Shown: positions 1-64,000 of the stretch, piece after piece | Position numbering within the stretch: the first letter of the stretch is position 1 | Layout of the letters: the number at the start of each line of letters is the position of its first letter | Source: Bacilli bacterium | Lineage (GTDB): Bacteria > Bacillota_I > Bacilli_A > RF39 > UBA660 | DNA: 64,000 nt | Direction: 5' to 3' | Assembly (NCBI GenBank): GCA_016290195.1 | Contig: JAEETF010000016.1 | Coordinates: 12,879-76,878, forward strand | Notes under the pieces: generated by a model | Told to the model about the DNA's origin: nothing | Databases searched by the model: none | The model's input: only the letters and a program-made list of their open reading frames with translations | Translations under genes and position numbers: made by a program

Positions 1-2
1 AA

Positions 3-305
3 ACTACGGATAGGTATTCATTTAAAATATTAGAAAATAAAGATATTGCTTTTGACCATCCAAGTGTTATATTATCTGGGATGGAAAGATTAAAAAATAA
101 ATTAGAATATACAGATATTGTTTTTAATATGATGCCAGAATTATTTACTTTAGGAGAGTTACAGCAAGTATATGAAGTAATACTTGGTAAAAAATTACTT
201 GATCCGGCTTTTAGAAGAATCATTGCTAATAAAGTAGAAAAAACAAAATTTATGAAAACTGGTGGAGGACATAGACCTAGTTATTTATTTAAATATAAGA
301 AATGA
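3..305 (+). CDS. 3' fragment of a gene truncated by the window start; possibly the winged-helix C-terminal domain of a Nudix-associated (NrtR-like) regulator
   Basis: Open reading frame runs from position 3 with no upstream stop in the window and ends TGA at 303-305. Assignment rests on weak recollection of NrtR C-termini. Confidence 0.3.
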   Translation, partial: TTDRYSFKILENKDIAFDHPSVILSGMERLKNKLEYTDIVFNMMPELFTLGELQQVYEVILGKKLLDPAFRRIIANKVEKTKFMKTGGGHRPSYLFKYKK

Positions 306-499
306 ATTTAGAATTAAGATTATTAGAAATAGATAAATATAAATAAGAGTAATTAATAATTGAATTAATTACTTTTTATTTGATTATTAGTGATGTTATA
401 TATATTTTTATGAATAATTGTTAATAGTTGTACTATTTTTAATATTAGTTATGTCAAAATTAAACAAATGTCATAAATTATATTAGAGGTGATAATATT

Positions 500-1534
500 A
501 TGGCATTAAAAGGTGTTGTAATTGATGCTGGACATGGTGGTGCTGATCCAGGGGCTATTGGTAATGGTTACCAAGAAAAAAATATTAATTCTATGATGGC
601 AGATTATATGTTTAATAGATTTAATGAACTTGGTATTCCAGTTAAATATGTTAGAAGTACTGATGAAACATTATCTCCTAAAGATAGAACTAGAGAGATA
701 CTTGAAGCATATGGTAATGACCCAGATGTACTAGTTATATCTAATCATATAAATGCGGGAGGTGCTGAAGGAGCTGAAGTAATATATGCACTTAGAAATG
801 ATGGTCAGTTTGCCAGTTTAATACTAGAAGGATTAGAGGAAGCTGGTCAAAAAACTAGAAAAGTATATCAAAGGAGACTACCTAGTAATCCATCAAAAGA
901 TTATAATTTTTTATTTCGTGATACAGGTGTTACAGAACCAGTAATAGTTGAATATGGTTTTATAGATAATGCTAAAGATATAAATAGGGTAGTTGATAAT
1001 GCTGAAAAATATGCTGAAGTAGTTGTTAAGGCAGTTACAGATTATAAAAATTTACCATATACTGCTCCCGGTGAAAAAAATAATACAGCATTTACTTATA
1101 ACGTTCAAAATGGTGATACTTTATGGAGTATATCTAAAAAATATAACTTAAAAGTAGATGATATAAAGCGTGCTAATAATCTTATAAATGATACTTTAAA
1201 AATAGGGCAAAAACTCTTGATTCCTATTACAAATGATGAAAGTAATGTTTATATTGTTCAAAGTGGAGATACATTATATGCGATTGCAATTAAAAATAAT
1301 ATAAGTGTTGATGAATTAAAAAAAGCTAATAATTTAAAAAGTAATTTACTTAGTATTGGTCAAAAGTTAATTATTCCAAATAATAGTAAAGAAGTAGAAT
1401 ATGTTGTTAAAGCAGGAGATAGTTTATGGAAAATAGCTAGACTATATAATACAACTGTAAATGATATAAAAAAATTTAATAGTTTAACAAGTGATTTGTT
1501 AAAAATAGGACAAGTTCTTAAATTAGTAATTTAA
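500..1534 (+). CDS. N-acetylmuramoyl-L-alanine amidase (Amidase_3) with three C-terminal LysM repeats
   Basis: N-terminal 'VVIDAGHGGADPGAIGNG' is a typical Amidase_3 start. Three LysM units follow (YNVQNGDTLWSISKKYN, YIVQSGDTLYAIAIKNN, YVVKAGDSLWKIARLYN). RBS 'agaggtga' precedes the ATG. Confidence 0.85.
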   Translation: MALKGVVIDAGHGGADPGAIGNGYQEKNINSMMADYMFNRFNELGIPVKYVRSTDETLSPKDRTREILEAYGNDPDVLVISNHINAGGAEGAEVIYALRNDGQFASLILEGLEEAGQKTRKVYQRRLPSNPSKDYNFLFRDTGVTEPVIVEYGFIDNAKDINRVVDNAEKYAEVVVKAVTDYKNLPYTAPGEKNNTAFTYNVQNGDTLWSISKKYNLKVDDIKRANNLINDTLKIGQKLLIPITNDESNVYIVQSGDTLYAIAIKNNISVDELKKANNLKSNLLSIGQKLIIPNNSKEVEYVVKAGDSLWKIARLYNTTVNDIKKFNSLTSDLLKIGQVLKLVI

Positions 1535-1599
1535 GAGCTTTATTTATTTGACATAATAAATAAAAAATAATACAATAGATGTAGTATTTGAGGTGCTAT

Positions 1600-2526
1600 A
1601 TGAAGAAAAAAATTGCGGTTTTAATACCATGTTATAATGAATCAAAAACAATTGAGAAAGTAGTTAAAGATTATCACAAGGTTTTACCTGATGCTGATAT
1701 TTATGTTTATGATAATAATTCTAGTGATGGTACAGATAAAATTGCTGAAAAAGCAGGTGCTATTATTAGATACGAATATAAACAAGGAAAAGGAAATGTT
1801 ATTAGATCAATGTTTAAAGATATTGATGCTGATTGCTATTTAATGATTGATGGTGATGATACATATCCTAAAGAAAATGCTGTAGAAATGTGTAATCTTA
1901 TATTAGAAAGAAAAGCTGATATGGTTATTGGTGATCGTTTATCAAGTACATATTTTACAGAAAATAAAAGACCATTTCATAATTTTGGTAATGTTTTAGT
2001 AAGAGGATTAATTAACTTTTTATTTAAGAGTAATGTTCGTGATATTATGACTGGATATCGTGCTTTTAGTTATGATTTTGTTAAAACATTCCCTGTTCTA
2101 TCTAAAGGTTTTGAAATAGAAACAGAAATGACTATACATGCACTAGATAAAAATTTCTTATTAAAAGAAATTCCTGTTGAATATCGTGATAGACCAGCAG
2201 GTAGTGTATCTAAACTTCATACATTTAGAGATGGAGCTAAAGTTTTAAAAACTATTACAAGATTATTTAAAGAATACAAACCAAGACTTTTCTTTGGATT
2301 ACTTAGTTTATTATTCTTTATTATTTCTATGATTATTGGTATTCCAGTATTTAAAGAATATTTTGATACAGGATTAGTACCACGTTTTCCAAGTTTAATA
2401 TTTGCTGGTTTTATGCTTGTAATTTCAATGTTATTCTTTACATGTGGAATTATTCTAGAAGTTGTTGTAAAAAAACATAGACAATTATTTGAATTAGAAC
2501 TCATAAGGACAAAGAAAAATGATTAA
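1600..2526 (+). CDS. GT2-family polyprenyl-phosphate glycosyltransferase (GtrB/DPM1-like) with C-terminal TM helices
   Basis: 'IPCYNESKTIEKVV' and 'DGDDTYP' (DxD) GT2 motifs plus two C-terminal TM segments. ATG 1600 is preferred over TTG 1588 because of RBS 'gaggtg' at 1590-1595. Confidence 0.8.
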   Translation: MKKKIAVLIPCYNESKTIEKVVKDYHKVLPDADIYVYDNNSSDGTDKIAEKAGAIIRYEYKQGKGNVIRSMFKDIDADCYLMIDGDDTYPKENAVEMCNLILERKADMVIGDRLSSTYFTENKRPFHNFGNVLVRGLINFLFKSNVRDIMTGYRAFSYDFVKTFPVLSKGFEIETEMTIHALDKNFLLKEIPVEYRDRPAGSVSKLHTFRDGAKVLKTITRLFKEYKPRLFFGLLSLLFFIISMIIGIPVFKEYFDTGLVPRFPSLIFAGFMLVISMLFFTCGIILEVVVKKHRQLFELELIRTKKND

Positions 2527-2917
2527 AAATTTTTTACAAAGTAAACTATTTAAACAATTATTTAGATTTGGTATAGTTGGTGGAATAGCTTTTGTTATTG
2601 ACTATAGTATTATGGTTTTATGCAAAGAAGTATTTCATTTATCAACACTTTTATCTGCAGGACTTGGTTTTACTATATCAGTTATATTTAATTATATTGC
2701 TAGTGTTAAATGGGTTTTTGATGTTAATAAAAAGAATAGTTCAACTAAACAATTTATTTTATTTATAATTTTTAGTGTTATGGGGCTTGGAATTACAGAA
2801 TTAATAATGTGGTTTGGTGAAGATATTTTATTAATTAGTTATTTAATTGTTAAAATATTCGCAACTGCTGTAGTAATGGTATTTAATTTTATTACTAGAA
2901 AAATGTTTTTAGAATAG
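2519..2917 (+). CDS. GtrA-family small membrane protein (polysaccharide synthesis or flippase accessory)
   Basis: 132 aa with four TM helices, 'FRFGIVGGIAFVIDY' GtrA signature, overlapping the upstream GT2 gene by 8 nt (classic gtrA/gtrB pairing). Confidence 0.7.
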   Translation: MIKNFLQSKLFKQLFRFGIVGGIAFVIDYSIMVLCKEVFHLSTLLSAGLGFTISVIFNYIASVKWVFDVNKKNSSTKQFILFIIFSVMGLGITELIMWFGEDILLISYLIVKIFATAVVMVFNFITRKMFLE

Positions 2918-2971
2918 ATTAATAAAGGACATAATTAGTCCTTTTTTTCATATATTTTTATAGGTGAAAAT

Positions 2972-4045
2972 ATGAAGAAAATAATTATAATTTTATTTTT
3001 AGTATTGTTTCCTATAAAAGTATTTGCTCTTGAAACAAGTGCCACAAGTTCTATTTTAATGGATCAAGATTCACATAGAATTTTATATGCTGATAATATT
3101 CATAAAGTTCGTGGAGTAGCTTCCATTTCTAAAATAATGACAGCAATATTAGCTTGTGAAAGTGGTAAACTTGATGATGTTATAACTATTAATGAAAGTA
3201 TAAATAGTGCATATGGATCAGGTATTTATATTAAAGTAGGAGAAGAATTAACATTACGTGATTTAGTATATGGACTTATGCTTAGAAGTGGTAATGATGC
3301 AGCAAGTGCTATAGCTGATTATGTTGGTGGAGATATAGATAAGTTTGTTGAAATGATGAATAACAAAGCTAAAGAAATTGGAATGAAAAACTCTAAATTT
3401 AATAATCCTAGTGGTCTTGATGATAATGGTGGTAATCTTTCAACTGCATATGATATGGCTCTTCTTATGAGTTATGCAATGAAAAATAAAGAATTTAAAA
3501 CAATAACAGGTACAAAAGTTTATAAATTAAAAACAAATATGAATTATTATTCTTGGATAAATAAAAATAAATTACTAAATAGTTATAAATATACAACTGG
3601 TGGTAAAACAGGATTTACTGATGTAGCTAAAAGAACATTAGTTACAACAGCTACAAAAGATAATTTAAATTTAGTAGCAGTTACTTTAAATGATGGTAAT
3701 GATTTTATAGATCATAAAAATTTATTTGAATATGGATTTAGTAAATATAAAAATTATTCTATTTTAGAATCAGGAATAATAAATATATATGATGAAAATT
3801 ATTATGGTAAAAGTGAATTTTATATTAATAATTCATTTTCATATCCATTACTTGAAACAGAGCAAAGTAGTATTAAATTAAAATTTTTAATAGAGAAAAA
3901 AGAAGATATTAAGAGTAATGAAGAAATAGGTAATGTAGAAGTATTTATTGGTGATAAAAAAATATATGAAGATATTTTGTTTATAAGAGAAAAAGAAAAT
4001 GACAAAGCTGGCTTTTTTACTAAATTAAGGAGCTTATTTAAATGA
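2972..4045 (+). CDS. dacB: D-alanyl-D-alanine carboxypeptidase (PBP5*-type, sporulation-associated)
   Basis: Signal peptide, SxxK active site 'ASISKIMTA', 'SGN' motif 'LRSGNDAA'. Sits directly upstream of spmA-spmB as in the Bacillus dacB operon. Confidence 0.8.
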   Translation: MKKIIIILFLVLFPIKVFALETSATSSILMDQDSHRILYADNIHKVRGVASISKIMTAILACESGKLDDVITINESINSAYGSGIYIKVGEELTLRDLVYGLMLRSGNDAASAIADYVGGDIDKFVEMMNNKAKEIGMKNSKFNNPSGLDDNGGNLSTAYDMALLMSYAMKNKEFKTITGTKVYKLKTNMNYYSWINKNKLLNSYKYTTGGKTGFTDVAKRTLVTTATKDNLNLVAVTLNDGNDFIDHKNLFEYGFSKYKNYSILESGIINIYDENYYGKSEFYINNSFSYPLLETEQSSIKLKFLIEKKEDIKSNEEIGNVEVFIGDKKIYEDILFIREKENDKAGFFTKLRSLFK

Positions 4046-4626
4046 TAAATAAATTATGGGCATTATTTATTATAATTGGAATTATTACATTTATTATAAC
4101 TGGTGATTATGAAGGCTTAAATGCAACTATTTTAAATAGTGGTCAAAAAACATTTGATATGGTTATTAAAATATTTCCAGTAATAGCTTTATGGCTTGGT
4201 ATTATGGAAATCGCAACTGCCTCAGGGTTGCTTAAAAAACTATCAAATTTATTTTATCCTATTTTAAAACACCTTTTTCCAGAAATACCTAAAGATAATA
4301 AAGCACTTGGATATATATCAAGCAATATCATAACTAATATGTTTGGTCTTGGAAATGCAGCTACACCATTTGGTTTAAAAGCAATGAAAGAACTTCAAAA
4401 ACTTAATAAGAAAAGAAACGAAGCAACAAGAAGCATGATTACTTTTTTAGTAATTAATACTAGTGGAGTCACTATTTTTCCAACAACAGTTATATCACTT
4501 CGTATGATGTATGAAAGTAAAAATCCATCAGAAATAATACCAATATGTATTTTAACAACATTTATTTCATTAATGATTGCTATTATGATTGATAAAATAT
4601 TTGCTAGAAGGTATCAACATGAGTAA
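4042..4626 (+). CDS. spmA: spore maturation protein A (nucleoside-transporter/Gate-domain membrane protein)
   Basis: ~194 aa polytopic membrane protein with ATGA overlap onto dacB; size and position match SpmA. Confidence 0.75.
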   Translation: MINKLWALFIIIGIITFIITGDYEGLNATILNSGQKTFDMVIKIFPVIALWLGIMEIATASGLLKKLSNLFYPILKHLFPEIPKDNKALGYISSNIITNMFGLGNAATPFGLKAMKELQKLNKKRNEATRSMITFLVINTSGVTIFPTTVISLRMMYESKNPSEIIPICILTTFISLMIAIMIDKIFARRYQHE

Positions 4627-5119
4627 TCTAATATTACCAGGTATTGTTATTATTGTTATTATTTATGGATTATATAAAAAAAGAGATATTTATAATGATT
4701 TTACTAATGGTGCAAAGCAAAGTTTTAATATGATTTTTGAAATGTTTCCATCAATGCTAGCTATGATTTTAGGTATTAATTTGTTACTTGACAGTGGTTT
4801 TATTACTAAAATATTTAGTATTTTTTCATTTAAGTTTTTACCAGTAGATATTTTTCCTATGGCCATATTAAGACCAATATCTGGAAGTTCTACATTAGCA
4901 GTTTTAACAAATATTTTTAAAGTTTCAGGACCAGATAGTTTAGCAGGTAGAATAGCTTCTATAATACAAGGATCTACTGATACAACTATTTACGTTTTAA
5001 CATTATATTTTGGAACTATTGGTATAAAAAAAATAAAATATGCTTTAACTGTAGGACTTATTTCAGATTTAATTAGTATTGTAACAGCTATTATTTTAGT
5101 AAATATATTTTTTCATTGA
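4619..5119 (+). CDS. spmB: spore maturation protein B
   Basis: ~166 aa membrane protein immediately after spmA. ATG 4619 is chosen (RBS 'agaagg') rather than the upstream in-frame ATG 4589, which overlaps spmA. Confidence 0.75.
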   Translation: MSNLILPGIVIIVIIYGLYKKRDIYNDFTNGAKQSFNMIFEMFPSMLAMILGINLLLDSGFITKIFSIFSFKFLPVDIFPMAILRPISGSSTLAVLTNIFKVSGPDSLAGRIASIIQGSTDTTIYVLTLYFGTIGIKKIKYALTVGLISDLISIVTAIILVNIFFH

Positions 5120-5159
5120 AAAAGTGTTTAATTTAATGTATAATTCATTAAAGGTGATG

Positions 5160-5882
5160 GACATGGAAAGAATCCAAAAAATAATAGCTAATCGTGGCTA
5201 TTGTTCTAGAAGAAAAGCTGAAGAATATATTTTAGCTGGTAAAGTAAGATTAAATGGTGAAATAGTAAAAGAACTTGGTACTCTTGCACAACCAAGTGAT
5301 ATTATTGAAGTTAATGGCGATATTATTAAACAAGAAGATAAAGAGTATATATTACTTTATAAACCACGTGGTGTAATTACTTCAACAAATGATGATAAAA
5401 AAAGAAAAACAGTTATTGATATAGTTAAAAGCAAAAAAAGAATTTATCCTGTAGGACGACTTGATTATGATACTAGTGGTATACTTTTACTTACTAATGA
5501 TGGTGAATTAACTAATAGCTTGATTCATCCTAAAAATGAAATAGAAAAAATGTATATTGCAAAAGTAAAAGGATTTGTAAATAAGGATGATATTAAATCA
5601 CTATGTAGGGGTGTAGTAATTGATGGATATAAAACTGCACCTGCTAAAGCAAAATTAAAAAAATATGATCGTTCAACTAATACTTCAATTGTAGAATTAA
5701 TAATTCATGAAGGAAAAAATCATCAAGTTAAAAAGATGTTTAGTACTTTAGGTTATGAGGTTTTAAAACTAAAAAGAGAAACTTTTGCCTTTTTAAATCT
5801 TAATGGATTAAAATCTGGTGAATATCGTAATTTAACTCCAAAGGAAGTAAAAATTTTATATAGTTTAGTACAAAAAAAGTAA
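5160..5882 (+). CDS. rluB: 23S rRNA pseudouridine synthase (RsuA/RluB family, S4 domain plus PseudoU_synth_2)
   Basis: N-terminal S4 'RIQKIIANRGYCSRRKAEEYI', catalytic 'PVGRLDYDTSGILLLTNDG'. RBS 'aaaggtga'. Confidence 0.8.
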   Translation, partial: DMERIQKIIANRGYCSRRKAEEYILAGKVRLNGEIVKELGTLAQPSDIIEVNGDIIKQEDKEYILLYKPRGVITSTNDDKKRKTVIDIVKSKKRIYPVGRLDYDTSGILLLTNDGELTNSLIHPKNEIEKMYIAKVKGFVNKDDIKSLCRGVVIDGYKTAPAKAKLKKYDRSTNTSIVELIIHEGKNHQVKKMFSTLGYEVLKLKRETFAFLNLNGLKSGEYRNLTPKEVKILYSLVQKK

Positions 5883-5897
5883 AGCCATGCTTTACTT

Positions 5898-6104
5898 TTA
5901 TTTTTCTTCTACTGAAATAGCACTTGTAGGGCAACCGCTTTCAGCACCCTCTACATTGTCTTTTTCATCATCTGTAAGACTATCAAAGTCTTCTTTTTTT
6001 ACAGTTGCAAATCCTTCATCACTAAGTTCAAATACATTTGGTTCAAATCCTTCGCAAGCTCCACAACCAATACATTTATCTTTATCAATACATATTTTTT
6101 TCAT
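5898..6104 (-). CDS. small clostridial-type [4Fe-4S] ferredoxin
   Basis: 68 aa with 'CIGCGACEGFEP' and a distal 'CP' cysteine; strong RBS AAGGAGG upstream on the - strand. Confidence 0.8.
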   Translation of the reverse strand: MKKICIDKDKCIGCGACEGFEPNVFELSDEGFATVKKEDFDSLTDDEKDNVEGAESGCPTSAISVEEK

Positions 6105-6210
6105 AATATTCCTCCTTGTTTAATTATAAAAAAAACTTATCTATTTTGCAAGTAAATAGTTTTAAAATGACAAAATTTATGTTATCATTATAATAATCGG
6201 GGTGATAGAT

Positions 6211-7038
6211 ATGCCAAGTAGAATGGAACGCTATTATGAACCACGTGAAGGTGGACCAAGTAGAGCTAAGAAAAATCAAGAATTATATGAGCAAATAAAT
6301 GGTCAAGAAGAATTTGAAAATAAAGAATATATGGCAAAAGAGTATACAAATGTAGAAGGATTTGCTAAAACACCAGAAAAAGGTAGTGTAGATATTCGTA
6401 AAATTCGAGAAATGCTAAATACACGTGAAGAAAAGAATAAACCTAATATTCAAGAATTATATAAACAAATAGAACAAAAAGAGGAAACTGAACCTATTGT
6501 TGAAGAAAATAAGAATTATGATATAAATGATGTTTTAAATAAAGCAAAAGATGAAAGACCGGTAAATGAAGTAGAAAACAATTTTCATAGTTTAAAAAAT
6601 GTAGAACTTGATATACTTAAAAATTTAGAAATAAACAAAGTTCCAGAAGAAGAACCTAATGAAGAAGAAAAACAAGATATATCACAATTGTTTAATACAA
6701 TTACTAATACTAGCTTATTAGATAAAATGGGTGATGATGAGTTATCACTTGATTTACTTGGAGATTTGAAATCTAATGGAACAACTATGATAAGTGATGC
6801 TGCTGAAATGAAAGAAGCCCTTGAAGAAGCTAAAAATAAGCCGCAAGAAGATAATCAAATGGATAAATCATTTTATACATCAACTTTCAAATTTGGTAAA
6901 TTAAAAAAATTATATGCTGAAAATGATGAAGATGAAGAAAATGAAAACAAAAGTGTAGCATTTAAAATAATTATTGCTGTTTTAAGCCTTTTCGCTTTAG
7001 CAATTTTAGTATTTATTATTTGGAAAATACTTCATTAA
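6211..7038 (+). CDS. hypothetical acidic (Glu/Lys/Asn-rich) protein with a single C-terminal TM anchor
   Basis: Low-complexity acidic sequence ending in 'FKIIIAVLSLFALAILVFIIW'. RBS 'ggggtga' before ATG 6211 (the ORF track starts at an upstream GTG). Confidence 0.5.
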   Translation: MPSRMERYYEPREGGPSRAKKNQELYEQINGQEEFENKEYMAKEYTNVEGFAKTPEKGSVDIRKIREMLNTREEKNKPNIQELYKQIEQKEETEPIVEENKNYDINDVLNKAKDERPVNEVENNFHSLKNVELDILKNLEINKVPEEEPNEEEKQDISQLFNTITNTSLLDKMGDDELSLDLLGDLKSNGTTMISDAAEMKEALEEAKNKPQEDNQMDKSFYTSTFKFGKLKKLYAENDEDEENENKSVAFKIIIAVLSLFALAILVFIIWKILH

Positions 7039-7064
7039 GAAAGATTAAATTCTTTCTTTTTTTA
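7039..7064 (+). terminator. intrinsic terminator after the acidic-protein gene
   Basis: Hairpin 'agaaagattaaattctttct' followed by a T-run. Confidence 0.5.
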
Positions 7065-7089
7065 TGTTATAATTTTTTTGGTGATATAT

Positions 7090-8313
7090 GTGCAAACTAT
7101 TGAAATAAATAAATTAGATCATCAAGGTAGAGGTATTGGAAAAATAGATAATAAAGTAATATTTGTTCCATATACACTTCCTGGTGATCTTGTAGAAGTA
7201 GAAATAACAAAAGAAAAAAAGAATTTTTTAGAAGGAAAAGTAAATAAATTTATAAATAAAAGTGATGAACATATTGAAAATAAATGTTTATATTATGGTA
7301 TATGTGGTGGTTGTCAATTAAGACATATGTCATATCAAAAACAATTAGAATTTAAACAAAATAAGATAGAAGAAATAATTAATAAATTTGTTAAAGAAAA
7401 AATAAAAATTAATAATATTATACCTTGTGATAATATTGATTATTATCGAAATAAAATATCTTTAAAAGTAGTAGATAATAAATTAGGTTTTAATATACTG
7501 GGAACACATAATATTATACCTATTAATGAATGTTTGATTGCTGATAAAAAAATAAATAATATTATTAAAGTGCTAAATAAACAAAATTTATCAGGAATAG
7601 ATAATATTATGATTAGAAGTAGTTTTGTAAATGATGATATTATGGTTTATTTAGAAGGAAAAAAGTGTCAAATTGATATAAATGAACTAAAAAAATATGT
7701 AACGAGTATTGCTTTACATATCAACGAAAATAGCAAAAAAGTAATCAACAAAGGTAATATAATTGAAAAATTAAATAATATTAAATATAAAATATCAAAT
7801 TTGTCATTTTTTCAAGTAAATACAGCTCAAACTATAAAATTATATGATTTAATTTTAGATAAAAGTAAGCTAAATGGTAAAGAAGTTGTATATGATTTAT
7901 ACTGTGGAACAGGAACAATAGGATTATATTTAAGTCATAAATGTAAGAAAGTAATTGGAATTGAGCTAATTGAAGATGCAGTTATAGATGCTAGAGAAAA
8001 TGCTAAAATAAATAATATTCAAAATTGTGAATTTTATGCTGGAGATGTTTCTAAAATAATTGAAAAAATGAATGAAAAAGCAGATGTAATAATTGTAGAT
8101 CCTCCACGAAATGGTCTTGATAATAAAACAATACAAAATATATTTCGCCTTAATCCTTTAAGAGTAGTTTATACATCTTGTGATCCAATAACACTTGCTA
8201 GAGATTTAAATATATTAAAAGAAAAATACAATATTATAGATATTACACCAGTTGATATGTTTCCAAATACATATCATGTGGAAACGGTCATGGTTTTAGA
8301 AAGGAAAAATTAA
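7090..8313 (+). CDS. rlmD: 23S rRNA (uracil-C5)-methyltransferase, RlmD/RumA family (TRAM, Fe-S and SAM-MTase domains)
   Basis: Cys cluster 'CLYYGICGGCQLRHM', SAM motif 'VYDLYCGTGTIGLYLS', 'DPPRNG'. Start codon is uncertain (in-frame TTG 7078, GTG 7081, GTG 7090). Confidence 0.8.
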   Translation: MQTIEINKLDHQGRGIGKIDNKVIFVPYTLPGDLVEVEITKEKKNFLEGKVNKFINKSDEHIENKCLYYGICGGCQLRHMSYQKQLEFKQNKIEEIINKFVKEKIKINNIIPCDNIDYYRNKISLKVVDNKLGFNILGTHNIIPINECLIADKKINNIIKVLNKQNLSGIDNIMIRSSFVNDDIMVYLEGKKCQIDINELKKYVTSIALHINENSKKVINKGNIIEKLNNIKYKISNLSFFQVNTAQTIKLYDLILDKSKLNGKEVVYDLYCGTGTIGLYLSHKCKKVIGIELIEDAVIDARENAKINNIQNCEFYAGDVSKIIEKMNEKADVIIVDPPRNGLDNKTIQNIFRLNPLRVVYTSCDPITLARDLNILKEKYNIIDITPVDMFPNTYHVETVMVLERKN

Positions 8314-8317
8314 AATG
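8254..8317 (+). repeat. direct repeat copy A: the native 3' end of rlmD plus RBS spacer
   Basis: 'gatatgtttccaaatacata...atggttttagaaaggaa.aattaa.atg' recurs at 9522-9585 with roughly 85% identity by eye. Confidence 0.7.
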
Positions 8318-8863
8318 ACAAAAGAATATTTTGATTTATTAAATGAAAATGGTGAAAGAATAGGGAAAACAAAATTAAGAAGTGAAGTACATCGTGATGG
8401 GGATTGGCACAAGGCAGTTCATATTTGGATTATAAATAATAAGGGGGATATTCTTCTTCAAAGAAGGTGCGCAACAAAAGATAGTAACCCTAATATGTTA
8501 GATATTTCAAGTGCTGGTCATTTATCTGCAGGTGATGATTCATTAACAGGAGCTATTAGAGAATTAAAAGAAGAATTAAACCTTGATGTTAATAAAGAAG
8601 ATTTAGAATATATAAAAACATTAAAGAGAAGTTCTAAATATACAGAAACTTTTATTAATAATGAATTTGACGATTTATATATTTTAAGAACTGATAAAAA
8701 ACTAGAAGATATGGAGTATCAAAAAGAGGAAATATCTGAAATAATGTATGTACCATACAAAGAGTTTAAAAAAATGGTACAAAATAAACAACCAGATTTA
8801 TTAGGACATGATGAAGAATTTGAAATATTATTTAATTTATTTGATAACGAATATGACAAGTAA
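8315..8863 (+). CDS. NUDIX hydrolase
   Basis: Nudix box 'GHLSAGDDSLTGAIRELKEELNL' (GX5EX7REUXEEXGU pattern). Confidence 0.8.
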   Translation: MTKEYFDLLNENGERIGKTKLRSEVHRDGDWHKAVHIWIINNKGDILLQRRCATKDSNPNMLDISSAGHLSAGDDSLTGAIRELKEELNLDVNKEDLEYIKTLKRSSKYTETFINNEFDDLYILRTDKKLEDMEYQKEEISEIMYVPYKEFKKMVQNKQPDLLGHDEEFEILFNLFDNEYDK

Positions 8864-8870
8864 TAAATAA

Positions 8871-8970
8871 CATGTTCTTTATCCGCATACATATAGGTAA
8901 CAGTGGGTATGAAATATGTTCGTTGACCAAATACATGGTTAAACGATATGTTCGTTAACCGCATACTAGG
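8871..8970 (+). repeat. three imperfect copies of a ~25-nt motif (ATATGTTCGTTRACC..ATAC) in the NUDIX/membrane-gene intergenic region
   Basis: Copies at 8871-8897, 8914-8938 and 8946-8970. Copy 2 also carries the 'ccaaatacat' core of the rlmD-end repeat. Confidence 0.45.
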
Positions 8971-8998
8971 CACGTTGAAATAGTTTGTAAAATGAAAT

Positions 8999-9026
8999 TA
9001 AGAGATACCAAATAGGTATCTTTTTT
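8999..9026 (+). terminator. intrinsic terminator
   Basis: Perfect hairpin 'agataccaaataggtatct' plus 'tttttt'; followed by an extended -10 'tgtggtataat'. Confidence 0.65.
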
Positions 9027-9052
9027 GTGGTATAATGTTTTTAGGTGATAAT

Positions 9053-9523
9053 ATGAATTTTGGTTTTTCTTATGTAGGATTAATATATTTATTAATGTTA
9101 TTTATACCAAATATTATTTGGAGTAAAAATTTACCTAAAAATTATGATAAGTATGTAAAAAATGAAAATAAAGCATTAGTAATATTAGAAAGAATAGGAG
9201 AAGTATTACTAACAGTACTACCATTAATTTTTAAAGATTTTAATATTAATAAAATATCTAATTGGTCTATTATATTATTAATATCTTTTTTATTAATGAT
9301 ACTTTATGAAATAAGCTGGATAAGATATTTTAAGAGTAATAAAACTATGGAAGATATGTATAAATCTATCATAGGTATTCCAGTACCAATAGCTTCTCTA
9401 CCTGTATTTGCATTTCTTTTATTAGGAGTATATGGTAAAAATATATTCATAATTATATCAATTATTATTATGGGTATAGGACATATAGGAATACATTTAA
9501 ATCACAGAAAAGAAATAAAATGA
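9053..9523 (+). CDS. hypothetical polytopic membrane protein
   Basis: Four or five hydrophobic helices. ATG 9053 has RBS 'aggtga'. Lies between the two rlmD-end repeats. Confidence 0.5.
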   Translation: MNFGFSYVGLIYLLMLFIPNIIWSKNLPKNYDKYVKNENKALVILERIGEVLLTVLPLIFKDFNINKISNWSIILLISFLLMILYEISWIRYFKSNKTMEDMYKSIIGIPVPIASLPVFAFLLLGVYGKNIFIIISIIIMGIGHIGIHLNHRKEIK

Positions 9524-9585
9524 TATGTTTCCAAATACATACCACATCGAAAGCCTAATGGTTTTAGAAAGGAAGAATTAATATG
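9522..9585 (+). repeat. direct repeat copy B: a diverged, promoterless copy of the rlmD 3' end plus RBS spacer, fused to the start of the next gene
   Basis: Would encode DMFPNTYHIESLMVLERKN*, compared with DMFPNTYHVETVMVLERKN* at the true rlmD end. Confidence 0.7.
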
Positions 9586-10302
9586 AAAATAGCAGTATTT
9601 AGTGATATTCATGGTAATTATCAAGCTACAAAAGCAATAATAGATGATATTAATAAAAATAATTTTGATGAAGTAATTTGTTTAGGTGATATAATTGGAA
9701 TTGGACCTAAACCTAAAGAATGTTTAGAACTACTACTTAATAGTGAAATTACAATTGTAGCTGGTAATCATGATTTATATTATACGAAGGGTTTAGAAAT
9801 TGATGATGAAATAACATCAGAAAATGAGATAAAACATCATCATTGGATTCATGAGTGTATAAAAGATATTCCTAAAGAAAAAATGAACTGGCCATTATCA
9901 AAAGAAATAAATGTTAATGGTAAAAAAATAGTTTTTCAGCATTATATGTTATCTAAAGATACAAGTGTTGACCCATATCCATTTGAAACTATATCAATAA
10001 GAAATATAAAAGATATTGAAGAATATTGTAAAAATATGGATTCGGATTATTTATTTATAGGACATGAACATCGAGCATTTGAAGTTCATGAAAATAATAA
10101 AAATATAATATGTGTTGGTAGTAGTGGTTGTGTAAAAACAAATAAAACGTTTTATACAATAATTGATATTAATGATGATATAAATATTACAAAAAAAGAA
10201 ATTGAATATGATAGAGATGGGTTTATAAATGATATAAAATCATATAAGTATCCTGATCAAGAGTTTATTGCTAAAGTATTACTAGGAATAGATAATTTGT
10301 AA
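9583..10302 (+). CDS. metallophosphoesterase (calcineurin-like, YfcE/MPP family)
   Basis: 'FSDIHGN', 'CLGDIIGIGP', 'GNHD', 'GHEH' phosphoesterase motifs. Confidence 0.8.
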   Translation: MKIAVFSDIHGNYQATKAIIDDINKNNFDEVICLGDIIGIGPKPKECLELLLNSEITIVAGNHDLYYTKGLEIDDEITSENEIKHHHWIHECIKDIPKEKMNWPLSKEINVNGKKIVFQHYMLSKDTSVDPYPFETISIRNIKDIEEYCKNMDSDYLFIGHEHRAFEVHENNKNIICVGSSGCVKTNKTFYTIIDINDDINITKKEIEYDRDGFINDIKSYKYPDQEFIAKVLLGIDNL

Positions 10303-10304
10303 AA

Positions 10305-10342
10305 AAATATAGTATAAAAAATATTACGTTTAACGTAATATT
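10305..10342. terminator. bidirectional intrinsic terminator between convergent genes
   Basis: Inverted repeat 'aatattacgtttaacgtaatatt' flanked by A/T runs. Confidence 0.6.
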
Positions 10343-11311
10343 TTATTTTTCAATTAAAAACGGAAGAATTTGTTCAACAGGTGTATCATGATAAATAATA
10401 TCAAATATTAAATTAATAATAGGCATCTTAATATTTTTGCTTGTAATTAATTTATGAATAGAATCTAAAGTATATAATCCTTCTATTGTGGTATTTTTGA
10501 TATAATTTTCAATTTCTTTTTTATCTTTTTTTAATCCAAGCATTTTTCCAAAAGTAAAATTTCTACTTTTAGGACTTGTACAAGTAAGAAGAATATCACC
10601 AAAGCCGGCAAAAGAAGTAATTGTTTTAGAATCACCACCAAGTTTTTCAATTAGATGTTTAATATCATTGGTAGCTTCAGTTATGAACATTGCTTGAGTA
10701 GAAATAGGTAGTCCTAAACCATCTAAAATTCCAGCAATTATGGCCATTACATTTTTAATACTTCCACATAGTTCAACACCGATAATATCTTTTGTTTCTC
10801 TTAATTTTACATGTTTATTTGCTAGAACATTTTTTGTAATATTAATTGTTTCAGTATTTTCACTAGCGATTGACAAACCAATAGGTACTTTATTTGCAAC
10901 ATCAATAGCAAATGTAGGACCAGAAATAACACATAATTTATTAGTATTAATTATTTCTTTAATAACTTTAGAAATAAATAAACAAGTATCTTGTTCTATA
11001 CCTTTAGAAGCTATACAAATATGTTTATCTTTTATGTATTCCTTATATTCAGTTATAACATTTCTAATAGTGCTAGCTGGAATAGCAATTATAACTAATT
11101 CAGAATTTATAATAGCTTTTTCAAAATCAGTAGTAATATTTATATTTTTATCAATATCAATATTTGGAAGAACAGGACTTTTTCTATTATTAATAATATA
11201 TTCTTTTTCTTCTTCAAATTTAGTCCATATTGTTACATTATGCTTATTTTCATTTGCAATAATACCTAAACATAAACCAAATGCACCAGCTCCAAGTATA
11301 CAAATATTCAT
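10343..11311 (-). CDS. gpsA: NAD(P)H-dependent glycerol-3-phosphate dehydrogenase
   Basis: 'MNICILGAGAFG' Rossmann start, 'ISGPTFAIDVA', and GpsA-like overall length. Confidence 0.9.
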   Translation of the reverse strand: MNICILGAGAFGLCLGIIANENKHNVTIWTKFEEEKEYIINNRKSPVLPNIDIDKNINITTDFEKAIINSELVIIAIPASTIRNVITEYKEYIKDKHICIASKGIEQDTCLFISKVIKEIINTNKLCVISGPTFAIDVANKVPIGLSIASENTETINITKNVLANKHVKLRETKDIIGVELCGSIKNVMAIIAGILDGLGLPISTQAMFITEATNDIKHLIEKLGGDSKTITSFAGFGDILLTCTSPKSRNFTFGKMLGLKKDKKEIENYIKNTTIEGLYTLDSIHKLITSKNIKMPIINLIFDIIYHDTPVEQILPFLIEK

Positions 11312-11416
11312 TACATCACATCCTTATTATTATTGTATCATAAAAGTTATTTATATTTGACTTTTTTAAAATTTAGAATACAATATTTATATCTAATTTA
11401 TATCTAGGGAGGTTAT

Positions 11417-12067
11417 ATGAGAAACAAATTTGAATTACTGCAGTTGCTTAAATGTTATGATCAATATCTAGATATGGAAGGTAAAAAATATTTAAATGAA
11501 TTAATTAATTTAGATATATCTTTTTTTCAAAAAAATTTATTATCTAAATACAATACTATTTATTTAAGAGGATTATCTATATATAAAGAAGCAGCATTAC
11601 ATAATATTATCGGAAAACTACAAATAAAATTTAATGATGAAAATTTTATACTGGAAAATAAATATGAAGAATTTATATTAAAAAAAGATATAGATAATAT
11701 CCTTATAAGTATTTTAGAATTAATATATAATACTGATAAGAATGAAGATTATTTTGGATTAATTATACTTTATAATTATGAATTATATAAAACTTCAGAT
11801 TTAAAAGAATTAAAAGATAAAATAAGAATATTAAAGAATCGCAGTTTGAATTATAAAGCAACTGCGTATGAAAAAATAACTTATACTAATGAACTAAATA
11901 TTTTATTAAAAAAAGAAGAGGAAATGACATTAATTAAAAATGATTCTACTAAAATAGAAAAAATTAAATTATTAAATAATATAAATGAAAAAATAAAATC
12001 ATATTTTGAAGAAAATAATTATGAAAATAGTGGTATAAAAATTAAAAATATGATTAAGAAAATTTAA
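11417..12067 (+). CDS. hypothetical Lys/Asn-rich protein
   Basis: ORF with RBS 'agggaggt'; no recognisable motif. Confidence 0.45.
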   Translation: MRNKFELLQLLKCYDQYLDMEGKKYLNELINLDISFFQKNLLSKYNTIYLRGLSIYKEAALHNIIGKLQIKFNDENFILENKYEEFILKKDIDNILISILELIYNTDKNEDYFGLIILYNYELYKTSDLKELKDKIRILKNRSLNYKATAYEKITYTNELNILLKKEEEMTLIKNDSTKIEKIKLLNNINEKIKSYFEENNYENSGIKIKNMIKKI

Positions 12068-12097
12068 AAATTTGATATAATACTAATGGTGATATAT

Positions 12098-12487
12098 ATG
12101 AGTAAAAAAATCATGATAGTAATTAGTATTTTTTCTTTATTTATTTGTGGTTGTGATAGTGATAAAAAAGAAGTAAAAACGTATGATACAGAAGTAGTTG
12201 AAAATAAAAGTGAAGTATCAGAACTTGATAAAATACTTTCTAAAAATAATTATATTATAGTTGATGTTAGAACTAAAGAATAATATGAAACAGGACATGT
12301 AAAAGGTGCTATTAATATACCTTATGATACTATTGATGATAAAACTAATTTAGATAAAAATAAAACTATTTTAGTATATTGTAAAAGTGGTGCAAGAAGT
12401 GCAAAAGCATATCAAACTTTAAAAGATTTAAAATACGATGTATATGATTTAGGAGCATATTCTAAAATTCAACTTGATAAGGAATAG
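12098..12487 (+). pseudogene. rhodanese-domain lipoprotein gene interrupted by an in-frame TAA (12281-12283)
   Basis: Lipobox 'LFICGC'. 'IVDVRTKE*YETGHVKGAINIPYD...YCKSGARS' reads as a continuous rhodanese domain except for the TAA at the position normally Glu/Gln. Confidence 0.6.
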
Positions 12488-12492
12488 ATGAT

Positions 12493-12521
12493 TTGACTTT
12501 TTAAACTGTATATGTTATAGT
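12493..12521 (+). promoter_or_regulatory. sigma-A-like promoter (TTGACT-17-TATAGT)
   Basis: 'ttgact' 12493-98 and 'tatagt' 12516-21. Confidence 0.4.
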
Positions 12522-12523
12522 AA

Positions 12524-12553
12524 CCCCCGTGGAATTAAATGGGGGATTTTTTT
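12524..12553 (+). promoter_or_regulatory. GC-clamped hairpin that includes the only SD-like element (GGGGG) of the downstream gene, followed by a U-run
   Basis: 'cccccgtggaattaaatggggg' plus 'attttttt' immediately before ATG 12554. Confidence 0.4.
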
Positions 12554-13588
12554 ATGAACATAAAACCTAGTTATTTAGTAAGAAATGAAATAAAAATTGA
12601 TAAGAGTAGTATGAAACTTCATTCACTATCGGATGCAATATTAGGTGAAAAAATAGATTCAAATATTCCTAATTTAGATAAATATGTTAATTTATATCAA
12701 AAAAATAGAAAAAAATTAGAAGATTCATTTGAACATTCATTAACTCTTACGATTGAAGAATTAAGATATTTAAGTAATTTGTATCCCAAAAAATTAAAGA
12801 AATTTAAAATATGGCTTTATATTCAAAAACCAGGAGAAATTGGATATGAAGAATTAAAAAAATTTAAAAATAACTTTAATATGTATGCAGTTGTTGTAAA
12901 TAATTTAATGACAAAGCATGGGAAATTTAAACCACATATGATTAATTATAATTTATATCTTGAATACTCTAAAAAATTATGGGATATTGTAAGTAATATT
13001 GATTATGAAGAATGCTATAATTCTAATAATCCGCAAATAAATGTTTTTTGTAAGCTTTTAAAAGAAATAGTTAATAATGTTCAAAGAGGAGATGCAGACG
13101 AAAGTTATACTGAAAAACTTAGTAAAAATTTACAAAAATTTGAAAGAATTCCAGATGAAATAATTGGCTTAGTAAGTGGCGAATGTGTATGTCGTGGGAT
13201 GAGTGGAATTATTAGAGATGCTTGTGCATTAATAGGTATTAAAACAAAAGTTATTAAGGGTGAAAGAGATATAGATGGTCATGCATGGAATCAAGTAAAA
13301 TTAAATGGTAATTGGTATAATGTTGATTTAACATGGGATCATGCAAATATTAAGAAAAATATGGCACCATATTTTATTTTGAAAAGTAATAAAGAATTTA
13401 ATAGAACACGTGTAATGGATGAATCTAATAATATATGTTGTCATGGCGATTATATTTATAAAAGAACACTAGAACATGAATGTAATGTTTCTATTCCAAA
13501 TGAAATGGTAGAGTATTATTTATATAATTCGAAAGCAAAAGATGTTAAAAATGAAGGAAGAATTAAAAAAATGTTATTACATTATTAG
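12554..13588 (+). CDS. transglutaminase-like cysteine protease-fold protein
   Basis: Cys-His-Asp core: 'GECVCRGMSG', 'DGHAWNQV', 'NVDLTWD'. Confidence 0.55.
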   Translation: MNIKPSYLVRNEIKIDKSSMKLHSLSDAILGEKIDSNIPNLDKYVNLYQKNRKKLEDSFEHSLTLTIEELRYLSNLYPKKLKKFKIWLYIQKPGEIGYEELKKFKNNFNMYAVVVNNLMTKHGKFKPHMINYNLYLEYSKKLWDIVSNIDYEECYNSNNPQINVFCKLLKEIVNNVQRGDADESYTEKLSKNLQKFERIPDEIIGLVSGECVCRGMSGIIRDACALIGIKTKVIKGERDIDGHAWNQVKLNGNWYNVDLTWDHANIKKNMAPYFILKSNKEFNRTRVMDESNNICCHGDYIYKRTLEHECNVSIPNEMVEYYLYNSKAKDVKNEGRIKKMLLHY

Positions 13589-13642
13589 TTCTTCTTTTTT
13601 CTTTTATAAAATTAGAGTATAATAAAATTAGGAAGAGATATT

Positions 13643-14254
13643 ATGACAAAGTATTATGATTTTAGAAAAGAAATTAATATTAAAGATTTAGATGAAATAA
13701 TAAAAAATTTTAATGATAATGGAGTAGTTATTTTTCCTACTGAAACGGTATTTGGAATTGGTGGTAATGCTTTTTCAAATGAAGTTATAAATAGAATCTA
13801 TGATATAAAACAAAGACCTATATCAAAGAATGTTAATATTATGGTTGGAAATAAAAAACAAATAGAAGAGTATGCATATGTAAATGAAAAAGAGAAAAAA
13901 ATAATAGAAAAATATATGCCTGGTGAAATTACAATAATATTAAAAAAGAAGAAAGAACTTAATAGTTATGCTTTTGATAATGATACTATAGGTATTCGCA
14001 TTCCAAATAATAATATAATGCTTAAAATACTTTCTAAATTAGAATTTCCAATTGTTGCAACAAGTGCCAATATAAGTGGCGATGGTAATTATAATTATGA
14101 AGATATTAAAAAACATTTTGATGGTAAAGTAGATGCGATTATTAATGGAGTAGTAGGTTCTAATACCCCTTCTACTATAGTTAAAGTAGTAAATAATAAT
14201 ATTGAGGTATTAAGACAAGGAAAGATAGTAATAGATAGTGAGTTGATAAAATGA
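13643..14254 (+). CDS. tsaC: L-threonylcarbamoyladenylate synthase (YrdC/YwlC/TsaC family)
   Basis: 'VVIFPTETVFGIGGNAFS', 'IGIRIPNN', 'VATSANISG'. Confidence 0.8.
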   Translation: MTKYYDFRKEINIKDLDEIIKNFNDNGVVIFPTETVFGIGGNAFSNEVINRIYDIKQRPISKNVNIMVGNKKQIEEYAYVNEKEKKIIEKYMPGEITIILKKKKELNSYAFDNDTIGIRIPNNNIMLKILSKLEFPIVATSANISGDGNYNYEDIKKHFDGKVDAIINGVVGSNTPSTIVKVVNNNIEVLRQGKIVIDSELIK

Positions 14255-15081
14255 TAGAATTTCATGCTGATGATTATGGTATGACTATAAAACAAAGTAA
14301 GAGAATTATTGAATGTATTGATAATGGAGTTTTAAATGGAATTAGTTTGATGCCTAATAGTCCTAATTTAGATGAATGTATGAATTTACTTCAAAATCGT
14401 GATGTAAAAATAGCTATTCATTTTAATTTTTGCGAAGGTAAATGTTTATCAGAAGAAAGAATAATTGCTAAAAGTGGCAATTTTGAACCTAATTTTATTA
14501 AATTACTTTTAGTTTCTTATATACCTTTTGAAAGAAAAAAATATAAAAATGCTTTTAAAAAAGAAATTGAAAAACAAATAGAGGCAGTATCAAAGTATTA
14601 TACTAATAAACCATATCGTATTGATTCTCATTGTCATTATCATATGCTTCCAGTAATATTTGATGCTTTAATGGAAGTAATAGAAGAGAAAAAAATGGAT
14701 GTTGAATATATACGTATTCCTATTGAAAAAAAATTAAAGATTAAACCTAAAAATGTACCTTTTGTTAATAGAATTAAAAATTTAATATTAAAAATATTAT
14801 ATAAACGTGATAAATTTAAAAATAAAAAACTAATTAAATATGGTAATAAAGAATTTTTAGGCATATTATTTTCAGGACATATGTTTTATGAAAGCGTTAG
14901 TGTAATGTTACAAAATAAATTAGATAATATTGAAATACTATTTCATCCAGGCGCAATTTATGAGAAGGAAGATATGGATATTATTACTAATAAATTTGAT
15001 CTAGAATTTTTAACTAGTCCAAATCGTCAAAAAGAGGGCGAAGCTACTATTAAAATAAAAAATGATTTAGAGAAAATGTGA
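14251..15081 (+). CDS. YdjC/ChbG-family carbohydrate deacetylase
   Basis: 'EFHADDYGMT', 'IDSHCHYHMLP' metal-binding motifs; ATGA overlap with tsaC. Confidence 0.7.
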   Translation: MIEFHADDYGMTIKQSKRIIECIDNGVLNGISLMPNSPNLDECMNLLQNRDVKIAIHFNFCEGKCLSEERIIAKSGNFEPNFIKLLLVSYIPFERKKYKNAFKKEIEKQIEAVSKYYTNKPYRIDSHCHYHMLPVIFDALMEVIEEKKMDVEYIRIPIEKKLKIKPKNVPFVNRIKNLILKILYKRDKFKNKKLIKYGNKEFLGILFSGHMFYESVSVMLQNKLDNIEILFHPGAIYEKEDMDIITNKFDLEFLTSPNRQKEGEATIKIKNDLEKM

Positions 15082-15243
15082 CATTTTTGCTTTACAAAAT
15101 ATAGAAAAATACAAATTTGTGAAATTTTACTTAAAATTATAAATATTACTTTTTAAATTATAAAAGTAATAAAATTGCAAGATAATGTTATTTTTCGACA
15201 AAATTACTATTAATGTATATAAATGTAAATGAAAGGATTAAAA

Positions 15244-15576
15244 ATGAAAAAATATATGAAAGATTATATTAATAAAATAGATGAATTATTAAATAAAAAT
15301 GAAAAGATTAATAATGAAATTATATCAGAGCATTTAATTAAAATTAGTTTTTTTCAGCATGAAAGATTAATACATTTATTAGTAACACTTTTTTATGCAT
15401 TATTTGTCTTTATATTTTTAGCTTTTTCTATATGGATAACATATCAATTTTTAATAGTTGAATTAATACTATTAGTATTTTTAGGTTTTTATATTAAACA
15501 TTATTTCTTTTTAGAAAATGGTGTTCAATATATGTATAAACAATATGATAAAATGAAAAATAAGTTGACAAAATAA
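15244..15576 (+). CDS. hypothetical small two-TM membrane protein
   Basis: RBS 'gaaagga' before ATG 15244; two hydrophobic helices. Confidence 0.4.
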   Translation: MKKYMKDYINKIDELLNKNEKINNEIISEHLIKISFFQHERLIHLLVTLFYALFVFIFLAFSIWITYQFLIVELILLVFLGFYIKHYFFLENGVQYMYKQYDKMKNKLTK

Positions 15577-15625
15577 ACTATGTATGATAATTTAGTTATG
15601 AATTTGAAGTGAAAGGAGTGAGAAA

Positions 15626-15709
15626 ATGAAGAAATTTTATTGTTTTTATAATTATGTAGTATTGAGTAAAGATAAGTGGAAAGGAGTTTCTTCATTTTTC
15701 ACTTGTTAA
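15626..15709 (+). CDS. 27-codon upstream ORF (MKKFYCFYNYVVLSKDKWKGVSSFFTC): candidate leader peptide or exported peptide
   Basis: Strong RBS 'gaaaggagtgag' 6 nt upstream. Contains an internal SD-like 'ggaaaggag'. Its stop lies 6 nt before a hairpin. Confidence 0.35.
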   Translation: MKKFYCFYNYVVLSKDKWKGVSSFFTC

Positions 15710-15715
15710 CTATGC

Positions 15716-15746
15716 AGACTACATAATATATGTAGTCTTTTATTTT
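15716..15746 (+). terminator. intrinsic terminator or attenuator between the upstream ORF and the ABC exporter gene
   Basis: Stem 'agactacat'/'atgtagtct' with loop 'aatat', then 'tttatttt'; only ~10 nt before the exporter RBS. Confidence 0.5.
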
Positions 15747-15756
15747 GGGAGGTATT

Positions 15757-17487
15757 ATGAAAAATTTAAGAGAAATAAAACCTCTAATAAAATTTATTGA
15801 TGAAAAGGGAAAACTTATTTTTGCTAGTATTATGATTTTTTTATCAGGTATAGTAGGAATATGTTCTGGCTATTTAAATGGTGCTGCTATTGAATCTATA
15901 ACTAATATGGATGTTAAAATGGCATTAATATATTTATTAATTTATTTTATTTTAGAAATTACTTTTGATGGAGTATTTATTCAATGTGCAAATGCATCAT
16001 TATATAAAATTGAAAGTAAAATTACACGAAAATTAGGTTATGAAACATATAAAAAGACACTAGATTTACCATCTGAGGCATTTGAAGTACATACATCTGG
16101 TGAATTTATAAATCGTATCACTGGTGATGCTGATTGCTTAAGTTTTGCATTTGGTCGTCTTTTACATATGTTTTCTGAATTAATTGCGGCATTAATTATT
16201 ATTGTATATGTCTTTATTAATTCATGGATTATTGGATTAGAAATAATATGTTTCTTAATTATATTTTTTATAGTTATTAAGAAATATAATCCAGTTGTTG
16301 AAAAAATTCATAAAGATCGAAAAGCAGGACAAGATAAGTTTGCTTCTTTAACAAATGAATCAATTAGGGGTATAAGAGAAATAAAAACATTAGGTATTAA
16401 AAATAATGTCTTAAATGATATGAAAGAAATAATTAAGATTATTTTTGCTACTTCTAAAAAAGAAATAGATATTAATAATAAATTTAATATTATTACAAGA
16501 GTTCTTAGAACTATGTTAGAAGTAGGAACATTTATAATCTGTGTTATTTTACTTTATTATGGAAAAGTAACACTTACATTTTTTGTTGCTATGACATATT
16601 ATGTTTATAGATATATGTGGTTAATTGAAAATTTAAATGATTTAACAATTACATACCAAAAAACAATAGTATCTATTAAACGTGTTAATGAAATAGTATT
16701 AAATAAATTATATGAAGATGAAAAATTTGGTAATATAGAACTTACTAATAATAAAGGTATAATTGAATTTAAAAATGTTTCATTTTCATATCCTAATAAA
16801 GTTGAAACATTAAATAATTTTAATTTAAAATTAGAGCCACATAAAAAGATTGCGATTATTGGTAAATCTGGCCAAGGAAAATCAACATTATTTAATTTAC
16901 TTACTAGAATTTTTGATGTAAAATCTGGTGAAATATTATTAGATGGTGTTAATATTAAAGATTTAACTGAAAAAAATCTTCGAAATCAAATATCTATAAT
17001 AAGACAAGAACCTTTTGTATTTAACAGGTCCATAAAAGAAAATTTTGAAATTGTACGTAAAAACATAACTCTTGAAGAAATAAGAAAGTATTGTAAAGAT
17101 GCTTATATTGATGAATATATCATGAGTTTAGATGATAAGTATGATACTATTCTTGGAGAAGGTGGTATTAATTTATCTGGAGTTCAAAAACAAAGACTTG
17201 CTATTGCACGTACATTATCTAAAGGGGGAAAAGTAATTTTATTTGATGAAGCAACTAGTGCACTTGATAATGAATCACAAGAATATATTAAGAAGGCAAT
17301 AGATAAACTTGTAAAAAATCATACTGTAGTTATAATTGCTCATCGTTTATCAACAATTGAAGATGCCGATATTATTTATGTGATAGATAAAGGCCAAGTT
17401 GTATCATCAGGAACACATAATGAATTATTAAAAACAAGTAAAATTTATCAAAAACTTTATGAAAAAGAAGCTTTAAATTCGAAATAA
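15757..17487 (+). CDS. ABC exporter, fused transmembrane and ATP-binding domains (MsbA/BmrA-like half transporter)
   Basis: Walker A 'GKSGQGKST', signature 'LSGVQKQR', Walker B 'ILFDEATSALD', H-loop 'IAHRL'. RBS 'gggaggt'. Confidence 0.85.
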   Translation: MKNLREIKPLIKFIDEKGKLIFASIMIFLSGIVGICSGYLNGAAIESITNMDVKMALIYLLIYFILEITFDGVFIQCANASLYKIESKITRKLGYETYKKTLDLPSEAFEVHTSGEFINRITGDADCLSFAFGRLLHMFSELIAALIIIVYVFINSWIIGLEIICFLIIFFIVIKKYNPVVEKIHKDRKAGQDKFASLTNESIRGIREIKTLGIKNNVLNDMKEIIKIIFATSKKEIDINNKFNIITRVLRTMLEVGTFIICVILLYYGKVTLTFFVAMTYYVYRYMWLIENLNDLTITYQKTIVSIKRVNEIVLNKLYEDEKFGNIELTNNKGIIEFKNVSFSYPNKVETLNNFNLKLEPHKKIAIIGKSGQGKSTLFNLLTRIFDVKSGEILLDGVNIKDLTEKNLRNQISIIRQEPFVFNRSIKENFEIVRKNITLEEIRKYCKDAYIDEYIMSLDDKYDTILGEGGINLSGVQKQRLAIARTLSKGGKVILFDEATSALDNESQEYIKKAIDKLVKNHTVVIIAHRLSTIEDADIIYVIDKGQVVSSGTHNELLKTSKIYQKLYEKEALNSK

Positions 17488-17510
17488 AAAGATAAAATTA
17501 TCTTTTTATT
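17487..17510 (+). terminator. intrinsic terminator after the ABC gene
   Basis: 'aaagataaaattatcttttt'. Confidence 0.5.
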
Positions 17511-17606
17511 TTTTTACTTTTAATGTAAAGTATAATGTAAAATAATTTAAAAAATATATGATAATAATAATAATAATGATATAATGACCATAGAGTAGGT
17601 GAACTT

Positions 17607-18764
17607 ATGCTTAAACGATATAAGAAAAGCTATTTAGTTATAAATATAATCCTTATATTATTGCTTATTTTTACTTGCATAAATCTTTGGGCTTTAAAAA
17701 ATACTGGTTATTGGTTTTTAATTGCAACAATTGCAATACCAACAGCCATATTAATAGGAATATATGGCTATGAGGGTAAAAGTCGAAGGTTTAAATATGA
17801 ATTATCATTTTATGTATTCATATATACAATAGGTTTTTTGATAATGACATATTCACTTGGATTAATATTTGGATTTACTGGTAATGTTTATAAGCTTAAT
17901 TTAACCAATTTAGTTAATAACATTATTCCTTATGTGATGTTAATTCTTGTAACTGAAGTATTGCGATACGAGATTATTCGTAAAGGTGATGGTTCGACAT
18001 TAGCATACATATTAATTGTAATTATTTTAACAAATATTGATTTGAGTTTATTTCGTGATACATATGACTTATCTAATGGCGATGGTCAAATAAAATATAT
18101 TTGTGTTATTGCCATTCCTAGTTTATTTAAAAATGTAATATTGATGTATTATACTAAACTTGGTGGAGTATATCCTAGTTTAATATATAGGTTTCTGTTA
18201 GATTTAAAATTAGTAATTGTACCAATATTTCCAAATTTTGGCCTATATTTTGAATGTATTATTAATACTGCTTTACCAGTATTAATGATGTTTCTAATTC
18301 ATTTTAATTTGAAGAAATTTGAAGATGAAAATGAGAATATTAATATAAAAGAATCAAAAAAATATAAACTAGTTGTGATTATTATTATGCTTTCTATTGT
18401 TATTTTTGTTAATATTTTAGTAAGTTGTACACTCAAATATGGAATGATTGCCATTGGATCTAATAGTATGGTTCCAGAATTTGCTAGAGGAGATGCAATT
18501 ATATATGAAAAAGTTAATGCTAGTACTAATTTAGAAATAGGACAAATAATAATATTCAAAAAGGATAATAAAACAGTTGTTCACAGATTAATACAAATAG
18601 TGGACGTGGGTAATAACGAATATATTTATTATACTAAGGGAGATGCAAATGATAATCCCGATGGTTATCCAATTGAAAGAAAAAATATTATAGGAGTTTG
18701 TAAATTTAAAATTAAATATATAGGGTTTCCATCAGTAGTTTTAGGAGAACTTATACATAGATAG
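17607..18764 (+). CDS. fusion of a ~250-aa polytopic membrane domain of unknown family to a C-terminal SipW-type (ER/archaeal-type) signal peptidase I domain
   Basis: C-terminal TM anchor then 'GSNSMVPEF' (catalytic Ser), 'TVVHRLIQI' (His), 'KGDANDNPD'. N-terminal part has ~7 hydrophobic helices. RBS 'aggtga'. Confidence 0.7.
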   Translation: MLKRYKKSYLVINIILILLLIFTCINLWALKNTGYWFLIATIAIPTAILIGIYGYEGKSRRFKYELSFYVFIYTIGFLIMTYSLGLIFGFTGNVYKLNLTNLVNNIIPYVMLILVTEVLRYEIIRKGDGSTLAYILIVIILTNIDLSLFRDTYDLSNGDGQIKYICVIAIPSLFKNVILMYYTKLGGVYPSLIYRFLLDLKLVIVPIFPNFGLYFECIINTALPVLMMFLIHFNLKKFEDENENINIKESKKYKLVVIIIMLSIVIFVNILVSCTLKYGMIAIGSNSMVPEFARGDAIIYEKVNASTNLEIGQIIIFKKDNKTVVHRLIQIVDVGNNEYIYYTKGDANDNPDGYPIERKNIIGVCKFKIKYIGFPSVVLGELIHR

Positions 18765-18773
18765 GAGGTTGTT

Positions 18774-19799
18774 ATGAAAAAAATAAAAGATAATATAAAA
18801 ATAATTATTTGTTGTTTTTTAATACTTGCATTGAGTATATCTTTTATTTTGGAGTTTAGCTACGGAAAAAATAACTTATCCCGTAAAGGTATTTCTTTTA
18901 GTAAAGAAGCTGAGCTAAATTATGTAACATATCTAAAAAACAATAATCATTACAGTAGTGATTTTCTTGAAAATGATTATAATTATGTCGCTAATTTAGT
19001 TGATTATTTTAATTTGGATTTCAATTATTCATATGTTTTAAGTGAAAATATTGATTATAAATTGGATTATGAAATTGTAGGTTATTTAGAAATATATGAT
19101 AGCGATAATATGGCCAAGCCTATTGAAAAGAAAGAATATAATATTTTAGAAAAAGTGACGGAAGATAAAAAAGGTCAAGTTATTAATGTAGCACTACATA
19201 ATCAAAAAATAAATTATGAAACATATAGTAGTGTTGTTCAAATGTGGAAGAAAGAATTAAATCCAAATGCTAATTTAAAAGTTGTATTCAAAGTAAATTG
19301 GCAAGGATATTCAAAAGAACTAGAAAAAGAAATTTCAGATAGTTATACTAGTACTTTTGAAATTCCTTTATCAGAAAAAATAATTTCTATTTCAAAACCA
19401 TCAAATCATAATGAAACAGGATATATATATAGTAAACAATCTTTAGGAATTGTATATGTTGGATTAATGATTTTGACTGGAATATGTTTAATTTTAGTTA
19501 TTACTTATTTAATTATAACGATGATTAAAATAAATAAATCTAAATCTAAATATGAACAAAAAATTAAAAAAATCTTGCGAGAATTTGACCGTGCTATTAC
19601 TGAAGCTAAAGGTAAATTTAAAATTGAAAGAGGTGAGAAAGCAATTGAAGTTAGTGAATTTATGGAGTTGATGGATGTTCACGATAACTTACATGAACCT
19701 ATAATTTACTATAAAACTAGTGTGAATAAATGTACTTTTGTTGTTAGAAATGGCAAAGATATTTATTATACTATTATTAAAAGGGATGAGTATGAATAG
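18774..19799 (+). CDS. hypothetical bitopic membrane protein (N-terminal TM, ~190-aa extracytoplasmic domain, second TM, ~95-aa cytoplasmic tail)
   Basis: RBS 'aggagg'; 9 nt after the peptidase gene, so probably co-transcribed. Confidence 0.5.
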   Translation: MKKIKDNIKIIICCFLILALSISFILEFSYGKNNLSRKGISFSKEAELNYVTYLKNNNHYSSDFLENDYNYVANLVDYFNLDFNYSYVLSENIDYKLDYEIVGYLEIYDSDNMAKPIEKKEYNILEKVTEDKKGQVINVALHNQKINYETYSSVVQMWKKELNPNANLKVVFKVNWQGYSKELEKEISDSYTSTFEIPLSEKIISISKPSNHNETGYIYSKQSLGIVYVGLMILTGICLILVITYLIITMIKINKSKSKYEQKIKKILREFDRAITEAKGKFKIERGEKAIEVSEFMELMDVHDNLHEPIIYYKTSVNKCTFVVRNGKDIYYTIIKRDEYE

Positions 19800-19884
19800 T
19801 TTACACTATTTTACTATATGAATAAAAAAAATCTTGCTAATATAAATATTTTATGTATAATTAAAATAGAGAGGAGTTTAATAA

Positions 19885-20466
19885 ATGAAAAATAATACTA
19901 AATTTTTATATGGAATTGTTGCCGTTGCATTTTTATTATCTGTAATAGGTATTTCTGTCGGATTTGCATCTATGTCATCTAGTTTAGATGTTAAAGGACA
20001 AGCTGAGGTTGTACCTGCAAGCTGGAAAATTAAATTTAAAGATTTAAGTTCTGCAACTATTAATGGTAGTGCTACAGTTGTAACAGCACCACAAATTGAA
20101 TCTGATACTCATATTGGTGATTATGATGTAACATTATCAATGCCAGGAGATTCAGTTGTTTATACTTTTAAAGTTGCTAATAATGGAACTATCGATGCAG
20201 AATTAAGTGATTATACATTTGCTACACCAACAATTACTGGTACTGGTGATACAGCTGCTGCAGATGCTGCTATTGTTTCAAGTAATTTAGTTTATACTTT
20301 AACTTATGCTGATGGTACAGCTATTCAAAAAAATGATGAGTTATTAAAAAATACTGAAAAAACTTTAAAATTAACAGTAGCATATGATGCTAATGCAACA
20401 GAATTACCTACAAGTCAAGTAGATATCTCTGATATGGATATTACATTTACTTATTCTCAAAAATAA
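19885..20466 (+). CDS. secreted TasA/CalY/camelysin-family (Peptidase_M73-like) protein with a SipW-cognate-type signal peptide
   Basis: Signal 'FLYGIVAVAFLLSVIGISVGFASMSS'. 'LSMPGDSVVYTFKVANNGTIDAEL' resembles the TasA/CalY 'LKPGDS..KEF.L.N.GSL.IK' block. Beta-rich and Thr/Ala-rich. Confidence 0.6.
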   Translation: MKNNTKFLYGIVAVAFLLSVIGISVGFASMSSSLDVKGQAEVVPASWKIKFKDLSSATINGSATVVTAPQIESDTHIGDYDVTLSMPGDSVVYTFKVANNGTIDAELSDYTFATPTITGTGDTAAADAAIVSSNLVYTLTYADGTAIQKNDELLKNTEKTLKLTVAYDANATELPTSQVDISDMDITFTYSQK

Positions 20467-20486
20467 AAAAGTGTATTCTTAGTGAG

Positions 20487-20515
20487 ATAAGGCTAGTTTT
20501 ACTAGTCTTTTTATT
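20487..20515 (+). terminator. intrinsic terminator
   Basis: 'ggctagttttactagtc' plus 'ttttta'. Confidence 0.4.
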
Positions 20516-20574
20516 TTATTGAAATTTTAAATAAAAAATGTATAATATATATAAGTTATGAAGGGAGAGATTAT

Positions 20575-20970
20575 ATGAAAAGAAAGGGTTTAAAAGTACT
20601 TAATGGAGTTAAGTGGCTATATGTTATTGGTGCTATATTAGCTGTTATTTTTGCGGTTGTAGTTGGCTGTTTAGATAAAATACCAGATGAACTTTTATCA
20701 ATAGTTCCAAAAGATACAAAAATGGATGCCAAGACATTTTTAGTAGCATATTTTGCATGTAATGCAGCTATTGAAGTTTGGTTCTTTTGGTTATTAAATA
20801 GATTTATTAATGGTAAAAGTAATGGTACATTTTATATATTCTTATTAATACTTAGTTTAATTGGAAGTATAGTAACTCTATTTTCATCTACATCTATTTC
20901 TACTATAAATATTATATTAGATGTAATAGTATTATATTTTGCAATATTAGCTCGAAAAGATACAAAATAA
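20575..20970 (+). CDS. hypothetical small membrane protein
   Basis: RBS 'gaagggagag'; three or four TM helices. Confidence 0.4.
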   Translation: MKRKGLKVLNGVKWLYVIGAILAVIFAVVVGCLDKIPDELLSIVPKDTKMDAKTFLVAYFACNAAIEVWFFWLLNRFINGKSNGTFYIFLLILSLIGSIVTLFSSTSISTINIILDVIVLYFAILARKDTK

Positions 20971-20991
20971 AATAGGAAAATTCCTATTTTT

Positions 20992-21771
20992 TTATTTTAA
21001 AGCAACATCCATAATCATCATTATTGCAAAACCAATTAACGTGAATAAGGCCATTAGGTCTTTTTTCTTATTGGTTTGACTTTCTGGTATTAGTTCTTCT
21101 ACTACAACATATATCATTGCTCCTGCTGCAAAAGATAATAATATTGGTAAAAGAGTTCTAACTCTAAGTACTAGAAGGGCACCAATTATTCCTGATATAG
21201 GTTCAACAATACCACTTAATTGTCCATAGAAAAAAGCTTTTTTTCTAGAAAAACCTTCACGTCTTAAAGGAACACTAACTGCAGTTCCTTCAGGAAAGTT
21301 TTGAAGACCTATACCTATAGCTAACATTATAGCAGATGTAAGAGTTGCACCATCTAAATTGTATGCAAGTGATCCAAATGCTACACCAACAGCAAGTCCC
21401 TCTGGAATATTATGAAGTGTTATAGAAAATATTAGCATCATACATCTTTTAATTTTATCATTATTTTTTTTATATTTAGTATCATATATTTTATCACCAA
21501 TAAATAGTAATATTCCTCCACTAATAAATCCTATTGATACAATTAACCAAGAAAGATTACCGGCCATAGAAATTGCTGGTTCTAATAATGACCAAAAAGA
21601 TGCTGCAATCATAATACCAGCTGCAAATCCAAGCATAGCATCCATTATATTTTTATTAATATTTTTAAAAAGAAAAACAATACAAGCTCCTAACATAGTA
21701 ATAAACCAAGTGAAAACTGTGGCAATAAGTGCTTGAATACATGGGTTTAAATTAGAAAAAAAATCTATCAT
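20992..21771 (-). CDS. zupT: ZIP-family zinc transporter
   Basis: 'HNIPEGLAVG' and 'QNFPEGTAVS' ZIP signature pairs. Confidence 0.85.
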   Translation of the reverse strand: MIDFFSNLNPCIQALIATVFTWFITMLGACIVFLFKNINKNIMDAMLGFAAGIMIAASFWSLLEPAISMAGNLSWLIVSIGFISGGILLFIGDKIYDTKYKKNNDKIKRCMMLIFSITLHNIPEGLAVGVAFGSLAYNLDGATLTSAIMLAIGIGLQNFPEGTAVSVPLRREGFSRKKAFFYGQLSGIVEPISGIIGALLVLRVRTLLPILLSFAAGAMIYVVVEELIPESQTNKKKDLMALFTLIGFAIMMIMDVALK

Positions 21772-21873
21772 TATTATTCCTCCATATAAATTTTATGATT
21801 TAAAATAAATTTGGTGTTTAGATATCTTTTTTTTTAAATATATGGTATACTTTGAGAGTAGGAGGTAAGGTAT

Positions 21874-24093
21874 ATGATTTGGGATAAATTTAAGGGTGAA
21901 ATTTGGAAAAACAAAATTGATGTTGAAAATTTTATAAAAGAAAATTATACCGAATATACTGGTGATGATACATTTTTAGCTACTATATCTCCAAAAACAA
22001 AAAAAGTATGGGATAAGTGTCAAAAATTATTAAAAGAAGAATTAAAAAATGGGGTTCTTGATGTTGATACAGTTCATATGTCTGGTATTGATTCTTTTGA
22101 TGCGGGATATATTGATAAAGATAATGAGGTAATTGTTGGACTTCAAACAGATGCTCCACTAAAAAGAATAGTGAATCCATATGGTGGAATTCGTATGGTT
22201 TATCAAGAACTTGAAGCTTATGGATATAAACTTGATGAGAAGGTAGATAAATATTTTAATGAATATCGTAAATCTCATAATCAGGGTGTTTTTGATGCCT
22301 ACACACCAGAAATTAGAAAAGCAAGATCAAGTCATTTACTTACTGGTCTTCCAGATGCTTATGGTCGTGGACGTATAATTGGTGATTATCGCAGAATTGC
22401 TTTATATGGAATCGATTTATTAAAAAACATGAAGCAAAAGGATTTGGAAAACATAAATGGTGTTATTGATGAAAATACTATTCGTCTTCGTGAAGAAGTT
22501 TCAGAACAAATTAGAGCTTTAGATAAAATCAAAAATATGGCTTTAAAATATGGATTTGATATTTCAAAACCAGCTGAGAATGCTAAAGAAGCAGTACAAT
22601 GGTTATATTTTGGATATCTTGCTGCAATTAAAGAAAATAATGGTGCAGCAATGAGTTTAGGACGTACTTCAACATTTTTAGATATTTATATTGAAAATGA
22701 TATTAAAGAAGGTATTCTTAATGAAGAAGAAGCTCAAGAATTAATAGATCAATTTGTTATTAAATTACGTTTAGCTAGACATCTTCGCACTCCAGAATAT
22801 AATGAGTTATTTGCTGGAGATCCAACTTGGGTTACAGAATCTATTGGTGGAATGAATGGTAATAGATCATTTGTTACTAAAAATTCATTTAGATATTTAA
22901 ATACATTAATTAATTTAGGATCTGCCCCAGAACCTAATATGACTATTTTATGGTCTGTTAATTTACCAATAAATTTTAAAAAGTATGCAACTAAAATTTC
23001 TATTTTAACTGACGCCATTCAATATGAAAGTGATGATTTAATGCGACCAATCTATGGTGAAGATTATGCAATCGCATGTTGTGTTTCGGCTATGCAAGTT
23101 GGCAAGCAAATGCAATTTTTTGGGGCTAGATGTAATCTTGCTAAAGCATTACTTTATGCAATTAATGGTGGTGTAGATGAAATAACTCATAAACTAGTTC
23201 TTGATGATATTGTGCCAATTGATGATGAATATCTTGATTATGATAAAGTTATGAAAAGCTTTAATCATACAATTAAAGAAACTGCTAAAATTTATGTTGA
23301 TGCCATGAATATAATTCACTATATGCATGATAAATATGCATATGAAGCAGGACAAATGGCTCTTCATGATACAGATGTTAAAAGATTAATGGCATTTGGT
23401 ATTGCTGGTTTTTCAGTTGCTGTTGATTCATTATCTGCTATCAAATATGCTAAAGTTAAACCAATTCGTGATGAAGAAGGAATAACGACATCTTTTGAAG
23501 TAATAGGTGATTTTCCTAAATATGGTAATGATGATGATAGAGTTGATGATATTGCAGTAATGCTTGCTAAAAAGTTTTATGAAGAACTTTCTAAATATCC
23601 ATTATATAAAGGTGCAAAACATACTTTATCAATTTTAACTATTACATCAAATGTTATGTATGGTAAAAATACTGGTTCAACTCCAGATGGCAGAATTGCT
23701 GGTGAACCATTTGCTCCAGGTGCTAATCCAATGCATGGAAGAGATGCTAGTGGAGCTTTAGCTTCATTAAATTCAGTAGCTAAAATACCATATAAAGATG
23801 TTTGTATGGATGGAATCTCTAATACTTTTTCTATTATTCCAGAAGCATTAGGACATAGTGAAAAAGAAAGAATTGATAATTTAGTATCAATTTTAGATGG
23901 ATATTTTAAACAAGGTGCCCATCATTTAAATGTAAATGTATTAAATCGTGAAACTTTAATTGATGCAATGGATAATCCTGATAAGTATCCTACTTTAACT
24001 ATAAGAGTATCAGGATATGCTGTTAATTTTAATAAGTTAAGTAGAAAACAACAAGAAGAAGTTATAAGTAGGACTTTCCATGAAAGAATATAA
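21874..24093 (+). CDS. pflB: formate C-acetyltransferase (pyruvate formate-lyase)
   Basis: Glycine-radical motif 'RVSGYAV'; catalytic Cys pair in 'AIACCVSAM'. RBS 'aggaggt'. Confidence 0.9.
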
Positions 24094-24805
24094 AATAGGA
24101 TATATTGATTCAATTGAAACAATGGGACTTGTTGATGGACCAGGTGTTCGTATTGTTGTTTTTATGCAAGGTTGCCCATTAAGATGTATTTTTTGTCATA
24201 ATCCTGAAACCTGGCATATAAATAATAAAATGCCAATATCAACTAAGGAATTAATTGATAAAATTAAAAAATATAAAAACTATTTTGGAGAAAATGGTGG
24301 TGTTACTTTTTCTGGTGGTGAACCATTAATGCAAAGTAGTTTTTTACTTGAAATTTTAAAAATGTGTAAGAAAGAAAATATTAATACATGTCTTGATACT
24401 GCTGGTTCATGTAGTTTTAATGAGAATATTTTAGATTATGTTGATTTAATAATTTTAGATATTAAAGCATATAATGAAAAAGATTATCAAGATATTACTA
24501 ATTTTAAAATGTCTAATTTTTTATCTTTTTTAGATTTGTGTCAAAAGAAAAATAAAAAATTATGGCTTAGACAAGTTATAATACCTAATATTAATGATAA
24601 CTTAGATTATATTAATGGACTAGCTGATTTTATAAGACCATTAAAGAATGTTGAAAAAGTAGAACTTTTACCATATCATACTTATGGTGTATCAAAATAT
24701 AAAAAATTGAATATTCCATATAAACTTGAACATATTAAAGATATGGATATTCAAAGATGTAAAGATTTAGAATTAAAATTAAAGGAGAAAATATGGAACA
24801 ATTAA
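24080..24805 (+). CDS. pflA: pyruvate formate-lyase activating enzyme (radical SAM)
   Basis: '[15 protein letters not shown]' radical-SAM cluster; overlaps the pflB 3' end. Confidence 0.9.
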
Positions 24806-24924
24806 AATGTTGTGATTGTGAAAAAGATAATAAAAAATTATTAGTAATATGTGGCGCAATTATAGGTGCTGCTGCAGTTGCTGCTGGAACAATTTTGTTA
24901 CTAAAATCAAAAAAAGAAGATTAA
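24793..24924 (+). CDS. 43-aa small protein: Cys-rich N-terminus (KCCDCEKD) plus one TM helix
   Basis: Strong RBS 'aaaggagaaa' 2 nt before the ATG. Overlaps the pflA stop. Followed by terminator 'gaagattaattcttc' plus T-run. Confidence 0.4.
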   Translation: MEQLKCCDCEKDNKKLLVICGAIIGAAAVAAGTILLLKSKKED

Positions 24925-25018
24925 TTCTTCTTTTTTAGTGTAAAAAAATGTCTAACTAGAGATAAACTATAGAAAATAATAAAAACATTAGTTATAATTA
25001 ATAATAGAGGTGAACTAT

Positions 25019-25987
25019 ATGGATGAGGCAAAAGAATTATTTGATTTAATAATCACTAATCAAGAATTAGATGAAGCTCAAATTAAAAAAATATATGATT
25101 TAGATTCTGAATTATATGATTATGATAATCATAAAAGAAATGAATTAATGCAAAAAATTATTGATACTCGTGTTATAAAAAGTGACTTAGCTAATATTTG
25201 CCATTGTAGTGAAGATGAAATAGCGTTATCTGAAAATGAAATTAATAATGACAAAAAATATTTATATACAGGTTTGCATATTTATGATTTTCAGACTAAA
25301 GATGTAATAAATGGAACAATGCATGATATGTTAAGATATACTAATTATGGTAAAGAAAATAAATCTGAAAAACACATTAGTGATAAATTGAAAGACAAAT
25401 GTTTAAATGGAAAAGTTGTAAAATATAATCCATTTGCAAAAAATTTCGATTCAGAATATATTAAGAAAACTATTTCAACATCAATTACATGCTTTTGTGC
25501 AGGAGCTGCTTTAGTTGCTAGTTTAGGTGGTATTAATTCTTTGAGTAAAGAAAAACCTGTTGATGAATTTATTAATAAGTATCATAAAATTGTTGCTGAT
25601 GCAACTAGAAGAACAGATGATGGTGAAGGATATTATTATCTAAGTGGTAATATTGCTAAAGATATTTTAAAATCAGATGATGAACCAGAAGCTGTATTAT
25701 ATGCTGTATATGATAAAATTGATTCAGCTGCAACACATGGATTTAGTAAAGATCAAGAACAAGTTGATCGAAATATGAATTTATTAATGTCTGATTTATC
25801 ACTATATTCTGATAATTTCAATTTTAGTTCTTTTGAAGATTATTTAAAATCTAGAGGATTTACTAATGAAAAAGGAGAAGCTGATATTAAATTATATAAT
25901 GATATTATGCGTAGTTATATTGAAAAAATGTTAATAGAAAAAGAATATAATTTTTCTGATAGTAATGGAGGAATGTCTAGATTATGA
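25019..25987 (+). CDS. hypothetical protein
   Basis: RBS 'gaggtga'; extended -10 'gttataat' upstream; no recognisable motifs. Confidence 0.45.
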   Translation: MDEAKELFDLIITNQELDEAQIKKIYDLDSELYDYDNHKRNELMQKIIDTRVIKSDLANICHCSEDEIALSENEINNDKKYLYTGLHIYDFQTKDVINGTMHDMLRYTNYGKENKSEKHISDKLKDKCLNGKVVKYNPFAKNFDSEYIKKTISTSITCFCAGAALVASLGGINSLSKEKPVDEFINKYHKIVADATRRTDDGEGYYYLSGNIAKDILKSDDEPEAVLYAVYDKIDSAATHGFSKDQEQVDRNMNLLMSDLSLYSDNFNFSSFEDYLKSRGFTNEKGEADIKLYNDIMRSYIEKMLIEKEYNFSDSNGGMSRL

Positions 25988-26202
25988 AATTAAAATGTGT
26001 TACATTAGAAAATAATATTGATTATATAATAGTATCTGAATTTAAAAATAATGATATAACTTACTTATATTTAGTAAATGAAAATGATGGCAATGATTTC
26101 TGTATTAGAAAAGTAGTAAATGATAATGGTGAAGAAAATCTTATGCCACTTGATAATGAAAAAGAATTTTATTATGCTTTAAGTTTATTTGAAAAAAATT
26201 AG
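25984..26202 (+). CDS. DUF1292-like (YrzB-like) small acidic protein
   Basis: 'ITYLYLVNENDGNDFCIRKVV...EKEFYYALSLF' fits the DUF1292 pattern. ATGA-coupled to the upstream ORF. Confidence 0.45.
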   Translation: MKLKCVTLENNIDYIIVSEFKNNDITYLYLVNENDGNDFCIRKVVNDNGEENLMPLDNEKEFYYALSLFEKN

Positions 26203-26277
26203 AAAAATCTAATTTTTTTTTTGATATAAAATAGTAATTTTATTTTATTTGTATTATAATTATGATAGGTGGTTAGA

Positions 26278-27363
26278 ATGGACATTGTAATTATTATTTT
26301 ACTTGTATGTGTAATTATTTTAAATATATTATGTCTAGTTAAAAATATTAATGAATCTAATATAACTGAAAGATTAGGTAAGATGGAAACAACAGTTATT
26401 AAAGAATTAGGTGATTTTAAAAGTGATTTAAGTAATCATTTAAATAATAGTTTTGTTAATATGAATGATCGTATAGATACTAGATTAAGATTAATAGATG
26501 ATAAAGTAAATGAAAGATTAGATCAAAACTTTGAAAAGACTAATAAAACATTCACTTCAGTTTTAGAACGTTTATCTAAAATAGATGAAGCTCAAAAAAA
26601 GATAGATCATTTATCTAGTGATATAGTATCACTTCAAAGTGTTCTTACTGATAAAAAAACAAGAGGTATTTTTGGAGAAATAAATTTAAAACATATTATG
26701 AGTAATGTGTTTGGTGAGAATAATGATAAAATATACAAACTTCAATATTCTTTTGACAATAATACTATAGCTGATTGTGTTTTATTTGCACCAGAACCAC
26801 TTGGAGTAATAGCTATTGATTCAAAATTTCCACTTGAAAATTATCAATTAATGGTTGATAAAAATAATAGTGATATGGTAAGAATGCAAGCCGAAAAGAA
26901 CTTTAAAATTGATATGAAAAAACATATAGATGCCATTAGTAGTAAATATATCATAAATGGTGTTACATCTGATCAAGCTATTTTATTTTTACCAGCAGAA
27001 GCTATTTTTGCAGAAATAAATGCTTATCATAATGATATTATTGATTATGCTTATAAAAAGAAAGTATGGATTACTTCCCCAACTACACTTATTAGTACTT
27101 TAACAACTATTCAAGTAATTATTAAAAATATGGAAAGAGATAAGTATGCTAGTATAATTCATAAAGAATTAAATTTACTTTCTGAAGAATTTAGACGTTA
27201 TAAAGATAGATGGGATAAACTTTCTAAAAGTATTGATAGTGTAAGTAAAGATGTCAAAGATATTCATAATACAACTGAAAAAATAACTAAAAGATTTAAT
27301 TCTATTAATCAAGTAGAATTAGATGATCATGTTTTAATAGAAGAAGGTGACTGTAATGACTAA
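26278..27363 (+). CDS. rmuC: DNA recombination protein RmuC
   Basis: N-terminal TM plus coiled coil, then 'RGIFGEINLKHIM', 'CVLFAPEPLGVIAIDSKFPLENY' RmuC core. Confidence 0.75.
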   Translation: MDIVIIILLVCVIILNILCLVKNINESNITERLGKMETTVIKELGDFKSDLSNHLNNSFVNMNDRIDTRLRLIDDKVNERLDQNFEKTNKTFTSVLERLSKIDEAQKKIDHLSSDIVSLQSVLTDKKTRGIFGEINLKHIMSNVFGENNDKIYKLQYSFDNNTIADCVLFAPEPLGVIAIDSKFPLENYQLMVDKNNSDMVRMQAEKNFKIDMKKHIDAISSKYIINGVTSDQAILFLPAEAIFAEINAYHNDIIDYAYKKKVWITSPTTLISTLTTIQVIIKNMERDKYASIIHKELNLLSEEFRRYKDRWDKLSKSIDSVSKDVKDIHNTTEKITKRFNSINQVELDDHVLIEEGDCND

Positions 27364-28354
27364 AAAAGGATTTACGTTAGTAGAATTAATAGGCGTAATT
27401 GCTATATTAGGAGTACTTGCTGTATTTGCTATACCAGCTCTTACTAAAACTCTTAAAAAAAGCTCTGATAAAGAATATGAAGAGTTTGTTAAAAATATAA
27501 CACTTGCAGCCGAAAATTATTTTCATAGTGAGACAGATGGTAAAATAATGACTAATTCTAAAAAATTTATTAAAGTACAGGATTTAAAAGATGCAGGATA
27601 TTTAAAAAATAATGTTAATCCACTCACTAATACTAATGTATCTAATGATGCCACAGTAATAATTACTAAAAATACAGATGGTGTCGAAAAGTATGAATTT
27701 GTTGATAAAGATGTAACAATTTATGGTTATGTATCTGGAAAAGATATTCATTATGACGGTTATACTGAACCACAAAATGGATATCTAATAGATTTAACTT
27801 CTAACCATAATAATGCTGAAATGAATAACGTAACTTGGAATAATAGTTTTTATAATTTTAATGGAAATTCATATGCAAAATTTAATTCTATTAATACATT
27901 GCCAGCATCTTATTCTTTAGTTATTAAAGCGCCATATCAAGAATCTAATGTTGTGTTTGGTGATATAAATACTAATGCAGCATTTGGTTTCTATAGCTTA
28001 GATAATAAAATGTATGGCATCGCAAGTTCTGGAACTGTTCAATCTGCAAAATATAAAATGTTTGATTTGACTAATTATCCTTTTGATCAAATTACAAGTA
28101 TCCAACTTGTTTATACTTCAAGTAATATAGAACTTTATATTAACGGAAAATCAGTAACAAGTGTTAATAATATTAACTACTGGACGTGGACAGATAACTA
28201 TAGTTATTTAGGTGGAAGACCACAAAATGGAGGACTAAATTCACTATTTAGTGGAAATATATATAGTTTTATAGCTTATCATAAAGCTTTAACAACTGAT
28301 GAAATTAAACAAAATTATGAAGTAGATAAATATCGTTTTGGTGCAGGAGAGTAA
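27356..28354 (+). CDS. type IV prepilin-like protein with a C-terminal LamG/concanavalin-like jelly-roll domain
   Basis: 'MTKKG|FTLVELIGVIAILGVLA' prepilin cleavage motif (Gly-1, Phe+1, Glu+5). C-terminal '...GNIYSFIAYHKALTTDEIKQNY' resembles LamG domain ends. RBS 'gaaggtga'. Confidence 0.7.
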   Translation: MTKKGFTLVELIGVIAILGVLAVFAIPALTKTLKKSSDKEYEEFVKNITLAAENYFHSETDGKIMTNSKKFIKVQDLKDAGYLKNNVNPLTNTNVSNDATVIITKNTDGVEKYEFVDKDVTIYGYVSGKDIHYDGYTEPQNGYLIDLTSNHNNAEMNNVTWNNSFYNFNGNSYAKFNSINTLPASYSLVIKAPYQESNVVFGDINTNAAFGFYSLDNKMYGIASSGTVQSAKYKMFDLTNYPFDQITSIQLVYTSSNIELYINGKSVTSVNNINYWTWTDNYSYLGGRPQNGGLNSLFSGNIYSFIAYHKALTTDEIKQNYEVDKYRFGAGE

Positions 28355-28355
28355 T

Positions 28356-29537
28356 ATGAAAAAAACAATAAAAGATTATAATTTAAGGGGAAAAAGAGTA
28401 ATAATTCGTGTTGATTTTAATGTACCTATTAAAGATGGTATTATTACTGATGATACGCGTATTGTTGAAAGTTTAGAAACTATTAATTATGCTATAGAAA
28501 ATGGGGCTAAAGTAATTCTTATGTCTCATTTAGGACGTATAAAAGAAAAAAGTGATTTAGAAAAGAATTCTTTAAAAGCTGTTAGTGAAAGATTAAGTGA
28601 ATTATTAAATAAAAAAGTATATTTTAGTACAGTAACTAGAGGTGAAGAGTTAGAAAATTTAGTTTCTAATTTAAAAAATGGTGAAGTACTATTAATGGAA
28701 AATACTAGATATGAAGATTTAGATGATAAAAAAGAAAGTAGTAATGATATTGAACTTGGCTTATATTGGTCAAGTTTAGGTGACATATTTATTAATGATG
28801 CTTTTGGTACTAGTCATAGAGCACATGCGTCAAATGTTGGAATTGCTTCTAATTTACCTAATGGTATAGGATTTTTAATTGAAAAAGAATTAAAAATTCT
28901 TGGAAGTGCCATAAATAATCCTAAGAGACCTTTTGCAGTTATTTTAGGTGGAGCAAAAGTAAGTGATAAAATAGGGGTTATTGACAATCTTTCAAAGACT
29001 GCTGATTATATTTTAATTGGTGGAGGAATGGCTTTTACTTTCTTTAAAAGTATGGGTTATGAAATTGGAAAATCTATTTTAGATGAAGAAAGTATTGATT
29101 TTTGTAAGAATATTTTAGTAGAATATCCAGAGAAGATTATTTTACCTTCAGATGTTTTTGTGACTGAAGAAATTGAAAGTAATAGTGGTAAACTTACTTC
29201 AATTGATAATATTACTTCTAATCAAATAGGTGTTGATATTGGACCTGAAACAATAGAATTGTTTAAAAGTTATTTAGATAAATGTCAAACTATTATTTGG
29301 AATGGACCAGTAGGTATGTTTGAATATGATAGTTATGAATATGGTACAAAGAGTTTGTGTAACTATTTAGCTACTTCTAAGGCTACTACTATTATTGGTG
29401 GTGGTGATAGTGGAGCTGCTATTAATAAATTTGAATTAAAGAATCAAGTTACTCATGTATCAACTGGTGGAGGAGCTTCATTGGAGCTTTTAGAAGGAAA
29501 GAAGTTACCAGGAATTGAAGTTATAGAAGATTTATAA
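28356..29537 (+). CDS. pgk: phosphoglycerate kinase
   Basis: 'RVDFNVP', 'MSHLGRP'-like 'MSHLGRI', 'GGGASLELLEGK'. Confidence 0.9.
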   Translation: MKKTIKDYNLRGKRVIIRVDFNVPIKDGIITDDTRIVESLETINYAIENGAKVILMSHLGRIKEKSDLEKNSLKAVSERLSELLNKKVYFSTVTRGEELENLVSNLKNGEVLLMENTRYEDLDDKKESSNDIELGLYWSSLGDIFINDAFGTSHRAHASNVGIASNLPNGIGFLIEKELKILGSAINNPKRPFAVILGGAKVSDKIGVIDNLSKTADYILIGGGMAFTFFKSMGYEIGKSILDEESIDFCKNILVEYPEKIILPSDVFVTEEIESNSGKLTSIDNITSNQIGVDIGPETIELFKSYLDKCQTIIWNGPVGMFEYDSYEYGTKSLCNYLATSKATTIIGGGDSGAAINKFELKNQVTHVSTGGGASLELLEGKKLPGIEVIEDL

Positions 29538-29549
29538 AGGAAGATATAG

Positions 29550-30575
29550 ATGAAAAAGAACATGAAGAAAAAAGGAAAATCAATAATAAGTATTGTTGTA
29601 TTAATTATTGTAACAATTGCTGTATTATATTGGGAATTAAGAGATAATTATACTGAAATTATTGCAGGAATCTTGGATGCTAATAAATTATGGCTATTGG
29701 CAGCAATAGGTTGTATTGTATTATATTGGATTTTTAAAGCACATATATTTTATTCATTTACTAAAAAATTTAAATCAGACTATACATATAAAAAAGCTTT
29801 TAAACTTCAATTAGTAACTAATTTTTTTAATGGTATTACTCCTTTTTCAAGTGGAGGTCAACCATTTCAAATTTATGCATTAAAAAAACAAGGTGTTGAA
29901 CTTACAGCTGCTACTAGTATTATTATAGAAAATTTTATTGTGTATCAAATTGCTTTAGTAACACTTGGACTTATTTCAATTGTAGCTAATAGTATTTTTC
30001 ATTTTTTTGATAATGCTTCTGTATTAACTGCTTTAGTAACACTTGGATTTATTATAAATACATTAGTTATAGTTGGTTTATTTATAATAGCTTTTGCTAA
30101 AAAATTAAATAAATTTATAGTTAATAAGCTTATTAAAGTATTATCTAGAATAAGAATAGTTAAGGATGAGAAAAAAACTACAGAGAATTGGAATAATTAT
30201 ATTAATGATTTTCATGCTGGTGCAAAAGTATTAATTAATGATAAAAAATTCTTTGCAAATGCGATTTTTGATGCTTTTTTAGCATTAATATGTGAATATA
30301 TGGTTCCACTTTTTATATTCTATAGTACTGGGGATTATACTAGTGTAACTCCAATTATTGTAGTTGTTACATCAGCATATGTTATGCTTGTAGGTTCGTT
30401 TGTACCTATTCCAGGTGGAGCTGGCGGACTTGAATATGGTTTTAATAATTTCTATGGTAATTTCATTGGTGGAAGTTCTTTGGGTGTTATTATGATTTTA
30501 TGGCGTGTTGTAACATATTATTTTGGTTTAATAATTGGAGCAATTGCTGTAAATATGAAGGACAAGGAGGCATAA
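29550..30575 (+). CDS. UPF0104/lysyl-phosphatidylglycerol-synthase-TM-like flippase-type membrane protein
   Basis: 8-TM protein with short basic N-terminus; commonly paired with a GT4 glycolipid synthase as here. Confidence 0.55.
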   Translation: MKKNMKKKGKSIISIVVLIIVTIAVLYWELRDNYTEIIAGILDANKLWLLAAIGCIVLYWIFKAHIFYSFTKKFKSDYTYKKAFKLQLVTNFFNGITPFSSGGQPFQIYALKKQGVELTAATSIIIENFIVYQIALVTLGLISIVANSIFHFFDNASVLTALVTLGFIINTLVIVGLFIIAFAKKLNKFIVNKLIKVLSRIRIVKDEKKTTENWNNYINDFHAGAKVLINDKKFFANAIFDAFLALICEYMVPLFIFYSTGDYTSVTPIIVVVTSAYVMLVGSFVPIPGGAGGLEYGFNNFYGNFIGGSSLGVIMILWRVVTYYFGLIIGAIAVNMKDKEA

Positions 30576-30576
30576 A

Positions 30577-31812
30577 ATGCGTATAGGTATTTTTACAGAT
30601 ACATATCCACCATATATAAATGGTGTATCAACAAGTATTATTATGCTGGAAAATGCTTTAAAGAAACAAGGACATCAAGTATTTATTGTTACAGTAAATG
30701 ATGAAGGACATAAATATAAATATGAAAAGAATAATCATATTATTAGAGTACCTGGTATCCCGGTTGGTATTTACGATTATCGTATGACAAGTATTTATCC
30801 AATTAGAATAATAAATAAAATTAGAAAAATGAATTTAGATGTAATTCATTCACAAACTGAGTTTGGTATAGGAACATTTGCTAGAATTATTTCTAAACAA
30901 CTTAATATTCCTATAGTTCATACTTATCACACAGCTTATGAAGATTATGTGCATTATATAACGCATGGTTATTTTAATAAACCAAGTAAAAAAATAGTTG
31001 AACAAATTACTAAGTTTTATTGTGATAAAACTGTTACGGAACTTATTGTACCAACTAAAAAAATGTATAAGTTTTTTAAAACAAAATATAAATATGATCG
31101 CAATATTCATATTATTCCAACTGGAATAGAAATATCAAGGTTTTATAAAGAAAAATTTAAAGAAGAAGATACTCTTAAATTAAGAAAATCAATTGGCTTG
31201 AATAAAGATGATATTGTTATATTATTTGTCGGAAGACTTGGTCAAGAAAAGAGTATTGATGTATTGATTGAAGGACATAAAGAAATATGTAAAAAACATA
31301 AGAATGCTAAATTATTAATAATTGGTTCTGGTCCTGATGAAGAATTGTTGCAAGAATTAATAAATAAAAATAATTTACAAGATAGCGTATTAATGATAGG
31401 TAAAATTCCTTTTAATGAAATGCCTAAATATTATAGACTTGCAAATATATTTGCTACTGCTTCTCGAACAGAAACTCAAGGACTTACAGTAATTGAAGCC
31501 ATGGCTGCTTCTATTCCAGTAGTAGCTGCTTTAGATGATAGTTTTTCAGAAATAGTTGTTAATGATTTAAATGGTTATTTGTTTAAAAATAAAAAAGAGT
31601 ATGTTAAAATTATGCTTGAATTAATACCAGATAGAAATAAAATAGAATATTTAGGAACACAAGCTAGACTTTCATCAGAAAATTATTCTGATAAGTATTT
31701 TGCTGAACATGTTTTAGAAGTTTATAAATTGGCTATTAAAACTAGTGGTGTTAAAAATAGAACCTTTTTAGGAAGAGCAAAAGATGTAATTAAAAAAGGA
31801 TTAAAAAATTAA
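30577..31812 (+). CDS. GT4-family glycosyltransferase (glycolipid synthase-like)
   Basis: 'MRIGIFTDTYPPYINGVS', 'E..G.T..EAMA' ('ETQGLTVIEAMAASIPVV') GT4 motif. Confidence 0.8.
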   Translation: MRIGIFTDTYPPYINGVSTSIIMLENALKKQGHQVFIVTVNDEGHKYKYEKNNHIIRVPGIPVGIYDYRMTSIYPIRIINKIRKMNLDVIHSQTEFGIGTFARIISKQLNIPIVHTYHTAYEDYVHYITHGYFNKPSKKIVEQITKFYCDKTVTELIVPTKKMYKFFKTKYKYDRNIHIIPTGIEISRFYKEKFKEEDTLKLRKSIGLNKDDIVILFVGRLGQEKSIDVLIEGHKEICKKHKNAKLLIIGSGPDEELLQELINKNNLQDSVLMIGKIPFNEMPKYYRLANIFATASRTETQGLTVIEAMAASIPVVAALDDSFSEIVVNDLNGYLFKNKKEYVKIMLELIPDRNKIEYLGTQARLSSENYSDKYFAEHVLEVYKLAIKTSGVKNRTFLGRAKDVIKKGLKN

Positions 31813-31818
31813 AAAGAA

Positions 31819-31845
31819 GTTGTATTTGTTTACGACTTCTTTTTA
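31819..31845 (+). terminator. intrinsic terminator after the GT4 gene
   Basis: 'gaagttg...cgacttc' plus 'ttttt'. Confidence 0.45.
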
Positions 31846-31860
31846 TCTTTTTCGATTAAT

Positions 31861-31867
31861 TTCGACA
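31861..31867 (-). promoter_or_regulatory. Spo0A '0A box' (TGTCGAA on the - strand) ~80 nt upstream of spo0A
   Basis: Perfect 'TTCGACA' at 31861-31867; a 5/7 half-match 'TTCGATT' sits 10 nt upstream. Confidence 0.4.
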
Positions 31868-31944
31868 AAAGAAGCTATTAAATGCTATAGTAAGTATTAT
31901 TTATAAGTAGTATAATTAAAACTGTTAAAATAAAGGAGATAAAT

Positions 31945-32712
31945 ATGAAAAAAGTAAGACTTTTAGTAGTAGATGATAATAAAAATTTAGTAGATATGAT
32001 CAAAGAATATTTTAAAGAAAATAATGAAATAGAAGTTTTATATACAGCTTATGATGGGGAAGAAGGAATAGAATTAATACAAAAAGAAAAAGATAATTAT
32101 GATGTAATTATGCTCGATTTAATAATGCCTAAAAAAGATGGATTATATGTATTAGAAGAAATGAAAAAGAGAAATATTGAAAAACAAGTTATAGTAGCAA
32201 CTAGTTATAATGCTAGTGATATAATAAGAAAAGTTTCAGAAATGGGAGTTAGTTATTTTATATTAAAACCATTTGATTTAGTAGATTTAGAAAGAAGAAT
32301 AAAGGATTCAGTAACTTTGTCAAAAACCGAAGAAAAAAATATAGATTTGTACCATAATAATATTCAAGTATCAATTACAAAAGTTCTTCATGAACTTGGT
32401 ATACCATCACATATTAAAGGATATCAGTATATACGTGAGGGAATAGGAATTATATATGATAAACCAGAAACTATAGGAGGCATTACTAAAGAATTATATC
32501 CCGAATTAGCTGAAAAATTTGATACTACTGTATCTAGAGTTGAAAGAGCAATACGGCATGCGATAGAAGTTAGTTGGAATAGGGGTAGTTGGGATTTAAT
32601 GGAAGAAATATTTGGGCATAGTGTTGATATTGATAAAGCAAAACCAACTAATTCTGAATTTATTGTTACTATTGCTGATAAATTACGCCTTGAACATCAT
32701 AAAGTAAGATAA
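31945..32712 (+). CDS. spo0A: sporulation master regulator Spo0A
   Basis: Receiver domain with 'LLVVDDN', 'DVIMLDLIMP'. Spo0A_C signature 'HIKGYQYIREGI' and 'ELYPELAEKFDTTVSRVERAIRHAIEVSW'. Confidence 0.9.
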   Translation: MKKVRLLVVDDNKNLVDMIKEYFKENNEIEVLYTAYDGEEGIELIQKEKDNYDVIMLDLIMPKKDGLYVLEEMKKRNIEKQVIVATSYNASDIIRKVSEMGVSYFILKPFDLVDLERRIKDSVTLSKTEEKNIDLYHNNIQVSITKVLHELGIPSHIKGYQYIREGIGIIYDKPETIGGITKELYPELAEKFDTTVSRVERAIRHAIEVSWNRGSWDLMEEIFGHSVDIDKAKPTNSEFIVTIADKLRLEHHKVR

Positions 32713-32741
32713 AAATTATATCTTTTAATACTTTACTATTT

Positions 32742-32750
32742 ATGCTATAA
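32742..32750 (+). promoter_or_regulatory. extended -10 promoter (TGcTATAAT) for the prepilin gene
   Basis: 'tgctataat' 18 nt upstream of ATG 32768. Confidence 0.4.
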
Positions 32751-32767
32751 TTAAATTGGGTGTTGGT

Positions 32768-33130
32768 ATGAAAAAGAATAAAGGATTTACACTTATTGAG
32801 TTAATGGCTGTACTTGTTATAATTGCTTTAATAGCTATACTTGTTGCACCAATAACATCAAAAATAATAAATAGTAATCGTAATAAAATATATGATGATC
32901 AAGTACAAACAATAATTTCGTCTGCGAAAATATGGGGTGCAGAACACCCAGGAAGATTACCTGATAAAGGAGATGTAGATGTCATTATAACTATTGGTGA
33001 ATTGCGTGAAGGTGGTTATGTTGCTAAAGATTTAGCAAATCCATTAACCAATGAACCATTTGATGATGATTGTCAGGTTGTTATTTCTAATCGTAATGGT
33101 AATTTGTTATATGAATTTTTTGTAGAGTAG
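32768..33130 (+). CDS. type IV prepilin/pseudopilin-like protein (ComGC/GspG-like size)
   Basis: 'MKKNKG|FTLIELMAVLVIIALIAILVA'. Shares an 'ANPLTN' block with the longer prepilin at 27356. Confidence 0.7.
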   Translation: MKKNKGFTLIELMAVLVIIALIAILVAPITSKIINSNRNKIYDDQVQTIISSAKIWGAEHPGRLPDKGDVDVIITIGELREGGYVAKDLANPLTNEPFDDDCQVVISNRNGNLLYEFFVE

Positions 33131-33137
33131 GTGACTT

Positions 33138-33485
33138 ATGAGTATAAAAATTGAAAGATTAAATAGTAGCTTTGTTAAGGAGCTTAGTTATATAATTGCA
33201 ACTGAAACAAAGGATAAAGATATTAAGAATGCTTGTATTACTGATTGCAAAGTAACTAATGATTTGAGTTTTGCTAAAGTTTATTATACTGTTTTTGATA
33301 AAGATAAAAAAAAGGAAACAGCAGAAGCACTTCGAAATGCAGCAGGATTTTTACGTACAAAACTTTGTGAACGAATAGATATTAGACATACACCAGAACT
33401 TGTATTTACTTTTGATGAATCTGTTGAATATGGTGAAAATATTGAACATATTATTCAAGAAATACATGAAAAAGATGAAAAATAA
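33138..33485 (+). CDS. second ribosome-binding factor A paralog
   Basis: Alignable along its length to the rbfA at 63465 (SSFVKELSYII... DITDCKVTNDLSFAKVYYTVF versus SSFVKEISYII... TLTGCDVTNDFSFATVYFTVL). Confidence 0.7.
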   Translation: MSIKIERLNSSFVKELSYIIATETKDKDIKNACITDCKVTNDLSFAKVYYTVFDKDKKKETAEALRNAAGFLRTKLCERIDIRHTPELVFTFDESVEYGENIEHIIQEIHEKDEK

Positions 33486-33544
33486 TTTGCTTTAAGCAAA
33501 TTTTTTTATAATTGACAATATTATAAAAAATTGATATCATGGAT

Positions 33545-33750
33545 GTAGATTTAGTGAGGAAAAATATAAAGTAATTAATTATTTGGACATATAGAAAATT
33601 AGTGTTTGATGGAAACTAATCAATAATAATTAATGAATTACCTATTTGGAGCTAAAACGTATTTCTGCGTTAAAGAATTAAGTGCATAAGATTCTTATGA
33701 ATTAAGGTGGTACCGCGAGTTTTCGTCCTTAAATTTATAGGGATTTTTTT
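33545..33750 (+). ncRNA. T-box riboswitch leader
   Basis: Stem I base 'AGTGAGGA'. Conserved T-box sequence 'AAGGTGGTACCGCG' at 33704-33717, followed by a weak hairpin and a long U-run before the HAD-deoC-tyrS operon. Confidence 0.55.
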
Positions 33751-33762
33751 TTGGAGGTACAC

Positions 33763-34398
33763 ATGAATGAAATTAAAAAAATTATATTTGATGTTGATAA
33801 TACATTAATTTATTGGAAACCAGAATATGTAGATGCATTAACTAAATCATTAAAAAAGTTCAATATAAATATTGAAACTTCAAAAGTAGATAATCTTATT
33901 GAAAATTTAGAAAATATGTTTTTAATTTTATCTAAAGAAAAAATTATCGAATGTGCAAATAAAATGTTTAATTTAAATATTAGTATGGATTTTATTAATT
34001 ATTTTTTTGAAGAACAAAAAAAATTAGCTGAAGTTGATAATGAATTAATAGAAATATTAAAATATTTAAGTAGTAAATATGAATTAATCATTTATACTAA
34101 TTATTTTCATGAAGTACAAGAAGGAAGACTTAAAACAGCTAAAATAGATAGATATTTTAGTAAAATATATGGTGGTGATGATATACCATTAAAACCAAAT
34201 ATTGAAGGATTTAATGCTATTATTGGTGATGATAATAAAGCTGAATATGTTATGATCGGTGATAGTATTACTATGGATATTATGGGAGCTAAAAATGCAG
34301 GAATAAAATCAGTTTTATATGATTATAAAAATATTATAAATGAGGAAACAGATTATATAGTTATTAAAAAATTAAAAGAACTTAAAGAAATATTTTAG
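33763..34398 (+). CDS. HAD-superfamily hydrolase (nucleotidase/phosphatase-like)
   Basis: Motif I 'IIFDVDNTLIYW', motif IV 'MIGDSITMDIMGAKNAG'. Confidence 0.7.
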   Translation: MNEIKKIIFDVDNTLIYWKPEYVDALTKSLKKFNINIETSKVDNLIENLENMFLILSKEKIIECANKMFNLNISMDFINYFFEEQKKLAEVDNELIEILKYLSSKYELIIYTNYFHEVQEGRLKTAKIDRYFSKIYGGDDIPLKPNIEGFNAIIGDDNKAEYVMIGDSITMDIMGAKNAGIKSVLYDYKNIINEETDYIVIKKLKELKEIF

Positions 34399-34407
34399 GA
34401 GGTTATT

Positions 34408-35058
34408 ATGGAAGTAAATAAATATATTGATTCTACTAATTTAAATGCTTTTGCTACAAAAAGTGATATTAAAAAATTATGTGAAGATGCTATTAAATAT
34501 AAATTCGCAAGTGTTTGTGTTAATCCTTATTATGTAGGGCTTGCTAAAAAATATTTAGGAGATAATCCAGTAGATATTACTTGTGTTGTAGGTTTTCCAC
34601 TTGGAATGAATAAATCTATGACTAAAGAATATGAAGCAATTGCTGCTATTGAAGATGGTGCAAATGAAATTGATATGGTTATTAATATAGGAGCACTTAA
34701 AGATAAAAACTATGAATATGTTCAAAAAGAGATAGAAAGTATTAGAGATGCTATTGATGGAAAAATACTTAAAGTTATTATTGAAACTTGTTATTTAAAT
34801 GAAGATGAAATAATAAAGGCTACTGAAATTTGTAATAATACTTTTGTTAATTTTATAAAAACATCAACTGGTTTTGGTACTCGTGGTGCATCTATTTCTG
34901 ATTTAGAAACAATTAATAAATATAAAAGTGAAATACTTGAAATAAAAGCAAGTGGTGGTATTAAAACTTTTGATGATGTTGCAAATTTCATTGAAGCAGG
35001 TGCAACGCGTATTGGTACATCACATGCTGAAGAAATAATGAATGTGGAGGAAAAATAA
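34408..35058 (+). CDS. deoC: deoxyribose-phosphate aldolase
   Basis: 'ASVCVNPYYV', Schiff-base Lys in 'FIKTSTGF', 'IKASGGI'. Confidence 0.9.
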   Translation: MEVNKYIDSTNLNAFATKSDIKKLCEDAIKYKFASVCVNPYYVGLAKKYLGDNPVDITCVVGFPLGMNKSMTKEYEAIAAIEDGANEIDMVINIGALKDKNYEYVQKEIESIRDAIDGKILKVIIETCYLNEDEIIKATEICNNTFVNFIKTSTGFGTRGASISDLETINKYKSEILEIKASGGIKTFDDVANFIEAGATRIGTSHAEEIMNVEEK

Positions 35059-35059
35059 T

Positions 35060-36295
35060 ATGAAATTATATGATGAATTAAAATGGAGAGGCTTAATTAA
35101 AGATGAAGCTGGAGAAGATTTAGAAGAAAAATTAAATAATGGTGGATTAACTTTTTATATTGGTGCTGATCCAACTGCAGAAAGTTTACATATAGGACAG
35201 TTTCCTACATTTTTAGTTGCTGAAAGACTTAGAAGAGCAGGACATAAACCAATCATTTTAGTTGGAGGAGCAACAGGACGTGTAGGTGATCCTAGAGGTA
35301 CTGGTGAAAGAGAAAAATCAGATGTTAAAGTAGTTGATAGTAATTTTGAAAAAATAAAAAAACAAATGAAAAAATTATTTGGAGAAGATACTTTAGTAAT
35401 TAATAATTATGATTGGTTTAAAAATTATAATTATATTGATTTTTTAAGAGATATTGGTAAATACATTAATGTAGCTTATATGATTAATAAAGATTTAGTA
35501 AAAAGACAAATGGAAGTTGGTATTTCTTATGCTGAATTTTCATATATGCTTATGCAAGGCTATGATTTCAAATATATATTTGAAAACTATGGCGCAACTC
35601 TTCAATTTGGTGGTTCTGATCAATGGGGAAATTTAACTACTGGTATTGAATTAATTAGAAAACTAAATAATCAAGAAGTATATGCTTTCTCAGTACCATT
35701 AATTGTTGATTCAACTGGTAAAAAATTAGGTAAAAGTTATGGAAATGCTTTATGGCTTGATCAAAACAAAACATCAAGTTATGAAATGTATCAATATGTT
35801 TTAAATTTTGAAGATGTAATGATGGATGAATATTTAAGAAAATATACATTTTTAACTAAAGAAGAAATAGAAGATATAATGGAAAAACATAATAAAGAGC
35901 CACATCTTAGACTTGCACAAAAAACACTTGCTAAAGAAATTATTACATTTATTCATGATGCTGAAAGTTATGAATCTGCTGTTAAAATAAGTGAGGCTTT
36001 ATTTAGTGGCAATATAAAAGATTTAAAAGAAAAAGAATTAATGGATGCCATGAGTGGTGTTGAAACATATAAATTAAATAGTGGTGAAAATGTAGTTGAT
36101 ATGCTTGTTAATACTGGTATTACATCTAGTAAACGTGAAGCTAGAGAATTCATAAGTAGTGGGTCTATTACTATTAATGGTGATAAAGTTACAGATTTAG
36201 ATATGATTATTGATAAAAATCTTGCTTTATATAATAAATATGTTGTTATTCGTAAAGGTAAAAAGAAATATTATTTAGGTAAATTCGAGGATTAA
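35060..36295 (+). CDS. tyrS: tyrosyl-tRNA synthetase
   Basis: 'GADPTAESLHIGQF' (HIGH), 'KLGKS' (KMSKS variant), C-terminal S4 domain. RBS 'ggagga'. Confidence 0.9.
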   Translation: MKLYDELKWRGLIKDEAGEDLEEKLNNGGLTFYIGADPTAESLHIGQFPTFLVAERLRRAGHKPIILVGGATGRVGDPRGTGEREKSDVKVVDSNFEKIKKQMKKLFGEDTLVINNYDWFKNYNYIDFLRDIGKYINVAYMINKDLVKRQMEVGISYAEFSYMLMQGYDFKYIFENYGATLQFGGSDQWGNLTTGIELIRKLNNQEVYAFSVPLIVDSTGKKLGKSYGNALWLDQNKTSSYEMYQYVLNFEDVMMDEYLRKYTFLTKEEIEDIMEKHNKEPHLRLAQKTLAKEIITFIHDAESYESAVKISEALFSGNIKDLKEKELMDAMSGVETYKLNSGENVVDMLVNTGITSSKREAREFISSGSITINGDKVTDLDMIIDKNLALYNKYVVIRKGKKKYYLGKFED

Positions 36296-36296
36296 T

Positions 36297-37925
36297 ATGA
36301 AGAAGAATAGTTTTTTAGAAGGGGCCTTTATTGCTACTATAAGTGTTATTTTGTGTAAAGTATTAGGACTTATTTATGTAATACCATTTAGAGCGGTTAT
36401 TGGTGAACAAGGTGGTGCTTTATATGGCTATGCTTACACAATATATTCTGTATTTCTTAGTTTAGCTACTGTAGGTATACCAACAGCAATTAGTAAAATT
36501 GTTAGTGAATATAATGCTCTGGATTATCAAACAGTAAAACAAAGAGCATATAAAATAGGTTCAAGATTATTAATTATACTTGGATTAATAAGTTTTATAT
36601 TACTATTTATTTTTGCACCACAAATTGCGGTTATGATTAAAGGAAATGCTGATGATGGTAATAGTATTGAAAGTATAACTTTTGTTATTAGAACTATATC
36701 TACTGCCTTAATTATTGTTCCTTCTTTGAGTAATAAAAGAGGGTATTTACAAGGACATAATTTTATGGCTGTACCACAATTTTCTGCTGTAATTGAACAA
36801 TTTGTACGTGTTGTAATAGTAGTTGCTGGCTCATTTTTAGCATACAAAGTATTTGGATTATCACTTGATATTGCAGTTTCAATTGCTGTATTTGGTGCAA
36901 CATTAGGTGCTTTAGTATCATATTGGTTTGTAACTATAAAAATAAAGAAAAATAAAGATAAATTTAATTTAGATGCTGAAGAAAAGAAAGAAGAAAAGAA
37001 ATTTACAGATAAATTAATTATTAAAAAGATGGTTTACTATGCACTTCCACTTGTTCTTATTGATTTAGTTAAATCACTCTATGAAGTAGTTGATTTATTT
37101 ACAGTTGTTAGAACTCTTCAAGATATAGGATTTAGTGGTGAAGATGCAGAAAATGTATTTGGTACTATTTCTACTTGGGCTTCTAAACTTAATATGATAG
37201 TTATATCAATTAGTATTGGACTTTGTGCTAGTTTAATACCTAATATTATGCCAAGTTTTGTTAAAAATAATTTTAAAGATGTAGAAGATAAAGTTAATAA
37301 AACATTACAACTTTTATCAGTATTAATTATTCCTATGACGTTTGGTTTATCCTTTTTAGGAGAACCTGTATGGGTAGCTTTTTATGGATATGATGATATA
37401 GGTATTAATTTGTTTAGAATTTATTGTTTTATATCTATTACAACTTCATTCCAACTAATACTTGTTGAAATATCCCAAATAATGAATAATACTAAATTAT
37501 CATTTGGTTCTTTGTTCGTAGGAATTATACTAAAACTTATCTTAAATATACCATTAATTTATTTATGTGATAAGATTGGTATTGCACCATATTATGGTTC
37601 AATTATTTCAACTATGATTGCTCATTTAGCAACCATTACAATAGTATTAATAGTATTTAAAAAGAAATATCACTTTAATTATAATAAATCACTTATTATG
37701 ATGGCTAAAGCTTTATTATCTTCACTTGTTATGATTGGATGTTTATATTTATTAAATATGATATTACCAATGTCAGGAGCTAGTAGAATAATGTCTATTA
37801 TTATCAGTGGTATATATGCAATAGTTGGTGGAGGTATTTATTTCTTAGCTGCATATTTATTAAAAGTATTTGATGGCATAAATATTATTGGAATGGTCAA
37901 AAGAAGATTCAAAAAAGGAGTTTAG
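36297..37925 (+). CDS. MOP-superfamily polysaccharide/lipid-II flippase-type membrane protein (SpoVB/MurJ-like)
   Basis: ~14 TM helices with the characteristic N-terminal 'ISVILCKVLGLIYVIPF...LYGYAYTIYSVFLSLATVGIP'. Confidence 0.65.
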   Translation: MKKNSFLEGAFIATISVILCKVLGLIYVIPFRAVIGEQGGALYGYAYTIYSVFLSLATVGIPTAISKIVSEYNALDYQTVKQRAYKIGSRLLIILGLISFILLFIFAPQIAVMIKGNADDGNSIESITFVIRTISTALIIVPSLSNKRGYLQGHNFMAVPQFSAVIEQFVRVVIVVAGSFLAYKVFGLSLDIAVSIAVFGATLGALVSYWFVTIKIKKNKDKFNLDAEEKKEEKKFTDKLIIKKMVYYALPLVLIDLVKSLYEVVDLFTVVRTLQDIGFSGEDAENVFGTISTWASKLNMIVISISIGLCASLIPNIMPSFVKNNFKDVEDKVNKTLQLLSVLIIPMTFGLSFLGEPVWVAFYGYDDIGINLFRIYCFISITTSFQLILVEISQIMNNTKLSFGSLFVGIILKLILNIPLIYLCDKIGIAPYYGSIISTMIAHLATITIVLIVFKKKYHFNYNKSLIMMAKALLSSLVMIGCLYLLNMILPMSGASRIMSIIISGIYAIVGGGIYFLAAYLLKVFDGINIIGMVKRRFKKGV

Positions 37926-37926
37926 T

Positions 37927-38922
37927 ATGAGAAGAACTATTTACTTAATAAAAAGAATTATTCATCTTGATTATCGTAATATGTTTAGAATAGCTAAAAA
38001 AATATCTAAAAAGATACATAAGAATCGTTTTTCTATTGTTAAAGATATGATTAAATGTGGTCTTAAGTATCAAGCTGGATATTATGATTATCAAGAATTT
38101 GAATTTTATTTGTTAAATGCTGAAGAAAGAAAAACATATTTAACAAGAGGAATTAATAATGAAATTATTAGAAAATATAATAATAAAGAAAAAAGTGATT
38201 TATTTGATGATAAAATAAAATTTAATGATTTATTTAAAAAATTTCTTAAACGTAATTATATTTATTTAGATGGTACTAATGAAAAGGAATTTATTAAATT
38301 CATTGGTAATGGTAAAGATGTAATTGCTAAACCTGTAGATGGTGAAGGTGGTCATGGTGTTGAAAAATATACTATAACTAAAGATAATGCTAAAGAAATG
38401 TATAATAAATTAATTGAAAATAATCAAAAATTAGTAGAAGAAGTAATTATACAACATAAAGATATGAATAAGATATATGATAAATCAGTTAATACTCTTC
38501 GTATGTTTACTTTTGTTAAAGATGGTAAAGCTTACTTTTTACAAGCAATTTTAAAATTTGGTAATGGTAGTGTATGCGACAATTTCTCAAGTGGAGGTAT
38601 GTATACATTTACTGATGATAATGGAGTAGTTATAGCTCCGGCTATTGATCAAGCTGATAATTATTTTGAAAAACATCCTATTTCTAAAGAAAACATAATT
38701 GGTTTTCAAGTTCCACTTTTTGATAAAGCTGTTGAACTAGTTAAAGAAGCAGCACTTGTAGTACCAGATATGGCCTATGTAGGATGGGATGTTGCTATTG
38801 GTGAAAAAGAAGCTGTTCTTGTTGAAGGAAACTGGTTTCCTGGAGTTTTTCAAATGAAACCAAGCTTTAAAAAAGATAAAAGTGGTATTTTACCAAAGTA
38901 TCGCAAATATATGGATATATAA
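37927..38922 (+). CDS. ATP-grasp domain protein (sugar-transfer-associated ATP-grasp-like)
   Basis: 'VIAKPVDGEGGHGV' ATP-grasp P-loop-like segment, 'VEGNWFPG'. RBS 'aaaggag'. Confidence 0.5.
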   Translation: MRRTIYLIKRIIHLDYRNMFRIAKKISKKIHKNRFSIVKDMIKCGLKYQAGYYDYQEFEFYLLNAEERKTYLTRGINNEIIRKYNNKEKSDLFDDKIKFNDLFKKFLKRNYIYLDGTNEKEFIKFIGNGKDVIAKPVDGEGGHGVEKYTITKDNAKEMYNKLIENNQKLVEEVIIQHKDMNKIYDKSVNTLRMFTFVKDGKAYFLQAILKFGNGSVCDNFSSGGMYTFTDDNGVVIAPAIDQADNYFEKHPISKENIIGFQVPLFDKAVELVKEAALVVPDMAYVGWDVAIGEKEAVLVEGNWFPGVFQMKPSFKKDKSGILPKYRKYMDI

Positions 38923-38925
38923 AAA

Positions 38926-38952
38926 AAGAAGGTTTAAAACCTTCTTTCTTTT
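38926..38952. terminator. bidirectional intrinsic terminator
   Basis: 'agaaggtttaaaaccttct' flanked by A/T runs, between convergent genes. Confidence 0.65.
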
Positions 38953-38953
38953 A

Positions 38954-39556
38954 TTATCTGTTGTAGAATTCAACAATAAATGATTCGTTAATATCAGCGT
39001 TAAGTTCGCTTCTTTCTGGATATCTAACATAAGTTCCAGCCATTTTCTTTTCATCAAAAGTAACAAATTCAACACGATTTTGTCTTGCTTCTAAAGCAGC
39101 TTTGATAACAGCAAGTTCTCTATCACTTTCTTTAACAGCAATAACATCACCTGGTTTACATCTATAAGATGGAATATCAACTTTTCTGCTATTTACTGTT
39201 ATATGTCCATGATTAACAAGTTGTCTTGCAGCTCTTCTTGTAGTAGCAAATCCAATACGATAAACTAAGTTATCTAAACGACTTTCAAGTAATTTTAAGA
39301 AGTCTTCACCATGAACACCCTTTAATTTACCAGCTTCAACAAATGTTTTATGGAATTGTTTTTCAGTTAAACCATACATAAAACGTACTTTTTGTTTTTC
39401 TTGTAATTGAGCTCCATAGTTTGATAATTTCTTTTGACGATTTGCCCCGTGTTGACCAGGAATATTTGTTCTTTTAGCAAGTTCTTTTCCAGTTTCAGAA
39501 ACTGAGAAACCGAAACGTCTTGCTTTACGATAAACTGAACCAGTATATCTTGACAT
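38954..39556 (-). CDS. rpsD: 30S ribosomal protein S4
   Basis: '[16 protein letters not shown]...' with S4 domain; RBS 'gaagggagag'. The ORF-track start at 39598 is an upstream in-frame extension. Confidence 0.9.
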
Positions 39557-39818
39557 TAAAATCTCTCCCTTCGATATTTTGCAAAACATCGAGGCCATTT
39601 TACTATTTATAGGGAGTTTGTATTAATATCCTCACTTTGCAGCTAAGTTACTAATAACCCTAAATGGTAACAAACACATTATAAATAATAAAAAGCACTG
39701 CTAGATGAATATGCAACTATGATTATATTATGCTTTTCAAGTATAGTCAAGTACTTTTAATTATATTTAGCACATTATTTCATTATTTGCATATACATAT
39801 AATATGATTAAGTAGGGT

Positions 39819-39846
39819 TTGACAATTTTTATTAAAATAGTATAAT
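39819..39846 (+). promoter_or_regulatory. near-consensus sigma-A promoter TTGACA-16-TATAAT
   Basis: 'ttgaca' 39819-24 and 'tataat' 39841-46. Confidence 0.5.
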
Positions 39847-39873
39847 TTTGTTTATGTATTGGGAGAGGATATC

Positions 39874-40419
39874 ATGACAATTAGTACATTAGCAAGTTCA
39901 TATAAATTAACTAAAACAGAGTATCAATATTATAAATATGTATTTGAAATGGATAAATTACAAGAAAAATTAGAGAAAATGAATAGTAGAATATTTTCTC
40001 TTGAATTTAGAAAAAACAATAGCACATTTAGAAGAATTCAAAGTGAAATAAGTTTAATAGAATATGAAAAAAATTGTAGTAATCTAAATATAATTAAAGA
40101 ATATGCAGGAGATATAAAAAAACATAAAATTAAATATAAGTTATTTCCTTCTAAAAGAATTAAAAGAAAAAAACAGTATGAAAATGACATTCAAAAGAAT
40201 AGTATTATATTTGATTCACAAATAAATGTATTAAAAGATTGTAATAAAAAAGCTTTAGAAGATGAACAACAAGAAAATGAGAAAATTAATAAACAAATAA
40301 GATTATTATCTATCCAAAGAATAAGTATAGAACATCAAATGGAATTTTTAAGAAAAGAATATTATGGAGATAGTTTTTTTGAAGAAAAAACTAATTCAAA
40401 AATTAAGAGAAAAGCATAA
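39874..40419 (+). CDS. hypothetical coiled-coil, Lys-rich protein
   Basis: RBS 'gggagagga'; no motif recognised. Confidence 0.4.
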   Translation: MTISTLASSYKLTKTEYQYYKYVFEMDKLQEKLEKMNSRIFSLEFRKNNSTFRRIQSEISLIEYEKNCSNLNIIKEYAGDIKKHKIKYKLFPSKRIKRKKQYENDIQKNSIIFDSQINVLKDCNKKALEDEQQENEKINKQIRLLSIQRISIEHQMEFLRKEYYGDSFFEEKTNSKIKRKA

Positions 40420-40429
40420 CTTTTCTCTT

Positions 40430-40873
40430 TTAATTTGCAATATCTACGTATGTATCATTTAAACATCTAATAGCACATATACAATTTAGATTTATAGTAA
40501 AGAAACTATTTGTTGTTAAATATGGGATTGTTGCTGATGTAGTTTCATCGGTATTTTCAGTTAATACTCTAAAAGTGGCACAGCAACCATCTATTTTTTC
40601 AATTCTAAAAACGCTAGAACATACTACTCCTTCATCACCACAAGTGCTATCTGTTTTAGTAGTTGGCATTGTCCATGGTGTTAATCCATTGCTAAAAGTA
40701 GTATAAAGCATTACTGGTCTAGTATTAAGTCCTATAATTGATGTTCCATTACCAAGAAAACCACGATCACAACAATCTAAACATTTATCATCTATACAAG
40801 CTGCATTTTTTTGAAGTATAGCTATAACTTTTAATATTTCAGAAATGCATCCACAAGTTTGATTTTCACACAT
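40430..40873 (-). CDS. CotY/CotZ/ExsY-family cysteine-rich spore coat/exosporium protein (paralog 1)
   Basis: 'FRIEKIDGCCATFRVL' and 'CICAIRCL' match the CotY/CotZ 'FRVEK..DCCATL' and 'CFCAIQCL' blocks. Start placed at the Met with RBS 'gggtgg'. Confidence 0.65.
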   Translation of the reverse strand: MCENQTCGCISEILKVIAILQKNAACIDDKCLDCCDRGFLGNGTSIIGLNTRPVMLYTTFSNGLTPWTMPTTKTDSTCGDEGVVCSSVFRIEKIDGCCATFRVLTENTDETTSATIPYLTTNSFFTINLNCICAIRCLNDTYVDIAN

Positions 40874-40984
40874 ATATTTTCCACCCTTTCTTTTCATATG
40901 TATTATATTCACTAAGTAAAAAGTTGTGTGAACAAGTGTCCATTTTTAATAACAAATACATATATTAATGTGAGGAGTGATAAC

Positions 40985-41437
40985 ATGTATGAAATATATC
41001 AAATGCCTAATGATCAAACTATAGAAGAATTAAGTAATAATTTAGGTATTGATTTAACACTATTAAAAAACATAAATGGTATTAGAGATAATAAATATTT
41101 AGAAGCAAGTAGTTATATTATTATTCCTAAAAGAGAAAATGATAATTTTAAAACTTATATTGTCCAAACAGGAGATACAATTATAGATATTGCAAATAAA
41201 AATAATTTAGATTACTTACAACTTTTAGAATTAAATGGCCTAGATAAAGAAGAATATATTTATCCTGGACAGGAAATATTAATACCTAATAATATTTTAT
41301 TTTGGATAACTAAAGATAATAATACACTTGAAGATATTGCTAATAAATTTAATACAACAATAGAAGAAGTAATAAAAAATAATAAAAATATATATTTAAA
41401 GCCTGAACAATTATTTATTTTGAAAAAAAGAACTTAA
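40985..41437 (+). CDS. LysM-domain protein (two LysM repeats)
   Basis: 'YIVQTGDTIIDIANKNNL' and 'ITKDNNTLEDIANKFNT'. RBS 'gaggag'. Divergent from the CotY-like gene. Confidence 0.65.
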   Translation: MYEIYQMPNDQTIEELSNNLGIDLTLLKNINGIRDNKYLEASSYIIIPKRENDNFKTYIVQTGDTIIDIANKNNLDYLQLLELNGLDKEEYIYPGQEILIPNNILFWITKDNNTLEDIANKFNTTIEEVIKNNKNIYLKPEQLFILKKRT

Positions 41438-41495
41438 AAGTCTTTTTTTTTACTAGTTAATATTATATAATTATTAGTGTATATTGGAGGTAAAA

Positions 41496-41918
41496 ATGAA
41501 AAAAATTTTTTTAAGTCTAGTATGTATTTTAACAGCATTAATTTGTGTAACAGGTTGTAATAATAAATTAAAAACATATGAAGAAGTTAATTATAATAAA
41601 TTAATGGAAATGTTAGATAAAAAAGAATCATTTGCTTTATTTGTGGGTTCAAGTGAATGTAGTCATTGTGCTACGTATAAAGTAACACTAGAAAAATTTA
41701 TAAGTGAATATCAAGTAAAAGTATATTATATTAATATTCTTGATTTAAGTACTGATGAATATAATCATTTTATTTCATTAATTAATTTTGGTGGTTCAAC
41801 ACCAACAACTGTATTTATTACTGATGGTGAAGAAAAGACAATTTATAATCGTATTATTGGTTCTGTAGATTATAGTAAAGTAGTTTCAAAATTTAAATCT
41901 GCAGGATATATAGATTAG
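41496..41918 (+). CDS. thioredoxin-fold lipoprotein with CxxC
   Basis: Lipobox 'VTGC'; 'VGSSECSHCATY' thiol-disulfide motif. RBS 'tggaggt'. Confidence 0.55.
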   Translation: MKKIFLSLVCILTALICVTGCNNKLKTYEEVNYNKLMEMLDKKESFALFVGSSECSHCATYKVTLEKFISEYQVKVYYINILDLSTDEYNHFISLINFGGSTPTTVFITDGEEKTIYNRIIGSVDYSKVVSKFKSAGYID

Positions 41919-41928
41919 GAGCGATATA

Positions 41929-42930
41929 ATGAATAAAGATATTGAAGTGATGAACTTTGATGAAGAAAAAAATAAGAGTAATTTAAATTTTAGTGTTATA
42001 GAGAGTTATGGCGAAGATTTAACTGCCAAAACATATATTACTAATCCCGCAATTGCTCGTGAAGAAGAAATTAAAAAATTAATGATAGTATTAATGACTC
42101 CTGAAAAATCTGGATTGTTAATAGGAAAACCAGGTATTGGTAAAACAGCAATCGTAGAAGGATTATCATATTTGATTCAAAAAGGTGAAGTTCCCAATGC
42201 TTTAAAAGGCTATCGTATTATAAAATTTAATTCTACTGCTCTTGTAGGAACTATTACTATGAATGGTGAAGAAAAAATGATTATGAGTTTATTTGTTTCA
42301 GAAGCAAAAAAACTTTCAAAAACTATTTTATTCATAGATGAAATTCATACCCTTATGGGAGCTAAGAATGCTGGACCACTTGATTTAGCTAATATTTTAA
42401 AACCAGGACTAGATCGTGGTGAAATAAAACTTATAGGTGCAACAACAACTATTGAATATGATACATATGTAATTCGTGACCGTGCATTCTTACGTCGTTT
42501 TGATCGTATTGATGTAGAAGAACCAGATGAAAAAACAACAACTAAAATTTTAATAGGAACACTTCCTAAGATTGAAAAACAAACAGGTATAAGATTTAAA
42601 TATAGAGATTATGTAGCTGAGCAAGTTATTGATTCAATTGTAAGTGCAACTTCAGAATTTAAACGTGTATATGGCTTATCAGCAATGTATCCAGATGTAT
42701 CACTATCTGTATTAACACAAGCTTTTTCATATGCATTGTTATCTAATAAAGATGAAGTAGATTTAATGGATGTATATAATGCTATTAAAAATAGTAAGAG
42801 AATTTATCCTGATAGTATAGTAAAAGAACTAGCAGCTTTTAGGACAAAATTTGAAAAACTTTGTGAAAAAGAAAATATAACTCTTCCAATTGTTACATTG
42901 GAAGAAATAAGTACAGATATTCGTGATTAG
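41929..42930 (+). CDS. standalone AAA+ ATPase corresponding to a single ClpB/ClpC D1 module (no N-domain, M-domain or D2)
   Basis: 'GEDLTAKTY', 'ITNPAIAREEEIKKLMIVL', Walker A 'GKPGIGKTAIVEGL', Walker B 'ILFIDEIHTLMGA', 'IGATTTIEYDTYVIRDRAFLRRFDRIDVEEP'. Confidence 0.7.
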   Translation: MNKDIEVMNFDEEKNKSNLNFSVIESYGEDLTAKTYITNPAIAREEEIKKLMIVLMTPEKSGLLIGKPGIGKTAIVEGLSYLIQKGEVPNALKGYRIIKFNSTALVGTITMNGEEKMIMSLFVSEAKKLSKTILFIDEIHTLMGAKNAGPLDLANILKPGLDRGEIKLIGATTTIEYDTYVIRDRAFLRRFDRIDVEEPDEKTTTKILIGTLPKIEKQTGIRFKYRDYVAEQVIDSIVSATSEFKRVYGLSAMYPDVSLSVLTQAFSYALLSNKDEVDLMDVYNAIKNSKRIYPDSIVKELAAFRTKFEKLCEKENITLPIVTLEEISTDIRD

Positions 42931-42941
42931 AAAGGTAAATT

Positions 42942-43415
42942 ATGAGAAAAATACCAATTAAAAACTATTTACTATTATTTATATTACTTGCTGTATCAGC
43001 ATTTGTAATTTTATTGATTTTCAATCTTTTTGATACTAAGAAAAAAGAAAATAGTAGTGATTTTAAACAATTAAACTTCGGAGAATTAGATAATTATATC
43101 ATTGAAAATCCAGATGTAATTATTTATTTTGCAACTACTGATTCAATACAAAATAAATATTATAAAAAATTTAAAGATTTTGTTAATAAAAACTATATAA
43201 CTAATAATGTCATATTTATTGATAATAAAGATATTTCTAATAAAGATTTTTCAAAATTCATTAGCAACTATTTAAATAAAGATACTAATATAACATTAAA
43301 AGATTATTTAATTATTATGGATGAACAAAAAATATATACTATTATTCCAATAGATAATGAAAATCCTAATATGGATATTATTAAAAATATATTGATAGAA
43401 ATAGGTGTATTATAA
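42942..43415 (+). CDS. membrane-anchored hypothetical protein (possible redox-inactive thioredoxin-like fold)
   Basis: N-terminal TM. The thioredoxin-like assignment is tentative. Confidence 0.35.
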   Translation: MRKIPIKNYLLLFILLAVSAFVILLIFNLFDTKKKENSSDFKQLNFGELDNYIIENPDVIIYFATTDSIQNKYYKKFKDFVNKNYITNNVIFIDNKDISNKDFSKFISNYLNKDTNITLKDYLIIMDEQKIYTIIPIDNENPNMDIIKNILIEIGVL

Positions 43416-43921
43416 TGATTCATGTTGTTTTATATGAACCTGAAATACCTCAAAATACAGGAAATATAATGCGTACTTGTGCTGGAACAGGTACGCACTT
43501 ACATTTAATTAGACCACTTGGTTTTTCTTTAGATGAAAAAAGTATTAAAAGAAGTGGTGTTAATTATATAGAAAATTGTAATTATGATGTATATGATAAT
43601 TTTGAGGAATTTAAGAGCAAAAATAAAGGAGAGTTTTTTTATTTAACAAGATATGGCAAAAAAACTCATTCTGATTTTGATTATAAAAGTATAGATAAAG
43701 ATATTTATTTAATATTTGGAAAAGAAAGTACAGGTATACCAAAAGAAATATTAAGTGAACATATTGATAGATGCTTTCGTATACCAATGAATGAAAATAT
43801 AAGGGCTTTAAACGTATCAAATGCTGTTGCAGTAACTTTATTTGAAGTATTAAGACAACTTGATTATCCAAATTTATCTAGAACTGAAATATTCAAAGGA
43901 GAAAACTATTTAGAACAATAA
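43415..43921 (+). CDS. trmL: tRNA (cytidine34/U34-2'-O)-methyltransferase, SpoU family
   Basis: 'VVLYEPEIPQNTGNIMRTCAGTG' and C-terminal trefoil-knot motifs. Confidence 0.8.
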   Translation: MIHVVLYEPEIPQNTGNIMRTCAGTGTHLHLIRPLGFSLDEKSIKRSGVNYIENCNYDVYDNFEEFKSKNKGEFFYLTRYGKKTHSDFDYKSIDKDIYLIFGKESTGIPKEILSEHIDRCFRIPMNENIRALNVSNAVAVTLFEVLRQLDYPNLSRTEIFKGENYLEQ

Positions 43922-43979
43922 GTTGAAATTATATTTAAAACGTGTTATTATATATGAGAGAATAGAAAGTAGGGATTAT

Positions 43980-45386
43980 ATGAGTACTGATGAAATACTT
44001 AATTTCTTTATTGAATATAAAGTTTGGTTTATAGTTGGTTTTTCTGTTATTGTTTTAGCTATAATTGGCTTTATTGCAAATAAGAAAAAGTGGTTACCAG
44101 GTTCAAAGAAAAAACAATTAACAGAAGAAGAAACAGAAACACTTGAATTTTATGATGGTAAAGAAGTAGCACAAAATGATGCTGGGATTAATAATGAAGC
44201 ACCAGTTGTGGGAGAAAATTTAGAAAATATTCCAGACAATGATACAAATTATGAAGTTGAAAATAATATTGATAATACTAATTCAAATGATATGACTAGT
44301 GATAATTTGAACTTGTATGTCACAAATGATTCATTACAAGAACCAGAAAATAATATGGCCAATGATTTACCACAAGAACAGGTAAATAATATTGATAACG
44401 ATTTTTCTTTTGAAAAAAATGATTTTGTAGATAATTCATATGATTCTTCAAATGATGATGTTGATATTAATGCTGAAAAAGAAGCACAAGAAATTGAAAA
44501 TGAATTAAATGAAAGTAACGTTTGGCTTGCTCATGATGATGAAATATTTGAAAATGAAGTTAGCTCATATAATGATGAAATAAAGGAAGATAATGTAGAA
44601 AATTCTGCTCCAACTGAGACAAAAGTTTCTGAACCAGTAGAACCTGTTTATGAAACAACACCAGTTGTACCGGTATATGAAGAAGCACCAATGATTACAC
44701 CTTTATATGATAATAATGAAGAAGAAAAAAATGAAGATGTTGTTCATGAAAATATAGAGGCAGAACCTAAATTAGAAACTGAAGAAACTGTCTCAGAAGA
44801 AAAAAATAATGAAAATGATTCTTTAGAAGAAACAATTGAAAATGAAAATGTTACTTCAAAAGAAGCAAATGAAAATGAAAATGTTACTTCAGAAGAAGCA
44901 AATGAAAATGAAAATGTTACTTCAGAAGAAGCAATTGAAAATGAAAGCATTAATGCAGCTGAAAAAAAAGATGAAAATATTGTGTCTGAAGAAAATAAAA
45001 ATGCCGATAACGATTTAGATTTTCCAGATTTTGAACTTCCAAAATTTGAAGCACCAGATCCAATTTCATTTTCAACAGTTGATGAAGATATTGATAGATT
45101 AAATGATATGAATTTTTCTGAGGATGAAAGTATCGATATTGATTCAAAGCCAGTTTCTGATAAACTTGAAGATACAATGCAAATTAGTTATGAACAATTA
45201 AAATCTATGGTTGATGATATAATTTCTGAAAATAAATTAATCAAGGAAACAGATGAAATTCCTGATAAAAAAACAGAAGAATCAACTATTGCTGAAAATG
45301 ATGAAAAAACATCAAATGTTGAAGAAAACAATGCTACTGAAGAAATAGAACAACAAGATGATGAGGACGATGTTTGGAAATTTTAA
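43980..45386 (+). CDS. hypothetical N-terminally membrane-anchored, extremely acidic (Glu/Asn/Asp-rich) protein with internal tandem repeats
   Basis: TM 'VWFIVGFSVIVLAIIGFIA' then low-complexity acidic sequence. Start is uncertain (ATG 43923 or 43980). Confidence 0.5.
   Translation: MSTDEILNFFIEYKVWFIVGFSVIVLAIIGFIANKKKWLPGSKKKQLTEEETETLEFYDGKEVAQNDAGINNEAPVVGENLENIPDNDTNYEVENNIDNTNSNDMTSDNLNLYVTNDSLQEPENNMANDLPQEQVNNIDNDFSFEKNDFVDNSYDSSNDDVDINAEKEAQEIENELNESNVWLAHDDEIFENEVSSYNDEIKEDNVENSAPTETKVSEPVEPVYETTPVVPVYEEAPMITPLYDNNEEEKNEDVVHENIEAEPKLETEETVSEEKNNENDSLEETIENENVTSKEANENENVTSEEANENENVTSEEAIENESINAAEKKDENIVSEENKNADNDLDFPDFELPKFEAPDPISFSTVDEDIDRLNDMNFSEDESIDIDSKPVSDKLEDTMQISYEQLKSMVDDIISENKLIKETDEIPDKKTEESTIAENDEKTSNVEENNATEEIEQQDDEDDVWKF
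44835..44933 (+). repeat. three perfect or near-perfect 33-nt tandem repeats (11-aa unit NENENVTSEEA) plus a partial fourth
   Basis: 'aatgaaaatgaaaatgttacttcagaagaagca' x3 read directly. Confidence 0.8.
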
Positions 45387-45420
45387 ACATCGTCTTTGAT
45401 ATTTACTTAAGGAGGTATTT

Positions 45421-46251
45421 ATGACATTTAATGATATGATGGCACTAATAAAGAAATTTATTGATGTTTTATTAGTTTGGATGGTTCTTTATTATATATT
45501 AAAGAATCTTAGAAAAAATGTTAAAATGATAATGCTTTTTAAAGGTATTTTAATTATTTTGATTCTTAAAATAATAAGTGATTTATTAAATTTAGTTACA
45601 ATAGGATATTTACTTGATTATATGATAATGTGGGGACCACTTGCTCTTATTATCATATTTCAACCTGAAATTAGAAATGTACTAGAACAACTTGGTAGAA
45701 GTCAATTACTAGGTAGACATAAAGTACTTACTGTTGATGAAAGAGAAAAAGTAGTTTATGAAATAATACAAGCTGTTGAATATTTAAAACGTTCAAGAAT
45801 AGGTGCTCTTATTATTATAGAACGTGATAATAGTTTGTCAGAATATATTGAAAAATCTAAAAAATTGTATGCAGATATTTCAAGTGAATTATTAATTTCT
45901 ATTTTCTTTCCTAATAATCCATTACATGATGGTGGAGTTATTATTCAAGGAGATAAAATTACAAGTGCTGGAGCTGTATTTCCAACAAGTGATAATTTAA
46001 AGATAAGTAAAAGATTAGGAACTAGACACCGTGCTGCATTAGGAATATCAGAAGAAACAGATTGTATTTCATTAATTGTTTCAGAAGAAACAGGACGTCT
46101 TTCAATGGCAATTTCAGGAGAATTACATTATAATTTAACTGTTGATGACTTTAAAATGATGCTTCTTGATGAATTAAGACCTAAAAAGACAATCTTAATG
46201 AATGAAGAAGATGAAGAAGTAAGTGAGGATGATAATAATGAAGCTGTTTAA
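45421..46251 (+). CDS. cdaA: diadenylate cyclase (c-di-AMP synthase)
   Basis: Three N-terminal TM helices; DAC domain 'HDGGVII' and 'GTRHRAALG'. Confidence 0.85.
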   Translation: MTFNDMMALIKKFIDVLLVWMVLYYILKNLRKNVKMIMLFKGILIILILKIISDLLNLVTIGYLLDYMIMWGPLALIIIFQPEIRNVLEQLGRSQLLGRHKVLTVDEREKVVYEIIQAVEYLKRSRIGALIIIERDNSLSEYIEKSKKLYADISSELLISIFFPNNPLHDGGVIIQGDKITSAGAVFPTSDNLKISKRLGTRHRAALGISEETDCISLIVSEETGRLSMAISGELHYNLTVDDFKMMLLDELRPKKTILMNEEDEEVSEDDNNEAV

Positions 46252-47569
46252 GAGTATTGCACGTTTTATTGATAAAAAAATTGTCGTTCCAATTACAAGA
46301 GTAGTTGTAAAAATTACAGGTGGATTTGATAAATCAGGTAAACACTTTGAAACTTGGCTTTCAAAATCTAATACATTATTATTTATTTCATTATTTTTGG
46401 CTATTACAATTTTTATAATAATTGATCAAAAAATAATTTTCTTTAATGAAAGTTCAGCTGAGGTTTTAAAAAGTCAACCAGTTAATGTAGTATATAATGA
46501 AGAGGCATATGTTGTAGAAGGATTACCAGAAACAGTAGATATTACTCTTATAGGTAGTAAAACAGACTTATATATTGCTAAACAATCAGTTTCTAATGAA
46601 GTAAAAGTAGATTTATCAAAATTAAAACCAGGACAACATAAGATTGAAATAAAATATAATCAAGGGAATAGTTCTATTGATTATAGAGTTAATCCATCAG
46701 TTGCAACTGTAATTATTTATCCAAAAGTATCTGAAACAAAAATATTAACAATTGATTTATTAAATAAAGAATCATTAGATGATAAACTTACAATTGATAA
46801 GACAACAGTTGCTAGTGATAGAGTAATTGTTAAAGGAACAGAAGCTCAAATTAAACAAGTAGCTATTGTAAAAGCATTAGTAGATATTAAAAACTTAAAT
46901 ATTAAAAATGAAGGTGTTACTACTGTTGAAAGTGTGCCAATTCGTGCATATGATTCAACTGGAAATATTGTTGATGTAGAATTAGTACCAAGTAAAATTA
47001 ATGTTGATGTAAGTGTATCATCACCTAGTAAGGAAGTTCCAATTAGAATTATTCCAGAAGGTGAAGTTGCGTTTGGTCTTGCTATTTCATCAATTGAACA
47101 AAGTGATAAGACAGTAACAATTTATGGTACAGAAGAAGCTCTTAAAGAAATTACTTCAATTAATGTACCAGTTGATGTTTCAAATCTAAAAGAAGGAAAT
47201 CAATTTAAGATTGAACTTGAAAAACCAGTTGGTATACGTTCTATGAGCGTAAATAATATCACAGTTAAAGTTCAAGTAAGTAGTTCTACAGACATTGATA
47301 TACCAAATGTAAGAATAAATGCTATTAATTTAAATCCAGCATATAGTGTTCAAGCTAAGAGTGAAAATGATTTTGTAGTAACTGTTAATGTTAAAGGTGT
47401 TGAAAGTGTAATTAATAAGATTACAGCTGATGATATCAATGCATTTATTGACTTAACTGGATATACTCCTGGAACTTATGAAGTTGAAGTTCAAGTAGAA
47501 GGTACAGATTCAAAGATTAATTATGTTTCTAAAACTAAAAAAGTTAATATAATTATTCTTGAAAATTAA
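46238..47569 (+). CDS. cdaR: CdaA regulatory protein (YbbR-domain repeats)
   Basis: N-terminal TM plus repeated YbbR-like beta modules. Overlaps cdaA as in cdaA-cdaR operons. Confidence 0.7.
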   Translation: MKLFKSIARFIDKKIVVPITRVVVKITGGFDKSGKHFETWLSKSNTLLFISLFLAITIFIIIDQKIIFFNESSAEVLKSQPVNVVYNEEAYVVEGLPETVDITLIGSKTDLYIAKQSVSNEVKVDLSKLKPGQHKIEIKYNQGNSSIDYRVNPSVATVIIYPKVSETKILTIDLLNKESLDDKLTIDKTTVASDRVIVKGTEAQIKQVAIVKALVDIKNLNIKNEGVTTVESVPIRAYDSTGNIVDVELVPSKINVDVSVSSPSKEVPIRIIPEGEVAFGLAISSIEQSDKTVTIYGTEEALKEITSINVPVDVSNLKEGNQFKIELEKPVGIRSMSVNNITVKVQVSSSTDIDIPNVRINAINLNPAYSVQAKSENDFVVTVNVKGVESVINKITADDINAFIDLTGYTPGTYEVEVQVEGTDSKINYVSKTKKVNIIILEN

Positions 47570-47638
47570 AAAAAGAGATTGAAAAATCTCTTTTTTTTTG
47601 ATATCATATTGTATGAAAGAATAAAGGGAGGTCGTACT

Positions 47639-48457
47639 ATGAAGATCGAATTATTAGATAGTAAAGGTGTTCCATTTAGTTTAGTTAGATATTTTAATTT
47701 TAATAATCTTCAACTATTAATATATGTAACAAATGAAACACTTGATGAACAAGGCCGTTCAACTATTTATATATCAAAAATTGAAAATAATGGGGTATTA
47801 TCAGCAAATGTAGTTCCAGATGGAGAATGGGATATTGCTAAAAATATAATTAAGGATATTGTTAATGCAAATAAAAATGGACAACCATTACCAGTTGTTG
47901 ATTTAGATTATAATAATCTTGAAGGTATACAAATTAATGGTTCTAAAGCTTTAAAATTAATGTCAAACTATGTAGAAATATTAAAAGCTAATCAACCTAT
48001 ATTTGAAAAGGCTATTGTAAATAATATGGTTAATAATTCAGAACCAACTGGAAATTTTGAAAATGTAATTACTGATAATGTTGTATCTTTTGATCAAAAT
48101 CCTGGTATGTCAGTTTTTACACAGCCACCAGTATTTGAACAACAACCAGAACCTACAGTTCAACAATATCAACCAATTCCAGAAACTCAAGCCCCAGTAT
48201 TTGAACAACCTGTTCAAAATACAGTAGATTCAATGAATCAACCATTTCAACCAGTTCAAGATAGTGTAGTTACTAATATTCAGCCAGTTCAAAAATTTAA
48301 TAATAGTTATACACCATCAGTAAATGATAATATATCTGCTGCTGAAGATTATCAAAAATTATATTTTGAACAATTAGAACTTAATGAACAATTAAAATTA
48401 AAAATAGAAGATTATGAAAATAAATTGGAAACTTTAAAAAGTATAATTAATGAATAA
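47639..48457 (+). CDS. hypothetical protein: N-terminal DUF1292-like domain, Gln/Pro-rich linker, C-terminal coiled coil
   Basis: 'IELLDSKGVPFSLVRYFNF...IENNGVLSANVVPDGEWD'. RBS 'aaagggaggt'. Confidence 0.4.
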   Translation: MKIELLDSKGVPFSLVRYFNFNNLQLLIYVTNETLDEQGRSTIYISKIENNGVLSANVVPDGEWDIAKNIIKDIVNANKNGQPLPVVDLDYNNLEGIQINGSKALKLMSNYVEILKANQPIFEKAIVNNMVNNSEPTGNFENVITDNVVSFDQNPGMSVFTQPPVFEQQPEPTVQQYQPIPETQAPVFEQPVQNTVDSMNQPFQPVQDSVVTNIQPVQKFNNSYTPSVNDNISAAEDYQKLYFEQLELNEQLKLKIEDYENKLETLKSIINE

Positions 48458-48481
48458 TTATACTTTTTTTCATATAATTAA

Positions 48482-49327
48482 TTGGTGGTTATTGTGATAA
48501 ATAATGTTCTTAAATATTTTTATAATATAGATATTTCTGAATTAACTAACAAAAATGATAACTTAATATTTAATATAGGAAATAGCAAATACATATTTAG
48601 TAGATTAAATAGATCAAAAGAAGAACTAATGGAAATATATAATATTACAATAGTTTTATTAAATCATAATATACCATGCCATGAAATAGTTTTTAATCAA
48701 AATGGAGAATTAATTACGTATGTTGATCAAATACCATATGTATTACTTAAAAGTAATATTAATTCAAATGATATAATCACTTATAATGATGTAATTATGT
48801 TTGCAATTAAAACATCTAATATATGGCAGGAAAAATATATAAAAAGAAATAACTGGAAAGAATTATGGATAAATAAAATAGATAATTTAAATTACAAAAT
48901 TAAATTTCAAAAAGAAAATAATAATATATATTATTTTAATTATTTAGAAGGAGTGGTTGAAAACTGTATTCAATATATAAATGAAATAAATATAGAAAAT
49001 AATAATGTATTATCAATATGTCATAAAAGAGTAACTATTGATACAACATATGAAGAATTTTATAATCCATTAAATTTTATTATAGATTATAATTGCCGTG
49101 ATGTTGCTGAATATTTAAAATCTAAATTATTTAAAAATATAAATATAGAATATGAAATAAAATACTGGATTGAATTGCCAAAAAGAATGATATATGAAGT
49201 AGAACTATTTTTTGTTAGATTATTATTTCCAAGTTATCAATTAGATATATTTGAAAAAGAAAGAATAGTTAGTAATATAAATTTAAATAAAAAGTATGAA
49301 ATAGAAATAAAAAAATATATGAATTAA
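48482..49327 (+). CDS. hypothetical protein, possibly a CotS/YutH-like kinase-fold spore coat protein
   Basis: Weak N-terminal resemblance ('NDNLIFNIGNSKYIFSRL') to CotS-family starts. Confidence 0.3.
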   Translation: MVVIVINNVLKYFYNIDISELTNKNDNLIFNIGNSKYIFSRLNRSKEELMEIYNITIVLLNHNIPCHEIVFNQNGELITYVDQIPYVLLKSNINSNDIITYNDVIMFAIKTSNIWQEKYIKRNNWKELWINKIDNLNYKIKFQKENNNIYYFNYLEGVVENCIQYINEINIENNNVLSICHKRVTIDTTYEEFYNPLNFIIDYNCRDVAEYLKSKLFKNINIEYEIKYWIELPKRMIYEVELFFVRLLFPSYQLDIFEKERIVSNINLNKKYEIEIKKYMN

Positions 49328-49354
49328 TTTCTTCATATATTTATTTACCAAATA

Positions 49355-49597
49355 TTAATTGGCTTCATCTTCAGTAACATTAATTACTTCTTTGACAGTT
49401 GGTAACATTTCTTTAATTGCGTATTCAATACTATCTTTGATTGTATAATCAACTAAAGAACAGTTTTGACAAGCTCCCATTAGTTTTACATATACAATAT
49501 TGTTTTCATATTTAACAAATGATACATCTCCACCATCACTAATAAGAAATGGTCTAATTTTTTCAATTGTATCAATAATAATTTCTTCATCTGTCAT
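49355..49597 (-). CDS. NifU-like (Nfu-type) Fe-S cluster scaffold domain protein
   Basis: 'IRPFLISDGGDVSFV...LMGACQNCS' Nfu motif; RBS 'ggtga'. Confidence 0.8.
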   Translation of the reverse strand: MTDEEIIIDTIEKIRPFLISDGGDVSFVKYENNIVYVKLMGACQNCSLVDYTIKDSIEYAIKEMLPTVKEVINVTEDEAN

Positions 49598-49683
49598 AAA
49601 ATCACCAAAGTAATTATACAAAAAAAATAAATATTAGTAAAGACATAAGCAAAATAATGTGTTATAATCAAAGTGGTGGTTTT

Positions 49684-50049
49684 ATGAAATATGAAATTGG
49701 GAAGAAAATAATTGGCATTGTTTCAGGTATTACAGAATATGGTATTTTCGTAAAATTTGAAGATTCGTATACAGGACTTATTCATATTTCTGAAATATCT
49801 GATCGTTTTGTTAATAATATACATAATGTTGCTAAAGTAGGCGACAAAATAAAAGTAAAAGTTATAGAAATTGATCATGACAATAATCATTTAAAATTAA
49901 GTATCAAAAATTTTAATTATAAGAATATTAATAAGGATACTAAAATAATTGAGACAGCAAGTGGATTTAATACATTAGCTAGTAAGAGAGATTTTTGGAT
50001 AAAACAATATTTAAAAACAAAAAAAATCACAAATACTATTGACATGTGA
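49684..50049 (+). CDS. S1 RNA-binding domain protein (general-stress-protein-13/YugI-like)
   Basis: 'GKKIIGIVSGITEYGIFVKFEDSYTGLIHISEI' S1 fold. Confidence 0.7.
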   Translation: MKYEIGKKIIGIVSGITEYGIFVKFEDSYTGLIHISEISDRFVNNIHNVAKVGDKIKVKVIEIDHDNNHLKLSIKNFNYKNINKDTKIIETASGFNTLASKRDFWIKQYLKTKKITNTIDM

Positions 50050-50083
50050 CTTAATAAATGTTATATTTAATTACGTTGACATA

Positions 50084-50161
50084 CGGGCGATTAGCTCAGT
50101 TGGTTAGAGCACCTGCCTTACAAGCAGGGGGTCATAGGTTCGAGTCCTATATCGCCCACCA
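50084..50161 (+). tRNA. tRNA-Val (anticodon TAC)
   Basis: Acceptor stem gggcgat/atcgccc; anticodon loop 'ctTACaa'; T-arm 'ggttcgagtcc'; 3' CCA encoded. Confidence 0.85.
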
Positions 50162-50165
50162 TTAT

Positions 50166-50241
<76 letters not shown>

Positions 50242-50245
50242 TTTT

Positions 50246-50329
50246 GGAGGGATAGCGAAGTGGCCAAACGCGGCAGACTGTAAATCTGTTCCTTCGGGTT
50301 CGATGGTTCAAATCCATCTCCCTCCACCA
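50246..50329 (+). tRNA. tRNA-Tyr (anticodon GTA), class II with long variable arm
   Basis: Acceptor ggaggga/tccctcc; anticodon loop 'ctGTAaa'; variable arm 'ccttcgggt'; CCA encoded. Confidence 0.85.
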
Positions 50330-50335
50330 CGGAGA

Positions 50336-50368
50336 ACTGAAAAGAACTGGAAGATGTTCTTTTTTTTG
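50336..50368 (+). terminator. intrinsic terminator after the tRNA cluster
   Basis: 'aagaactggaagatgttctt' plus 'tttttt'. Confidence 0.6.
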
Positions 50369-50444
50369 TTGATTGATATAATATAAACATTTTATTGAAA
50401 TACTACCTTTATCAATATATAATAATATTATAGGAGGTATAACA

Positions 50445-51341
50445 ATGAATAGAGTATATTTAAAAGAAAGAGCTAAAGTAGCATTTAAAAGAAACTACTG
50501 GTTATGTGTTTTAGTAGCATTAATACTTGCTGTTATCACAGGTGCATCTTTAGGAAGTAGTGCAGGTAGTAGAAGTATTAAAGATGGCTATGAAAGAGGA
50601 AGACAAGAAAGTAGTTATCGCTATGAAGCAAGGATGAAAGAAAGTGCCAACGTATTAGATGCAGCAGCACCTATATATGGCGACACAGAATTAGGAGAAA
50701 AAGTGGCAATCGCAACAGCTATAGGAGTAGGCGTTTTTGTTGTTATAATTATTATTCTTATAGCAGTAGCCATTGGAATGGCAATTTCGGTTTTTGTCAC
50801 AAATGTCTTAGAAGTTGGCGCACGAAAATTCTTCTTAGATAATAGCGCTGAACCAGTAAAAATTGATGCTCTTGGCTATGGTTTTGAAGGTGGACATTAC
50901 TTGAATGTTGTTAAAGTAGGATTCATGAAAAACTTATATATATTCCTATGGTCATTACTATTTATAATACCAGGTATTATTAAATCATATGAGTATTACT
51001 ATGTTTCATATTTATTAGCAGAAGATCCTAATCTAGACTATAAAAAGGCTCTAGAGATGAGTAAAGAAATGACTGATGGACATAAGTGGGATATCTTTGT
51101 ACTTGAACTATCATTCTTAGGATGGCGTATTCTTGGAGCAATTACTTTCCAAATGGTAAACATCTTCTGGACTAACCCATATCAGTATGCAACAGAAGCT
51201 GAACTTTATTTATATGCAAAAGATGATTATAGAGAGTTTGTAGAAGTAAAAAAAGTTGAAGAAGAAAAACCAGTTGCAAAAGCTAAACCAAAAACAACTA
51301 AAACAACCAAAGCAAACACTAAAAAGAAAACAGAAAAATAG
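50445..51341 (+). CDS. DUF975-like integral membrane protein with Lys/Thr-rich C-terminal tail
   Basis: 'RNYWLCVLVALILA' and multiple TM helices, resembling DUF975. Confidence 0.45.
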   Translation: MNRVYLKERAKVAFKRNYWLCVLVALILAVITGASLGSSAGSRSIKDGYERGRQESSYRYEARMKESANVLDAAAPIYGDTELGEKVAIATAIGVGVFVVIIIILIAVAIGMAISVFVTNVLEVGARKFFLDNSAEPVKIDALGYGFEGGHYLNVVKVGFMKNLYIFLWSLLFIIPGIIKSYEYYYVSYLLAEDPNLDYKKALEMSKEMTDGHKWDIFVLELSFLGWRILGAITFQMVNIFWTNPYQYATEAELYLYAKDDYREFVEVKKVEEEKPVAKAKPKTTKTTKANTKKKTEK

Positions 51342-51353
51342 TATTTAGGCGAG

Positions 51354-51758
51354 ATGCAAATGAAACAAGATGAAAAAAAATCCAATAAAAATACTAAATT
51401 GATAATTATATTGGTCGCTCTAATAATGGGAGTTCCCGTTATTGTTCTGTTTTTGTTTGGATTTATAGGATTTATAACAGTAGGCAATAGATTTTCTTCA
51501 GCTAAAGCTAGTCTTTTTCAGTCTACAGCAATGTCACTATTGAAATATGCATATAATGAGAGTTACATAAGTAAAAATTATAATATAGATTGTAAGAGTC
51601 TAGATTCTTATAAAGATGAGGACATAAAAGCATGTAATATTATCTTTGATATTAATGGTAAGCCGTTTGCGACTATCATTGAAGGGAACGGAATTTATAA
51701 AGGATATTGTGTATATAATGGTACTATGACTAATGTCTCTGTTGTTAAATGTAGGTAA
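51354..51758 (+). CDS. hypothetical membrane-anchored protein
   Basis: N-terminal TM then Cys-containing soluble domain; no motif recognised. Confidence 0.35.
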   Translation: MQMKQDEKKSNKNTKLIIILVALIMGVPVIVLFLFGFIGFITVGNRFSSAKASLFQSTAMSLLKYAYNESYISKNYNIDCKSLDSYKDEDIKACNIIFDINGKPFATIIEGNGIYKGYCVYNGTMTNVSVVKCR

Positions 51759-51845
51759 TATAAATAAAAAGGATGTTAATTTGACATCCTTTTTTATTTT
51801 TGATACAATAGTATTCCGTCACGTAAAAAAGAGGTGTTTTAAATT

Positions 51846-52538
51846 ATGTTTTACGATGAAAAACAAGCTATGGATGCGTGCAAAGAAAATCCACTGCTCA
51901 TATTTGATTTCATTAAAATGGGGTATAAGGGTTTGGTTGATAAATTATTAGCAAAAGAAATTGTTAATGTAAATATGAAAGATGAAAATAATACAGATGT
52001 TATTTCAACTTTGTTAATGAGAAATTGGAACGATTTAGTTCTAAAATATATGAAGAAAAAATCATGGAATGTTAATAGTCAAAATAATGATGGCGATACA
52101 TTTGCACATATCTTAGTTACTAAGAAATATTTAGATGTATATCCAATTGTTGAAACATTACTAAAAAAAGAAAATTTAGTTCCTAATTTAAGAAATAAAA
52201 AAGGTGAAACTATTCTTGATAGAGCTATCAATAGCAATTATATTTCTATAACTGCAAAGATATTATCAGATGAAAGATTTAATAATATTGATTTAGTATC
52301 ATTTAGAAATTTATATGAGAACTATATTAAAAATGATAATTATGGTAAATATTCTAAGATTAGTAATTTAGAAATTATAGTAGATAATCTACAAGAAAAG
52401 AAGTTACATCCTAATATAAAGAAATTATTAAATTTAATAGTTGTTAACTATGAAGTTATTAAAGATGAAGTAGAAAACAATAATATTAGTTTTTTAGATA
52501 CTTTAGTTAATAATTATATTGATAATGTTATTTCCTAA
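51846..52538 (+). CDS. hypothetical protein
   Basis: No recognisable family (helical-repeat-like). Confidence 0.35.
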   Translation: MFYDEKQAMDACKENPLLIFDFIKMGYKGLVDKLLAKEIVNVNMKDENNTDVISTLLMRNWNDLVLKYMKKKSWNVNSQNNDGDTFAHILVTKKYLDVYPIVETLLKKENLVPNLRNKKGETILDRAINSNYISITAKILSDERFNNIDLVSFRNLYENYIKNDNYGKYSKISNLEIIVDNLQEKKLHPNIKKLLNLIVVNYEVIKDEVENNNISFLDTLVNNYIDNVIS

Positions 52539-52597
52539 ATACAACTTTACAGTTGTATTTTTTTTAATTATAATTAACTTTGATTGGAAGTGGTATT

Positions 52598-54010
52598 ATG
52601 CATACACCTGATTTAAATTTAGCACGTAAGAGAACAAATAATAGTGTTGAAACAATTAATTTTTGTTTTAATTCTGATTTAAGAGGAATTGCTAAAGATA
52701 AAAAATATTGTTTAAAGACTTATGGCTGTCAGATGAATGAACATGATAGTGAAAATATTAAAGCTTTACTAGAAGAAATGGGATTTAAAGAAAGTAGTAC
52801 TATGACTGGAGCAGATTTAATCATTTTAAATACTTGTTCTATTCGTGAAAACGCTCATAATAAAGCATTTGGCATGCTTGGTAGAATTAAAAAGATAAAA
52901 GAATCTAATAAAGATTTAATTGTTGGAATAATGGGATGTATGGCCCAAGAAGAAGTTGTTGTAAATGAAATTATGAACAAATATAAATGGGTTAGTTTTG
53001 TATTAGGTACTCATAATATTAATGAACTTCCAAATACTATTTTTAATCTTCTAAAAAATAATAAACTCACTATTGAGGTATATAGTAAAGAAGGAGAAAT
53101 AGTAGAGGGATTACCTAGTGTTAGAAATAATAAATATAAAGCCTTTGTTAATATTATGTATGGCTGTGATAAGTTTTGTACATATTGCATTGTTCCATAT
53201 ACTAGAGGTAAACAAAGAAGTAGAAAAAAAGAAGATATTATTAATGAAGTAATAGATTTAAAAAATAAAGGATATAAAGAAGTTACACTATTAGGTCAAA
53301 ATGTTAATGCTTATGGTAAAGATCTAAATATCAATTATACTATGAGTGACTTATTACAAGATGTTGCTAATACTGGCATTGATAGAGTTAGATTTATGAC
53401 TAGTCATCCTTGGGACTTTACTGATGAGATGATAGATGTTATTGCTAATAATCCCAATGTCATGCCACATATTCATTTACCTGTTCAATCTGGCAGTGAT
53501 AAAGTTTTAAAAATGATGGGAAGAAGATACACTAAAGATGAGTATATTGCTTTAGTTAAAAAGTTAAGGGAAAAGATACCTAATCTTTCATTAACGACTG
53601 ATATAATTGTTGGTTTTCCAACTGAAACACTAGAAGACTTTAATATGACATTAGATTTAGTTAAAGAAATAAATTATGATTTAGCATACACATTCATCTT
53701 TTCCAAAAGAGTTGGAACACCAGCTTACAATATGAAAGATGAAACTAGTTTAGAAGAAAAGAATAGAAGGCTTCAAGAGTTAAATTATTATATTAATAGT
53801 GCAGCTAATTTAAAAAACAAAGATTATGTTGGAAAGAAAGTTAAAGTATTAATAGAAGGATTTAGTGAAAAAGATAAGTCTAAATTAATGGGTTATACTG
53901 AAACTAATAAACTAGTAAATGTAACGGGTGATAAAGATAATATTGGTAAGATTGTAGATGTAAAAATAACTGACTATAAAACATGGAGTTTAGATGGCAA
54001 AATAGTATAA
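52598..54010 (+). CDS. miaB: tRNA-i6A37 methylthiotransferase
   Basis: 'KTYGCQMNEHDSE', radical-SAM 'CDKFCTYC', TRAM C-terminus. Has an unusual ~35-aa N-terminal extension; start is uncertain. Confidence 0.85.
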   Translation: MHTPDLNLARKRTNNSVETINFCFNSDLRGIAKDKKYCLKTYGCQMNEHDSENIKALLEEMGFKESSTMTGADLIILNTCSIRENAHNKAFGMLGRIKKIKESNKDLIVGIMGCMAQEEVVVNEIMNKYKWVSFVLGTHNINELPNTIFNLLKNNKLTIEVYSKEGEIVEGLPSVRNNKYKAFVNIMYGCDKFCTYCIVPYTRGKQRSRKKEDIINEVIDLKNKGYKEVTLLGQNVNAYGKDLNINYTMSDLLQDVANTGIDRVRFMTSHPWDFTDEMIDVIANNPNVMPHIHLPVQSGSDKVLKMMGRRYTKDEYIALVKKLREKIPNLSLTTDIIVGFPTETLEDFNMTLDLVKEINYDLAYTFIFSKRVGTPAYNMKDETSLEEKNRRLQELNYYINSAANLKNKDYVGKKVKVLIEGFSEKDKSKLMGYTETNKLVNVTGDKDNIGKIVDVKITDYKTWSLDGKIV

Positions 54011-54070
54011 TAAATGTTGATTTTAGAACTTATACGTGATATTATTTAAATATAAGGAGGATATAGATAT

Positions 54071-54487
54071 ATGGATGGAACTTATAGCGATGCATACAAT
54101 GCTGGTTATGCTATGGGACAAGCTTTCAGAATGAGCACACCAATGTTAATATTTTCATTAGTTGTTGCAGTATTTTCAATCGTTTGTATGTGGAAAGTAT
54201 TTAAGAAAGCTGGCCGTAATGGTTGGGAAGCAATCGTTCCTATTTACAATATTGTAGTTTTATTCCAAATTTCTGGAGTTAATCCACTACATATTTTATG
54301 GTTACTTTTACCATTCGTTGGTTCAATTGTTTTCTTAGTTTTCGCAATCAAAGCTTACGTTAATTTATCTAAGAGCTTTGGTAAGAGTACTGGATTTGCT
54401 GTTGGATTAGTTTTATTAAGTACTATCTTCATGGCAATTTTAGCCTTCGATAGTAGTACTTATACAGCTTTACCTGAAGCTAAGTAA
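54071..54487 (+). CDS. hypothetical small membrane protein
   Basis: Three TM helices. Confidence 0.4.
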   Translation: MDGTYSDAYNAGYAMGQAFRMSTPMLIFSLVVAVFSIVCMWKVFKKAGRNGWEAIVPIYNIVVLFQISGVNPLHILWLLLPFVGSIVFLVFAIKAYVNLSKSFGKSTGFAVGLVLLSTIFMAILAFDSSTYTALPEAK

Positions 54488-54512
54488 AAAAATGCATTTA
54501 ATGCATTTTTTT
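54487..54512 (+). terminator. intrinsic terminator
   Basis: 'aatgcatttaatgcatt' plus 'ttttttt'. Confidence 0.65.
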
Positions 54513-54574
54513 TATGTATTAATATTAATCTAATTATTCACTTCATATTATATATTAGGAGGATGGATGAACAT

Positions 54575-54862
54575 ATGAGAAAAGATTTGCCAAAATTATA
54601 CAAAGGGAATGTTTTACATGAAGTGAATAATAATATTTATTATTCTTCTTTGGAAAATAAAGAAAATATTGGTAAACAAGTTACAATTGATGAGTTATTT
54701 GCTAATTATTCTTATATCTTTAAAATAGATGTAATAATAAAAACGAAAGTTAAAGAATATCATACTAAAATTGCCGGTAAGATAGGGGATAGTATCATAA
54801 CATTAGATAATGATGTTATACCTATTAAAGAGATAATAAGTATAATTGTTTTATCAAAATAA
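54575..54862 (+). CDS. hypothetical small protein
   Basis: Start is ambiguous (54563 or 54575) relative to RBS 'aggagg'. Confidence 0.35.
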   Translation: MRKDLPKLYKGNVLHEVNNNIYYSSLENKENIGKQVTIDELFANYSYIFKIDVIIKTKVKEYHTKIAGKIGDSIITLDNDVIPIKEIISIIVLSK

Positions 54863-54881
54863 AAAAAGCATTGTGCTTTTT

Positions 54882-55286
54882 TTATATACAACTTACAAAA
54901 GTATCATCTAGGCACTTAATTGCCCCAAGACAATCTAAATTAACTGTGAAAAAAGAATTAGTAGCAACATAAGGATTAGGTGATTCTGTGTCAGGATTAG
55001 GTGCTAATACACGACAAGTACAACAACAACCTTCTTGAGCCTCAACTCTAAAAACACTACTTGTATCATCAGTGCCATTTAAAGTATATGGCATAGTTAA
55101 TAGAGTATTATTGCAACATGTATATAATGTAATAGGCCTTGTATTATAACATCCATTTGTTAAACAAGGTCCTAAAAAAGGTTTATCACAAGAGTCTAGT
55201 GTATCATCAATTACTTGACTTCTTTTTTGTAAGTTAATAATCGTACATAAGATGTTACTTAAGCCAGAACAGTTATTATTTTCCAT
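54882..55286 (-). CDS. CotY/CotZ/ExsY-family cysteine-rich spore coat/exosporium protein (paralog 3, downstream of tandem pair)
   Basis: 'FRVEAQEGCCCTCRVLAPNPD' and 'CLGAIKCL'. Strong RBS AAGGAGG. Only 10 nt after paralog 2. Confidence 0.65.
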   Translation of the reverse strand: MENNNCSGLSNILCTIINLQKRSQVIDDTLDSCDKPFLGPCLTNGCYNTRPITLYTCCNNTLLTMPYTLNGTDDTSSVFRVEAQEGCCCTCRVLAPNPDTESPNPYVATNSFFTVNLDCLGAIKCLDDTFVSCI

Positions 55287-55296
55287 TTATCCTCCT

Positions 55297-55707
55297 TTAT
55301 AAACAACTGATATATGTATCAGCTAAACATCTAATAGCACAAGTACAATCTAAATTTATACTAACAAAATCATTAGTTGTAACATAAGGATTAGGTGAGG
55401 TTTGATCAGGATTAGGAGCTAATACACGACAAGTGCAAGAGCATCCATCAACTTTCTCAACTCTTAGTACTGATGAAGTACCTACAACTTTTTCTTCTTC
55501 ATAAGTTGTAGAGTAGGGAAATGAGAGTACAGAACCAGTACAATTATATAAACTTAGTGGTCTTGTGTTATATGAAAGACAGCTATTTTGTCTTCCTAAA
55601 ATGGGACTATCACAAGTATTTTGGATATTTTCCACTTTATTACAATTATTTTGTAGAATGACAATAGTATTCAATATATCACTTATACAACAATTGTTAT
55701 TTGACAT
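55297..55707 (-). CDS. CotY/CotZ/ExsY-family cysteine-rich spore coat/exosporium protein (paralog 2, first of tandem pair)
   Basis: 'LRVEKVDGCSCTCRVLAPNPD' and 'CTCAIRCL'. RBS 'aaaggggtgg'. Confidence 0.65.
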   Translation of the reverse strand: MSNNNCCISDILNTIVILQNNCNKVENIQNTCDSPILGRQNSCLSYNTRPLSLYNCTGSVLSFPYSTTYEEEKVVGTSSVLRVEKVDGCSCTCRVLAPNPDQTSPNPYVTTNDFVSINLDCTCAIRCLADTYISCL

Positions 55708-55870
55708 ATTATTCCACCCCTTTATTTGTTCTAATATAAGATATTCTAAATATTTCTCTTTGGTGTCTTATTAATACCTATACAATATAGTTTATGATAT
55801 GTATTTTTAAAATTTAATATAAAACTTTCTTTTTTCTCATCTTTATAGTATAATTTTTACAGGTGATAAA

Positions 55871-56185
55871 ATGAAATATGAATATATTATAATTGCCATT
55901 ATACTTATTATTTTGTTGTTAGCGGTTATCAAAGCTAATAAAAAAGATGTTAAGTTAGATATGAATAAATTAGTTGAATATCTTGGCGGTAAAGATAATA
56001 TTTTAGATGTTGAATATAACTTATCTAGATTTATTGTTACTCTAGAAGATATAACTAAAGTAAACAAAGAAGCTATTCAAAAACTAGGAGCTAGAGGAAT
56101 AGTAGAGATAGATAATCAACTTAAAATTATACTTGGATCTAATTCTAAACAGTTAAAAAAGTATATTGACGACATGAAGCGATAA
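55871..56185 (+). CDS. membrane-anchored protein with a degenerate PTS EIIB(Glc)-like domain lacking the catalytic Cys
   Basis: 'LVEYLGGKDNILDVEYNLSRFIVTLED...LGARGIVEID' parallels EIIB 'LGGKENI..V.HCATRLR..VKD...LK.LGA.GV'. Terminator 'aagcgataaaaaaatcgctt' follows. Confidence 0.45.
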   Translation: MKYEYIIIAIILIILLLAVIKANKKDVKLDMNKLVEYLGGKDNILDVEYNLSRFIVTLEDITKVNKEAIQKLGARGIVEIDNQLKIILGSNSKQLKKYIDDMKR

Positions 56186-56261
56186 AAAAATCGCTTTTTT
56201 TCTTTTTTTCGACAAAATACGACATACTATTTTGTTATATTAAAAGAAAGAAGGTGATAGC

Positions 56262-57497
56262 ATGCAAATATTTTATTATCTTATTAAGACAATTGTTTTT
56301 ATTTGTTTTCCGTTACTAATATCAATAATATGTATTGCCTATAATAATAATCTAAATAAAAAAGAACAAGATATTATTCATGAAGTAGCGATTCTATCAT
56401 CTTTCTATTTAACGGCAAAATTTATTGAACCAGACAATATGTTTTATTTACTTTTTATTAATATTCCACTTCTTATGAGTTTTTTAAGAAAAAGTAAAGG
56501 ATTATCCTTAATTTTATCATTAGTATTAGCTTTGTATTATCATTTATCATTTGATTTTAACTTATACTTGGTTCTTCTAGAATATATGTTTTACTATGTT
56601 TTCTTTCTTTATTTTTTAAGAAAAAAACTGACATCAGAAATTATTATTAATTGTTTTTCAATTCTAAAGGGATTAATCATAGCATTTGAAGTTCATATTT
56701 TAAGAATTAATAATTATGGTGATTTAAAAACCATTTTTATAATCTTTTTAGCTATGACTATTTTTTATATTTTGTCTTATGGTATTTTATTTGTTTTAAA
56801 AAAGGGAAAGGAAGCAATCGAACTAAATAAAGTATTAAAGGAATTAGAAAATGAAAGAATAATTAAAAATTCTTTATTTAAAATTACTCATGAAATAAAA
56901 AATCCTATTGCGGTATGCAAAGGATATTTGGACATGATGGATTATAATAATCCCAATCAAGTAGAAAAATATAGTACTATTATAAAGTCAGAACTTAATA
57001 GATCCTTAGTTATCATGGATGATTTTGTAGATTATTCAAGGATAAAAATAAAGCCAGATATTATGGATATTATCTTGCTATTAGAAGATGTAACTGATTC
57101 AATGATATCATTATTTAAAATTAACAAATGTAAGTTAATAAAGGATATTTATGATGATGAAGTATTAATATATGGTGATTATGATAGATTGAAACAAGCA
57201 CTTGTAAACATTATTAAAAATGCTATTGAAGCATCAAAAGATAAAAAGAGTGTTCACATTACTACTAAATTACTAAAGAATAATATTATAATTAAAATAA
57301 AAGATAATGGAGTAGGTATAAAGAAAGAGGACTTAGATCACATTGGTGAACTATTTTATACTACTAAAGAAAAAGGAACTGGGCTCGGGATAAGTCTATC
57401 TAAAGAGATAATTAATGCCCATGATGGAGAACTAAACTATGAGTCAACATTGGGAAAAGGAACAGAAGTAACTATTAAATTACCAATAAAAAACTAA
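56262..57497 (+). CDS. orphan sensor histidine kinase (polytopic N-terminal sensor, HisKA and HATPase_c)
   Basis: H-box 'ITHEIKNPIAVCKGYLDMM'; N-box 'IIKNAIEAS'; G-boxes 'DNGVGI', 'GTGLGISL'. No response regulator adjacent. Confidence 0.85.
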   Translation: MQIFYYLIKTIVFICFPLLISIICIAYNNNLNKKEQDIIHEVAILSSFYLTAKFIEPDNMFYLLFINIPLLMSFLRKSKGLSLILSLVLALYYHLSFDFNLYLVLLEYMFYYVFFLYFLRKKLTSEIIINCFSILKGLIIAFEVHILRINNYGDLKTIFIIFLAMTIFYILSYGILFVLKKGKEAIELNKVLKELENERIIKNSLFKITHEIKNPIAVCKGYLDMMDYNNPNQVEKYSTIIKSELNRSLVIMDDFVDYSRIKIKPDIMDIILLLEDVTDSMISLFKINKCKLIKDIYDDEVLIYGDYDRLKQALVNIIKNAIEASKDKKSVHITTKLLKNNIIIKIKDNGVGIKKEDLDHIGELFYTTKEKGTGLGISLSKEIINAHDGELNYESTLGKGTEVTIKLPIKN

Positions 57498-57507
57498 CTA
57501 AAAATAG

Positions 57508-57672
57508 TTAGTAATAAATAGGATATGTATTATAAATTGGATATTGATAAGGATATCTATATGGATAAGGTCTATATATTAAAGGCGCTGCTAATAATCC
57601 TGCTGCAAATGGTAAAATAAAGCCCCCATTAAAATTATTGTTTTGTGGTGGACGTCTAAAATTATTATACAT
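57508..57672 (-). CDS. unannotated 54-aa Tyr/Pro-rich small protein (MYNNFRRPPQNNNFNGGFILPFAAGLLAAPLIYRPYPYRYPYQYPIYNTYPIYY)
   Basis: Translated by hand from the - strand. RBS 'aaaggagac' 4 nt before the ATG. Shorter than the 60-aa ORF-track cutoff. Confidence 0.5.
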   Translation of the reverse strand: MYNNFRRPPQNNNFNGGFILPFAAGLLAAPLIYRPYPYRYPYQYPIYNTYPIYY

Positions 57673-57679
57673 AAAAGTC

Positions 57680-57718
57680 TCCTTTCAATTTATTTTATGC
57701 CATTGTTAATAAGATGTT
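57680..57718 (-). promoter_or_regulatory. sigma-K-type sporulation promoter (AC-16 nt-CATAaaaTA) upstream of the small Tyr/Pro-rich ORF
   Basis: - strand reads 'ttaACatcttattaacaatggCATAaaaTAaattgaaaggag'. Confidence 0.4.
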
Positions 57719-57720
57719 AA

Positions 57721-57745
57721 AAAAAGAAATATTGCTATTTCTTTT
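57721..57745 (-). terminator. intrinsic terminator of the - strand metallophosphoesterase gene
   Basis: - strand 'agaaatagcaatatttct' plus 'ttttttt'. Confidence 0.55.
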
Positions 57746-58652
57746 TTATTCTATATAAATTGATACTAGGAACACTATTAAATCTTACTTTTAAGGTACT
57801 TGTACCAATACCATTAGATATGTAAATATCTTTATTATTGATATTGTAATAAGGTTTATATAATTTCTTACTGCCATATGGTAAGGCAATTGGTTTAATT
57901 AAAGGTAGTCTTACTTGACCATTGTGTGAATGACCTGCAAGTATTAAATCACAATCATATTTATAAATAAATTCATAAATATAATCTGGTTCGTGAGTTA
58001 GAATTATTCGATAATTTACATCTTTAATACTTTCATCATCTAGTTTTTCCATACTTGGTTTGCCAATAGTTAAATCATCTGTTCCATAAATTAAGATAGG
58101 GCTATTATCTAAGTTATAAATAAGATCGTAATCATTTTTTAAATAAACAAAATCACTATCAGTCATTATTTGTTCAAAATACTTGTTTGTTTCATCGTGG
58201 TTGCCAATTACAGAGTATTTACCTAAGTTAGATTTAAGCCTTTTTAATTCACGAGTTAGTAACTTAACTTCATCATCTTTTAAAGTATATTTTCTTTCAA
58301 CTAAATCTCCTGTAAAGACAATAATATCTGGTTCTAAACCATTTATCTTATCTACAACCTTTTTTAACTCATTTTCCATTATAGTACTACCATAGTGAAG
58401 ATCACTAAAATGAACTATTTTTAAGCCATTATAGTTTTCGGTTATATCTTTGTTAGTTGTAACAGTATGTTCGTGTACTTTTAATCTATATGGTTCAATT
58501 GTAAAAGCATAAACTATAGTTAAAATAAATAATAGTAAAAGTCCCCATAACAACTTTTTAAATTTGACTTTAGCTTTTTCTCTTTGCTCTTGTATTTTTT
58601 CTTCTTTTTCTTCTTTTAACTTCTTTTCAGTTCTTTCTAATCTACTTGCCAT
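57735..58652 (-). CDS. membrane-anchored metallophosphoesterase (calcineurin-like, YkuE-type)
   Basis: 'HFSDLHYG', 'FTGDLV', 'GNHD', 'GHSHNGQ'; N-terminal Lys/Glu-rich tail and a TM helix. Confidence 0.8.
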   Translation of the reverse strand: MASRLERTEKKLKEEKEEKIQEQREKAKVKFKKLLWGLLLLFILTIVYAFTIEPYRLKVHEHTVTTNKDITENYNGLKIVHFSDLHYGSTIMENELKKVVDKINGLEPDIIVFTGDLVERKYTLKDDEVKLLTRELKRLKSNLGKYSVIGNHDETNKYFEQIMTDSDFVYLKNDYDLIYNLDNSPILIYGTDDLTIGKPSMEKLDDESIKDVNYRIILTHEPDYIYEFIYKYDCDLILAGHSHNGQVRLPLIKPIALPYGSKKLYKPYYNINNKDIYISNGIGTSTLKVRFNSVPSINLYRIKKK

Positions 58653-58665
58653 ATAATCACCTCAT

Positions 58666-59355
58666 TTAATGCAGTAAAAGCGACATAATTACTAAAATAG
58701 TATTATGAAACGCATGAAATAAAATTGGTACAAAAATATTTTCTTCTTTAACATACATCAGTGCAAACATACTTCCTACAGCCCCATAAGGAATTATATA
58801 TAAAAGTTCTGTTGGACTAGTAGCGTTAGCGAGTGTATGAATATAACCAAATAATAATCCACTCATAATGATGAAAACAATATTAGTTGGGAAAACATTT
58901 CTTAAAGTTTTACGAAACAATATTTCTTCAATGAATGGTGCAAAGATACAAGCACTATAAATCATATATAGGGGAGCTTTATGTAACTCTTCCTGGACAA
59001 TTTGTTCATTAACAGCGGCACCTCTATTGATCATAATTGATATAAATATATTAGAAAACATCATAACTATCAAGCCTATTAAGTAATATCTAATGTTCCT
59101 ATTTATAAGACTAAGGCCCTTATCTTTAAATTCCTTTAGCTCTTTTTTTAAACTTTTACGATAGATAATAATAATTATTATCATATATAAGATGCCGGAA
59201 AATACTGTTAATAAGTGTTTAGTACTATCAGGTAAATTATTCATATCTAAGTTAAAGATTAATATTGGTATAAATGCAAATATAGTGTATATCAAGTAAC
59301 TGCCAATAAGTAAAAAATTTTTTAAAACATCTATGAACTTTTTAATAATAATCAC
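58666..59355 (-). CDS. CPBP-family intramembrane metalloprotease (CAAX protease/Abi-like)
   Basis: 'EEILFRK', 'FGYIH', 'HAFHN' motifs. GTG start. Confidence 0.75.
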   Translation of the reverse strand: MIIIKKFIDVLKNFLLIGSYLIYTIFAFIPILIFNLDMNNLPDSTKHLLTVFSGILYMIIIIIIYRKSLKKELKEFKDKGLSLINRNIRYYLIGLIVMMFSNIFISIMINRGAAVNEQIVQEELHKAPLYMIYSACIFAPFIEEILFRKTLRNVFPTNIVFIIMSGLLFGYIHTLANATSPTELLYIIPYGAVGSMFALMYVKEENIFVPILFHAFHNTILVIMSLLLH

Positions 59356-59458
59356 ATCCGTTACTCATTCTATTTTTTATTATAGCAAATAATTAGCACA
59401 AAATAAAGCACGCAGGATTGAAAGTTGAGACTGTTTTGATAATTTGATAATAAAGTTC

Positions 59459-59486
59459 TTGTAAAATAACTATAATATGTTATAAT
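59459..59486 (+). promoter_or_regulatory. sigma-A-like promoter TTGTAA-16-TATAAT upstream of nusA
   Basis: Read directly; a second, extended -10 'tgttataat' lies at 59522-59530. Confidence 0.4.
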
Positions 59487-59500
59487 ATTTTCGGACATCG

Positions 59501-59521
59501 AAGTGGGAATACCCACTTTTT
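59501..59521 (+). terminator. short terminator-like hairpin in the nusA leader (possible attenuator)
   Basis: 'agtgggaatacccact' plus 'ttttt' located between the two promoter-like elements. Confidence 0.4.
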
Positions 59522-59555
59522 GTGTTATAATTTGACAATTTGGAGGTATAAAAAA

Positions 59556-60620
59556 ATGAATGGGGAAGAATTTTTAAAAGCAGTAGATCATTTAGAAAAA
59601 GAAAAACATATTGATCGTAATATTATATTTGAAACGATGGAATTAGCACTTGCATCTGCCTATAAAAAAATGGGTGATGAAAAAGCTAAGGTTATAATTA
59701 ATCGTGAAACTGGTGATATTAAGATGTATGCTTGCAAGACTATTGTAGAAGAAGTAGAAGATGAAAATACAGAGATATCACTAAAAGATGCTAAGAAAAT
59801 TAATAAAGACTTAGAACTTGGAGAAGATGTTATTGGTGAAGAAATTCATCCTGAAAACTTTGGAAGAGTTGCAGCATCAACTGCTAAACAAGTAGTAGTA
59901 CAAAAAGTAAGAGAAGCAGAAAGAAATAGTATTATTGATGAGTTTAATAATAAAGAAGGCGAAATGGTAGTAGGAACAGTAGCCTTAGAAGATGTTGATA
60001 ATTACTATATAGATTTAGGTAGAACAAATGGTATCTTACCTAAAAAAGAATTAATACCTGGTGAACAAATAGAAATGGGTTCAAGTATTAAAGTATATGT
60101 AACAAAAGTAGATAGTAATTCTAAAGGAACTATTATTTTACTTTCTAGAAGACACTTTAATTTCGTTAAGAGATTATTTGAATCAGTTATTCCAGAATTA
60201 CAAGATGGATCTGTTATGATTTGGGGTGTTGCCCGTGATGCGGGAGTACGTAGTAAAGTAGCAGTATATTCAGAATATGCTAATATTGATCCAATTGGAT
60301 GTTGTATTGGTGAAAAAGGTTCACGTATTGGAAATATTATAAGTGAGTTAAATGGTGAAAAGATTGACCTAGTAAGATATGATGAGAATAAAGAAAGATT
60401 TATTCAAAATGCTTTAGCACCAGCTAAAAACTTACATGTATTTATCTTAGATCCTAAGAAAGAAGAAGCTCTAGTTATTGCCGATGGTGATGATTTCTCA
60501 TTAGCACTTGGTAAAAAAGGTGGTAATGTTCGTCTTGCAACTAGATTGACTAAATATAAGATTGATGTAAAAAATAGTGAACAAGCTAGAGAAATGGGAA
60601 TTAATATTAAATCAGAATAA
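59556..60620 (+). CDS. nusA: transcription termination/antitermination factor NusA
   Basis: 'MNGEEFLKAVDHLEKEKHI...', S1 and KH domains. The ORF-track start at 59520 is upstream of the likely ATG. Confidence 0.9.
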   Translation: MNGEEFLKAVDHLEKEKHIDRNIIFETMELALASAYKKMGDEKAKVIINRETGDIKMYACKTIVEEVEDENTEISLKDAKKINKDLELGEDVIGEEIHPENFGRVAASTAKQVVVQKVREAERNSIIDEFNNKEGEMVVGTVALEDVDNYYIDLGRTNGILPKKELIPGEQIEMGSSIKVYVTKVDSNSKGTIILLSRRHFNFVKRLFESVIPELQDGSVMIWGVARDAGVRSKVAVYSEYANIDPIGCCIGEKGSRIGNIISELNGEKIDLVRYDENKERFIQNALAPAKNLHVFILDPKKEEALVIADGDDFSLALGKKGGNVRLATRLTKYKIDVKNSEQAREMGINIKSE

Positions 60621-60639
60621 ATTTTAAAGGAGGTTTACC

Positions 60640-60903
60640 ATGAATAAAAAGATTCCAATGAGAAGTTGTGTTATAACAAAAGAAAAATTTCCTAAAAAAG
60701 AATTAATAAGAGTTGTAAAAACTAAAGAAGGAAATGTTGAAATTGATTTAACAGGTAAAATGAATGGTCATGGAGCCTATTTAAAAAAAGATAAAGATGT
60801 TATCTTAAAAGCTAAACAAAGTAAGGCATTAGATCATTATTTAGAAACAACTATTAATGATGAAATATATGATAAATTAATTAATATAATAGAAGGTGAA
60901 TAG
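60640..60903 (+). CDS. ylxR: YlxR/DUF448 RNA-binding protein
   Basis: 'IPMRSCVITKEK' plus its conserved position after nusA. Confidence 0.8.
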   Translation: MNKKIPMRSCVITKEKFPKKELIRVVKTKEGNVEIDLTGKMNGHGAYLKKDKDVILKAKQSKALDHYLETTINDEIYDKLINIIEGE

Positions 60904-60904
60904 T

Positions 60905-61360
60905 ATGGAAAACAAAAGATTAAGTTGGGATGAATACTTTATGAATATAGCAGAAGATGTATCTCTAAGATCAACTTGCAGAAGACATGTTGGAGCAGTA
61001 ATAACAGTTGATAATATTATTGTATCGACAGGTTATAATGGTTCTCCAAAAGGATTAAAACATTGTAGTGAACAAGGTGGTTGCATGAGAGAATTAAATA
61101 ATATTCCATCTGGTACTAGACAAGAATTTTGTAGAGCAGTACATGCTGAACAAAATGCTATTATTCAAGCAGCTGTTCATGGTGCAAAGATACAAGGTGG
61201 AACTATTTATGTTAATACTTATCCATGTTCTATTTGCGCAAGAATGATTATTAATGCAGAGATAAAAAGAATTGTATATGACAGTGATTATTCTGATGAA
61301 TTAGCCAAAGAATTATTAGATGAATCAGATATAGAGGTTGTAAGATATAAGAAAAAATAA
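60905..61360 (+). CDS. dCMP/cytidine deaminase-family zinc enzyme (ComEB-like)
   Basis: 'HAEQNAI' and 'PCSICARMII' CDA zinc motifs. RBS 'gaaggtga'. Confidence 0.75.
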   Translation: MENKRLSWDEYFMNIAEDVSLRSTCRRHVGAVITVDNIIVSTGYNGSPKGLKHCSEQGGCMRELNNIPSGTRQEFCRAVHAEQNAIIQAAVHGAKIQGGTIYVNTYPCSICARMIINAEIKRIVYDSDYSDELAKELLDESDIEVVRYKKK

Positions 61361-61377
61361 CAAGGAGGCGATTTTAT

Positions 61378-63468
61378 ATGATGAGTGTTTTAGAATACGC
61401 ACAAGATGTTGATAAAAAAGTAGAAACTATTTTAAGATTATGCCAAAAGTTAAATATTAAAGTAGAAAAAGAAGAAGATATGCTAAGTGAAGAGGATATT
61501 ATTAACTTAGATAATAGTCTTGATTTAGAAGATGACTTTGATTTAATTGAAAAAGCAGAAGCTATAGCTTTGGAAAGTGATTTAATTGAAGAAGAGTATA
61601 ATGATGTTAAAACAGAAAAAATAAGAAAACAAGCACCAATTATCAAAAAAGAAAATAGAGAGTTCTTAAAAGATAAAAAAGCTATTTATAAACATAAAGA
61701 AAAATTAGAAAAGAATGTTAAGGAAGACAACGTTATACTATATCATCAAGGTATGACTGTTAAAGAGGTAGCAGAGGCTGTTAATGATTCTGTTAATAAT
61801 ATTATTAAGAAATTAATGGGATTAGGTATGATGGCAAACCTTAATCAATCATTAGAATTTGATGTAGTAGAAATGTTAGTTGTTGATTATGGTAAAAATT
61901 TAAAGAAAGAAGAAACTCGTGACATATCTAATTTTGAAGAGTATGAACTAGTAGACGATGAAAAAGATTTAGTACCTCGTCCACCAGTTGTAACAATTAT
62001 GGGACACGTTGACCATGGTAAAACAACTCTTCTTGACTACATTAGAAAAAGTCATGTAGCAGAAAAAGAAGCTGGAGGAATAACTCAAGCAATTGGAGCA
62101 TATCAAGTTGATATTGATAATAGAAAGATTACTTTTATCGATACTCCAGGACATGAAGCATTTACAGAAATGCGTGCAAGAGGTGCAAGTGTTACGGATA
62201 TAGTTATTATAATTGTAGCCGCTAATGATGGTGTAAAACCTCAAACTAAAGAAGCTATTGCCCATGCTAAAGCCGCTAAAGTACCAATTATCGTAGCCAT
62301 TAATAAGATTGATTTAAAAGATTCTAAGATAGATAGAGTAATGGAAGAATTAACGGAAAATGGACTTACTCCAGAAGAATGGGGCGGAGATACTTTAGTT
62401 AATAAGATATCAGCAAAATCTGGTGAAGGTGTTAAAGAGTTACTAGAAAATGTACTATTAGTCGCTGATATGGAAGAACTAAAGGCTAATCCAAATCGAT
62501 ATGCAGCAGGAACTGTTATTGAAGCAAGACTTGATAAAAATGTTGGAGCAATTTGCACTTTATTAGTACAAAATGGAACTTTAAGATTAGGAGACCCAAT
62601 AGTTGTTGGTAATAACTATGGTAAAGTAAGAACATTAAAGAATGATAAAGGAGAAAATATTGTAACAGCACTTCCATCAACACCAATTGAGATAACAGGA
62701 CTTACTACTTTGCCTGTAGCGGGTGACAAATTTATGGCATTTGAAACCGAAAAAGAGGCAAGAAAGATTTCAGAAGAAAGAATTAATCGTAGTAAAGAAG
62801 AAAATCATAATCGTAAAGGTATGACTTTAGAAGATTTATTCAGTACTATAAAATCTGGAGTTAAAGAAATAAATGTTATTTTAAAAGCAGATGTAAAGGG
62901 TAGCGAAGAAGCTGTTAAGAAAAGCTTAGAGAAGATTGATGTTGAAGGTGTAAGAGTTAATGTTATAAGTAGTGGTACAGGAGCCATTACGGAAAGTGAT
63001 ATTTTATTAGCCGATGCATCTAAAGCAATTATTATTGGTTTTAATATTAGACCAAATAATAAAATTAGTGACTTTGCCGAAGAGCATCATGTTGATTTAA
63101 GACTTCATGATATCATTTATAAAGTAACAGAAGAATTAGAACAAGCTATGATAGGTATGCTTGATCCAGAATATGAAGAAAAAGTAACTGGTGAAGCAGA
63201 AGTAAGACAAATATTTAAATTCTCTAAAGTTGGTAATATTGCAGGATGTAATGTTACTAATGGTGTAATTAAAAATGGCAGTCTTGCGCGTATCATTCGT
63301 GATGGTGTAGTTATCTATTCTGGTAAGATTGGTTCACTTCAAAGAGGAAAAGATAAGACTAACGAAGTTAAAAAAGGTTTAGATTGTGGTATTACAGTGG
63401 CAGATTATCAAGACATTAAAGAAAAAGATATAATTGAAACTTATGAAGAAGTGGAGATAAAAAGATGA
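61378..63468 (+). CDS. infB: translation initiation factor IF-2 (short N-terminal region)
   Basis: G-domain '[12 protein letters not shown]', 'DTPGHEAF', 'NKID'. Strong RBS AAGGAGG. Confidence 0.9.
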
Positions 63469-63806
63469 ATGTAAGAGCCAAAAAAGTAGCAAGTAGTTTT
63501 GTTAAAGAAATAAGTTATATTATTATGGAAGATATAAAGGATCCAGATATTAAATTTGTAACTTTAACAGGGTGCGATGTAACTAATGATTTCAGTTTTG
63601 CAACTGTTTATTTCACAGTATTAAATAAAGATAGAAAAGAAAAGACAATCGAAGCTTTAAATAGAGCAGCTAATTTTATTGAATTAGAATTATCAAAAAG
63701 AATAGATATTAGAAAAATGCCAGATATAACATTTAAATATGATGATTCAATCGCTTATGGTGAGAAAATAGAACAAAAGATTAAAGAAATAAATAAAGAG
63801 GCTTAA
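63465..63806 (+). CDS. rbfA: ribosome-binding factor A
   Basis: Conserved position after infB; KH-like RbfA sequence; ATGA overlap. Confidence 0.9.
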   Translation: MNVRAKKVASSFVKEISYIIMEDIKDPDIKFVTLTGCDVTNDFSFATVYFTVLNKDRKEKTIEALNRAANFIELELSKRIDIRKMPDITFKYDDSIAYGEKIEQKIKEINKEA

Positions 63807-63856
63807 CCTCTTTATTTTTATTTTATTTTAATTTATACTTTAAATGGTGAAACTTA

Positions 63857-64000
63857 TGAATGGAATAATAGTTATTAATAAAGAAAAAAATATGACTAGT
63901 AGAGATGTTGTTAATATTGTGAGTAAAAAACTGGGAACAAAGAAAGTTGGTCATTCTGGAACACTTGATCCATTAGCAACTGGAGTATTAGTTTTAGGAG
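63857..64000 (+). CDS. truB: tRNA pseudouridine55 synthase, 5' fragment (runs off the window end)
   Basis: '[17 protein letters not shown]...[14 protein letters not shown]' TruB motif I/II with catalytic Asp. Confidence 0.8.

Follow-up and report, generated by a model that had tools for sequence, protein, structure and literature searches.

Judged from comparison with related genomes, the 3' end of rlmD in this stretch of DNA holds an array of three single-gene cassettes, and our preferred explanation, to which we assign a probability of about 0.65, is that such cassettes have repeatedly been captured at rlmD in a site-specific manner by a recombinase acting in trans. Throughout, "the window" refers to the whole 64,000-nt stretch of DNA that was analysed. 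Each cassette consists of a right part of ~38 nt, one open reading frame (ORF), and a non-coding left element of 20-130 nt. The right part carries its own version of the 12 terminal RlmD codons (H-x-E-S/T-hydrophobic-x-hydrophobic-L-E-R-K) together with the stop codon and a ribosome binding site (RBS), and the cassette ORF starts 37-40 nt past the His codon. The array in the window accordingly reads as A-right and a NUDIX gene, a type II left element joined to C-right and a membrane protein gene, and an rlmD-like left element joined to B-right and a metallophosphoesterase (MPE) gene; copies A and B of the rlmD end therefore mark the two outer junctions of a block of two cassettes. On balance, we are also inclined to regard these arrays as a new integron-like gene capture platform of uncultured gut and rumen Bacilli, in which the site would lie in the coding 3' end of rlmD, at the Tyr|His boundary shortly before the catalytic Glu, every cassette would bring a spare RlmD C-terminus and RBS along with one of several left elements, and a distant recombinase would move the cassettes within and between genomes.

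Copies of the rlmD 3' end within the window

The anchor gene of the array is rlmD itself (7090..8313, + strand), which is on record as a 407-aa product with a GTG start at 7090. It encodes a RumA/RlmD-family 23S rRNA U5-methyltransferase with TRAM and methyltransferase domains (Pfam PF05958 and PF01938), and the PDB structures of RlmCD (5xj1) and RumA (1uwv) align with it through the extreme C-terminus. An initial annotation had noticed by eye a repeat of ~64 nt and ~85% identity (8254-8317 and 9522-9585), and an ungapped alignment bears this out: copies A (8253-8318) and B (9521-9586) match at 56 of 66 positions (84.8%). They are direct repeats at a spacing of 1,268 nt, with two perfectly matching stretches, one of 21 nt (TGATATGTTTCCAAATACATA) and one of 17 nt (ATGGTTTTAGAAAGGAA). 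A search of the 64-kb window for the 21-mer at ≤3 mismatches returned these two sites alone, as compared to an expectation of 0.02 from 100 shuffles, none of which (0/100) yielded ≥2 matches, and a degenerate pattern for the right half found the same two places only (0.04 expected). The repeat is therefore neither a product of chance nor a window-wide motif, which at the scale of the window also answers the concern that it might simply be common throughout the genome. Nor does it resemble a dispersed MITE/REP-like repeat, as the copies in the window lie only at 8253, ~8946, and 9521, while those in other loci occur in a single orientation and directly after rlmD wherever enough upstream sequence exists.

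Copy A comprises the final 19 rlmD codons, the stop codon, and the RBS, and it adjoins the ATG of the NUDIX gene (8315). Its left half (8253..8274, + strand) holds the resident rlmD codons (V)DMFPNTY up to the Tyr|His junction at 8274|8275, matches 9521-9541 at 21 of 21 positions, and is 97.5% identical as far as the junction to the nearest rlmD relative, L081. The two copies diverge from here on, with all of their differences lying at or to the right of 8274/9542. The right part of copy A (8275..8314, + strand) contains the last 12 RlmD codons (HVETVMVLERKN), the stop, and the RBS, and includes the Glu that was changed to Gln in PDB entry 5zq1, an RlmCD structure. Completed by copy A, RlmD aligns with the solved structures of RlmCD and RumA as far as their ends. 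A near-identical counterpart of this right part lies within the array of L048 (position 3764), and we read A-right as a replacement end that was probably delivered by the NUDIX cassette.

Copy B, as had been proposed, sits just past the membrane protein stop and is fused to the start of the MPE gene, since its first bases are the TGA that terminates the membrane ORF (9521-9523) and it provides the RBS for the MPE ATG (9583). Its left half (9521..9542, + strand; 21/21 vs 8253-8273) reproduces the rlmD left half without interruption and overlaps this stop, and it is the only one of 96 left halves from all loci that lies outside a full-length rlmD ORF. The right part (9543..9582, + strand) is the putative displaced rlmD end (HIESLMVLERKN and stop) with its RBS; it travels with the MPE gene, as judged by homology to the spacer upstream of the L088 MPE gene from 9542, and a near-identical sequence serves as the functional rlmD end of L048. 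Copy B as a whole is an 18-codon ORF with stop/start overlaps at both ends (TGAtATG, 9521-9527; TAAtATG, 9579-9585), and its translation (DMFPNTYHIESLMVLERKN and stop) retains the rlmD-like C-terminus with conservative changes that had been claimed for it. Among the nine differences between the coding parts of A and B, six fall at the third codon position, two at the first, and one at the second, with V>I, T>S, and V>L as the resulting amino acid changes.

Composition of the window array

The first cassette carries a NUDIX hydrolase ORF of 182 aa (8315..8863, + strand; PF00293), which has nine clusters at 97-99% identity and hundreds at 80-90%, as compared to 2-3 close relatives for host core genes. 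NUDIX is likewise among the commonest cassette families of other arrays (7 of 85). The ORF is trailed by a "type II" left element (8864..8970, + strand) of three direct units (~8870-8890, ~8914-8934, and ~8946-8970; direct-repeat families D4 and D13), each with an A[TC]ATGTTC motif, a spacer, and an ATAC motif. This element mimics the DMFPNTY region of rlmD with a 5-nt insertion, and its homologues trail unrelated ORFs in L088, L048, L089, L077, and L101. Between the NUDIX and membrane genes lies a third, degenerate copy of the rlmD end, copy C (~8946-9002), composed of the last of the three ATATGTTC units followed by CAC GTT GAA ATA GTT TGT. The degenerate right part that begins with these codons (8971..9052, + strand) appears, from reading of the sequence and a hairpin scan, to act as a "self-promoted" leader of the membrane gene cassette, with a hairpin and T-run (9003-9021), an extended -10 element (TGgTATAAT, 9028-9036), and an RBS (AGGTGAT, 9043-9049). 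The same architecture recurs in L048, L130, L135, L143, L148, and L162. The bracketed block had originally been taken for a single mini-island, but the location of copy C between the two genes, with a terminator and promoter of its own (8946-9052), indicates two cassettes instead. A structured RNA candidate at 8858-9035 (z = -2.7) was rejected; it is mostly the terminator hairpin and has no family match. Rfam searches with E up to 10 returned only chance-level matches in 8200-9650 and no family in eight array loci, and a promoter scan, which is uninformative in such AT-rich DNA, gave 37 sites vs 37 expected.

It was correctly noted that the block lacks an integrase, as the insert (8315-9520) holds only the NUDIX ORF and the small membrane protein ORF of the second cassette (156 aa; 9053..9523, + strand; from the ORF list, with the 156-aa form on record). 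The latter has no Pfam family match, and no homologue was found in other arrays. The last array member is the MPE ORF (9583..10302, + strand; PF12850 and PF00149), and the array ends at a perfect 10-bp palindrome with a T-run (AATATTACGT tta ACGTAATATT; 10320..10342, sequence reading), beyond which lies the convergent neighbor gpsA (10343-11311, - strand; assigned by Pfam).

Recurrence of rlmD-end copies in related loci

About 120 further rlmD-end copies were found in >60 related loci, all downstream of rlmD and on the same strand, and the hosts of these recurring arrays are uncultured gut and rumen Bacilli. A peptide motif scan of 1.03 Mb of rlmD loci yielded 55 matches on the rlmD strand vs a single match on the opposite strand, while 48 metagenome loci recovered by a left-plus-right DNA pattern contained 98 same-strand copies vs one opposite copy. 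It should be noted that most of the comparison sequences are metagenome assemblies, in which repeat-induced mis-joins could affect the cassette order. The largest arrays (L077, L088, and L138) contain 6-7 copies. An ORF of ≥60 aa follows 96 of 123 copies, and in 76 of those 96 it starts 38-40 nt past the His codon. The units are 0.4-1.4 kb in length with one gene each, and their 85 distinct ORFs (median 197 aa) include members of the GNAT, HD, NUDIX, Metallophos, His_Phos, HAD, APH, and EamA families.

Position of the breakpoint

In 39 locus pairs, the left element is common (≥95% over 60 nt) and the next ORFs are unrelated; the first mismatch in these pairs lies between +3 and +12, except for two outliers at +19 and +27. 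In 10 locus pairs, the right part and ORF are common and the left element is different, with the first mismatch at -1 to -3. In all, 49 informative pairs of high identity thus switch at the Tyr|His junction, where the homologous segment has its 5' edge, and by this comparison the breakpoint is fixed at the Tyr|His codon boundary. The same cassette can also occupy the real rlmD end in some loci (L138 and L131) and an internal position of the array in others (L151 and L150). The left elements belong to at least six unrelated sequence families for which no common motif is definable, and as single-stranded DNA they fold no better than shuffled sequences. The right parts are partly linked to their ORFs, and some homologous cassette pairs co-inherit only the last 12-16 nt. 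Therefore, gene conversion or crossovers within the right part also occur.

These data bear directly upon an alternative in which capture is driven by homology with no dedicated recombinase. Here, DNA from relatives would circularize or invade via the short conserved rlmD ends (20-60 nt) and integrate in a Campbell-style, RecA-type reaction, leaving the repeats as by-products. Such a route would be in keeping with the lack of a recombinase linked to any array, with the perfect 21-nt and 17-nt tracts common to the window copies, with the mosaic right parts of some cassette pairs, and with right parts that are near-identical to the resident rlmD end of the same array (L088 and L077), which suggests gene conversion. 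However, the 49 informative pairs switch at the extreme 5' edge of the homologous segment rather than throughout it, and homology to rlmD is lacking in most left elements, which consequently supply no second homologous arm. The right-part anchors are also just 36-40 nt in length with a baseline identity of about 70-80%, whereas homologous recombination usually needs far longer homology. Overall, we consider homology-driven capture to be unlikely.

Searches for recombinases and mobile copies

No recombinase gene was detected by Pfam among the window ORFs from 500 to 17,484 or beside other arrays with available flanks (including L088, L089, L090, and L101), and a crude regex scan of the 64 kb for tyrosine and serine recombinase motifs was similarly negative. 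The 85 cassette ORFs, judged by the families listed for them, include no recombinase, integrase, or phage domains, and neither a Ccr nor a resolvase domain was found by Pfam among the window neighbors and cassette ORFs. Searches for a circular form, a plasmid copy, or a phage copy found none; blastn queries with the entire cassette region gave no match in PLSDB or INPHARED, and two exact-pattern scans of a viral collection gave no match. A looser viral pattern had two matches, both in unrelated sequence. The attC core pair (RYYYAAC...GTTRRRY) was present in 2 of 98 spacers vs 0.96 expected, and single-stranded folds of 12 spacers had z scores of +0.7 to -2.4 and no common hairpin; together, the core-pair count and the folds led us to reject an attC-like structure. 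In the literature, we found no account of single-gene cassette arrays at rlmD.

A second alternative is that the arrays are remnants of prophages, ICEs, or IMEs targeting rlmD, which integrated repeatedly and then suffered near-total deletion, each leaving one cargo gene and an att scar. Integration of prophages and ICEs at rlmD/rum, a hot spot for such elements and for their tandem accretion, is documented (PMC13651849, PMC12785378), and the attL/attR-like geometry of the window fits with this as well. Random decay, however, would be expected to yield irregular boundaries and leftover pieces of integrase or phage genes, whereas the start of 85 distinct single-ORF units lies at a constant distance from the junction and homologous cassettes keep the same boundaries across genomes; moreover, the cassettes contain no integrase or phage domains and have no match in the phage, plasmid, and viral collections. 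We regard this origin as improbable. The earlier view of the two repeats as attL/attR-like is sound insofar as they look like scars of insertion, with A as the replacement end and B as the displaced end, but it is too narrow. Similarly, of the suggestion that the block is decayed or mobilized in trans, trans mobilization fits the absence of an integrase, while decay is unlikely given ~120 integrase-less single-gene junctions with a fixed crossover in dozens of genomes.

Coding constraint on the right parts

Thirty right parts, picked solely by their left anchors, were subjected to a coding test. In 25 of the 30, the reading frame stayed open for at least 10 codons and reached a stop at codon 11-15; Ser was spelled by both AGY and TCN codons, and at codons 5 and 7 the middle T was almost invariant with variable flanking bases. 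The right parts are thus under coding constraint and preserve the meaning of the 12 terminal RlmD codons, with the catalytic Glu and the stop retained. This matters for a further possibility, namely that the repeat serves above all to drive expression in cis, as an RBS or a translational-coupling leader needed by promoterless genes, and was copied on that account, with its rlmD likeness being incidental to recombination. One might expect as much from the fixed 37-40 nt to the start codon with its embedded Shine-Dalgarno sequence and from the copy B ORF, which has a stop/start overlap on both sides. Yet, the Shine-Dalgarno sequence accounts for only ~10 of the 38 nt, the rest of the unit, on its 5' side, shows conservation at the amino acid level (Ser codon-family switches, the stop, and NTN codons), the upstream ATG is out of frame in most spacers because of the 5-nt insertion, and the fixed breakpoints are left unexplained. 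An expression module as the primary function is accordingly very doubtful.

Relatedness of the array genes and their neighborhood

Window positions 9542-10310, which span B-right and the MPE gene, are 87-91% identical at the nucleotide level to L088, L089, and L090. The MPE gene had been assumed to be the native neighbor of rlmD, but it is instead a mobile cassette with B-right as its leader in other genomes, and the comparison shows that it has spread horizontally together with its right part. The 90% cluster of the MPE protein has 32 members, as compared to two members for the cluster of the window RlmD. The best-match identities are 79% for RlmD vs 92% for MPE, an asymmetry that clustering has in part produced artificially, since the representative of the RlmD cluster is a 124-aa fragment, but which persists in the cluster sizes. 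Three MPE alleles (P0156, P0128, and P0125) occupy ordinary genomic contexts, each having a promoter of its own and no rlmD-end leader, and therefore the MPE family is not always cassette-borne.

At the rlmD site, relatives carry different genes. A synteny survey of 80 species-level rlmD loci found NUDIX, the membrane gene, MPE, or gpsA downstream of rlmD in none of them (0/80), and therefore no simple empty-site comparison can be made. The nearest rlmD relative (L081, 79%) has another gene directly after rlmD, while in L090 a methyltransferase gene, with a product only 36% identical to the window RlmD, is directly followed by MPE. The suspicion that relatives might all share the window arrangement is at odds with these loci. 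A comparison of GC content between the insert and its flanks had also been suggested, but it gave no signal, as composition is flat at ~17-33% throughout and has no anomaly. A local tandem duplication of the rlmD end with subsequent neutral divergence and no horizontal transfer would suit both the uniform GC and direct repeats 1,268 nt apart, but it can be dismissed in view of codon-structured differences (6/9 at third positions) confined to the right of 8274, the nearly unchanged occurrence elsewhere of both right-part variants (B type as the L048 rlmD end and A type inside the L048 array), and the 87-91% identity of MPE plus B-right in loci with RlmD-family proteins only 36-41% identical to that of the window.

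Proposed course of cassette capture

According to site-specific capture in trans, recombination would admit a cassette precisely between the Tyr and His codons (8274|8275). The right part it brings would become the working RlmD C-terminus, catalytic Glu included, and the incoming ORF would be translated from the RBS inside its right part, while the former right part would be shifted downstream, still joined to the older cassette. Repeated capture would yield the order of rlmD, newest cassette, and so forth to the oldest, which in the window would imply that MPE arrived before the membrane gene and the membrane gene before NUDIX. A site-specific recombinase whose gene lies at another place in the genome would presumably make the breakpoint, and circular cassette intermediates are predicted to exist. 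To accommodate the uninterrupted left half of copy B, the simple model has to assume a left element that mimics rlmD perfectly, and this assumption counts against it.

Comparison with known systems

Elements that replace the 3' ends of genes include e14 and phage 21 in icd as well as SCC elements in rlmH/orfX, among them tandem ccr-less pseudo-SCC. These elements bring an alternative 3' end that differs slightly from the original, such that the target gene stays functional and the displaced end remains downstream, and their recombinase-less members are mobilized in trans. The rlmD arrays similarly have bracketing direct repeats and a regenerated target 3' end, but with no integrase by the att site, and they differ in target, scale, and cassette regularity from these elements, which have a known integrase (Int or Ccr). 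With respect to SCC, the target here is an RlmD/RumA-family U5-methyltransferase rather than rlmH (orfX) and no Ccr domain is found. The prophages, ICEs, and IMEs of rlmD/rum (rumA) share with the arrays the target gene, the bracketing direct repeats, and the stacking at one site, but they measure 10-100 kb and have their own integrase, whereas the units described here are single genes of 0.4-1.4 kb without an integrase. The orphan C-terminal modules found after rhs and cdiA also form arrays of displaced gene ends, each keeping a short conserved upstream coding piece. There, the variable cargo is the C-terminal toxin domain of the protein itself plus an immunity gene, exchanged by homologous recombination, whereas the displaced segment at rlmD amounts to 12 conserved codons, with a separate ORF as cargo.

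If the arrays do constitute a gene capture platform, then the junction sequence, the left-element families, and >80 cassettes would provide a handle for finding the enzyme. Cargo that brings a spare catalytic C-terminus would be a striking instance of cost-free insertion into an essential part of a gene. Such a platform would also account for the spread of small-molecule-modifying genes (GNAT, APH-type kinases, MBL-fold, NUDIX, and HD) among gut and rumen bacteria and, for annotation, would explain orphan "rlmD-end" sequences and the frequent assembly breaks in array-bearing MAGs.

As in integrons, the rlmD arrays contain co-oriented, mostly promoterless single-ORF cassettes at one fixed point beside a resident promoter, which is apparent from the strand bias (98 vs 1), the ORF starts at 37-40 nt, and the 49 informative pairs. 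Further likenesses include the newest cassette being nearest to the anchor, cassettes that lack a recombinase, cassette-borne sites that vary in sequence and length, and similar cargo (GNAT, NUDIX, HD, kinases, and small hydrolases). Unlike integrons, the arrays have no intI or any adjacent recombinase, their spacers have neither attC core pairs nor hairpin folding, and their cassettes are inserted within the coding 3' end of a housekeeping gene and each bring a spare copy of it. Their hosts are also distinct, being Bacilli, and no complete integron was detected in genomes of Firmicutes or Tenericutes (PMC4889954). If our interpretation is correct, the Bacilli would possess a cassette platform with a different site and presumably a different enzyme, and an integron-like solution would have been reached there by another way.

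A three-cassette array behind rlmD

The initial annotation had reported that the 3' end of rlmD recurs downstream, and this repeat is genuine. In an ungapped alignment, copy A at the end of rlmD (8253-8318) and copy B ahead of the metallophosphoesterase gene, MPE (9521-9586), are identical at 56 of 66 positions and have exact tracts of 21 and 17 nt in common, and a scan of all 64 kb of the window for the 21-mer TGATATGTTTCCAAATACATA, with ≤3 mismatches allowed, gives these two places and no third, versus 0.02 occurrences predicted from shuffles. For a degenerate right-half pattern, too, the two copies are the sole matches in the window. Their differences are all confined to 8274/9542 and rightward, with nine coding differences (six at third, two at first, and one at second codon positions) and the amino-acid changes V>I, T>S, and V>L. 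The reported gene order was likewise confirmed, both by its ORFs and by Pfam: rlmD (7090-8313; TRAM and U5-methyltransferase domains), a NUDIX gene (8315-8863), a small membrane ORF with no Pfam family (9053-9523), and MPE (9583-10302), 3' of which lies a convergent gpsA. The proposal of a single NUDIX plus membrane-protein cassette between the copies had to be abandoned, because a third, degenerate rlmD end inside the spacer splits this block into two units. A repeat search of the 170-nt spacer 3' of the NUDIX gene found three direct units, in each of which a spacer separates A[TC]ATGTTC from an ATAC motif; they look like the repeat's left half lengthened by 5 inserted nucleotides. Directly 3' of the last unit is the degenerate end CAC GTT GAA ATA GTT TGT, followed by a hairpin and T-run (9003-9026), an extended -10 box (TGgTATAAT, 9028-9036), and an RBS. 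This module of end, terminator, and promoter (8971-9052) is also present in six other comparison loci (L048 at 3764; L130 at 939 and 5867; L135 at 791; L143 at 4529; L148 at 1379; L162 at 5751). In this self-promoted subtype, coding sense continues (HVETVMVLEKKDV and stop) into the terminator hairpin, ahead of the TATAAT promoter and RBS; such a copy, if placed first in an array, would terminate transcription of rlmD and supply the cassette with a promoter of its own.

The reading that best fits the window is a three-cassette array at the rlmD 3' end, in which a right part re-encoding the last RlmD codons precedes each ORF and a non-coding left element follows it. The NUDIX cassette comprises right part 8275-8314, ORF 8315-8863, and left element 8864-8970; the membrane-gene cassette, right part 8971-9052 (degenerate, self-promoted), ORF 9053-9523, and left element 9521-9542; and the MPE cassette, right part 9543-9582 and ORF 9583-10302, with no left element. 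The array ends at a palindrome (10320-10342) and the convergent gpsA. The earlier attL/attR-like reading was right in kind, with an array preferred over its single insertion, and the suggested check of GC content was flat, with no shift between insert and flanks. The uninterrupted, rlmD-type left half of copy B is unique among 96 such sequences, and either the membrane-gene left element mimics rlmD perfectly or a single event used the 21-nt identity. Copy B is also an intact 18-codon ORF (window 9521-9585; ATG at 9525, TAA at 9579-9581) that starts 1 nt past the membrane-ORF stop (TGAtATG) and stops 1 nt ahead of the MPE start (TAAtATG). This relic rlmD end could form a termination-reinitiation chain coupling MPE translation to the membrane gene.

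The host is one of the uncultured Bacilli or 'Tenericutes' of animal guts, in a lineage whose DNA is very AT-rich, and its RlmD is 60% identical to the best species-level match. None of 80 species-level rlmD loci had the NUDIX, membrane, MPE, or gpsA gene downstream, and several have the upstream order RluB, ferredoxin, up278, rlmD in common. In L081, which carries the closest rlmD (79%), the DNA is 97.5% identical to the window up to the Tyr/His codon boundary (8274/8275), past which it diverges in the last codons and then runs into an unrelated gene. The product of up278 (6202-7038), an acidic protein of 278 aa, matches no Pfam family and has a hydrophobic anchor at its C-terminus; the gene is conserved immediately 5' of rlmD, or of a gerA insert, in many relatives. 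This insert, a minus-strand gerA-type germination operon of three genes (~4 kb), is directly upstream of rlmD in some relatives (carriers L002, L084-L087, and L101; between up278 and rlmD in L002 and L084-L086) and absent from the window (6202-7090), L001, and L082; therefore, the upstream side of rlmD is also variable. Elsewhere in the window, a T-box leader (33548-33733; 95 bits) and three clustered tRNA genes (50085-50326) are ordinary, unrelated chromosomal features.

Recurrent arrays and a fixed breakpoint

Similar arrays occur in other loci, mostly from metagenome assemblies. In the first part of these arrays, each spacer ends in a pseudo-copy of the rlmD end reading H-C/V-E-S/T-x-x-V/I-L-E-R-K/R-stop, then an RBS and the next ATG. 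A peptide-motif scan of 1.03 Mb of rlmD loci gave 55 matches on the rlmD strand versus 1 on the other, and 48 further metagenome loci, recovered with a DNA pattern joining one left-element family to the right part, gave 98 copies versus 1, with up to 7 per array. In the five loci having enough upstream sequence, rlmD is directly 5' of the first copy; L132 and L162 have no rlmD in the 5-6 kb upstream of their copies. An ORF of ≥60 aa follows 96 of 123 copies, 76 of these starting 38-40 nt past the His codon. The 85 distinct cassette ORFs (median 197 aa) are mainly GNAT (at least 8), HD (8), NUDIX (7), Metallophos (5), and His_Phos (4) proteins, and further include S51 peptidase, HAD, APH-type kinase, EamA, MBL-fold, and GH10 families; no recombinase was found among them. 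Some array-internal copies have decayed with in-frame stops (e.g. H*ESIKGLDKD), and others (HVECVCLLMKK*, HVETVSVLCRK...) match the C-termini of other methyltransferase lineages (decayed or other-type copies at L077 12922; L138 3068 and 4340; L144 3390; L049 11670), from which it follows that a single array can hold cassettes of different host types.

The position of the breakpoint is fixed. Among the locus pairs, 39 have left elements ≥95% identical over 60 nt and unrelated next ORFs; in these, mismatches begin at +3 to +12 from the junction, which are the earliest positions that vary, with two exceptions (+19 and +27). In 10 pairs with right part and ORF ≥95% identical and unrelated left elements, the first mismatch is at -1 to -3. 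In L138 and L131 the true rlmD end is supplied by a cassette that, with the same right part, is array-internal in L151 and L150, and homologous cassettes of different arrays have right part and ORF, and often the left element, in common. Thus, the unit is the right part, ORF, and left element, exchanged at the Tyr/His boundary. Linkage of right part to ORF is partial (12-nt segment identities of 0.80, 0.72, and 0.86; baselines 0.70, 0.60, and 0.76; ORFs 0.87), so right parts also undergo gene conversion or some internal crossovers.

Mechanism and rival explanations

The most likely mechanism, to which we assign a probability of about 0.65, is site-specific recombination at the junction by an enzyme that would be encoded away from the array. 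Several results call for caution: neither the window nor the surroundings of the other arrays examined yielded a recombinase gene; the left elements belong to at least six unrelated families, among which no common motif, attC cores, convincing ssDNA fold, or Rfam family was found; viral contigs, phages, and plasmids gave no match; and the sequences compared are mostly metagenome assemblies. Capture through short homology is the best placed of the rivals, though improbable beside a fixed breakpoint. It is quite doubtful that the arrays are decayed islands that once carried an integrase, given single-ORF units that start at a fixed distance from the junction.

That the right parts serve purely as expression leaders for the following ORF is very unlikely, given their codon pattern. 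To guard against ascertainment bias, 30 distinct right parts were picked solely by three left-element anchors, and in 25 of them the frame stays open for at least 10 codons and closes with a stop at codon 11-15. Serine is encoded by both AGY and TCN, and the middle T of codons 5 and 7 is almost invariant, with variable first and third bases. Judged from these patterns, the right parts are under protein-coding constraint. Their Glu aligns with that of HVETV in pneumococcal RlmCD, the residue changed to Gln in PDB entry 5zq1; in RumA it is the catalytic base. Together, the constraint and this Glu indicate that the 12 codons right of the junction are indispensable for RlmD, and for this reason a cassette would have to bring a good copy of the end.

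Local duplication can be practically dismissed, as MPE is mobile. It has many homologues at 80-92% identity, occupying fifth place in a long array of same-strand genes downstream of rlmD in L088, lying among GNAT genes in L089 and directly after the gene for a 451-aa U5-methyltransferase in L090, and coming second behind rlmD in L101. Window DNA at 9542-10310 is 87-91% identical to L088, L089, and L090, versus just 36-41% for their RlmD-family proteins; homology to L088 begins at 9542, one base 5' of the copy-B His codon, and in all three loci ends 2-18 nt past the MPE stop. At 90% clustering, MPE has 32 members versus 2-3 for the window's RlmD, GpsA, and Sua5, and for NUDIX there are nine clusters at 97-99% identity, with hundreds more at 80-90%. 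A 72% identical MPE homologue, P0156 (L091-L100), lies between a complete sigma-factor gene (257 aa) and a 99-aa fragment limited to sigma-70 region 2, in a neighbourhood of ftsA, ftsZ, spoIIGA, and sigE; there are also contigs in which MPE precedes the fragment. This looks like a duplicated 5' gene fragment flanking an inserted gene at a sporulation sigma locus. The MPE allele P0128, which carries a promoter of its own and lacks an rlmD-end leader, is identical in ten independent metagenome contigs (L104-L113), all ending 150-600 nt upstream, which suggests an assembly break at repeated or strain-variable sequence.

Comparison with known systems

The rlmD cassettes have the 'spare 3' end' trick in common with icd/e14 and rlmH/SCC, and literature searches yielded no description of single-gene cassette arrays at rlmD. 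Like integrons, rlmD arrays hold co-oriented cassettes of one ORF each, with similar cargo and no recombinase among it, inserted at a fixed point, but they fail on attC features and on an adjacent intI; the phylum of these hosts is one in which no complete integrons were found (PMC4889954). Although the rlmD cassettes are of another scale and have no integrase, they resemble the prophages and ICEs that target rlmD/rum in both target gene and accretion logic (PMC13651849, PMC12785378).

Follow-up and report, generated by a model that had tools for sequence, protein, structure and literature searches.

A conserved three-gene cassette for a candidate AbpX-type surface fibre in a gut Bacillota

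What is made by a run of five co-directional genes in a spore-forming gut Bacillota, and do all five belong to the same system? An earlier note on this DNA had read them (a leader ORF, an ABC exporter, a signal peptidase fused to a membrane domain, a membrane protein and a TasA/CalY-like secreted protein, here called P193) as one coherent module for fibre or surface-layer secretion. All five ORFs are indeed present on the plus strand of the window (the whole 64-kb stretch of DNA analysed here) at the positions listed in Table 1, and they are genuine genes, since each has many full-length homologues and their exact products are found among public gene calls. For the ABC gene, the start at 15757 that gives 576 aa is the call on record at NCBI. 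A fibre or matrix function is also the best reading, and we put at about two in three the probability that positions 17607-20466 hold a three-gene cassette whose product is secreted and polymerises by itself into a surface or matrix fibre, one that belongs to the TasA superfamily and stands nearest to the AbpX type.

Table 1. Positions of the cassette, its neighbouring ABC unit and their parts within the window
Feature	Position	Strand	Description and source
uORF	15626-15709	+	27 aa; leader peptide of the ABC gene; from the ORF list
Hairpin and T-run	15716-15738	+	10 bp stem followed by TTTTATTTT; lies after the uORF and ahead of the ABC RBS; terminator scan
ABC half-transporter	15757-17487 (alternative start 15745)	+	TMD-NBD, 576 aa
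Fused peptidase, N-terminal membrane domain	17607-18353	+	residues 1-249, eight helices
Fused peptidase, TM anchor (residues 250-273) and ER/archaeal-type signal peptidase I domain (274-385)	18354-18764	+	
Catalytic Ser287	18465-18467	+	
Catalytic His326	18582-18584	+	
DUF5305 membrane protein	18774-19799	+	341 aa
P193 signal peptide	19885-19968	+	residues 1-28, ends G26-F27-A28; hydropathy
P193 N-terminal extension of the mature protein	19969-20028	+	residues 29-48; predicted donor strand
P193 beta-sandwich core	20029-20466	+	residues 49-193; predicted fibre subunit body
Terminator-like hairpin closing the cassette	20489-20509	+	terminator scan

Judged by gene order across relatives, the conserved unit is three genes (peptidase, DUF5305 and P193) and not five. 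Synteny of this trio extends to 13 related loci, which come from uncultured Bacilli, Erysipelotrichaceae and "Tenericutes", in the order peptidase, DUF5305, P193-like in L001-L004 and L007-L013, and with the subunit gene placed upstream of the peptidase in L014 and L015; the DUF5305 gene always lies directly downstream of the peptidase in related loci. Locus L006 is truncated by a contig edge, and at least 19 further contigs, recognised by their identical lengths, are common to the P193 and peptidase match lists. The genomic surroundings of the cassette are unrelated across other genomes, and its immediate neighbours in the window are housekeeping genes (Sua5, YdjC, Zip and PFL). Most relatives have a second gene, for a protein of 650-860 aa in which adhesin repeats come after a signal, cleavage site, donor strand and pilin-like domain of the P193 type; adhesin-bearing paralogues of this sort lie downstream, and the tips of members in relatives are BspA-LRR, DUF285/PARCEL, Flg_new or lipase domains. 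Since the window has no such second adhesin-bearing gene, it represents a minimal version of the cassette; no anchor, tip, minor subunit or regulator was found in its 64 kb. The P193 family itself is large (5,544 representative clusters at 50% identity), yet neither Pfam nor NCBIfam has a model for it and hardly any member is named.

The five-gene module therefore holds for the broadly kept peptidase, DUF5305 and P193 genes, but not for the uORF and ABC genes, which adjoin the trio in the window's clade (L008, L009 and L010) only. An ABC orthologue is found beside the trio in L008 (88% identity) and L010 (76%) alone; there is none in L001-L004, L007 or L011-L015, the remaining loci being uninformative, and it is absent from every relative with a peptidase identity of 58% or less. 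The transporter matches PF00664 and PF00005 and is ABCB/MsbA/Sav1866-like, its nearest PDB entries being ABCB1 and MsbA. All of its NCBIfam matches lie below the family cut-offs, with the peptide-exporter scores far below, and it has no C39 peptidase domain, as the TIGR01193 and TIGR03796 matches begin at profile positions 144 and 156, past that domain. The uORF (89% identical in L008), its RBS and the downstream hairpin are kept in L008 and L010, neither arm of the stem varies across three loci, and the leader RNA folds with a z of -4.1. This hairpin is probably a leader-peptide attenuator. An RBS-uORF-terminator-RBS leader is typical of drug-responsive efflux genes, as in bmrCD/BmrB of B. 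subtilis.

It may still be asked whether all five genes form one module, with the ABC transporter dedicated to fibre biogenesis and exporting, for example, the subunit, a modifying lipid or glycan, or the cleaved signal peptides. The genes are contiguous and co-directional, the stretch from the ABC gene to the peptidase gene gave no strong terminator score, and the block TM115-uORF-ABC-peptidase-DUF5305-P193 is intact in L008 and L010; as both flanks differ between these two loci, the TM115-ABC block accompanies the trio in two flanking contexts, which leaves room for a functional link. We nevertheless consider such a module unlikely, because the orthologue is missing beside the trio in the ten loci named above, the ABC gene carries its own RBS-uORF-terminator-RBS leader and is separated from the peptidase gene by a 119-bp AT-rich gap, and P193 has a classical Sec signal while the transporter has neither a C39 peptidase nor another substrate-recognition domain. 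Between the window and L008, moreover, the ABC protein is 88% identical and the peptidase and DUF5305 proteins only 76%, which argues for different selective regimes. The dedicated exporter of the earlier note is thus not borne out: a generic ABCB/MsbA-type protein that is not conserved with the cassette, it is most likely, together with its uORF, a separately controlled, attenuator-regulated exporter and merely a neighbour.

The assignment of the peptidase as SipW-type stands. Its domain is of the ER/archaeal type, scoring 88.9 bits with TIGR02228 in the NCBIfam scan (cut-off 51.85), and the residues S287, H326, D346 and D352 are invariant, giving a Ser-His and not a Ser-Lys pair. The best solved relative is SEC11A/C (E ~1e-21), while P-type signal peptidases match only at E of 0.02 or more. 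The score with the Bacillus SipW equivalog NF046067 is 58 bits against a cut-off of 190. By these profile matches, the enzyme is a SipW-class peptidase but not a SipW orthologue. Its fusion to a large membrane domain is no artefact, as it is found as a single ORF of 374-391 aa in 13 of 13 loci holding the peptidase, and more than 100 database proteins carry the N-domain and peptidase in one ORF. From the structure prediction, which covered the fused peptidase and the P193 monomer, residues 1-249 adopt a CPBP/Rce1-like eight-helix fold from which the catalytic histidines are absent. PF02517 gave no match at E <= 1 in 33 members of the peptidase family, the CPBP motifs EExxxR, FxxxH and HxxxN are not found (E117 and R120 are the sole invariant positions), and residues 1-250 lack any conserved His. 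The CPBP-like domain is probably non-catalytic. No report of a CPBP-fold domain fused to a serine peptidase was found in the searchable literature.

The protein encoded next matches PF17231 with an E of 6.7e-15 and 55.6 bits, the cut-off being 29. Hydropathy places its TM segments at residues 4-31 and 222-256; the first is the N-terminal TM or signal anchor, and the second divides an extracellular domain from a C-terminal domain in the cytoplasm. DUF5305 proteins (TafG) have been proposed as accessory proteins of SPase I (PMC11821415, PMC12337348, bioRxiv 10.64898/2026.01.04.697558), and by analogy the protein here is a putative accessory subunit of the peptidase.

P193, which the earlier note called TasA/CalY-like, cannot be placed in the TasA/CalY family, since it has no Peptidase_M73 (PF12389) match even at E <= 1; weak, sub-threshold matches to this model appear in 4 of 40 diverse P193 relatives (best E 0.0015). 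The SipW-cognate signal model TIGR04088 does not match P193 at E <= 1 in the NCBIfam scan either. The similarity of the predicted fold to TasA is weak and not specific. The TasA/CalY-like block quoted earlier, LSMPGDSVVYTFKVANNGTIDAEL, corresponds to residues 84-107, and its PGD...NNGTIDA part (87-105) does hold the one local TasA match, PGD...NNG, but the hhalign alignment with TasA spans only 21 columns. With AbpX, a profile built on five closely related sequences, hhalign aligned the P193 family over 156 columns at 21% identity (probability 96.2%, E 2.5e-9), and the mature part alone still gave a probability of 87.4% (E 3.7e-6). These two scores (62.4 and 40.9) compare with ~12 for reversed, at most 17.6 for column-shuffled and at most 19.6 for unrelated protein controls. 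Such homology is undetectable by phmmer or BLAST-level searches. On this profile-profile evidence, P193 is related to TasA at the superfamily level, through AbpX.

The long hydrophobic signal with a small-residue cleavage end, also claimed before, is confirmed as a Sec-type signal, and it carries a TasA-like small-aromatic-Ala motif. Among 131 family members, position -3 is A/G, 95% have F/Y at -2 and 92% have Ala at -1; the site aligns residue for residue with T-Y-A of AbpX and resembles T-W-A of TasA. Behind it, residues 29-48 have pLDDT values below 50 in the monomer model, compared with above 90 for the core (49-193), yet are as conserved as that core. Their hydrophobic residues alternate at +2, +6, +8, +10, +12 and +14, in the register of AbpX W2/L6/L8/A10/I12, and the family keeps this pattern (+6 L in 95%, +8 I/V in 95%, +10 G, +12 A). 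P193 has no Cys pair; the consensus of the wider family has two Cys.

These features also bear on whether P193 could instead act as a monomer, secreted or at the surface (a beta-sandwich adhesin of the CARDB/DUF11-like kind, for instance, or a cell-surface coat protein), that needs the special peptidase and forms no donor-strand polymer. An extension conserved like the core but unstructured in the monomer model is hard to reconcile with this view, as are its hydrophobic register, identical to that of a solved donor strand, the reuse of exactly the P193 N-terminus ahead of the adhesin domains in larger paralogues, and the family-level homology to a protein proven to polymerise; we hold a monomer to be quite improbable. 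Very improbable indeed is a spore-surface or coat-associated structure made during sporulation, as TasA (CotN) was first described: the host is spore-forming (Spo0A and three CotZ-family genes in the window), L011 and L012 have a Coat_F gene at ~4.5 kb from their cassette, and PDB 5of1 titles TasA 'spore coat-associated protein N', but the window, said to be rich in spore-coat genes, has only those three CotZ-family genes among ~75, two of them at 54882-55707 on the opposite strand and ~34 kb off, one cassette carrier is labelled 'Tenericutes', and neither the housekeeping neighbours nor the unrelated contexts elsewhere, nor anything else, tie the locus to the spore surface.

For the preferred reading, a self-polymerising fibre, the following route can be proposed from sequence and homology. 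Pre-P193 would be exported via Sec by its 28-residue signal peptide. Trp at -2 of TasA was shown experimentally to be poor for the housekeeping signal peptidase LepB (PMC10269814), and the aromatic -2 residue in G-F-A may likewise make pre-P193 a poor housekeeping substrate, so that cleavage after Ala28 would fall to the dedicated Ser287/His326 peptidase. This enzyme would act as a membrane complex, the fused CPBP-like domain and DUF5305 serving as accessory or scaffold parts, as the analogy of TafD/TafG, the AbpX loci and SpdC-SagB suggests. In the released 165-aa acidic subunit, the amphipathic S29-V42 extension is the presumed donor strand, as in AbpX and TasA, and would complete the beta-sandwich of the next subunit to give fibrils without a chaperone.

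TasA-superfamily fibres are emerging as a cross-domain route to biofilm matrices and pili that needs neither chaperones nor sortases, and the locus extends the same machinery to uncultured gut Bacillota, spore formers of low GC content. It suggests one concrete means by which these poorly known lineages could adhere to surfaces or to one another, and its compact three-gene form is suited to testing the roles of the multi-TM peptidase and of DUF5305. We can also entertain, as a speculative and rather doubtful extension, that the P193 family and its adhesin-bearing paralogues constitute a major unrecognised class of sortase-independent, donor-strand adhesive pili, distributed among uncultured Bacilli, Erysipelotrichia and Mollicutes-like bacteria of gut and rumen. 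Their assembly would be the work of a bacterial 'mini signal-peptidase complex', whose CPBP-ER-peptidase fusion and DUF5305 protein would choose the substrate and couple cleavage to assembly or membrane anchoring, and the window's clade would have drawn the attenuator-controlled ABC transporter into the system.

Among known systems, the sipW-bsaABCRSD operon of the Bacillota anaerobe Clostridium perfringens (PMC7395162) also has a terminator after the subunit gene, and a small secreted protein there depends on the SipW homologue both to be secreted and to assemble into polymers that are very stable and sortase-independent; a later preprint reports intermolecular isopeptide bonds in this system. 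Unlike the window, the operon has a two-component system, a conventional small SipW and no DUF5305, and BsaA is taken to belong to a different family from P193. In tapA-sipW-tasA of B. subtilis (8aur, PMC9674648), a dedicated ER-type signal peptidase again stands beside a secreted beta-sandwich subunit, and TasA shares with P193 the aromatic P2 residue of the cleavage site, a PGD...F.F.NNG block and a presumed assembly by donor-strand exchange. However, SipW is small (~190 aa, two TM helices) compared with the 385-aa fusion here, TapA stands in place of DUF5305, and mature TasA has 234 aa against 165 aa in P193. The haloarchaeal tafi loci (PMC11821415, PMC12337348) likewise place a signal peptidase, TafD, and the DUF5305 protein TafG by donor-strand pilins, together with tip and anchor subunits, but they use Tat signals in archaeal hosts, and TafD has four TM segments with the peptidase at its N-terminus.

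The closest system is that of the AbpX loci of Pyrodictium abyssi and its bacterial and archaeal homologues, Bacillota included, which combine a multi-TM SPase I, DUF5305 and a TasA-superfamily subunit (bioRxiv 10.64898/2026.01.04.697558). Since this January 2026 preprint and the tafi work (PMC11821415) already hold the combination, the locus is not the previously undescribed variant it had been taken for. Both mature subunits are of ~165 aa with a pI of ~4 (P193: 165 aa, pI 4.17, 13.3% D+E; AbpX: 163 aa, pI 4.05, 14.7%) and share the small-aromatic-Ala site, an amphipathic N-terminal donor strand in register and the core block PGx...F.[LV].N.GTI, although it takes a profile-profile comparison to detect the likeness. 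The aromatic 'clamp' at +2 of AbpX is not kept (Met in P193; L/M/F in the family, with F/Y in 27 of 131), nor is its Ca-binding acidic residue at +4 (Ser/Thr/Gln in the family, Glu in 8 of 131), so that the Ca-dependent mechanism may not hold here. The dedicated SPase of the AbpX loci, too, is a TIGR02228 enzyme of ~380 aa, of which a multi-TM N-domain takes up ~250 aa (residue 264 opens the peptidase domain in P. abyssi, residue 266 here). These loci also share the DUF5305 accessory gene, and they have extra subunits with tips or anchors like those of the window's relatives; the SLH or LPXTG anchors and regulators that the preprint gives for bacterial loci are absent here, and the two SPase N-domains do not align in sequence. 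The preprint notes a 'ten-TM SPase I' without explaining it, and the CPBP/Rce1-like fold gives a testable lead on its function. Rce1 (4cad) and the inactive scaffold SpdC/LyrA (6u0o) resemble the N-domain in fold without a sequence-model match, but the two His-containing catalytic motifs of the Rce1 type are absent from the window's N-domain, which is itself fused to a serine peptidase. We regard the locus as a new, divergent example of this kind of system.

All five forward-strand ORFs proposed by the earlier note are present in the ORF list (see the table), in DNA of ~25% G+C. The products of 576, 385, 341 and 193 residues are NCBI gene calls on the record, and since each of the four has many full-length homologues, these are genes and not chance ORFs. 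Promoter-like matches showed no excess (56 found, 63 expected from shuffles), and have therefore not been used as evidence.

Features of the window and of related loci (L-numbers are handles of fetched loci, each with its own coordinates)
Feature	Position	Strand	Remark
TM115	15229-15576		115-aa membrane protein, upstream of uORF
Conserved ABC leader	15600-15760; L008:6297-6545; L010:7962-8160
uORF	15626-15709	+	27 aa
Terminator-like hairpin	15716-15738		uORF/ABC interval; terminator scan
ABC half-transporter	15757-17487	+	576 aa; in-frame TTG at 15745
Fused peptidase	17607-18764	+	385 aa
DUF5305 membrane protein	18774-19799	+	341 aa
P193	19885-20466	+	193 aa
Terminator-like hairpin	20489-20509		3′ of P193; terminator scan
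Promoter-like match	20519-20546		before TM131
TM131	20575-20970		131-aa multi-TM protein
332-aa protein	27356-28354		downstream of RmuC; orthologue L008:17646-18635
T-box leader	33548-33733
Three tRNA genes	50085-50326
Two adjacent CotZ-family spore-coat genes	54882-55707	-	~34 kb from cassette
Paralogues directly 3′ of P193 orthologue	L001:7368-9350; L003:3903-5867; L004:10600-12603; L010:12941-15517; L011:10956-13001; L013:10954-12900
Orphan P193-like gene	L005:9974-10561		195 aa; among proS, dnaG, sigA

P193, the secreted protein proposed as fibre subunit, had been described as TasA/CalY-like, the motif quoted being residues 84–107. As to family membership this was wrong: P193 matches neither the Peptidase_M73 (TasA/camelysin) HMM nor the SipW-cognate signal model, and the absence of any significant Pfam or NCBIfam match, or of any match among PDB sequences, excludes direct membership. 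A type IV prepilin or class III signal is also excluded, because no Gly/Ala precedes the hydrophobic stretch, there is no Glu at +5 and the locus lacks a prepilin peptidase. Database searching yielded 176 homologues of P193, all unnamed, and a profile search gave 5,544 clusters at E ≤ 1e-3 among 1.84 billion representatives.

We have compared a profile of 131 P193-family sequences with AbpX, the fibril subunit of Pyrodictium abyssi (sequence from the preprint supplement, verified against PDB 9sj2 and 9rhp), and with TasA of Bacillus subtilis (verified against 8aur). The single AbpX sequence was matched over 170 columns (probability 90%, E 1.6e-6, score 44.6), and an AbpX profile of five close Pyrodictium homologues only over 156 columns (96.2%, E 2.5e-9, score 62.4); with signal peptides removed, the latter comparison gave 87.4% over 82 columns (E 3.7e-6, score 40.9). 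The TasA match (19.5%, E 0.0012, score 28.3) covered 21 columns, in the PGD...NNG block only. Control scores were ~12 on reversal, at most 17.6 for 40 column-shuffled profiles and at most 19.6 for eight unrelated window proteins.

In the alignment, the P193 cleavage region G26-F27-A28/S29 falls on T-Y-A/Q1 of AbpX, and M30, L34, V36, G38 and A40 fall on the AbpX donor-strand residues W2, L6, L8, A10 and I12. Of the 131 members, 95% have Phe/Tyr at −2 and 92% have Ala at −1. The 20-residue N-terminal extension, with Leu at +6 (95%), Ile/Val at +8 (95%) and Gly at +10 (89%), is conserved no less than the core. The AlphaFold monomer leaves this extension disordered (pLDDT 35–45; core residues 49–192, >90), and disorder in the model combined with conservation is what characterizes a donor strand. 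The mature proteins are similar in size and acidity (P193: 165 aa, pI 4.17, 13.3% Asp+Glu; AbpX: 163 aa, pI 4.05, 14.7% Asp+Glu). Two hallmarks of AbpX are lacking, at +2, where the aromatic residue of AbpX is Met in P193 and aromatic in just 27 of the 131 relatives, and at +4, where the acidic residue of AbpX is Ser/Thr/Gln in the P193 family. Foldseek with the P193 monomer ranked the TasA fibre second (E 0.012), and weak Peptidase_M73 matches occurred in 4 of 40 diverse relatives, both being compatible and non-diagnostic. Cys is conserved at two sites of the wider family consensus (…TPTCxG…VCxNLxYTL…), the second aligning with an AbpX disulfide cysteine; both are lost in the window's subfamily.

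The claim of a SipW-class peptidase has been borne out. The C-terminus of the fused protein (~255–379) scores 88.9 bits with TIGR02228 (archaeal/ER-type SPase I; cut-off 51.85), and its best solved relatives are human SEC11C (E 2e-21) and SEC11A (E 8e-21) whereas P-type bacterial SPases give E ≥ 0.02, which places the enzyme in the SipW class; the Bacillus SipW equivalog model scores 58 against a cut-off of 190. The catalytic Ser (GSxS287M), His326-Arg327 and G345-D346-x-N348...D352 are invariant among 33 aligned homologues, the most distant at 29% identity. The fusion is kept full length across homologues (374–391 aa in the loci bearing all three genes), ruling out a frameshift or assembly artefact. 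In the AF2 model (pLDDT 83), residues 7–273 span nine long helices, followed by a beta-rich peptidase domain (278–369) and a short C-terminal helix. The N-domain has the invariant residues Y82, G85, G89, E117, R120, P206 and P209. Since the CPBP Pfam model matched no peptidase member searched and the N-domain alignment contains no conserved His, an active CPBP protease is unlikely, and a scaffold is the more likely role of this domain. SpdC is such a scaffold, for the single-pass enzyme SagB (title of PDB 6u0o). The predicted CPBP-like fold of the membrane domain is a lead worth following. The literature searched contained no paper combining CPBP with SipW. The 341-aa product is a DUF5305 protein (55.6 bits; cut-off 29) with hydrophobic segments at 4–31 and 222–256.

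Fifteen related loci (L001–L015) were fetched and their gene content determined by tblastn and HMM searches. Relatives are from rumen and gut MAGs that carry the labels Bacilli, Erysipelotrichaceae, Bacillales or 'Tenericutes'. The order peptidase, DUF5305, P193-like is found in L001–L004 and L007–L013, and in L014 and L015 the trio is complete, the subunit gene there lying 5′ of the peptidase gene; the contig of L006 ends too early to show it. No peptidase or DUF5305 gene lies near the orphan P193-like gene of L005, a MAG labelled Muribaculaceae, yet its gene context resembles low-GC Bacillota, and the MAG may be mis-binned. TM131, encoded between P193 and Zip, can be ruled out as a module member: L008, collinear apart from this, lacks it and has Zip 23 bp after P193, which makes TM131 an insertion specific to the window's genome. 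The region's best promoter-like match (11/12) lies before TM131, such matches being not above shuffle expectation.

The module proposed by the earlier note stands for these three genes and, beyond the window's nearest relatives, fails for the uORF and ABC gene, and the role given there to a dedicated exporter has to be abandoned. The ABC protein is of a generic type (ABC_membrane and ABC_tran in Pfam, likeness to MsbA, HlyB and ABCB1); it reaches no NCBIfam cut-off, and the C39 peptidase domain that marks peptide exporters is missing. A functional link between the ABC block and the trio within the window's clade is unlikely. L010 does keep the block beside the trio although its flanks differ; however, among the fifteen loci the ABC orthologue, TM115 and the uORF/hairpin leader adjoin the trio only in L008, L009 and L010, the window's nearest relatives (peptidase identity 73–76%), and no adjoining orthologue occurs in any locus with peptidase identity ≤58%. 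The ABC gene also has its own leader, always accompanied by TM115 upstream, in which the order RBS, 27-aa uORF (MKKFYCF[YN]NYVV...), hairpin with invariant arms, T-run, second RBS and ABC start is kept in the window, L008 and L010 (RNA fold z = −4.1). From its sequence this looks like a ribosome-mediated transcription attenuator of the leader-peptide kind, marking the ABC gene as a separately regulated unit. A leader-peptide attenuator of the same anatomy controls bmrCD in B. subtilis. Between the window and L008, identity is 86–92% for ABC, PFL, YdjC and Zip, 76% for the peptidase and DUF5305, and 83% for P193; by this measure the cassette is evolving faster than its neighbours, as would be expected of surface-exposed machinery.

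Directly downstream of P193, L001, L003, L004, L010, L011/L012 and L013 have a gene for a product of 650–860 aa, whose N-terminus is almost identical to P193 in signal, cleavage site and predicted donor strand (IS[VI]GFS[AS][LM]STxLx[IV]NG) and is followed by a smaller P193-like (pilin-like) domain and surface repeats (Flg_new, DUF285). L002 has a comparable protein, the N-terminal likeness having been read in the other listed loci only. Further family members bear BspA-type LRR, DUF6273 or GDSL-lipase domains. These proteins look like subunits with an adhesin or enzyme attached, which would be cut by the same peptidase and enter the same polymer. No large paralogue gene is present in the window, L008 or L009, nor a second family member within the 64-kb window, so the window's locus is a minimal version. 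The size and adhesin diversity of a family without any Pfam/NCBIfam model is a second lead worth following.

The host, an uncultured Bacillota, is a spore former; the window encodes Spo0A and three CotZ-family proteins. The suggested spore-surface link was not borne out: the two CotZ genes that were placed lie far off on the opposite strand, and no evidence connects the cassette with the spore surface. Spo0A_C, LysM, Amidase_3 and D-Ala-D-Ala carboxypeptidase domains also occur in the window. The L008 orthologue of the 332-aa protein gives weak N_methyl (prepilin-type) and Laminin_G_3 matches, and the protein may be type IV pilin-like.

As to mechanism, pre-P193 would be exported via Sec. A Trp at P2 of TasA blocks the housekeeping SPase LepB experimentally (PMC10269814); the aromatic P2 residue of P193 would likewise bar housekeeping SPase, so that a dedicated ER-type enzyme would be needed. 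Ser287/His326 would then cut after Ala28, in a complex that includes DUF5305 and the CPBP-like domain fused to the peptidase. As in the homologous AbpX and TasA, polymerization would proceed without a chaperone, the N-terminal strand inserting into the next subunit. In C. perfringens, both secretion and polymerization of BsaA require SipW (PMC7395162).

Taken together, the earlier observation is largely sound, and its reading as a peptidase of the SipW class paired with a TasA-like fibre subunit holds in outline, apart from the family membership, ABC role and novelty claimed for it. A preprint of January 2026 describes a TasA-superfamily clade in archaea, Bacillota and Chloroflexota, whose AbpX loci combine a fibril subunit with a 'structurally distinct' ten-TM SPase I and a DUF5305 'SPase I accessory' (10.64898/2026.01.04.697558); its text contains no CPBP, Rce1 or SpdC. 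Profile alignment detected no homology linking the N-domain of the window peptidase to its counterpart in the AbpX-associated SPase of P. abyssi. The P. abyssi enzyme has 380 aa with its peptidase domain from residue 264, that of the window starting at 266, and the two peptidase domains align with an hhalign probability of 99%. The locus is thus not the previously undescribed system once supposed; it is a divergent, new example of the type of system described in 2025–2026.

Follow-up and report, generated by a model that had tools for sequence, protein, structure and literature searches.

A leader RNA family upstream of an ABC exporter gene in uncultured gut Bacilli, probably a translation-sensing transcription attenuator

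The window, by which we mean the whole stretch of 64,000 nucleotides that was analysed, has a GC content of 25.6% and carries an ABC exporter gene that is preceded by a short open reading frame and a predicted intrinsic terminator. The elements are listed below in the order in which they lie on the DNA; the letters A, B, A*, C, D and E denote strands of the leader RNA whose predicted pairing is described further on.

15565–15593, forward strand: promoter, with the −35 hexamer TTGACA at 15565–15570, 17 nt of spacer with TGa at its end (extended −10) and the −10 hexamer TAATTT at 15588–15593
15600–15611, forward strand: putative transcript 5′ end, GAAUUUGAAGUG, with the start at G15600 inferred from spacing
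15608–15638, forward strand: strand A, comprising SD, spacer, AUG and the first four codons; 5′ strand of the predicted anti-antiterminator, pairing with C
15612–15618, forward strand: leader SD, AAAGGAG, with a 7-nt spacer to ATG 15626
15626–15709, forward strand: leader ORF of 27 codons, from ATG 15626 to TAA 15707–15709, peptide MKKFYCFYNYVVLSKDKWKGVSSFFTC
15653–15660, forward strand: strand B, UAUGUAGU, predicted 5′ strand of the antiterminator; it repeats the terminator 3′ arm in the middle of the ORF and pairs with 15718–15725
15671–15686, forward strand: strand A*, GAUAAGUGGAAAGGAG, an SD-like decoy of A that pairs locally with 15691–15707 and forms the predicted antiterminator apex
15683–15711, forward strand: strand C, the 3′ end of the ORF with its stop codon, predicted to pair with A (OFF) or with A* (ON)
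15716–15746, forward strand: predicted intrinsic terminator, with stem D at 15716–15725, loop ATA, stem E at 15729–15738 and U-tract at 15739–15746
15747–15752, forward strand: exporter SD, GGGAGG, directly adjoining the U-tract
15747–17487, forward strand: ABC exporter gene including its SD, ATG 15757, 576 aa, PF00664 and PF00005

The exporter, which resembles a drug pump, consists of a transmembrane domain (TMD) fused to a nucleotide-binding domain (NBD) in one gene. Its translation shows the Walker A motif, the Q-loop, the signature LSGVQ, Walker B with the catalytic Glu and the H-loop, and the best solved relatives are ABCB1 and MsbA. The protein presumably forms a homodimer. When it was compared with the NCBIfam equivalogs it remained below the cut-off of every one, the bacteriocin ABC models included. 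A C39 peptidase domain, which was also looked for, is absent from the exporter, PF00664 and PF00005 being the only domains found. The start codon is ATG 15757, rather than 15758 or TTG 15745, and the gene that follows encodes a SipW-like signal peptidase.

The leader ORF of 27 codons and its strong ribosome binding site can be read directly in the sequence, as the original prediction had it, and the frame is kept open in 67 distinct leaders from related loci. The leader SD belongs to a longer stretch, AAAGGAGUGA, most of which we expect to pair with the anti-SD of Bacillota 16S rRNA; its GGAG is invariant in the alignments of the family. The combination of AAGGAG with an ATG 5–9 nt further on occurs 12 times in the window, and 8 of these 12 sites open ORFs of at least 60 codons. 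Within the window alone, the length of the leader ORF is modest evidence, as it was reached in 7.7% of shuffles.

The stop codon is followed, after 6 nt (15710–15715), by the hairpin AGACTACATA / ATA / TATGTAGTCT at 15716–15738, with a predicted stability of −10.4 to −11 kcal/mol. The sequence after the hairpin reads UUUAUUUU, and the predicted U-tract, TTTATTTT, occupies 15739–15746. The earlier claim of an intrinsic terminator 6 nt past the ORF stop is therefore confirmed from sequence, and an equivalent site is present in 64 of the 67 leaders, with a median ΔG of −8.9 kcal/mol. The hairpin had been described as one of 9 bp, which holds with a loop of 5 nt; it can also be counted as 10 bp with a loop of 3 nt. 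The junction with the exporter is tighter than had been thought, in that the exporter SD abuts the U-tract and the distance of about 10 nt, formerly assigned to the interval between U-tract and ribosome binding site, is the distance to the ATG. Within 14500–18500 the leader hairpin is the only terminator-like site, with 0.5 expected. Across the family the gap between stop codon and hairpin ranges from −68 to +42 nt (median 14.5; most between −17 and +33), and the gap of 6 nt is, as judged from these sequences, not a family feature.

An exporter-protein scan with one genome per species yielded 80 loci, nearly all of them in MAGs of uncultured AT-rich gut Bacilli; Clostridium sp. CAG:302 is among the loci with the exporter. 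The nearest relative of the exporter, with 72% amino-acid identity, is found in the MAG ‘Bacillales bacterium UBA7476’, and among the close orthologues (L001–L075) identity extends down to approximately 43%. Out of the 63 genome loci with enough upstream sequence, 35 have the leader in front of the exporter, 31 of these being recognised by motif and 4 by eye (L015, L024, L031, L055). In each leader the parts follow one another in the order promoter, GAATTT[GA]A[AG]G, AAAGGAGTGAGAAnATG, ORF, terminator, SD and exporter gene. A scan of metagenomes with the 5′ motif added some 47 further leaders. The same exporter orthologue lies downstream in all 42 metagenome leaders with enough sequence, which gives about 40 metagenome contigs with the whole unit; five were too short downstream to judge and one other match was due to chance. 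The leader was not found upstream of any other class of gene, and elsewhere in these loci the SD motif marks ordinary genes only. In tblastn searches, seven proteins flanking the leader and exporter in the window gave no matches in any of the 80 genome loci; the leader and the exporter thus form a self-contained unit. Some exporter orthologues with 56–63% identity (L008–L013) do not have the leader, which must therefore have been lost in places. Variant leader architectures were seen in L047, L032, L040, L036, L025 and L052.

The membership of the window in this family was examined with a covariance model (R1) built on the sequence and the A:C structure of 25 other loci, the window being excluded. 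R1 finds the window at 15597–15715 over its full length (positions 1–114) with 35.5 bits and an E-value of about 4e-4 on a rough calibration. The next match in the 64 kb scores 18.5 bits, and there is no second copy of the leader in the window. These values come from a search with filters off; the default filters of cmsearch miss the window and most AT-rich members, even those that served as seeds. In gathering mode, Rfam (release 15) gave no family at the leader for the window or for any of 14 related loci, and in E-value mode the best match in the window reached 25.5 bits against a gathering score of 60 and lay on the wrong strand. In the literature on this clade together with ABC transporters or antibiotic resistance, no prior description was found. 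On these sequence comparisons the leader appears well supported as a new RNA family, with more than 70 instances and covariation in two helices, that is absent from Rfam.

The promoter likewise belongs to the conserved unit and is placed 26 nt upstream of the leader ATG. In the window its −35 hexamer overlaps the last codons of an upstream ORF of 115 aa. The −10 hexamer is weak (3 of 6 consensus matches), and for this reason the promoter was missed by a simple promoter scan. The upstream regions of L001, L002, L014 and L017 repeat the arrangement of TTGACA, 17 nt of spacer with TGn at its end, a −10 hexamer and, after exactly 6 nt, GAATTT, and this frame is retained although the upstream genes differ. 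The motif GAATTT[GA]A[AG]G hardly varies from locus to locus. A further helix, P0, in which the 5′ GAAUUUGA pairs with early codons of the ORF, occurs in most relatives and is weak in the window; a self-versus-permuted duplex test gave z = −4.7 for it. P0 crosses A:C and has no place in the two-fold model proposed below.

At the position of the leader, the 67 distinct sequences have an ORF of 23–40 codons, mostly 27–29, whereas the other two frames have a median of 4 open codons. Shuffling gave p-values of 0.01–0.12 for the openness of the ORF at single loci and a combined p-value (Fisher) of 2e-10. The leader ORF is, on this comparison of sequences, evidently not a chance ORF. Its stop codon always lies beyond strand C, 10–46 nt downstream of the partner of the first AUG base. 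In contrast to the frame, the peptide is not maintained: across the 67 leader peptides no residue is conserved beyond Met1, and no stalling motif was found at their N or C termini. Apparent peptide motifs (NSK, G-N/E, SH-F) were rejected, as they follow RNA elements whose reading frame differs between leaders. The conserved nucleotides of strand C (AUUCUCAC with its variants) fall into each of the three frames, at 25, 17 and 14 loci, and C is therefore conserved at the level of RNA. The GGG of the A* motif, by comparison, stands in frame 0 in 28 of 33 leaders, 41–75 nt downstream of the ATG. A programmed pause at this in-frame GGG as a rare codon was considered and dropped in favour of a simpler explanation, selection against early frameshifts; the frame would be kept up to A* because early frameshifts would truncate the ORF, late ones being tolerated. 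The simplest reading of these patterns is that selection would act on the translation of the leader ORF and not on its product.

The fold of 15590–15770 is unusually stable (z = −4.6) and consists of the terminator and a long helix between 15608–15638 and 15683–15711, that is A:C. To compare this pairing across loci, alignment-free self-versus-permuted duplex tests and an anchored mini-alignment were used, since a MAFFT alignment of full leaders misaligned C and the terminator. A and C from the same leader form a duplex of −14.8 kcal/mol versus −9.5 kcal/mol for permuted partners (z = −10; 0 of 20000 permutations). In the anchored alignment of 50 leaders, 73.9% of the A:C cells are paired versus at most 54.5% when the partner was slid, and covariation amounts to 0.317 versus at most 0.159 for slid partners, a value reached by 0 of 500 shuffles. 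At position −1 of the AUG the pair is UA in 21 leaders, AU in 14, CG in 12 and UG in 3, and it is unpaired in none; such pair counts lean towards structure because predicted duplexes were used for anchoring.

Strand B was tested in the same way against D, and the duplex of partners from the same leader (−9.2 kcal/mol) was again favoured over permuted ones (−5.5 kcal/mol; z = −9; 0 of 20000 permutations). B tracks the terminator sequence of its own locus, with examples such as AGUGACU/AGUCAC, UGACCU/AGGUC and GUAAUGUU/AACAUUA. A clear B:D pairing was sought but not found in L032, L036, L037 and L040, which counts against the proposed switch. An RNA fold had been suggested as a way to reveal an antiterminator overlapping the 3′ end of the ORF; an antiterminator is indeed predicted, but it is located in the middle of the ORF, at 15653–15660.

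The third pairing is local. In the window A* and C form a hairpin of −11.7 kcal/mol, and a purine motif, GGGAA or GAGAA (GGGAAU/GAGAAU), is present upstream of C in most loci. A* contains the internal SD-like GGAAAGGAG at 15678–15686, to which attention had been drawn earlier. It is present, and it lies within an exact direct repeat of 9 nt, GAAAGGAGT, that joins the true SD region (15611–15619) to 15679–15687; it is, however, best explained as an RNA decoy that pairs with C rather than as a site for ribosomes. GGAAAGGAG resembles an SD because A* mimics a strand that is itself the SD.

The behaviour of these strands was computed with ViennaRNA, which takes neither pseudoknots nor kinetics into account. 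For 30 loci the mean pair probability of the terminator was 0.73 without a ribosome and fell to 0.32 when the start site was masked; for the window the corresponding values are 0.95 and 0.39. As long as no ribosome is present, the minimum free energy structure of most loci combines A:C with the terminator; once the start is masked, it changes in many loci to an A*:C hairpin nested within B:D. That A:C and B:D exclude each other follows in part from the program, since ViennaRNA forbids pseudoknots. In about one third of the loci, masking of the start shifts the predicted terminator probability by less than 0.2, and this counts against the switch. Energies for enforced pairs (−4.2 and −9.6) looked unreliable and were left unused.

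When the window RNA is folded to the end of D with A masked, it adopts exactly B:D plus A*:C at −22.1 kcal/mol. With E present the alternative containing the terminator is slightly more stable (−25.8 versus −22.1 kcal/mol). The switch must consequently be kinetic, because the ON fold of the window has no advantage in stability over the terminator after E has been made. A ribosome scan along the ORF gave the lowest terminator probability at codons 1–4, then a plateau while B is covered, and at the last two positions a steric block with probability 0. In the window, where just 6 nt separate the stop codon from the hairpin, a ribosome that has reached the stop would likewise keep the terminator from forming; this would follow the opposite logic and counts against the proposed switch.

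Taken together, the proposed course of events is as follows. Transcription would start near G15600 from the leader's own promoter, and the leader RNA would have two mutually exclusive folds at its disposal. In the OFF state A would pair with C; as the long A:C helix encloses B, the terminator D:E would form, and transcription would end before the exporter. In the ON state, a ribosome located on the start or the first few codons would make A unavailable, C would take A* as its partner, and B would capture D as soon as D emerges and before E is made. The terminator could then not form and RNA polymerase would enter the exporter gene. A freely translating ribosome, on the other hand, would cover B and A*, and the terminator would form; without any ribosome A:C would form and, with it, the terminator. 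Read-through would accordingly be confined to a ribosome that is bound but unable to progress, the supposed effect of antibiotics that target the PTC or the A site. We think it probable that the leader is a translation-sensing transcription attenuator of the exporter. With respect to its direction, namely that an early stall switches the exporter ON, we lean only slightly to the side of the scheme just given. By analogy with known attenuators, the inducing signal would be translation inhibitors.

Other explanations can account for some of these observations. The leader might work by coupling as in pyrBI of E. coli, in which case a ribosome reaching the end of the ORF would cover the 5′ arm of the terminator, so that efficient translation leads to read-through and slow or absent translation to termination. 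The geometry of the window would suit this, the stop codon ending at 15709 and the hairpin starting at 15716; a modelled footprint overlaps the stem when the P site holds the last sense codon or the stop codon, and it brings the terminator probability to 0, and in about 27 of 64 leaders the gap is 8 nt or less or the ORF runs into the hairpin (e.g. L002, L003). However, the gap between stop codon and hairpin is not conserved, varying over the whole range given above (−68 to +42 nt), and coupling could do without B:D, A:C and the A* decoy, each of which is conserved and covaries. Moreover, in Bacillota RNA polymerase outruns the ribosomes. We consider this explanation unlikely. Still less probable is a structured cis-regulatory RNA with an incidental ORF, responding not to the ribosome but to another signal such as a protein, a small molecule or a tRNA. 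Conservation at the level of nucleotides and structure with an unconserved peptide, as well as the unusual stability of the fold (z = −4.6), would be compatible with such a sensor. It would not be expected, though, to keep an ORF in 67 of 67 leaders despite the changes of frame over C, nor to have as its most conserved block a near-ideal SD plus ATG, which amounts to a ribosome-binding site; nothing in Rfam matches the leader, neither a riboswitch nor a T-box, and the interior loops are highly variable, which leaves no conserved pocket.

Alternatively, the peptide of 27 aa may be the product of the locus, for instance as a signal or a bacteriocin-like peptide that the exporter carries, or as a small regulatory protein, with the terminator setting the ratio of peptide to exporter. 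A strong SD, the adjacent ABC exporter and the aromatic and Cys residues of the window peptide speak for a product, and in Clostridium sp. CAG:302 a homologous ORF of 35 aa is annotated as a hypothetical protein (CDB91371.1). Nevertheless, the conservation of Met1 alone among the 67 peptides, the conserved nucleotides that are read in three frames, the absence of a double-glycine or other leader motif and an exporter without a C39 peptidase domain argue against it, and the covariation of B:D and A:C would be left unexplained. The original prediction had offered an exported peptide as its second possibility; we found no support for it and regard a peptide product as highly improbable. The ORF might, finally, have arisen by chance and the hairpin might merely terminate the transcript of the upstream gene of 115 aa. 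In a genome of 25.6% GC, 27 open codons appear in about 8% of shuffles, and no other terminator follows the upstream gene; but this gene is absent from all other loci, where promoter, leader and terminator travel with the exporter, and the match to the covariance model argues against chance as well. The probability of this explanation is negligible. Translation-sensing attenuation, in contrast, draws on all of the elements at once: the original reading as an attenuator of the bmrB-bmrCD type is supported in silico by the promoter, the ORF with its strong SD, the terminator and a covarying antiterminator and anti-antiterminator.

The general features of leader-peptide attenuators are present here, i.e. 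a 5′ ORF with a ribosome binding site, an intervening predicted terminator and an antiterminator that shares a strand with the terminator. In the E. coli trp and the ermC leaders, the position of a ribosome on the leader ORF selects between alternative hairpins. Unlike in trp, there is no run of regulatory codons in the leader ORF described here, and unlike in ermC, where the downstream SD is sequestered, the predicted control point is a transcription terminator. Attenuators of the vmlR type are found at ABCF resistance genes, lmo0919 presumably being a related case.

In the bmrB-bmrCD operon of B. subtilis, a leader ORF is combined with a terminator, an antiterminator and an anti-antiterminator, and lincomycin, chloramphenicol and erythromycin act as inducers (Reilman et al. 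2014, PMC4191407). Antibiotic-driven stalling of ribosomes in bmrB leads to read-through, and the antiterminator is less stable than the terminator, making the choice a kinetic one (PMC4191407). The present leader shares with it a short ORF placed immediately before a type-I (TMD-NBD) ABC exporter, an intrinsic terminator with a predicted antiterminator and anti-antiterminator, and a predicted antiterminator that is less stable than the terminator, so that a kinetic choice would again be required. The differences are equally clear. bmrB is 54 codons long and its coding region includes the terminator, and BmrCD is a heterodimer encoded by two genes (PMC4191407). Compared by this described anatomy, the ORF is shorter (27 codons in the window, 23–40 in the family), the terminator follows the leader stop or only overlaps it, and the exporter is a single TMD-NBD gene of 576 aa with canonical ATPase motifs. 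In addition, the leader's own SD and AUG would constitute one strand of the anti-antiterminator and an SD-like decoy the apex of the antiterminator, unlike in bmrB.

In vmlR, a uORF lies in the anti-antiterminator hairpin, which is prevented from forming by a ribosome arrested at initiation; an antiterminator with a small apical hairpin then forms and excludes the terminator, and NusG-dependent pausing has been shown (Takada et al. 2022, PMC9226507). Here, too, the uORF is situated within the predicted anti-antiterminator, A:C covering SD, spacer, AUG and the first codons, and a three-state logic of anti-antiterminator, antiterminator and terminator is proposed. However, the uORF of vmlR has 3 codons, whereas the ORFs in the present family have 23–40 and span the whole anti-antiterminator as well as the 5′ strand of the antiterminator. 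Also, vmlR encodes a soluble ABCF ribosome-protection ATPase with two NBDs and no TMD, unlike the membrane exporter with PF00664 and one PF00005. By analogy, therefore, the leader would resemble both bmrB-bmrCD and vmlR in the way it works, while it belongs to neither.

Ribosome-sensing attenuation is a known principle; what is new is the RNA family itself. With it, the exporter, a gene conserved among uncultured Bacilli of the human and animal gut, receives a regulatory annotation and is marked as probably inducible under translation stress; this is relevant to how these bacteria respond to antibiotics. The compact design, with SD and AUG serving as a predicted strand of the switch and a decoy SD placed in the ORF, would offer a clean model of how the occupancy of a start site is turned into a decision on transcription. 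More tentatively, and as a possibility that we hold to be less than even, the leader may be a generic sensor of initiation arrest with its ribosome binding site as the sensing strand. A ribosome held at the start codon or shortly after it, by whatever agent, would then activate a conserved homodimeric exporter, which would serve the Clostridium sp. CAG:302 group and its relatives, a large clade of AT-rich Bacilli from the gut that are uncultured, as an inducible intrinsic defence against ribosome-targeting antibiotics. If this is true, the regulation and the drug spectrum of the exporter could be tested heterologously without culturing the hosts.

A further helix, P0, is predicted between the 5' end of the transcript (GAAUUUGA or GAAUUUAA) and positions +4 to +27 of the leader ORF (CAAAUUC or UUAAAUUC), where it closes a loop that holds the SD and the AUG of that ORF. 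In the window and in the orthologous exporter loci it was located as follows.

15600-15611, paired with the early ORF: predicted P0 helix of the window, more distinct in L003, L004, L032, L035 and L094

The paired segment is read in three different frames, and the constraint is therefore at the level of the RNA. P0 and the A:C helix, which joins the start region of the leader ORF (A) to its 3' end (C), cross each other.

Several loci depart from the usual leader architecture.

Leader regions of L047, L032, L040, L036, L025 and L052, ≈ 150-250 nt 5' of the start of the exporter gene: variant leaders

In L047 a downstream copy of A is followed by a U-rich tract, and C pairs with that copy; a separate downstream terminator was looked for in this leader and not found. 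L032, L040 and L036 carry an extra copy, A', alongside a normal terminator, and the antiterminator pairing of the mid-ORF segment with the terminator 5' arm (B:D) is not clear in these three. The terminator 3' arm of L025 and L052 contains the SD of the exporter, and this would add translational control.

Infernal default filters lose most of these leaders, which have 20–30% GC, among them some source sequences of R1, the covariance model built from 25 other loci, and R1 recovered the leader of the window only with filters off. The database entry CDB91371.1, a hypothetical protein, corresponds to the 35-aa leader ORF of Clostridium sp. CAG:302 (L004, L006), which was found on at least 1000 contigs, with 35 near-identical variants. 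The 27-aa ORF of the window was absent from all protein collections searched.

The remaining features of the window were assigned as follows, the three genes directly 3' of the exporter by family searches and by eye.

17607-20466, plus strand: three genes
33548-33733, plus strand: T-box leader (95.2 bits, barely over the gathering score of 93)
50085-50326, plus strand: cluster of three tRNA genes
15525-15695, minus strand: mechanical ORF of 56 aa, opposite the leader and overlapping it
10740-11360, plus strand: mechanical ORF of 206 aa, overlapping the minus-strand ORF 10343-11311

Neither mechanical ORF has an SD or family support, and both are therefore probably spurious. The first of the three genes encodes a protein of 385 aa in which a polytopic membrane domain is joined to a signal peptidase I of the archaeal/SipW type (TIGR02228, 3e-25). 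The second encodes a DUF5305 protein, and the third a 193-aa product with a hydrophobic N-terminal segment (seen by eye), for which no family match was found. As a group, the three genes are similar to a secretion cluster of the SipW/TasA type. The interval from the exporter end (17487) to 17607 yielded no terminator-like site, and in the other loci compared this cluster does not accompany the exporter.

Both leader and terminator are absent from L008-L013, whose exporters are closer than average to that of the window (56–63% identity), whereas more distant orthologues (43–48%) retain the leader. Some lineages have therefore lost the leader.
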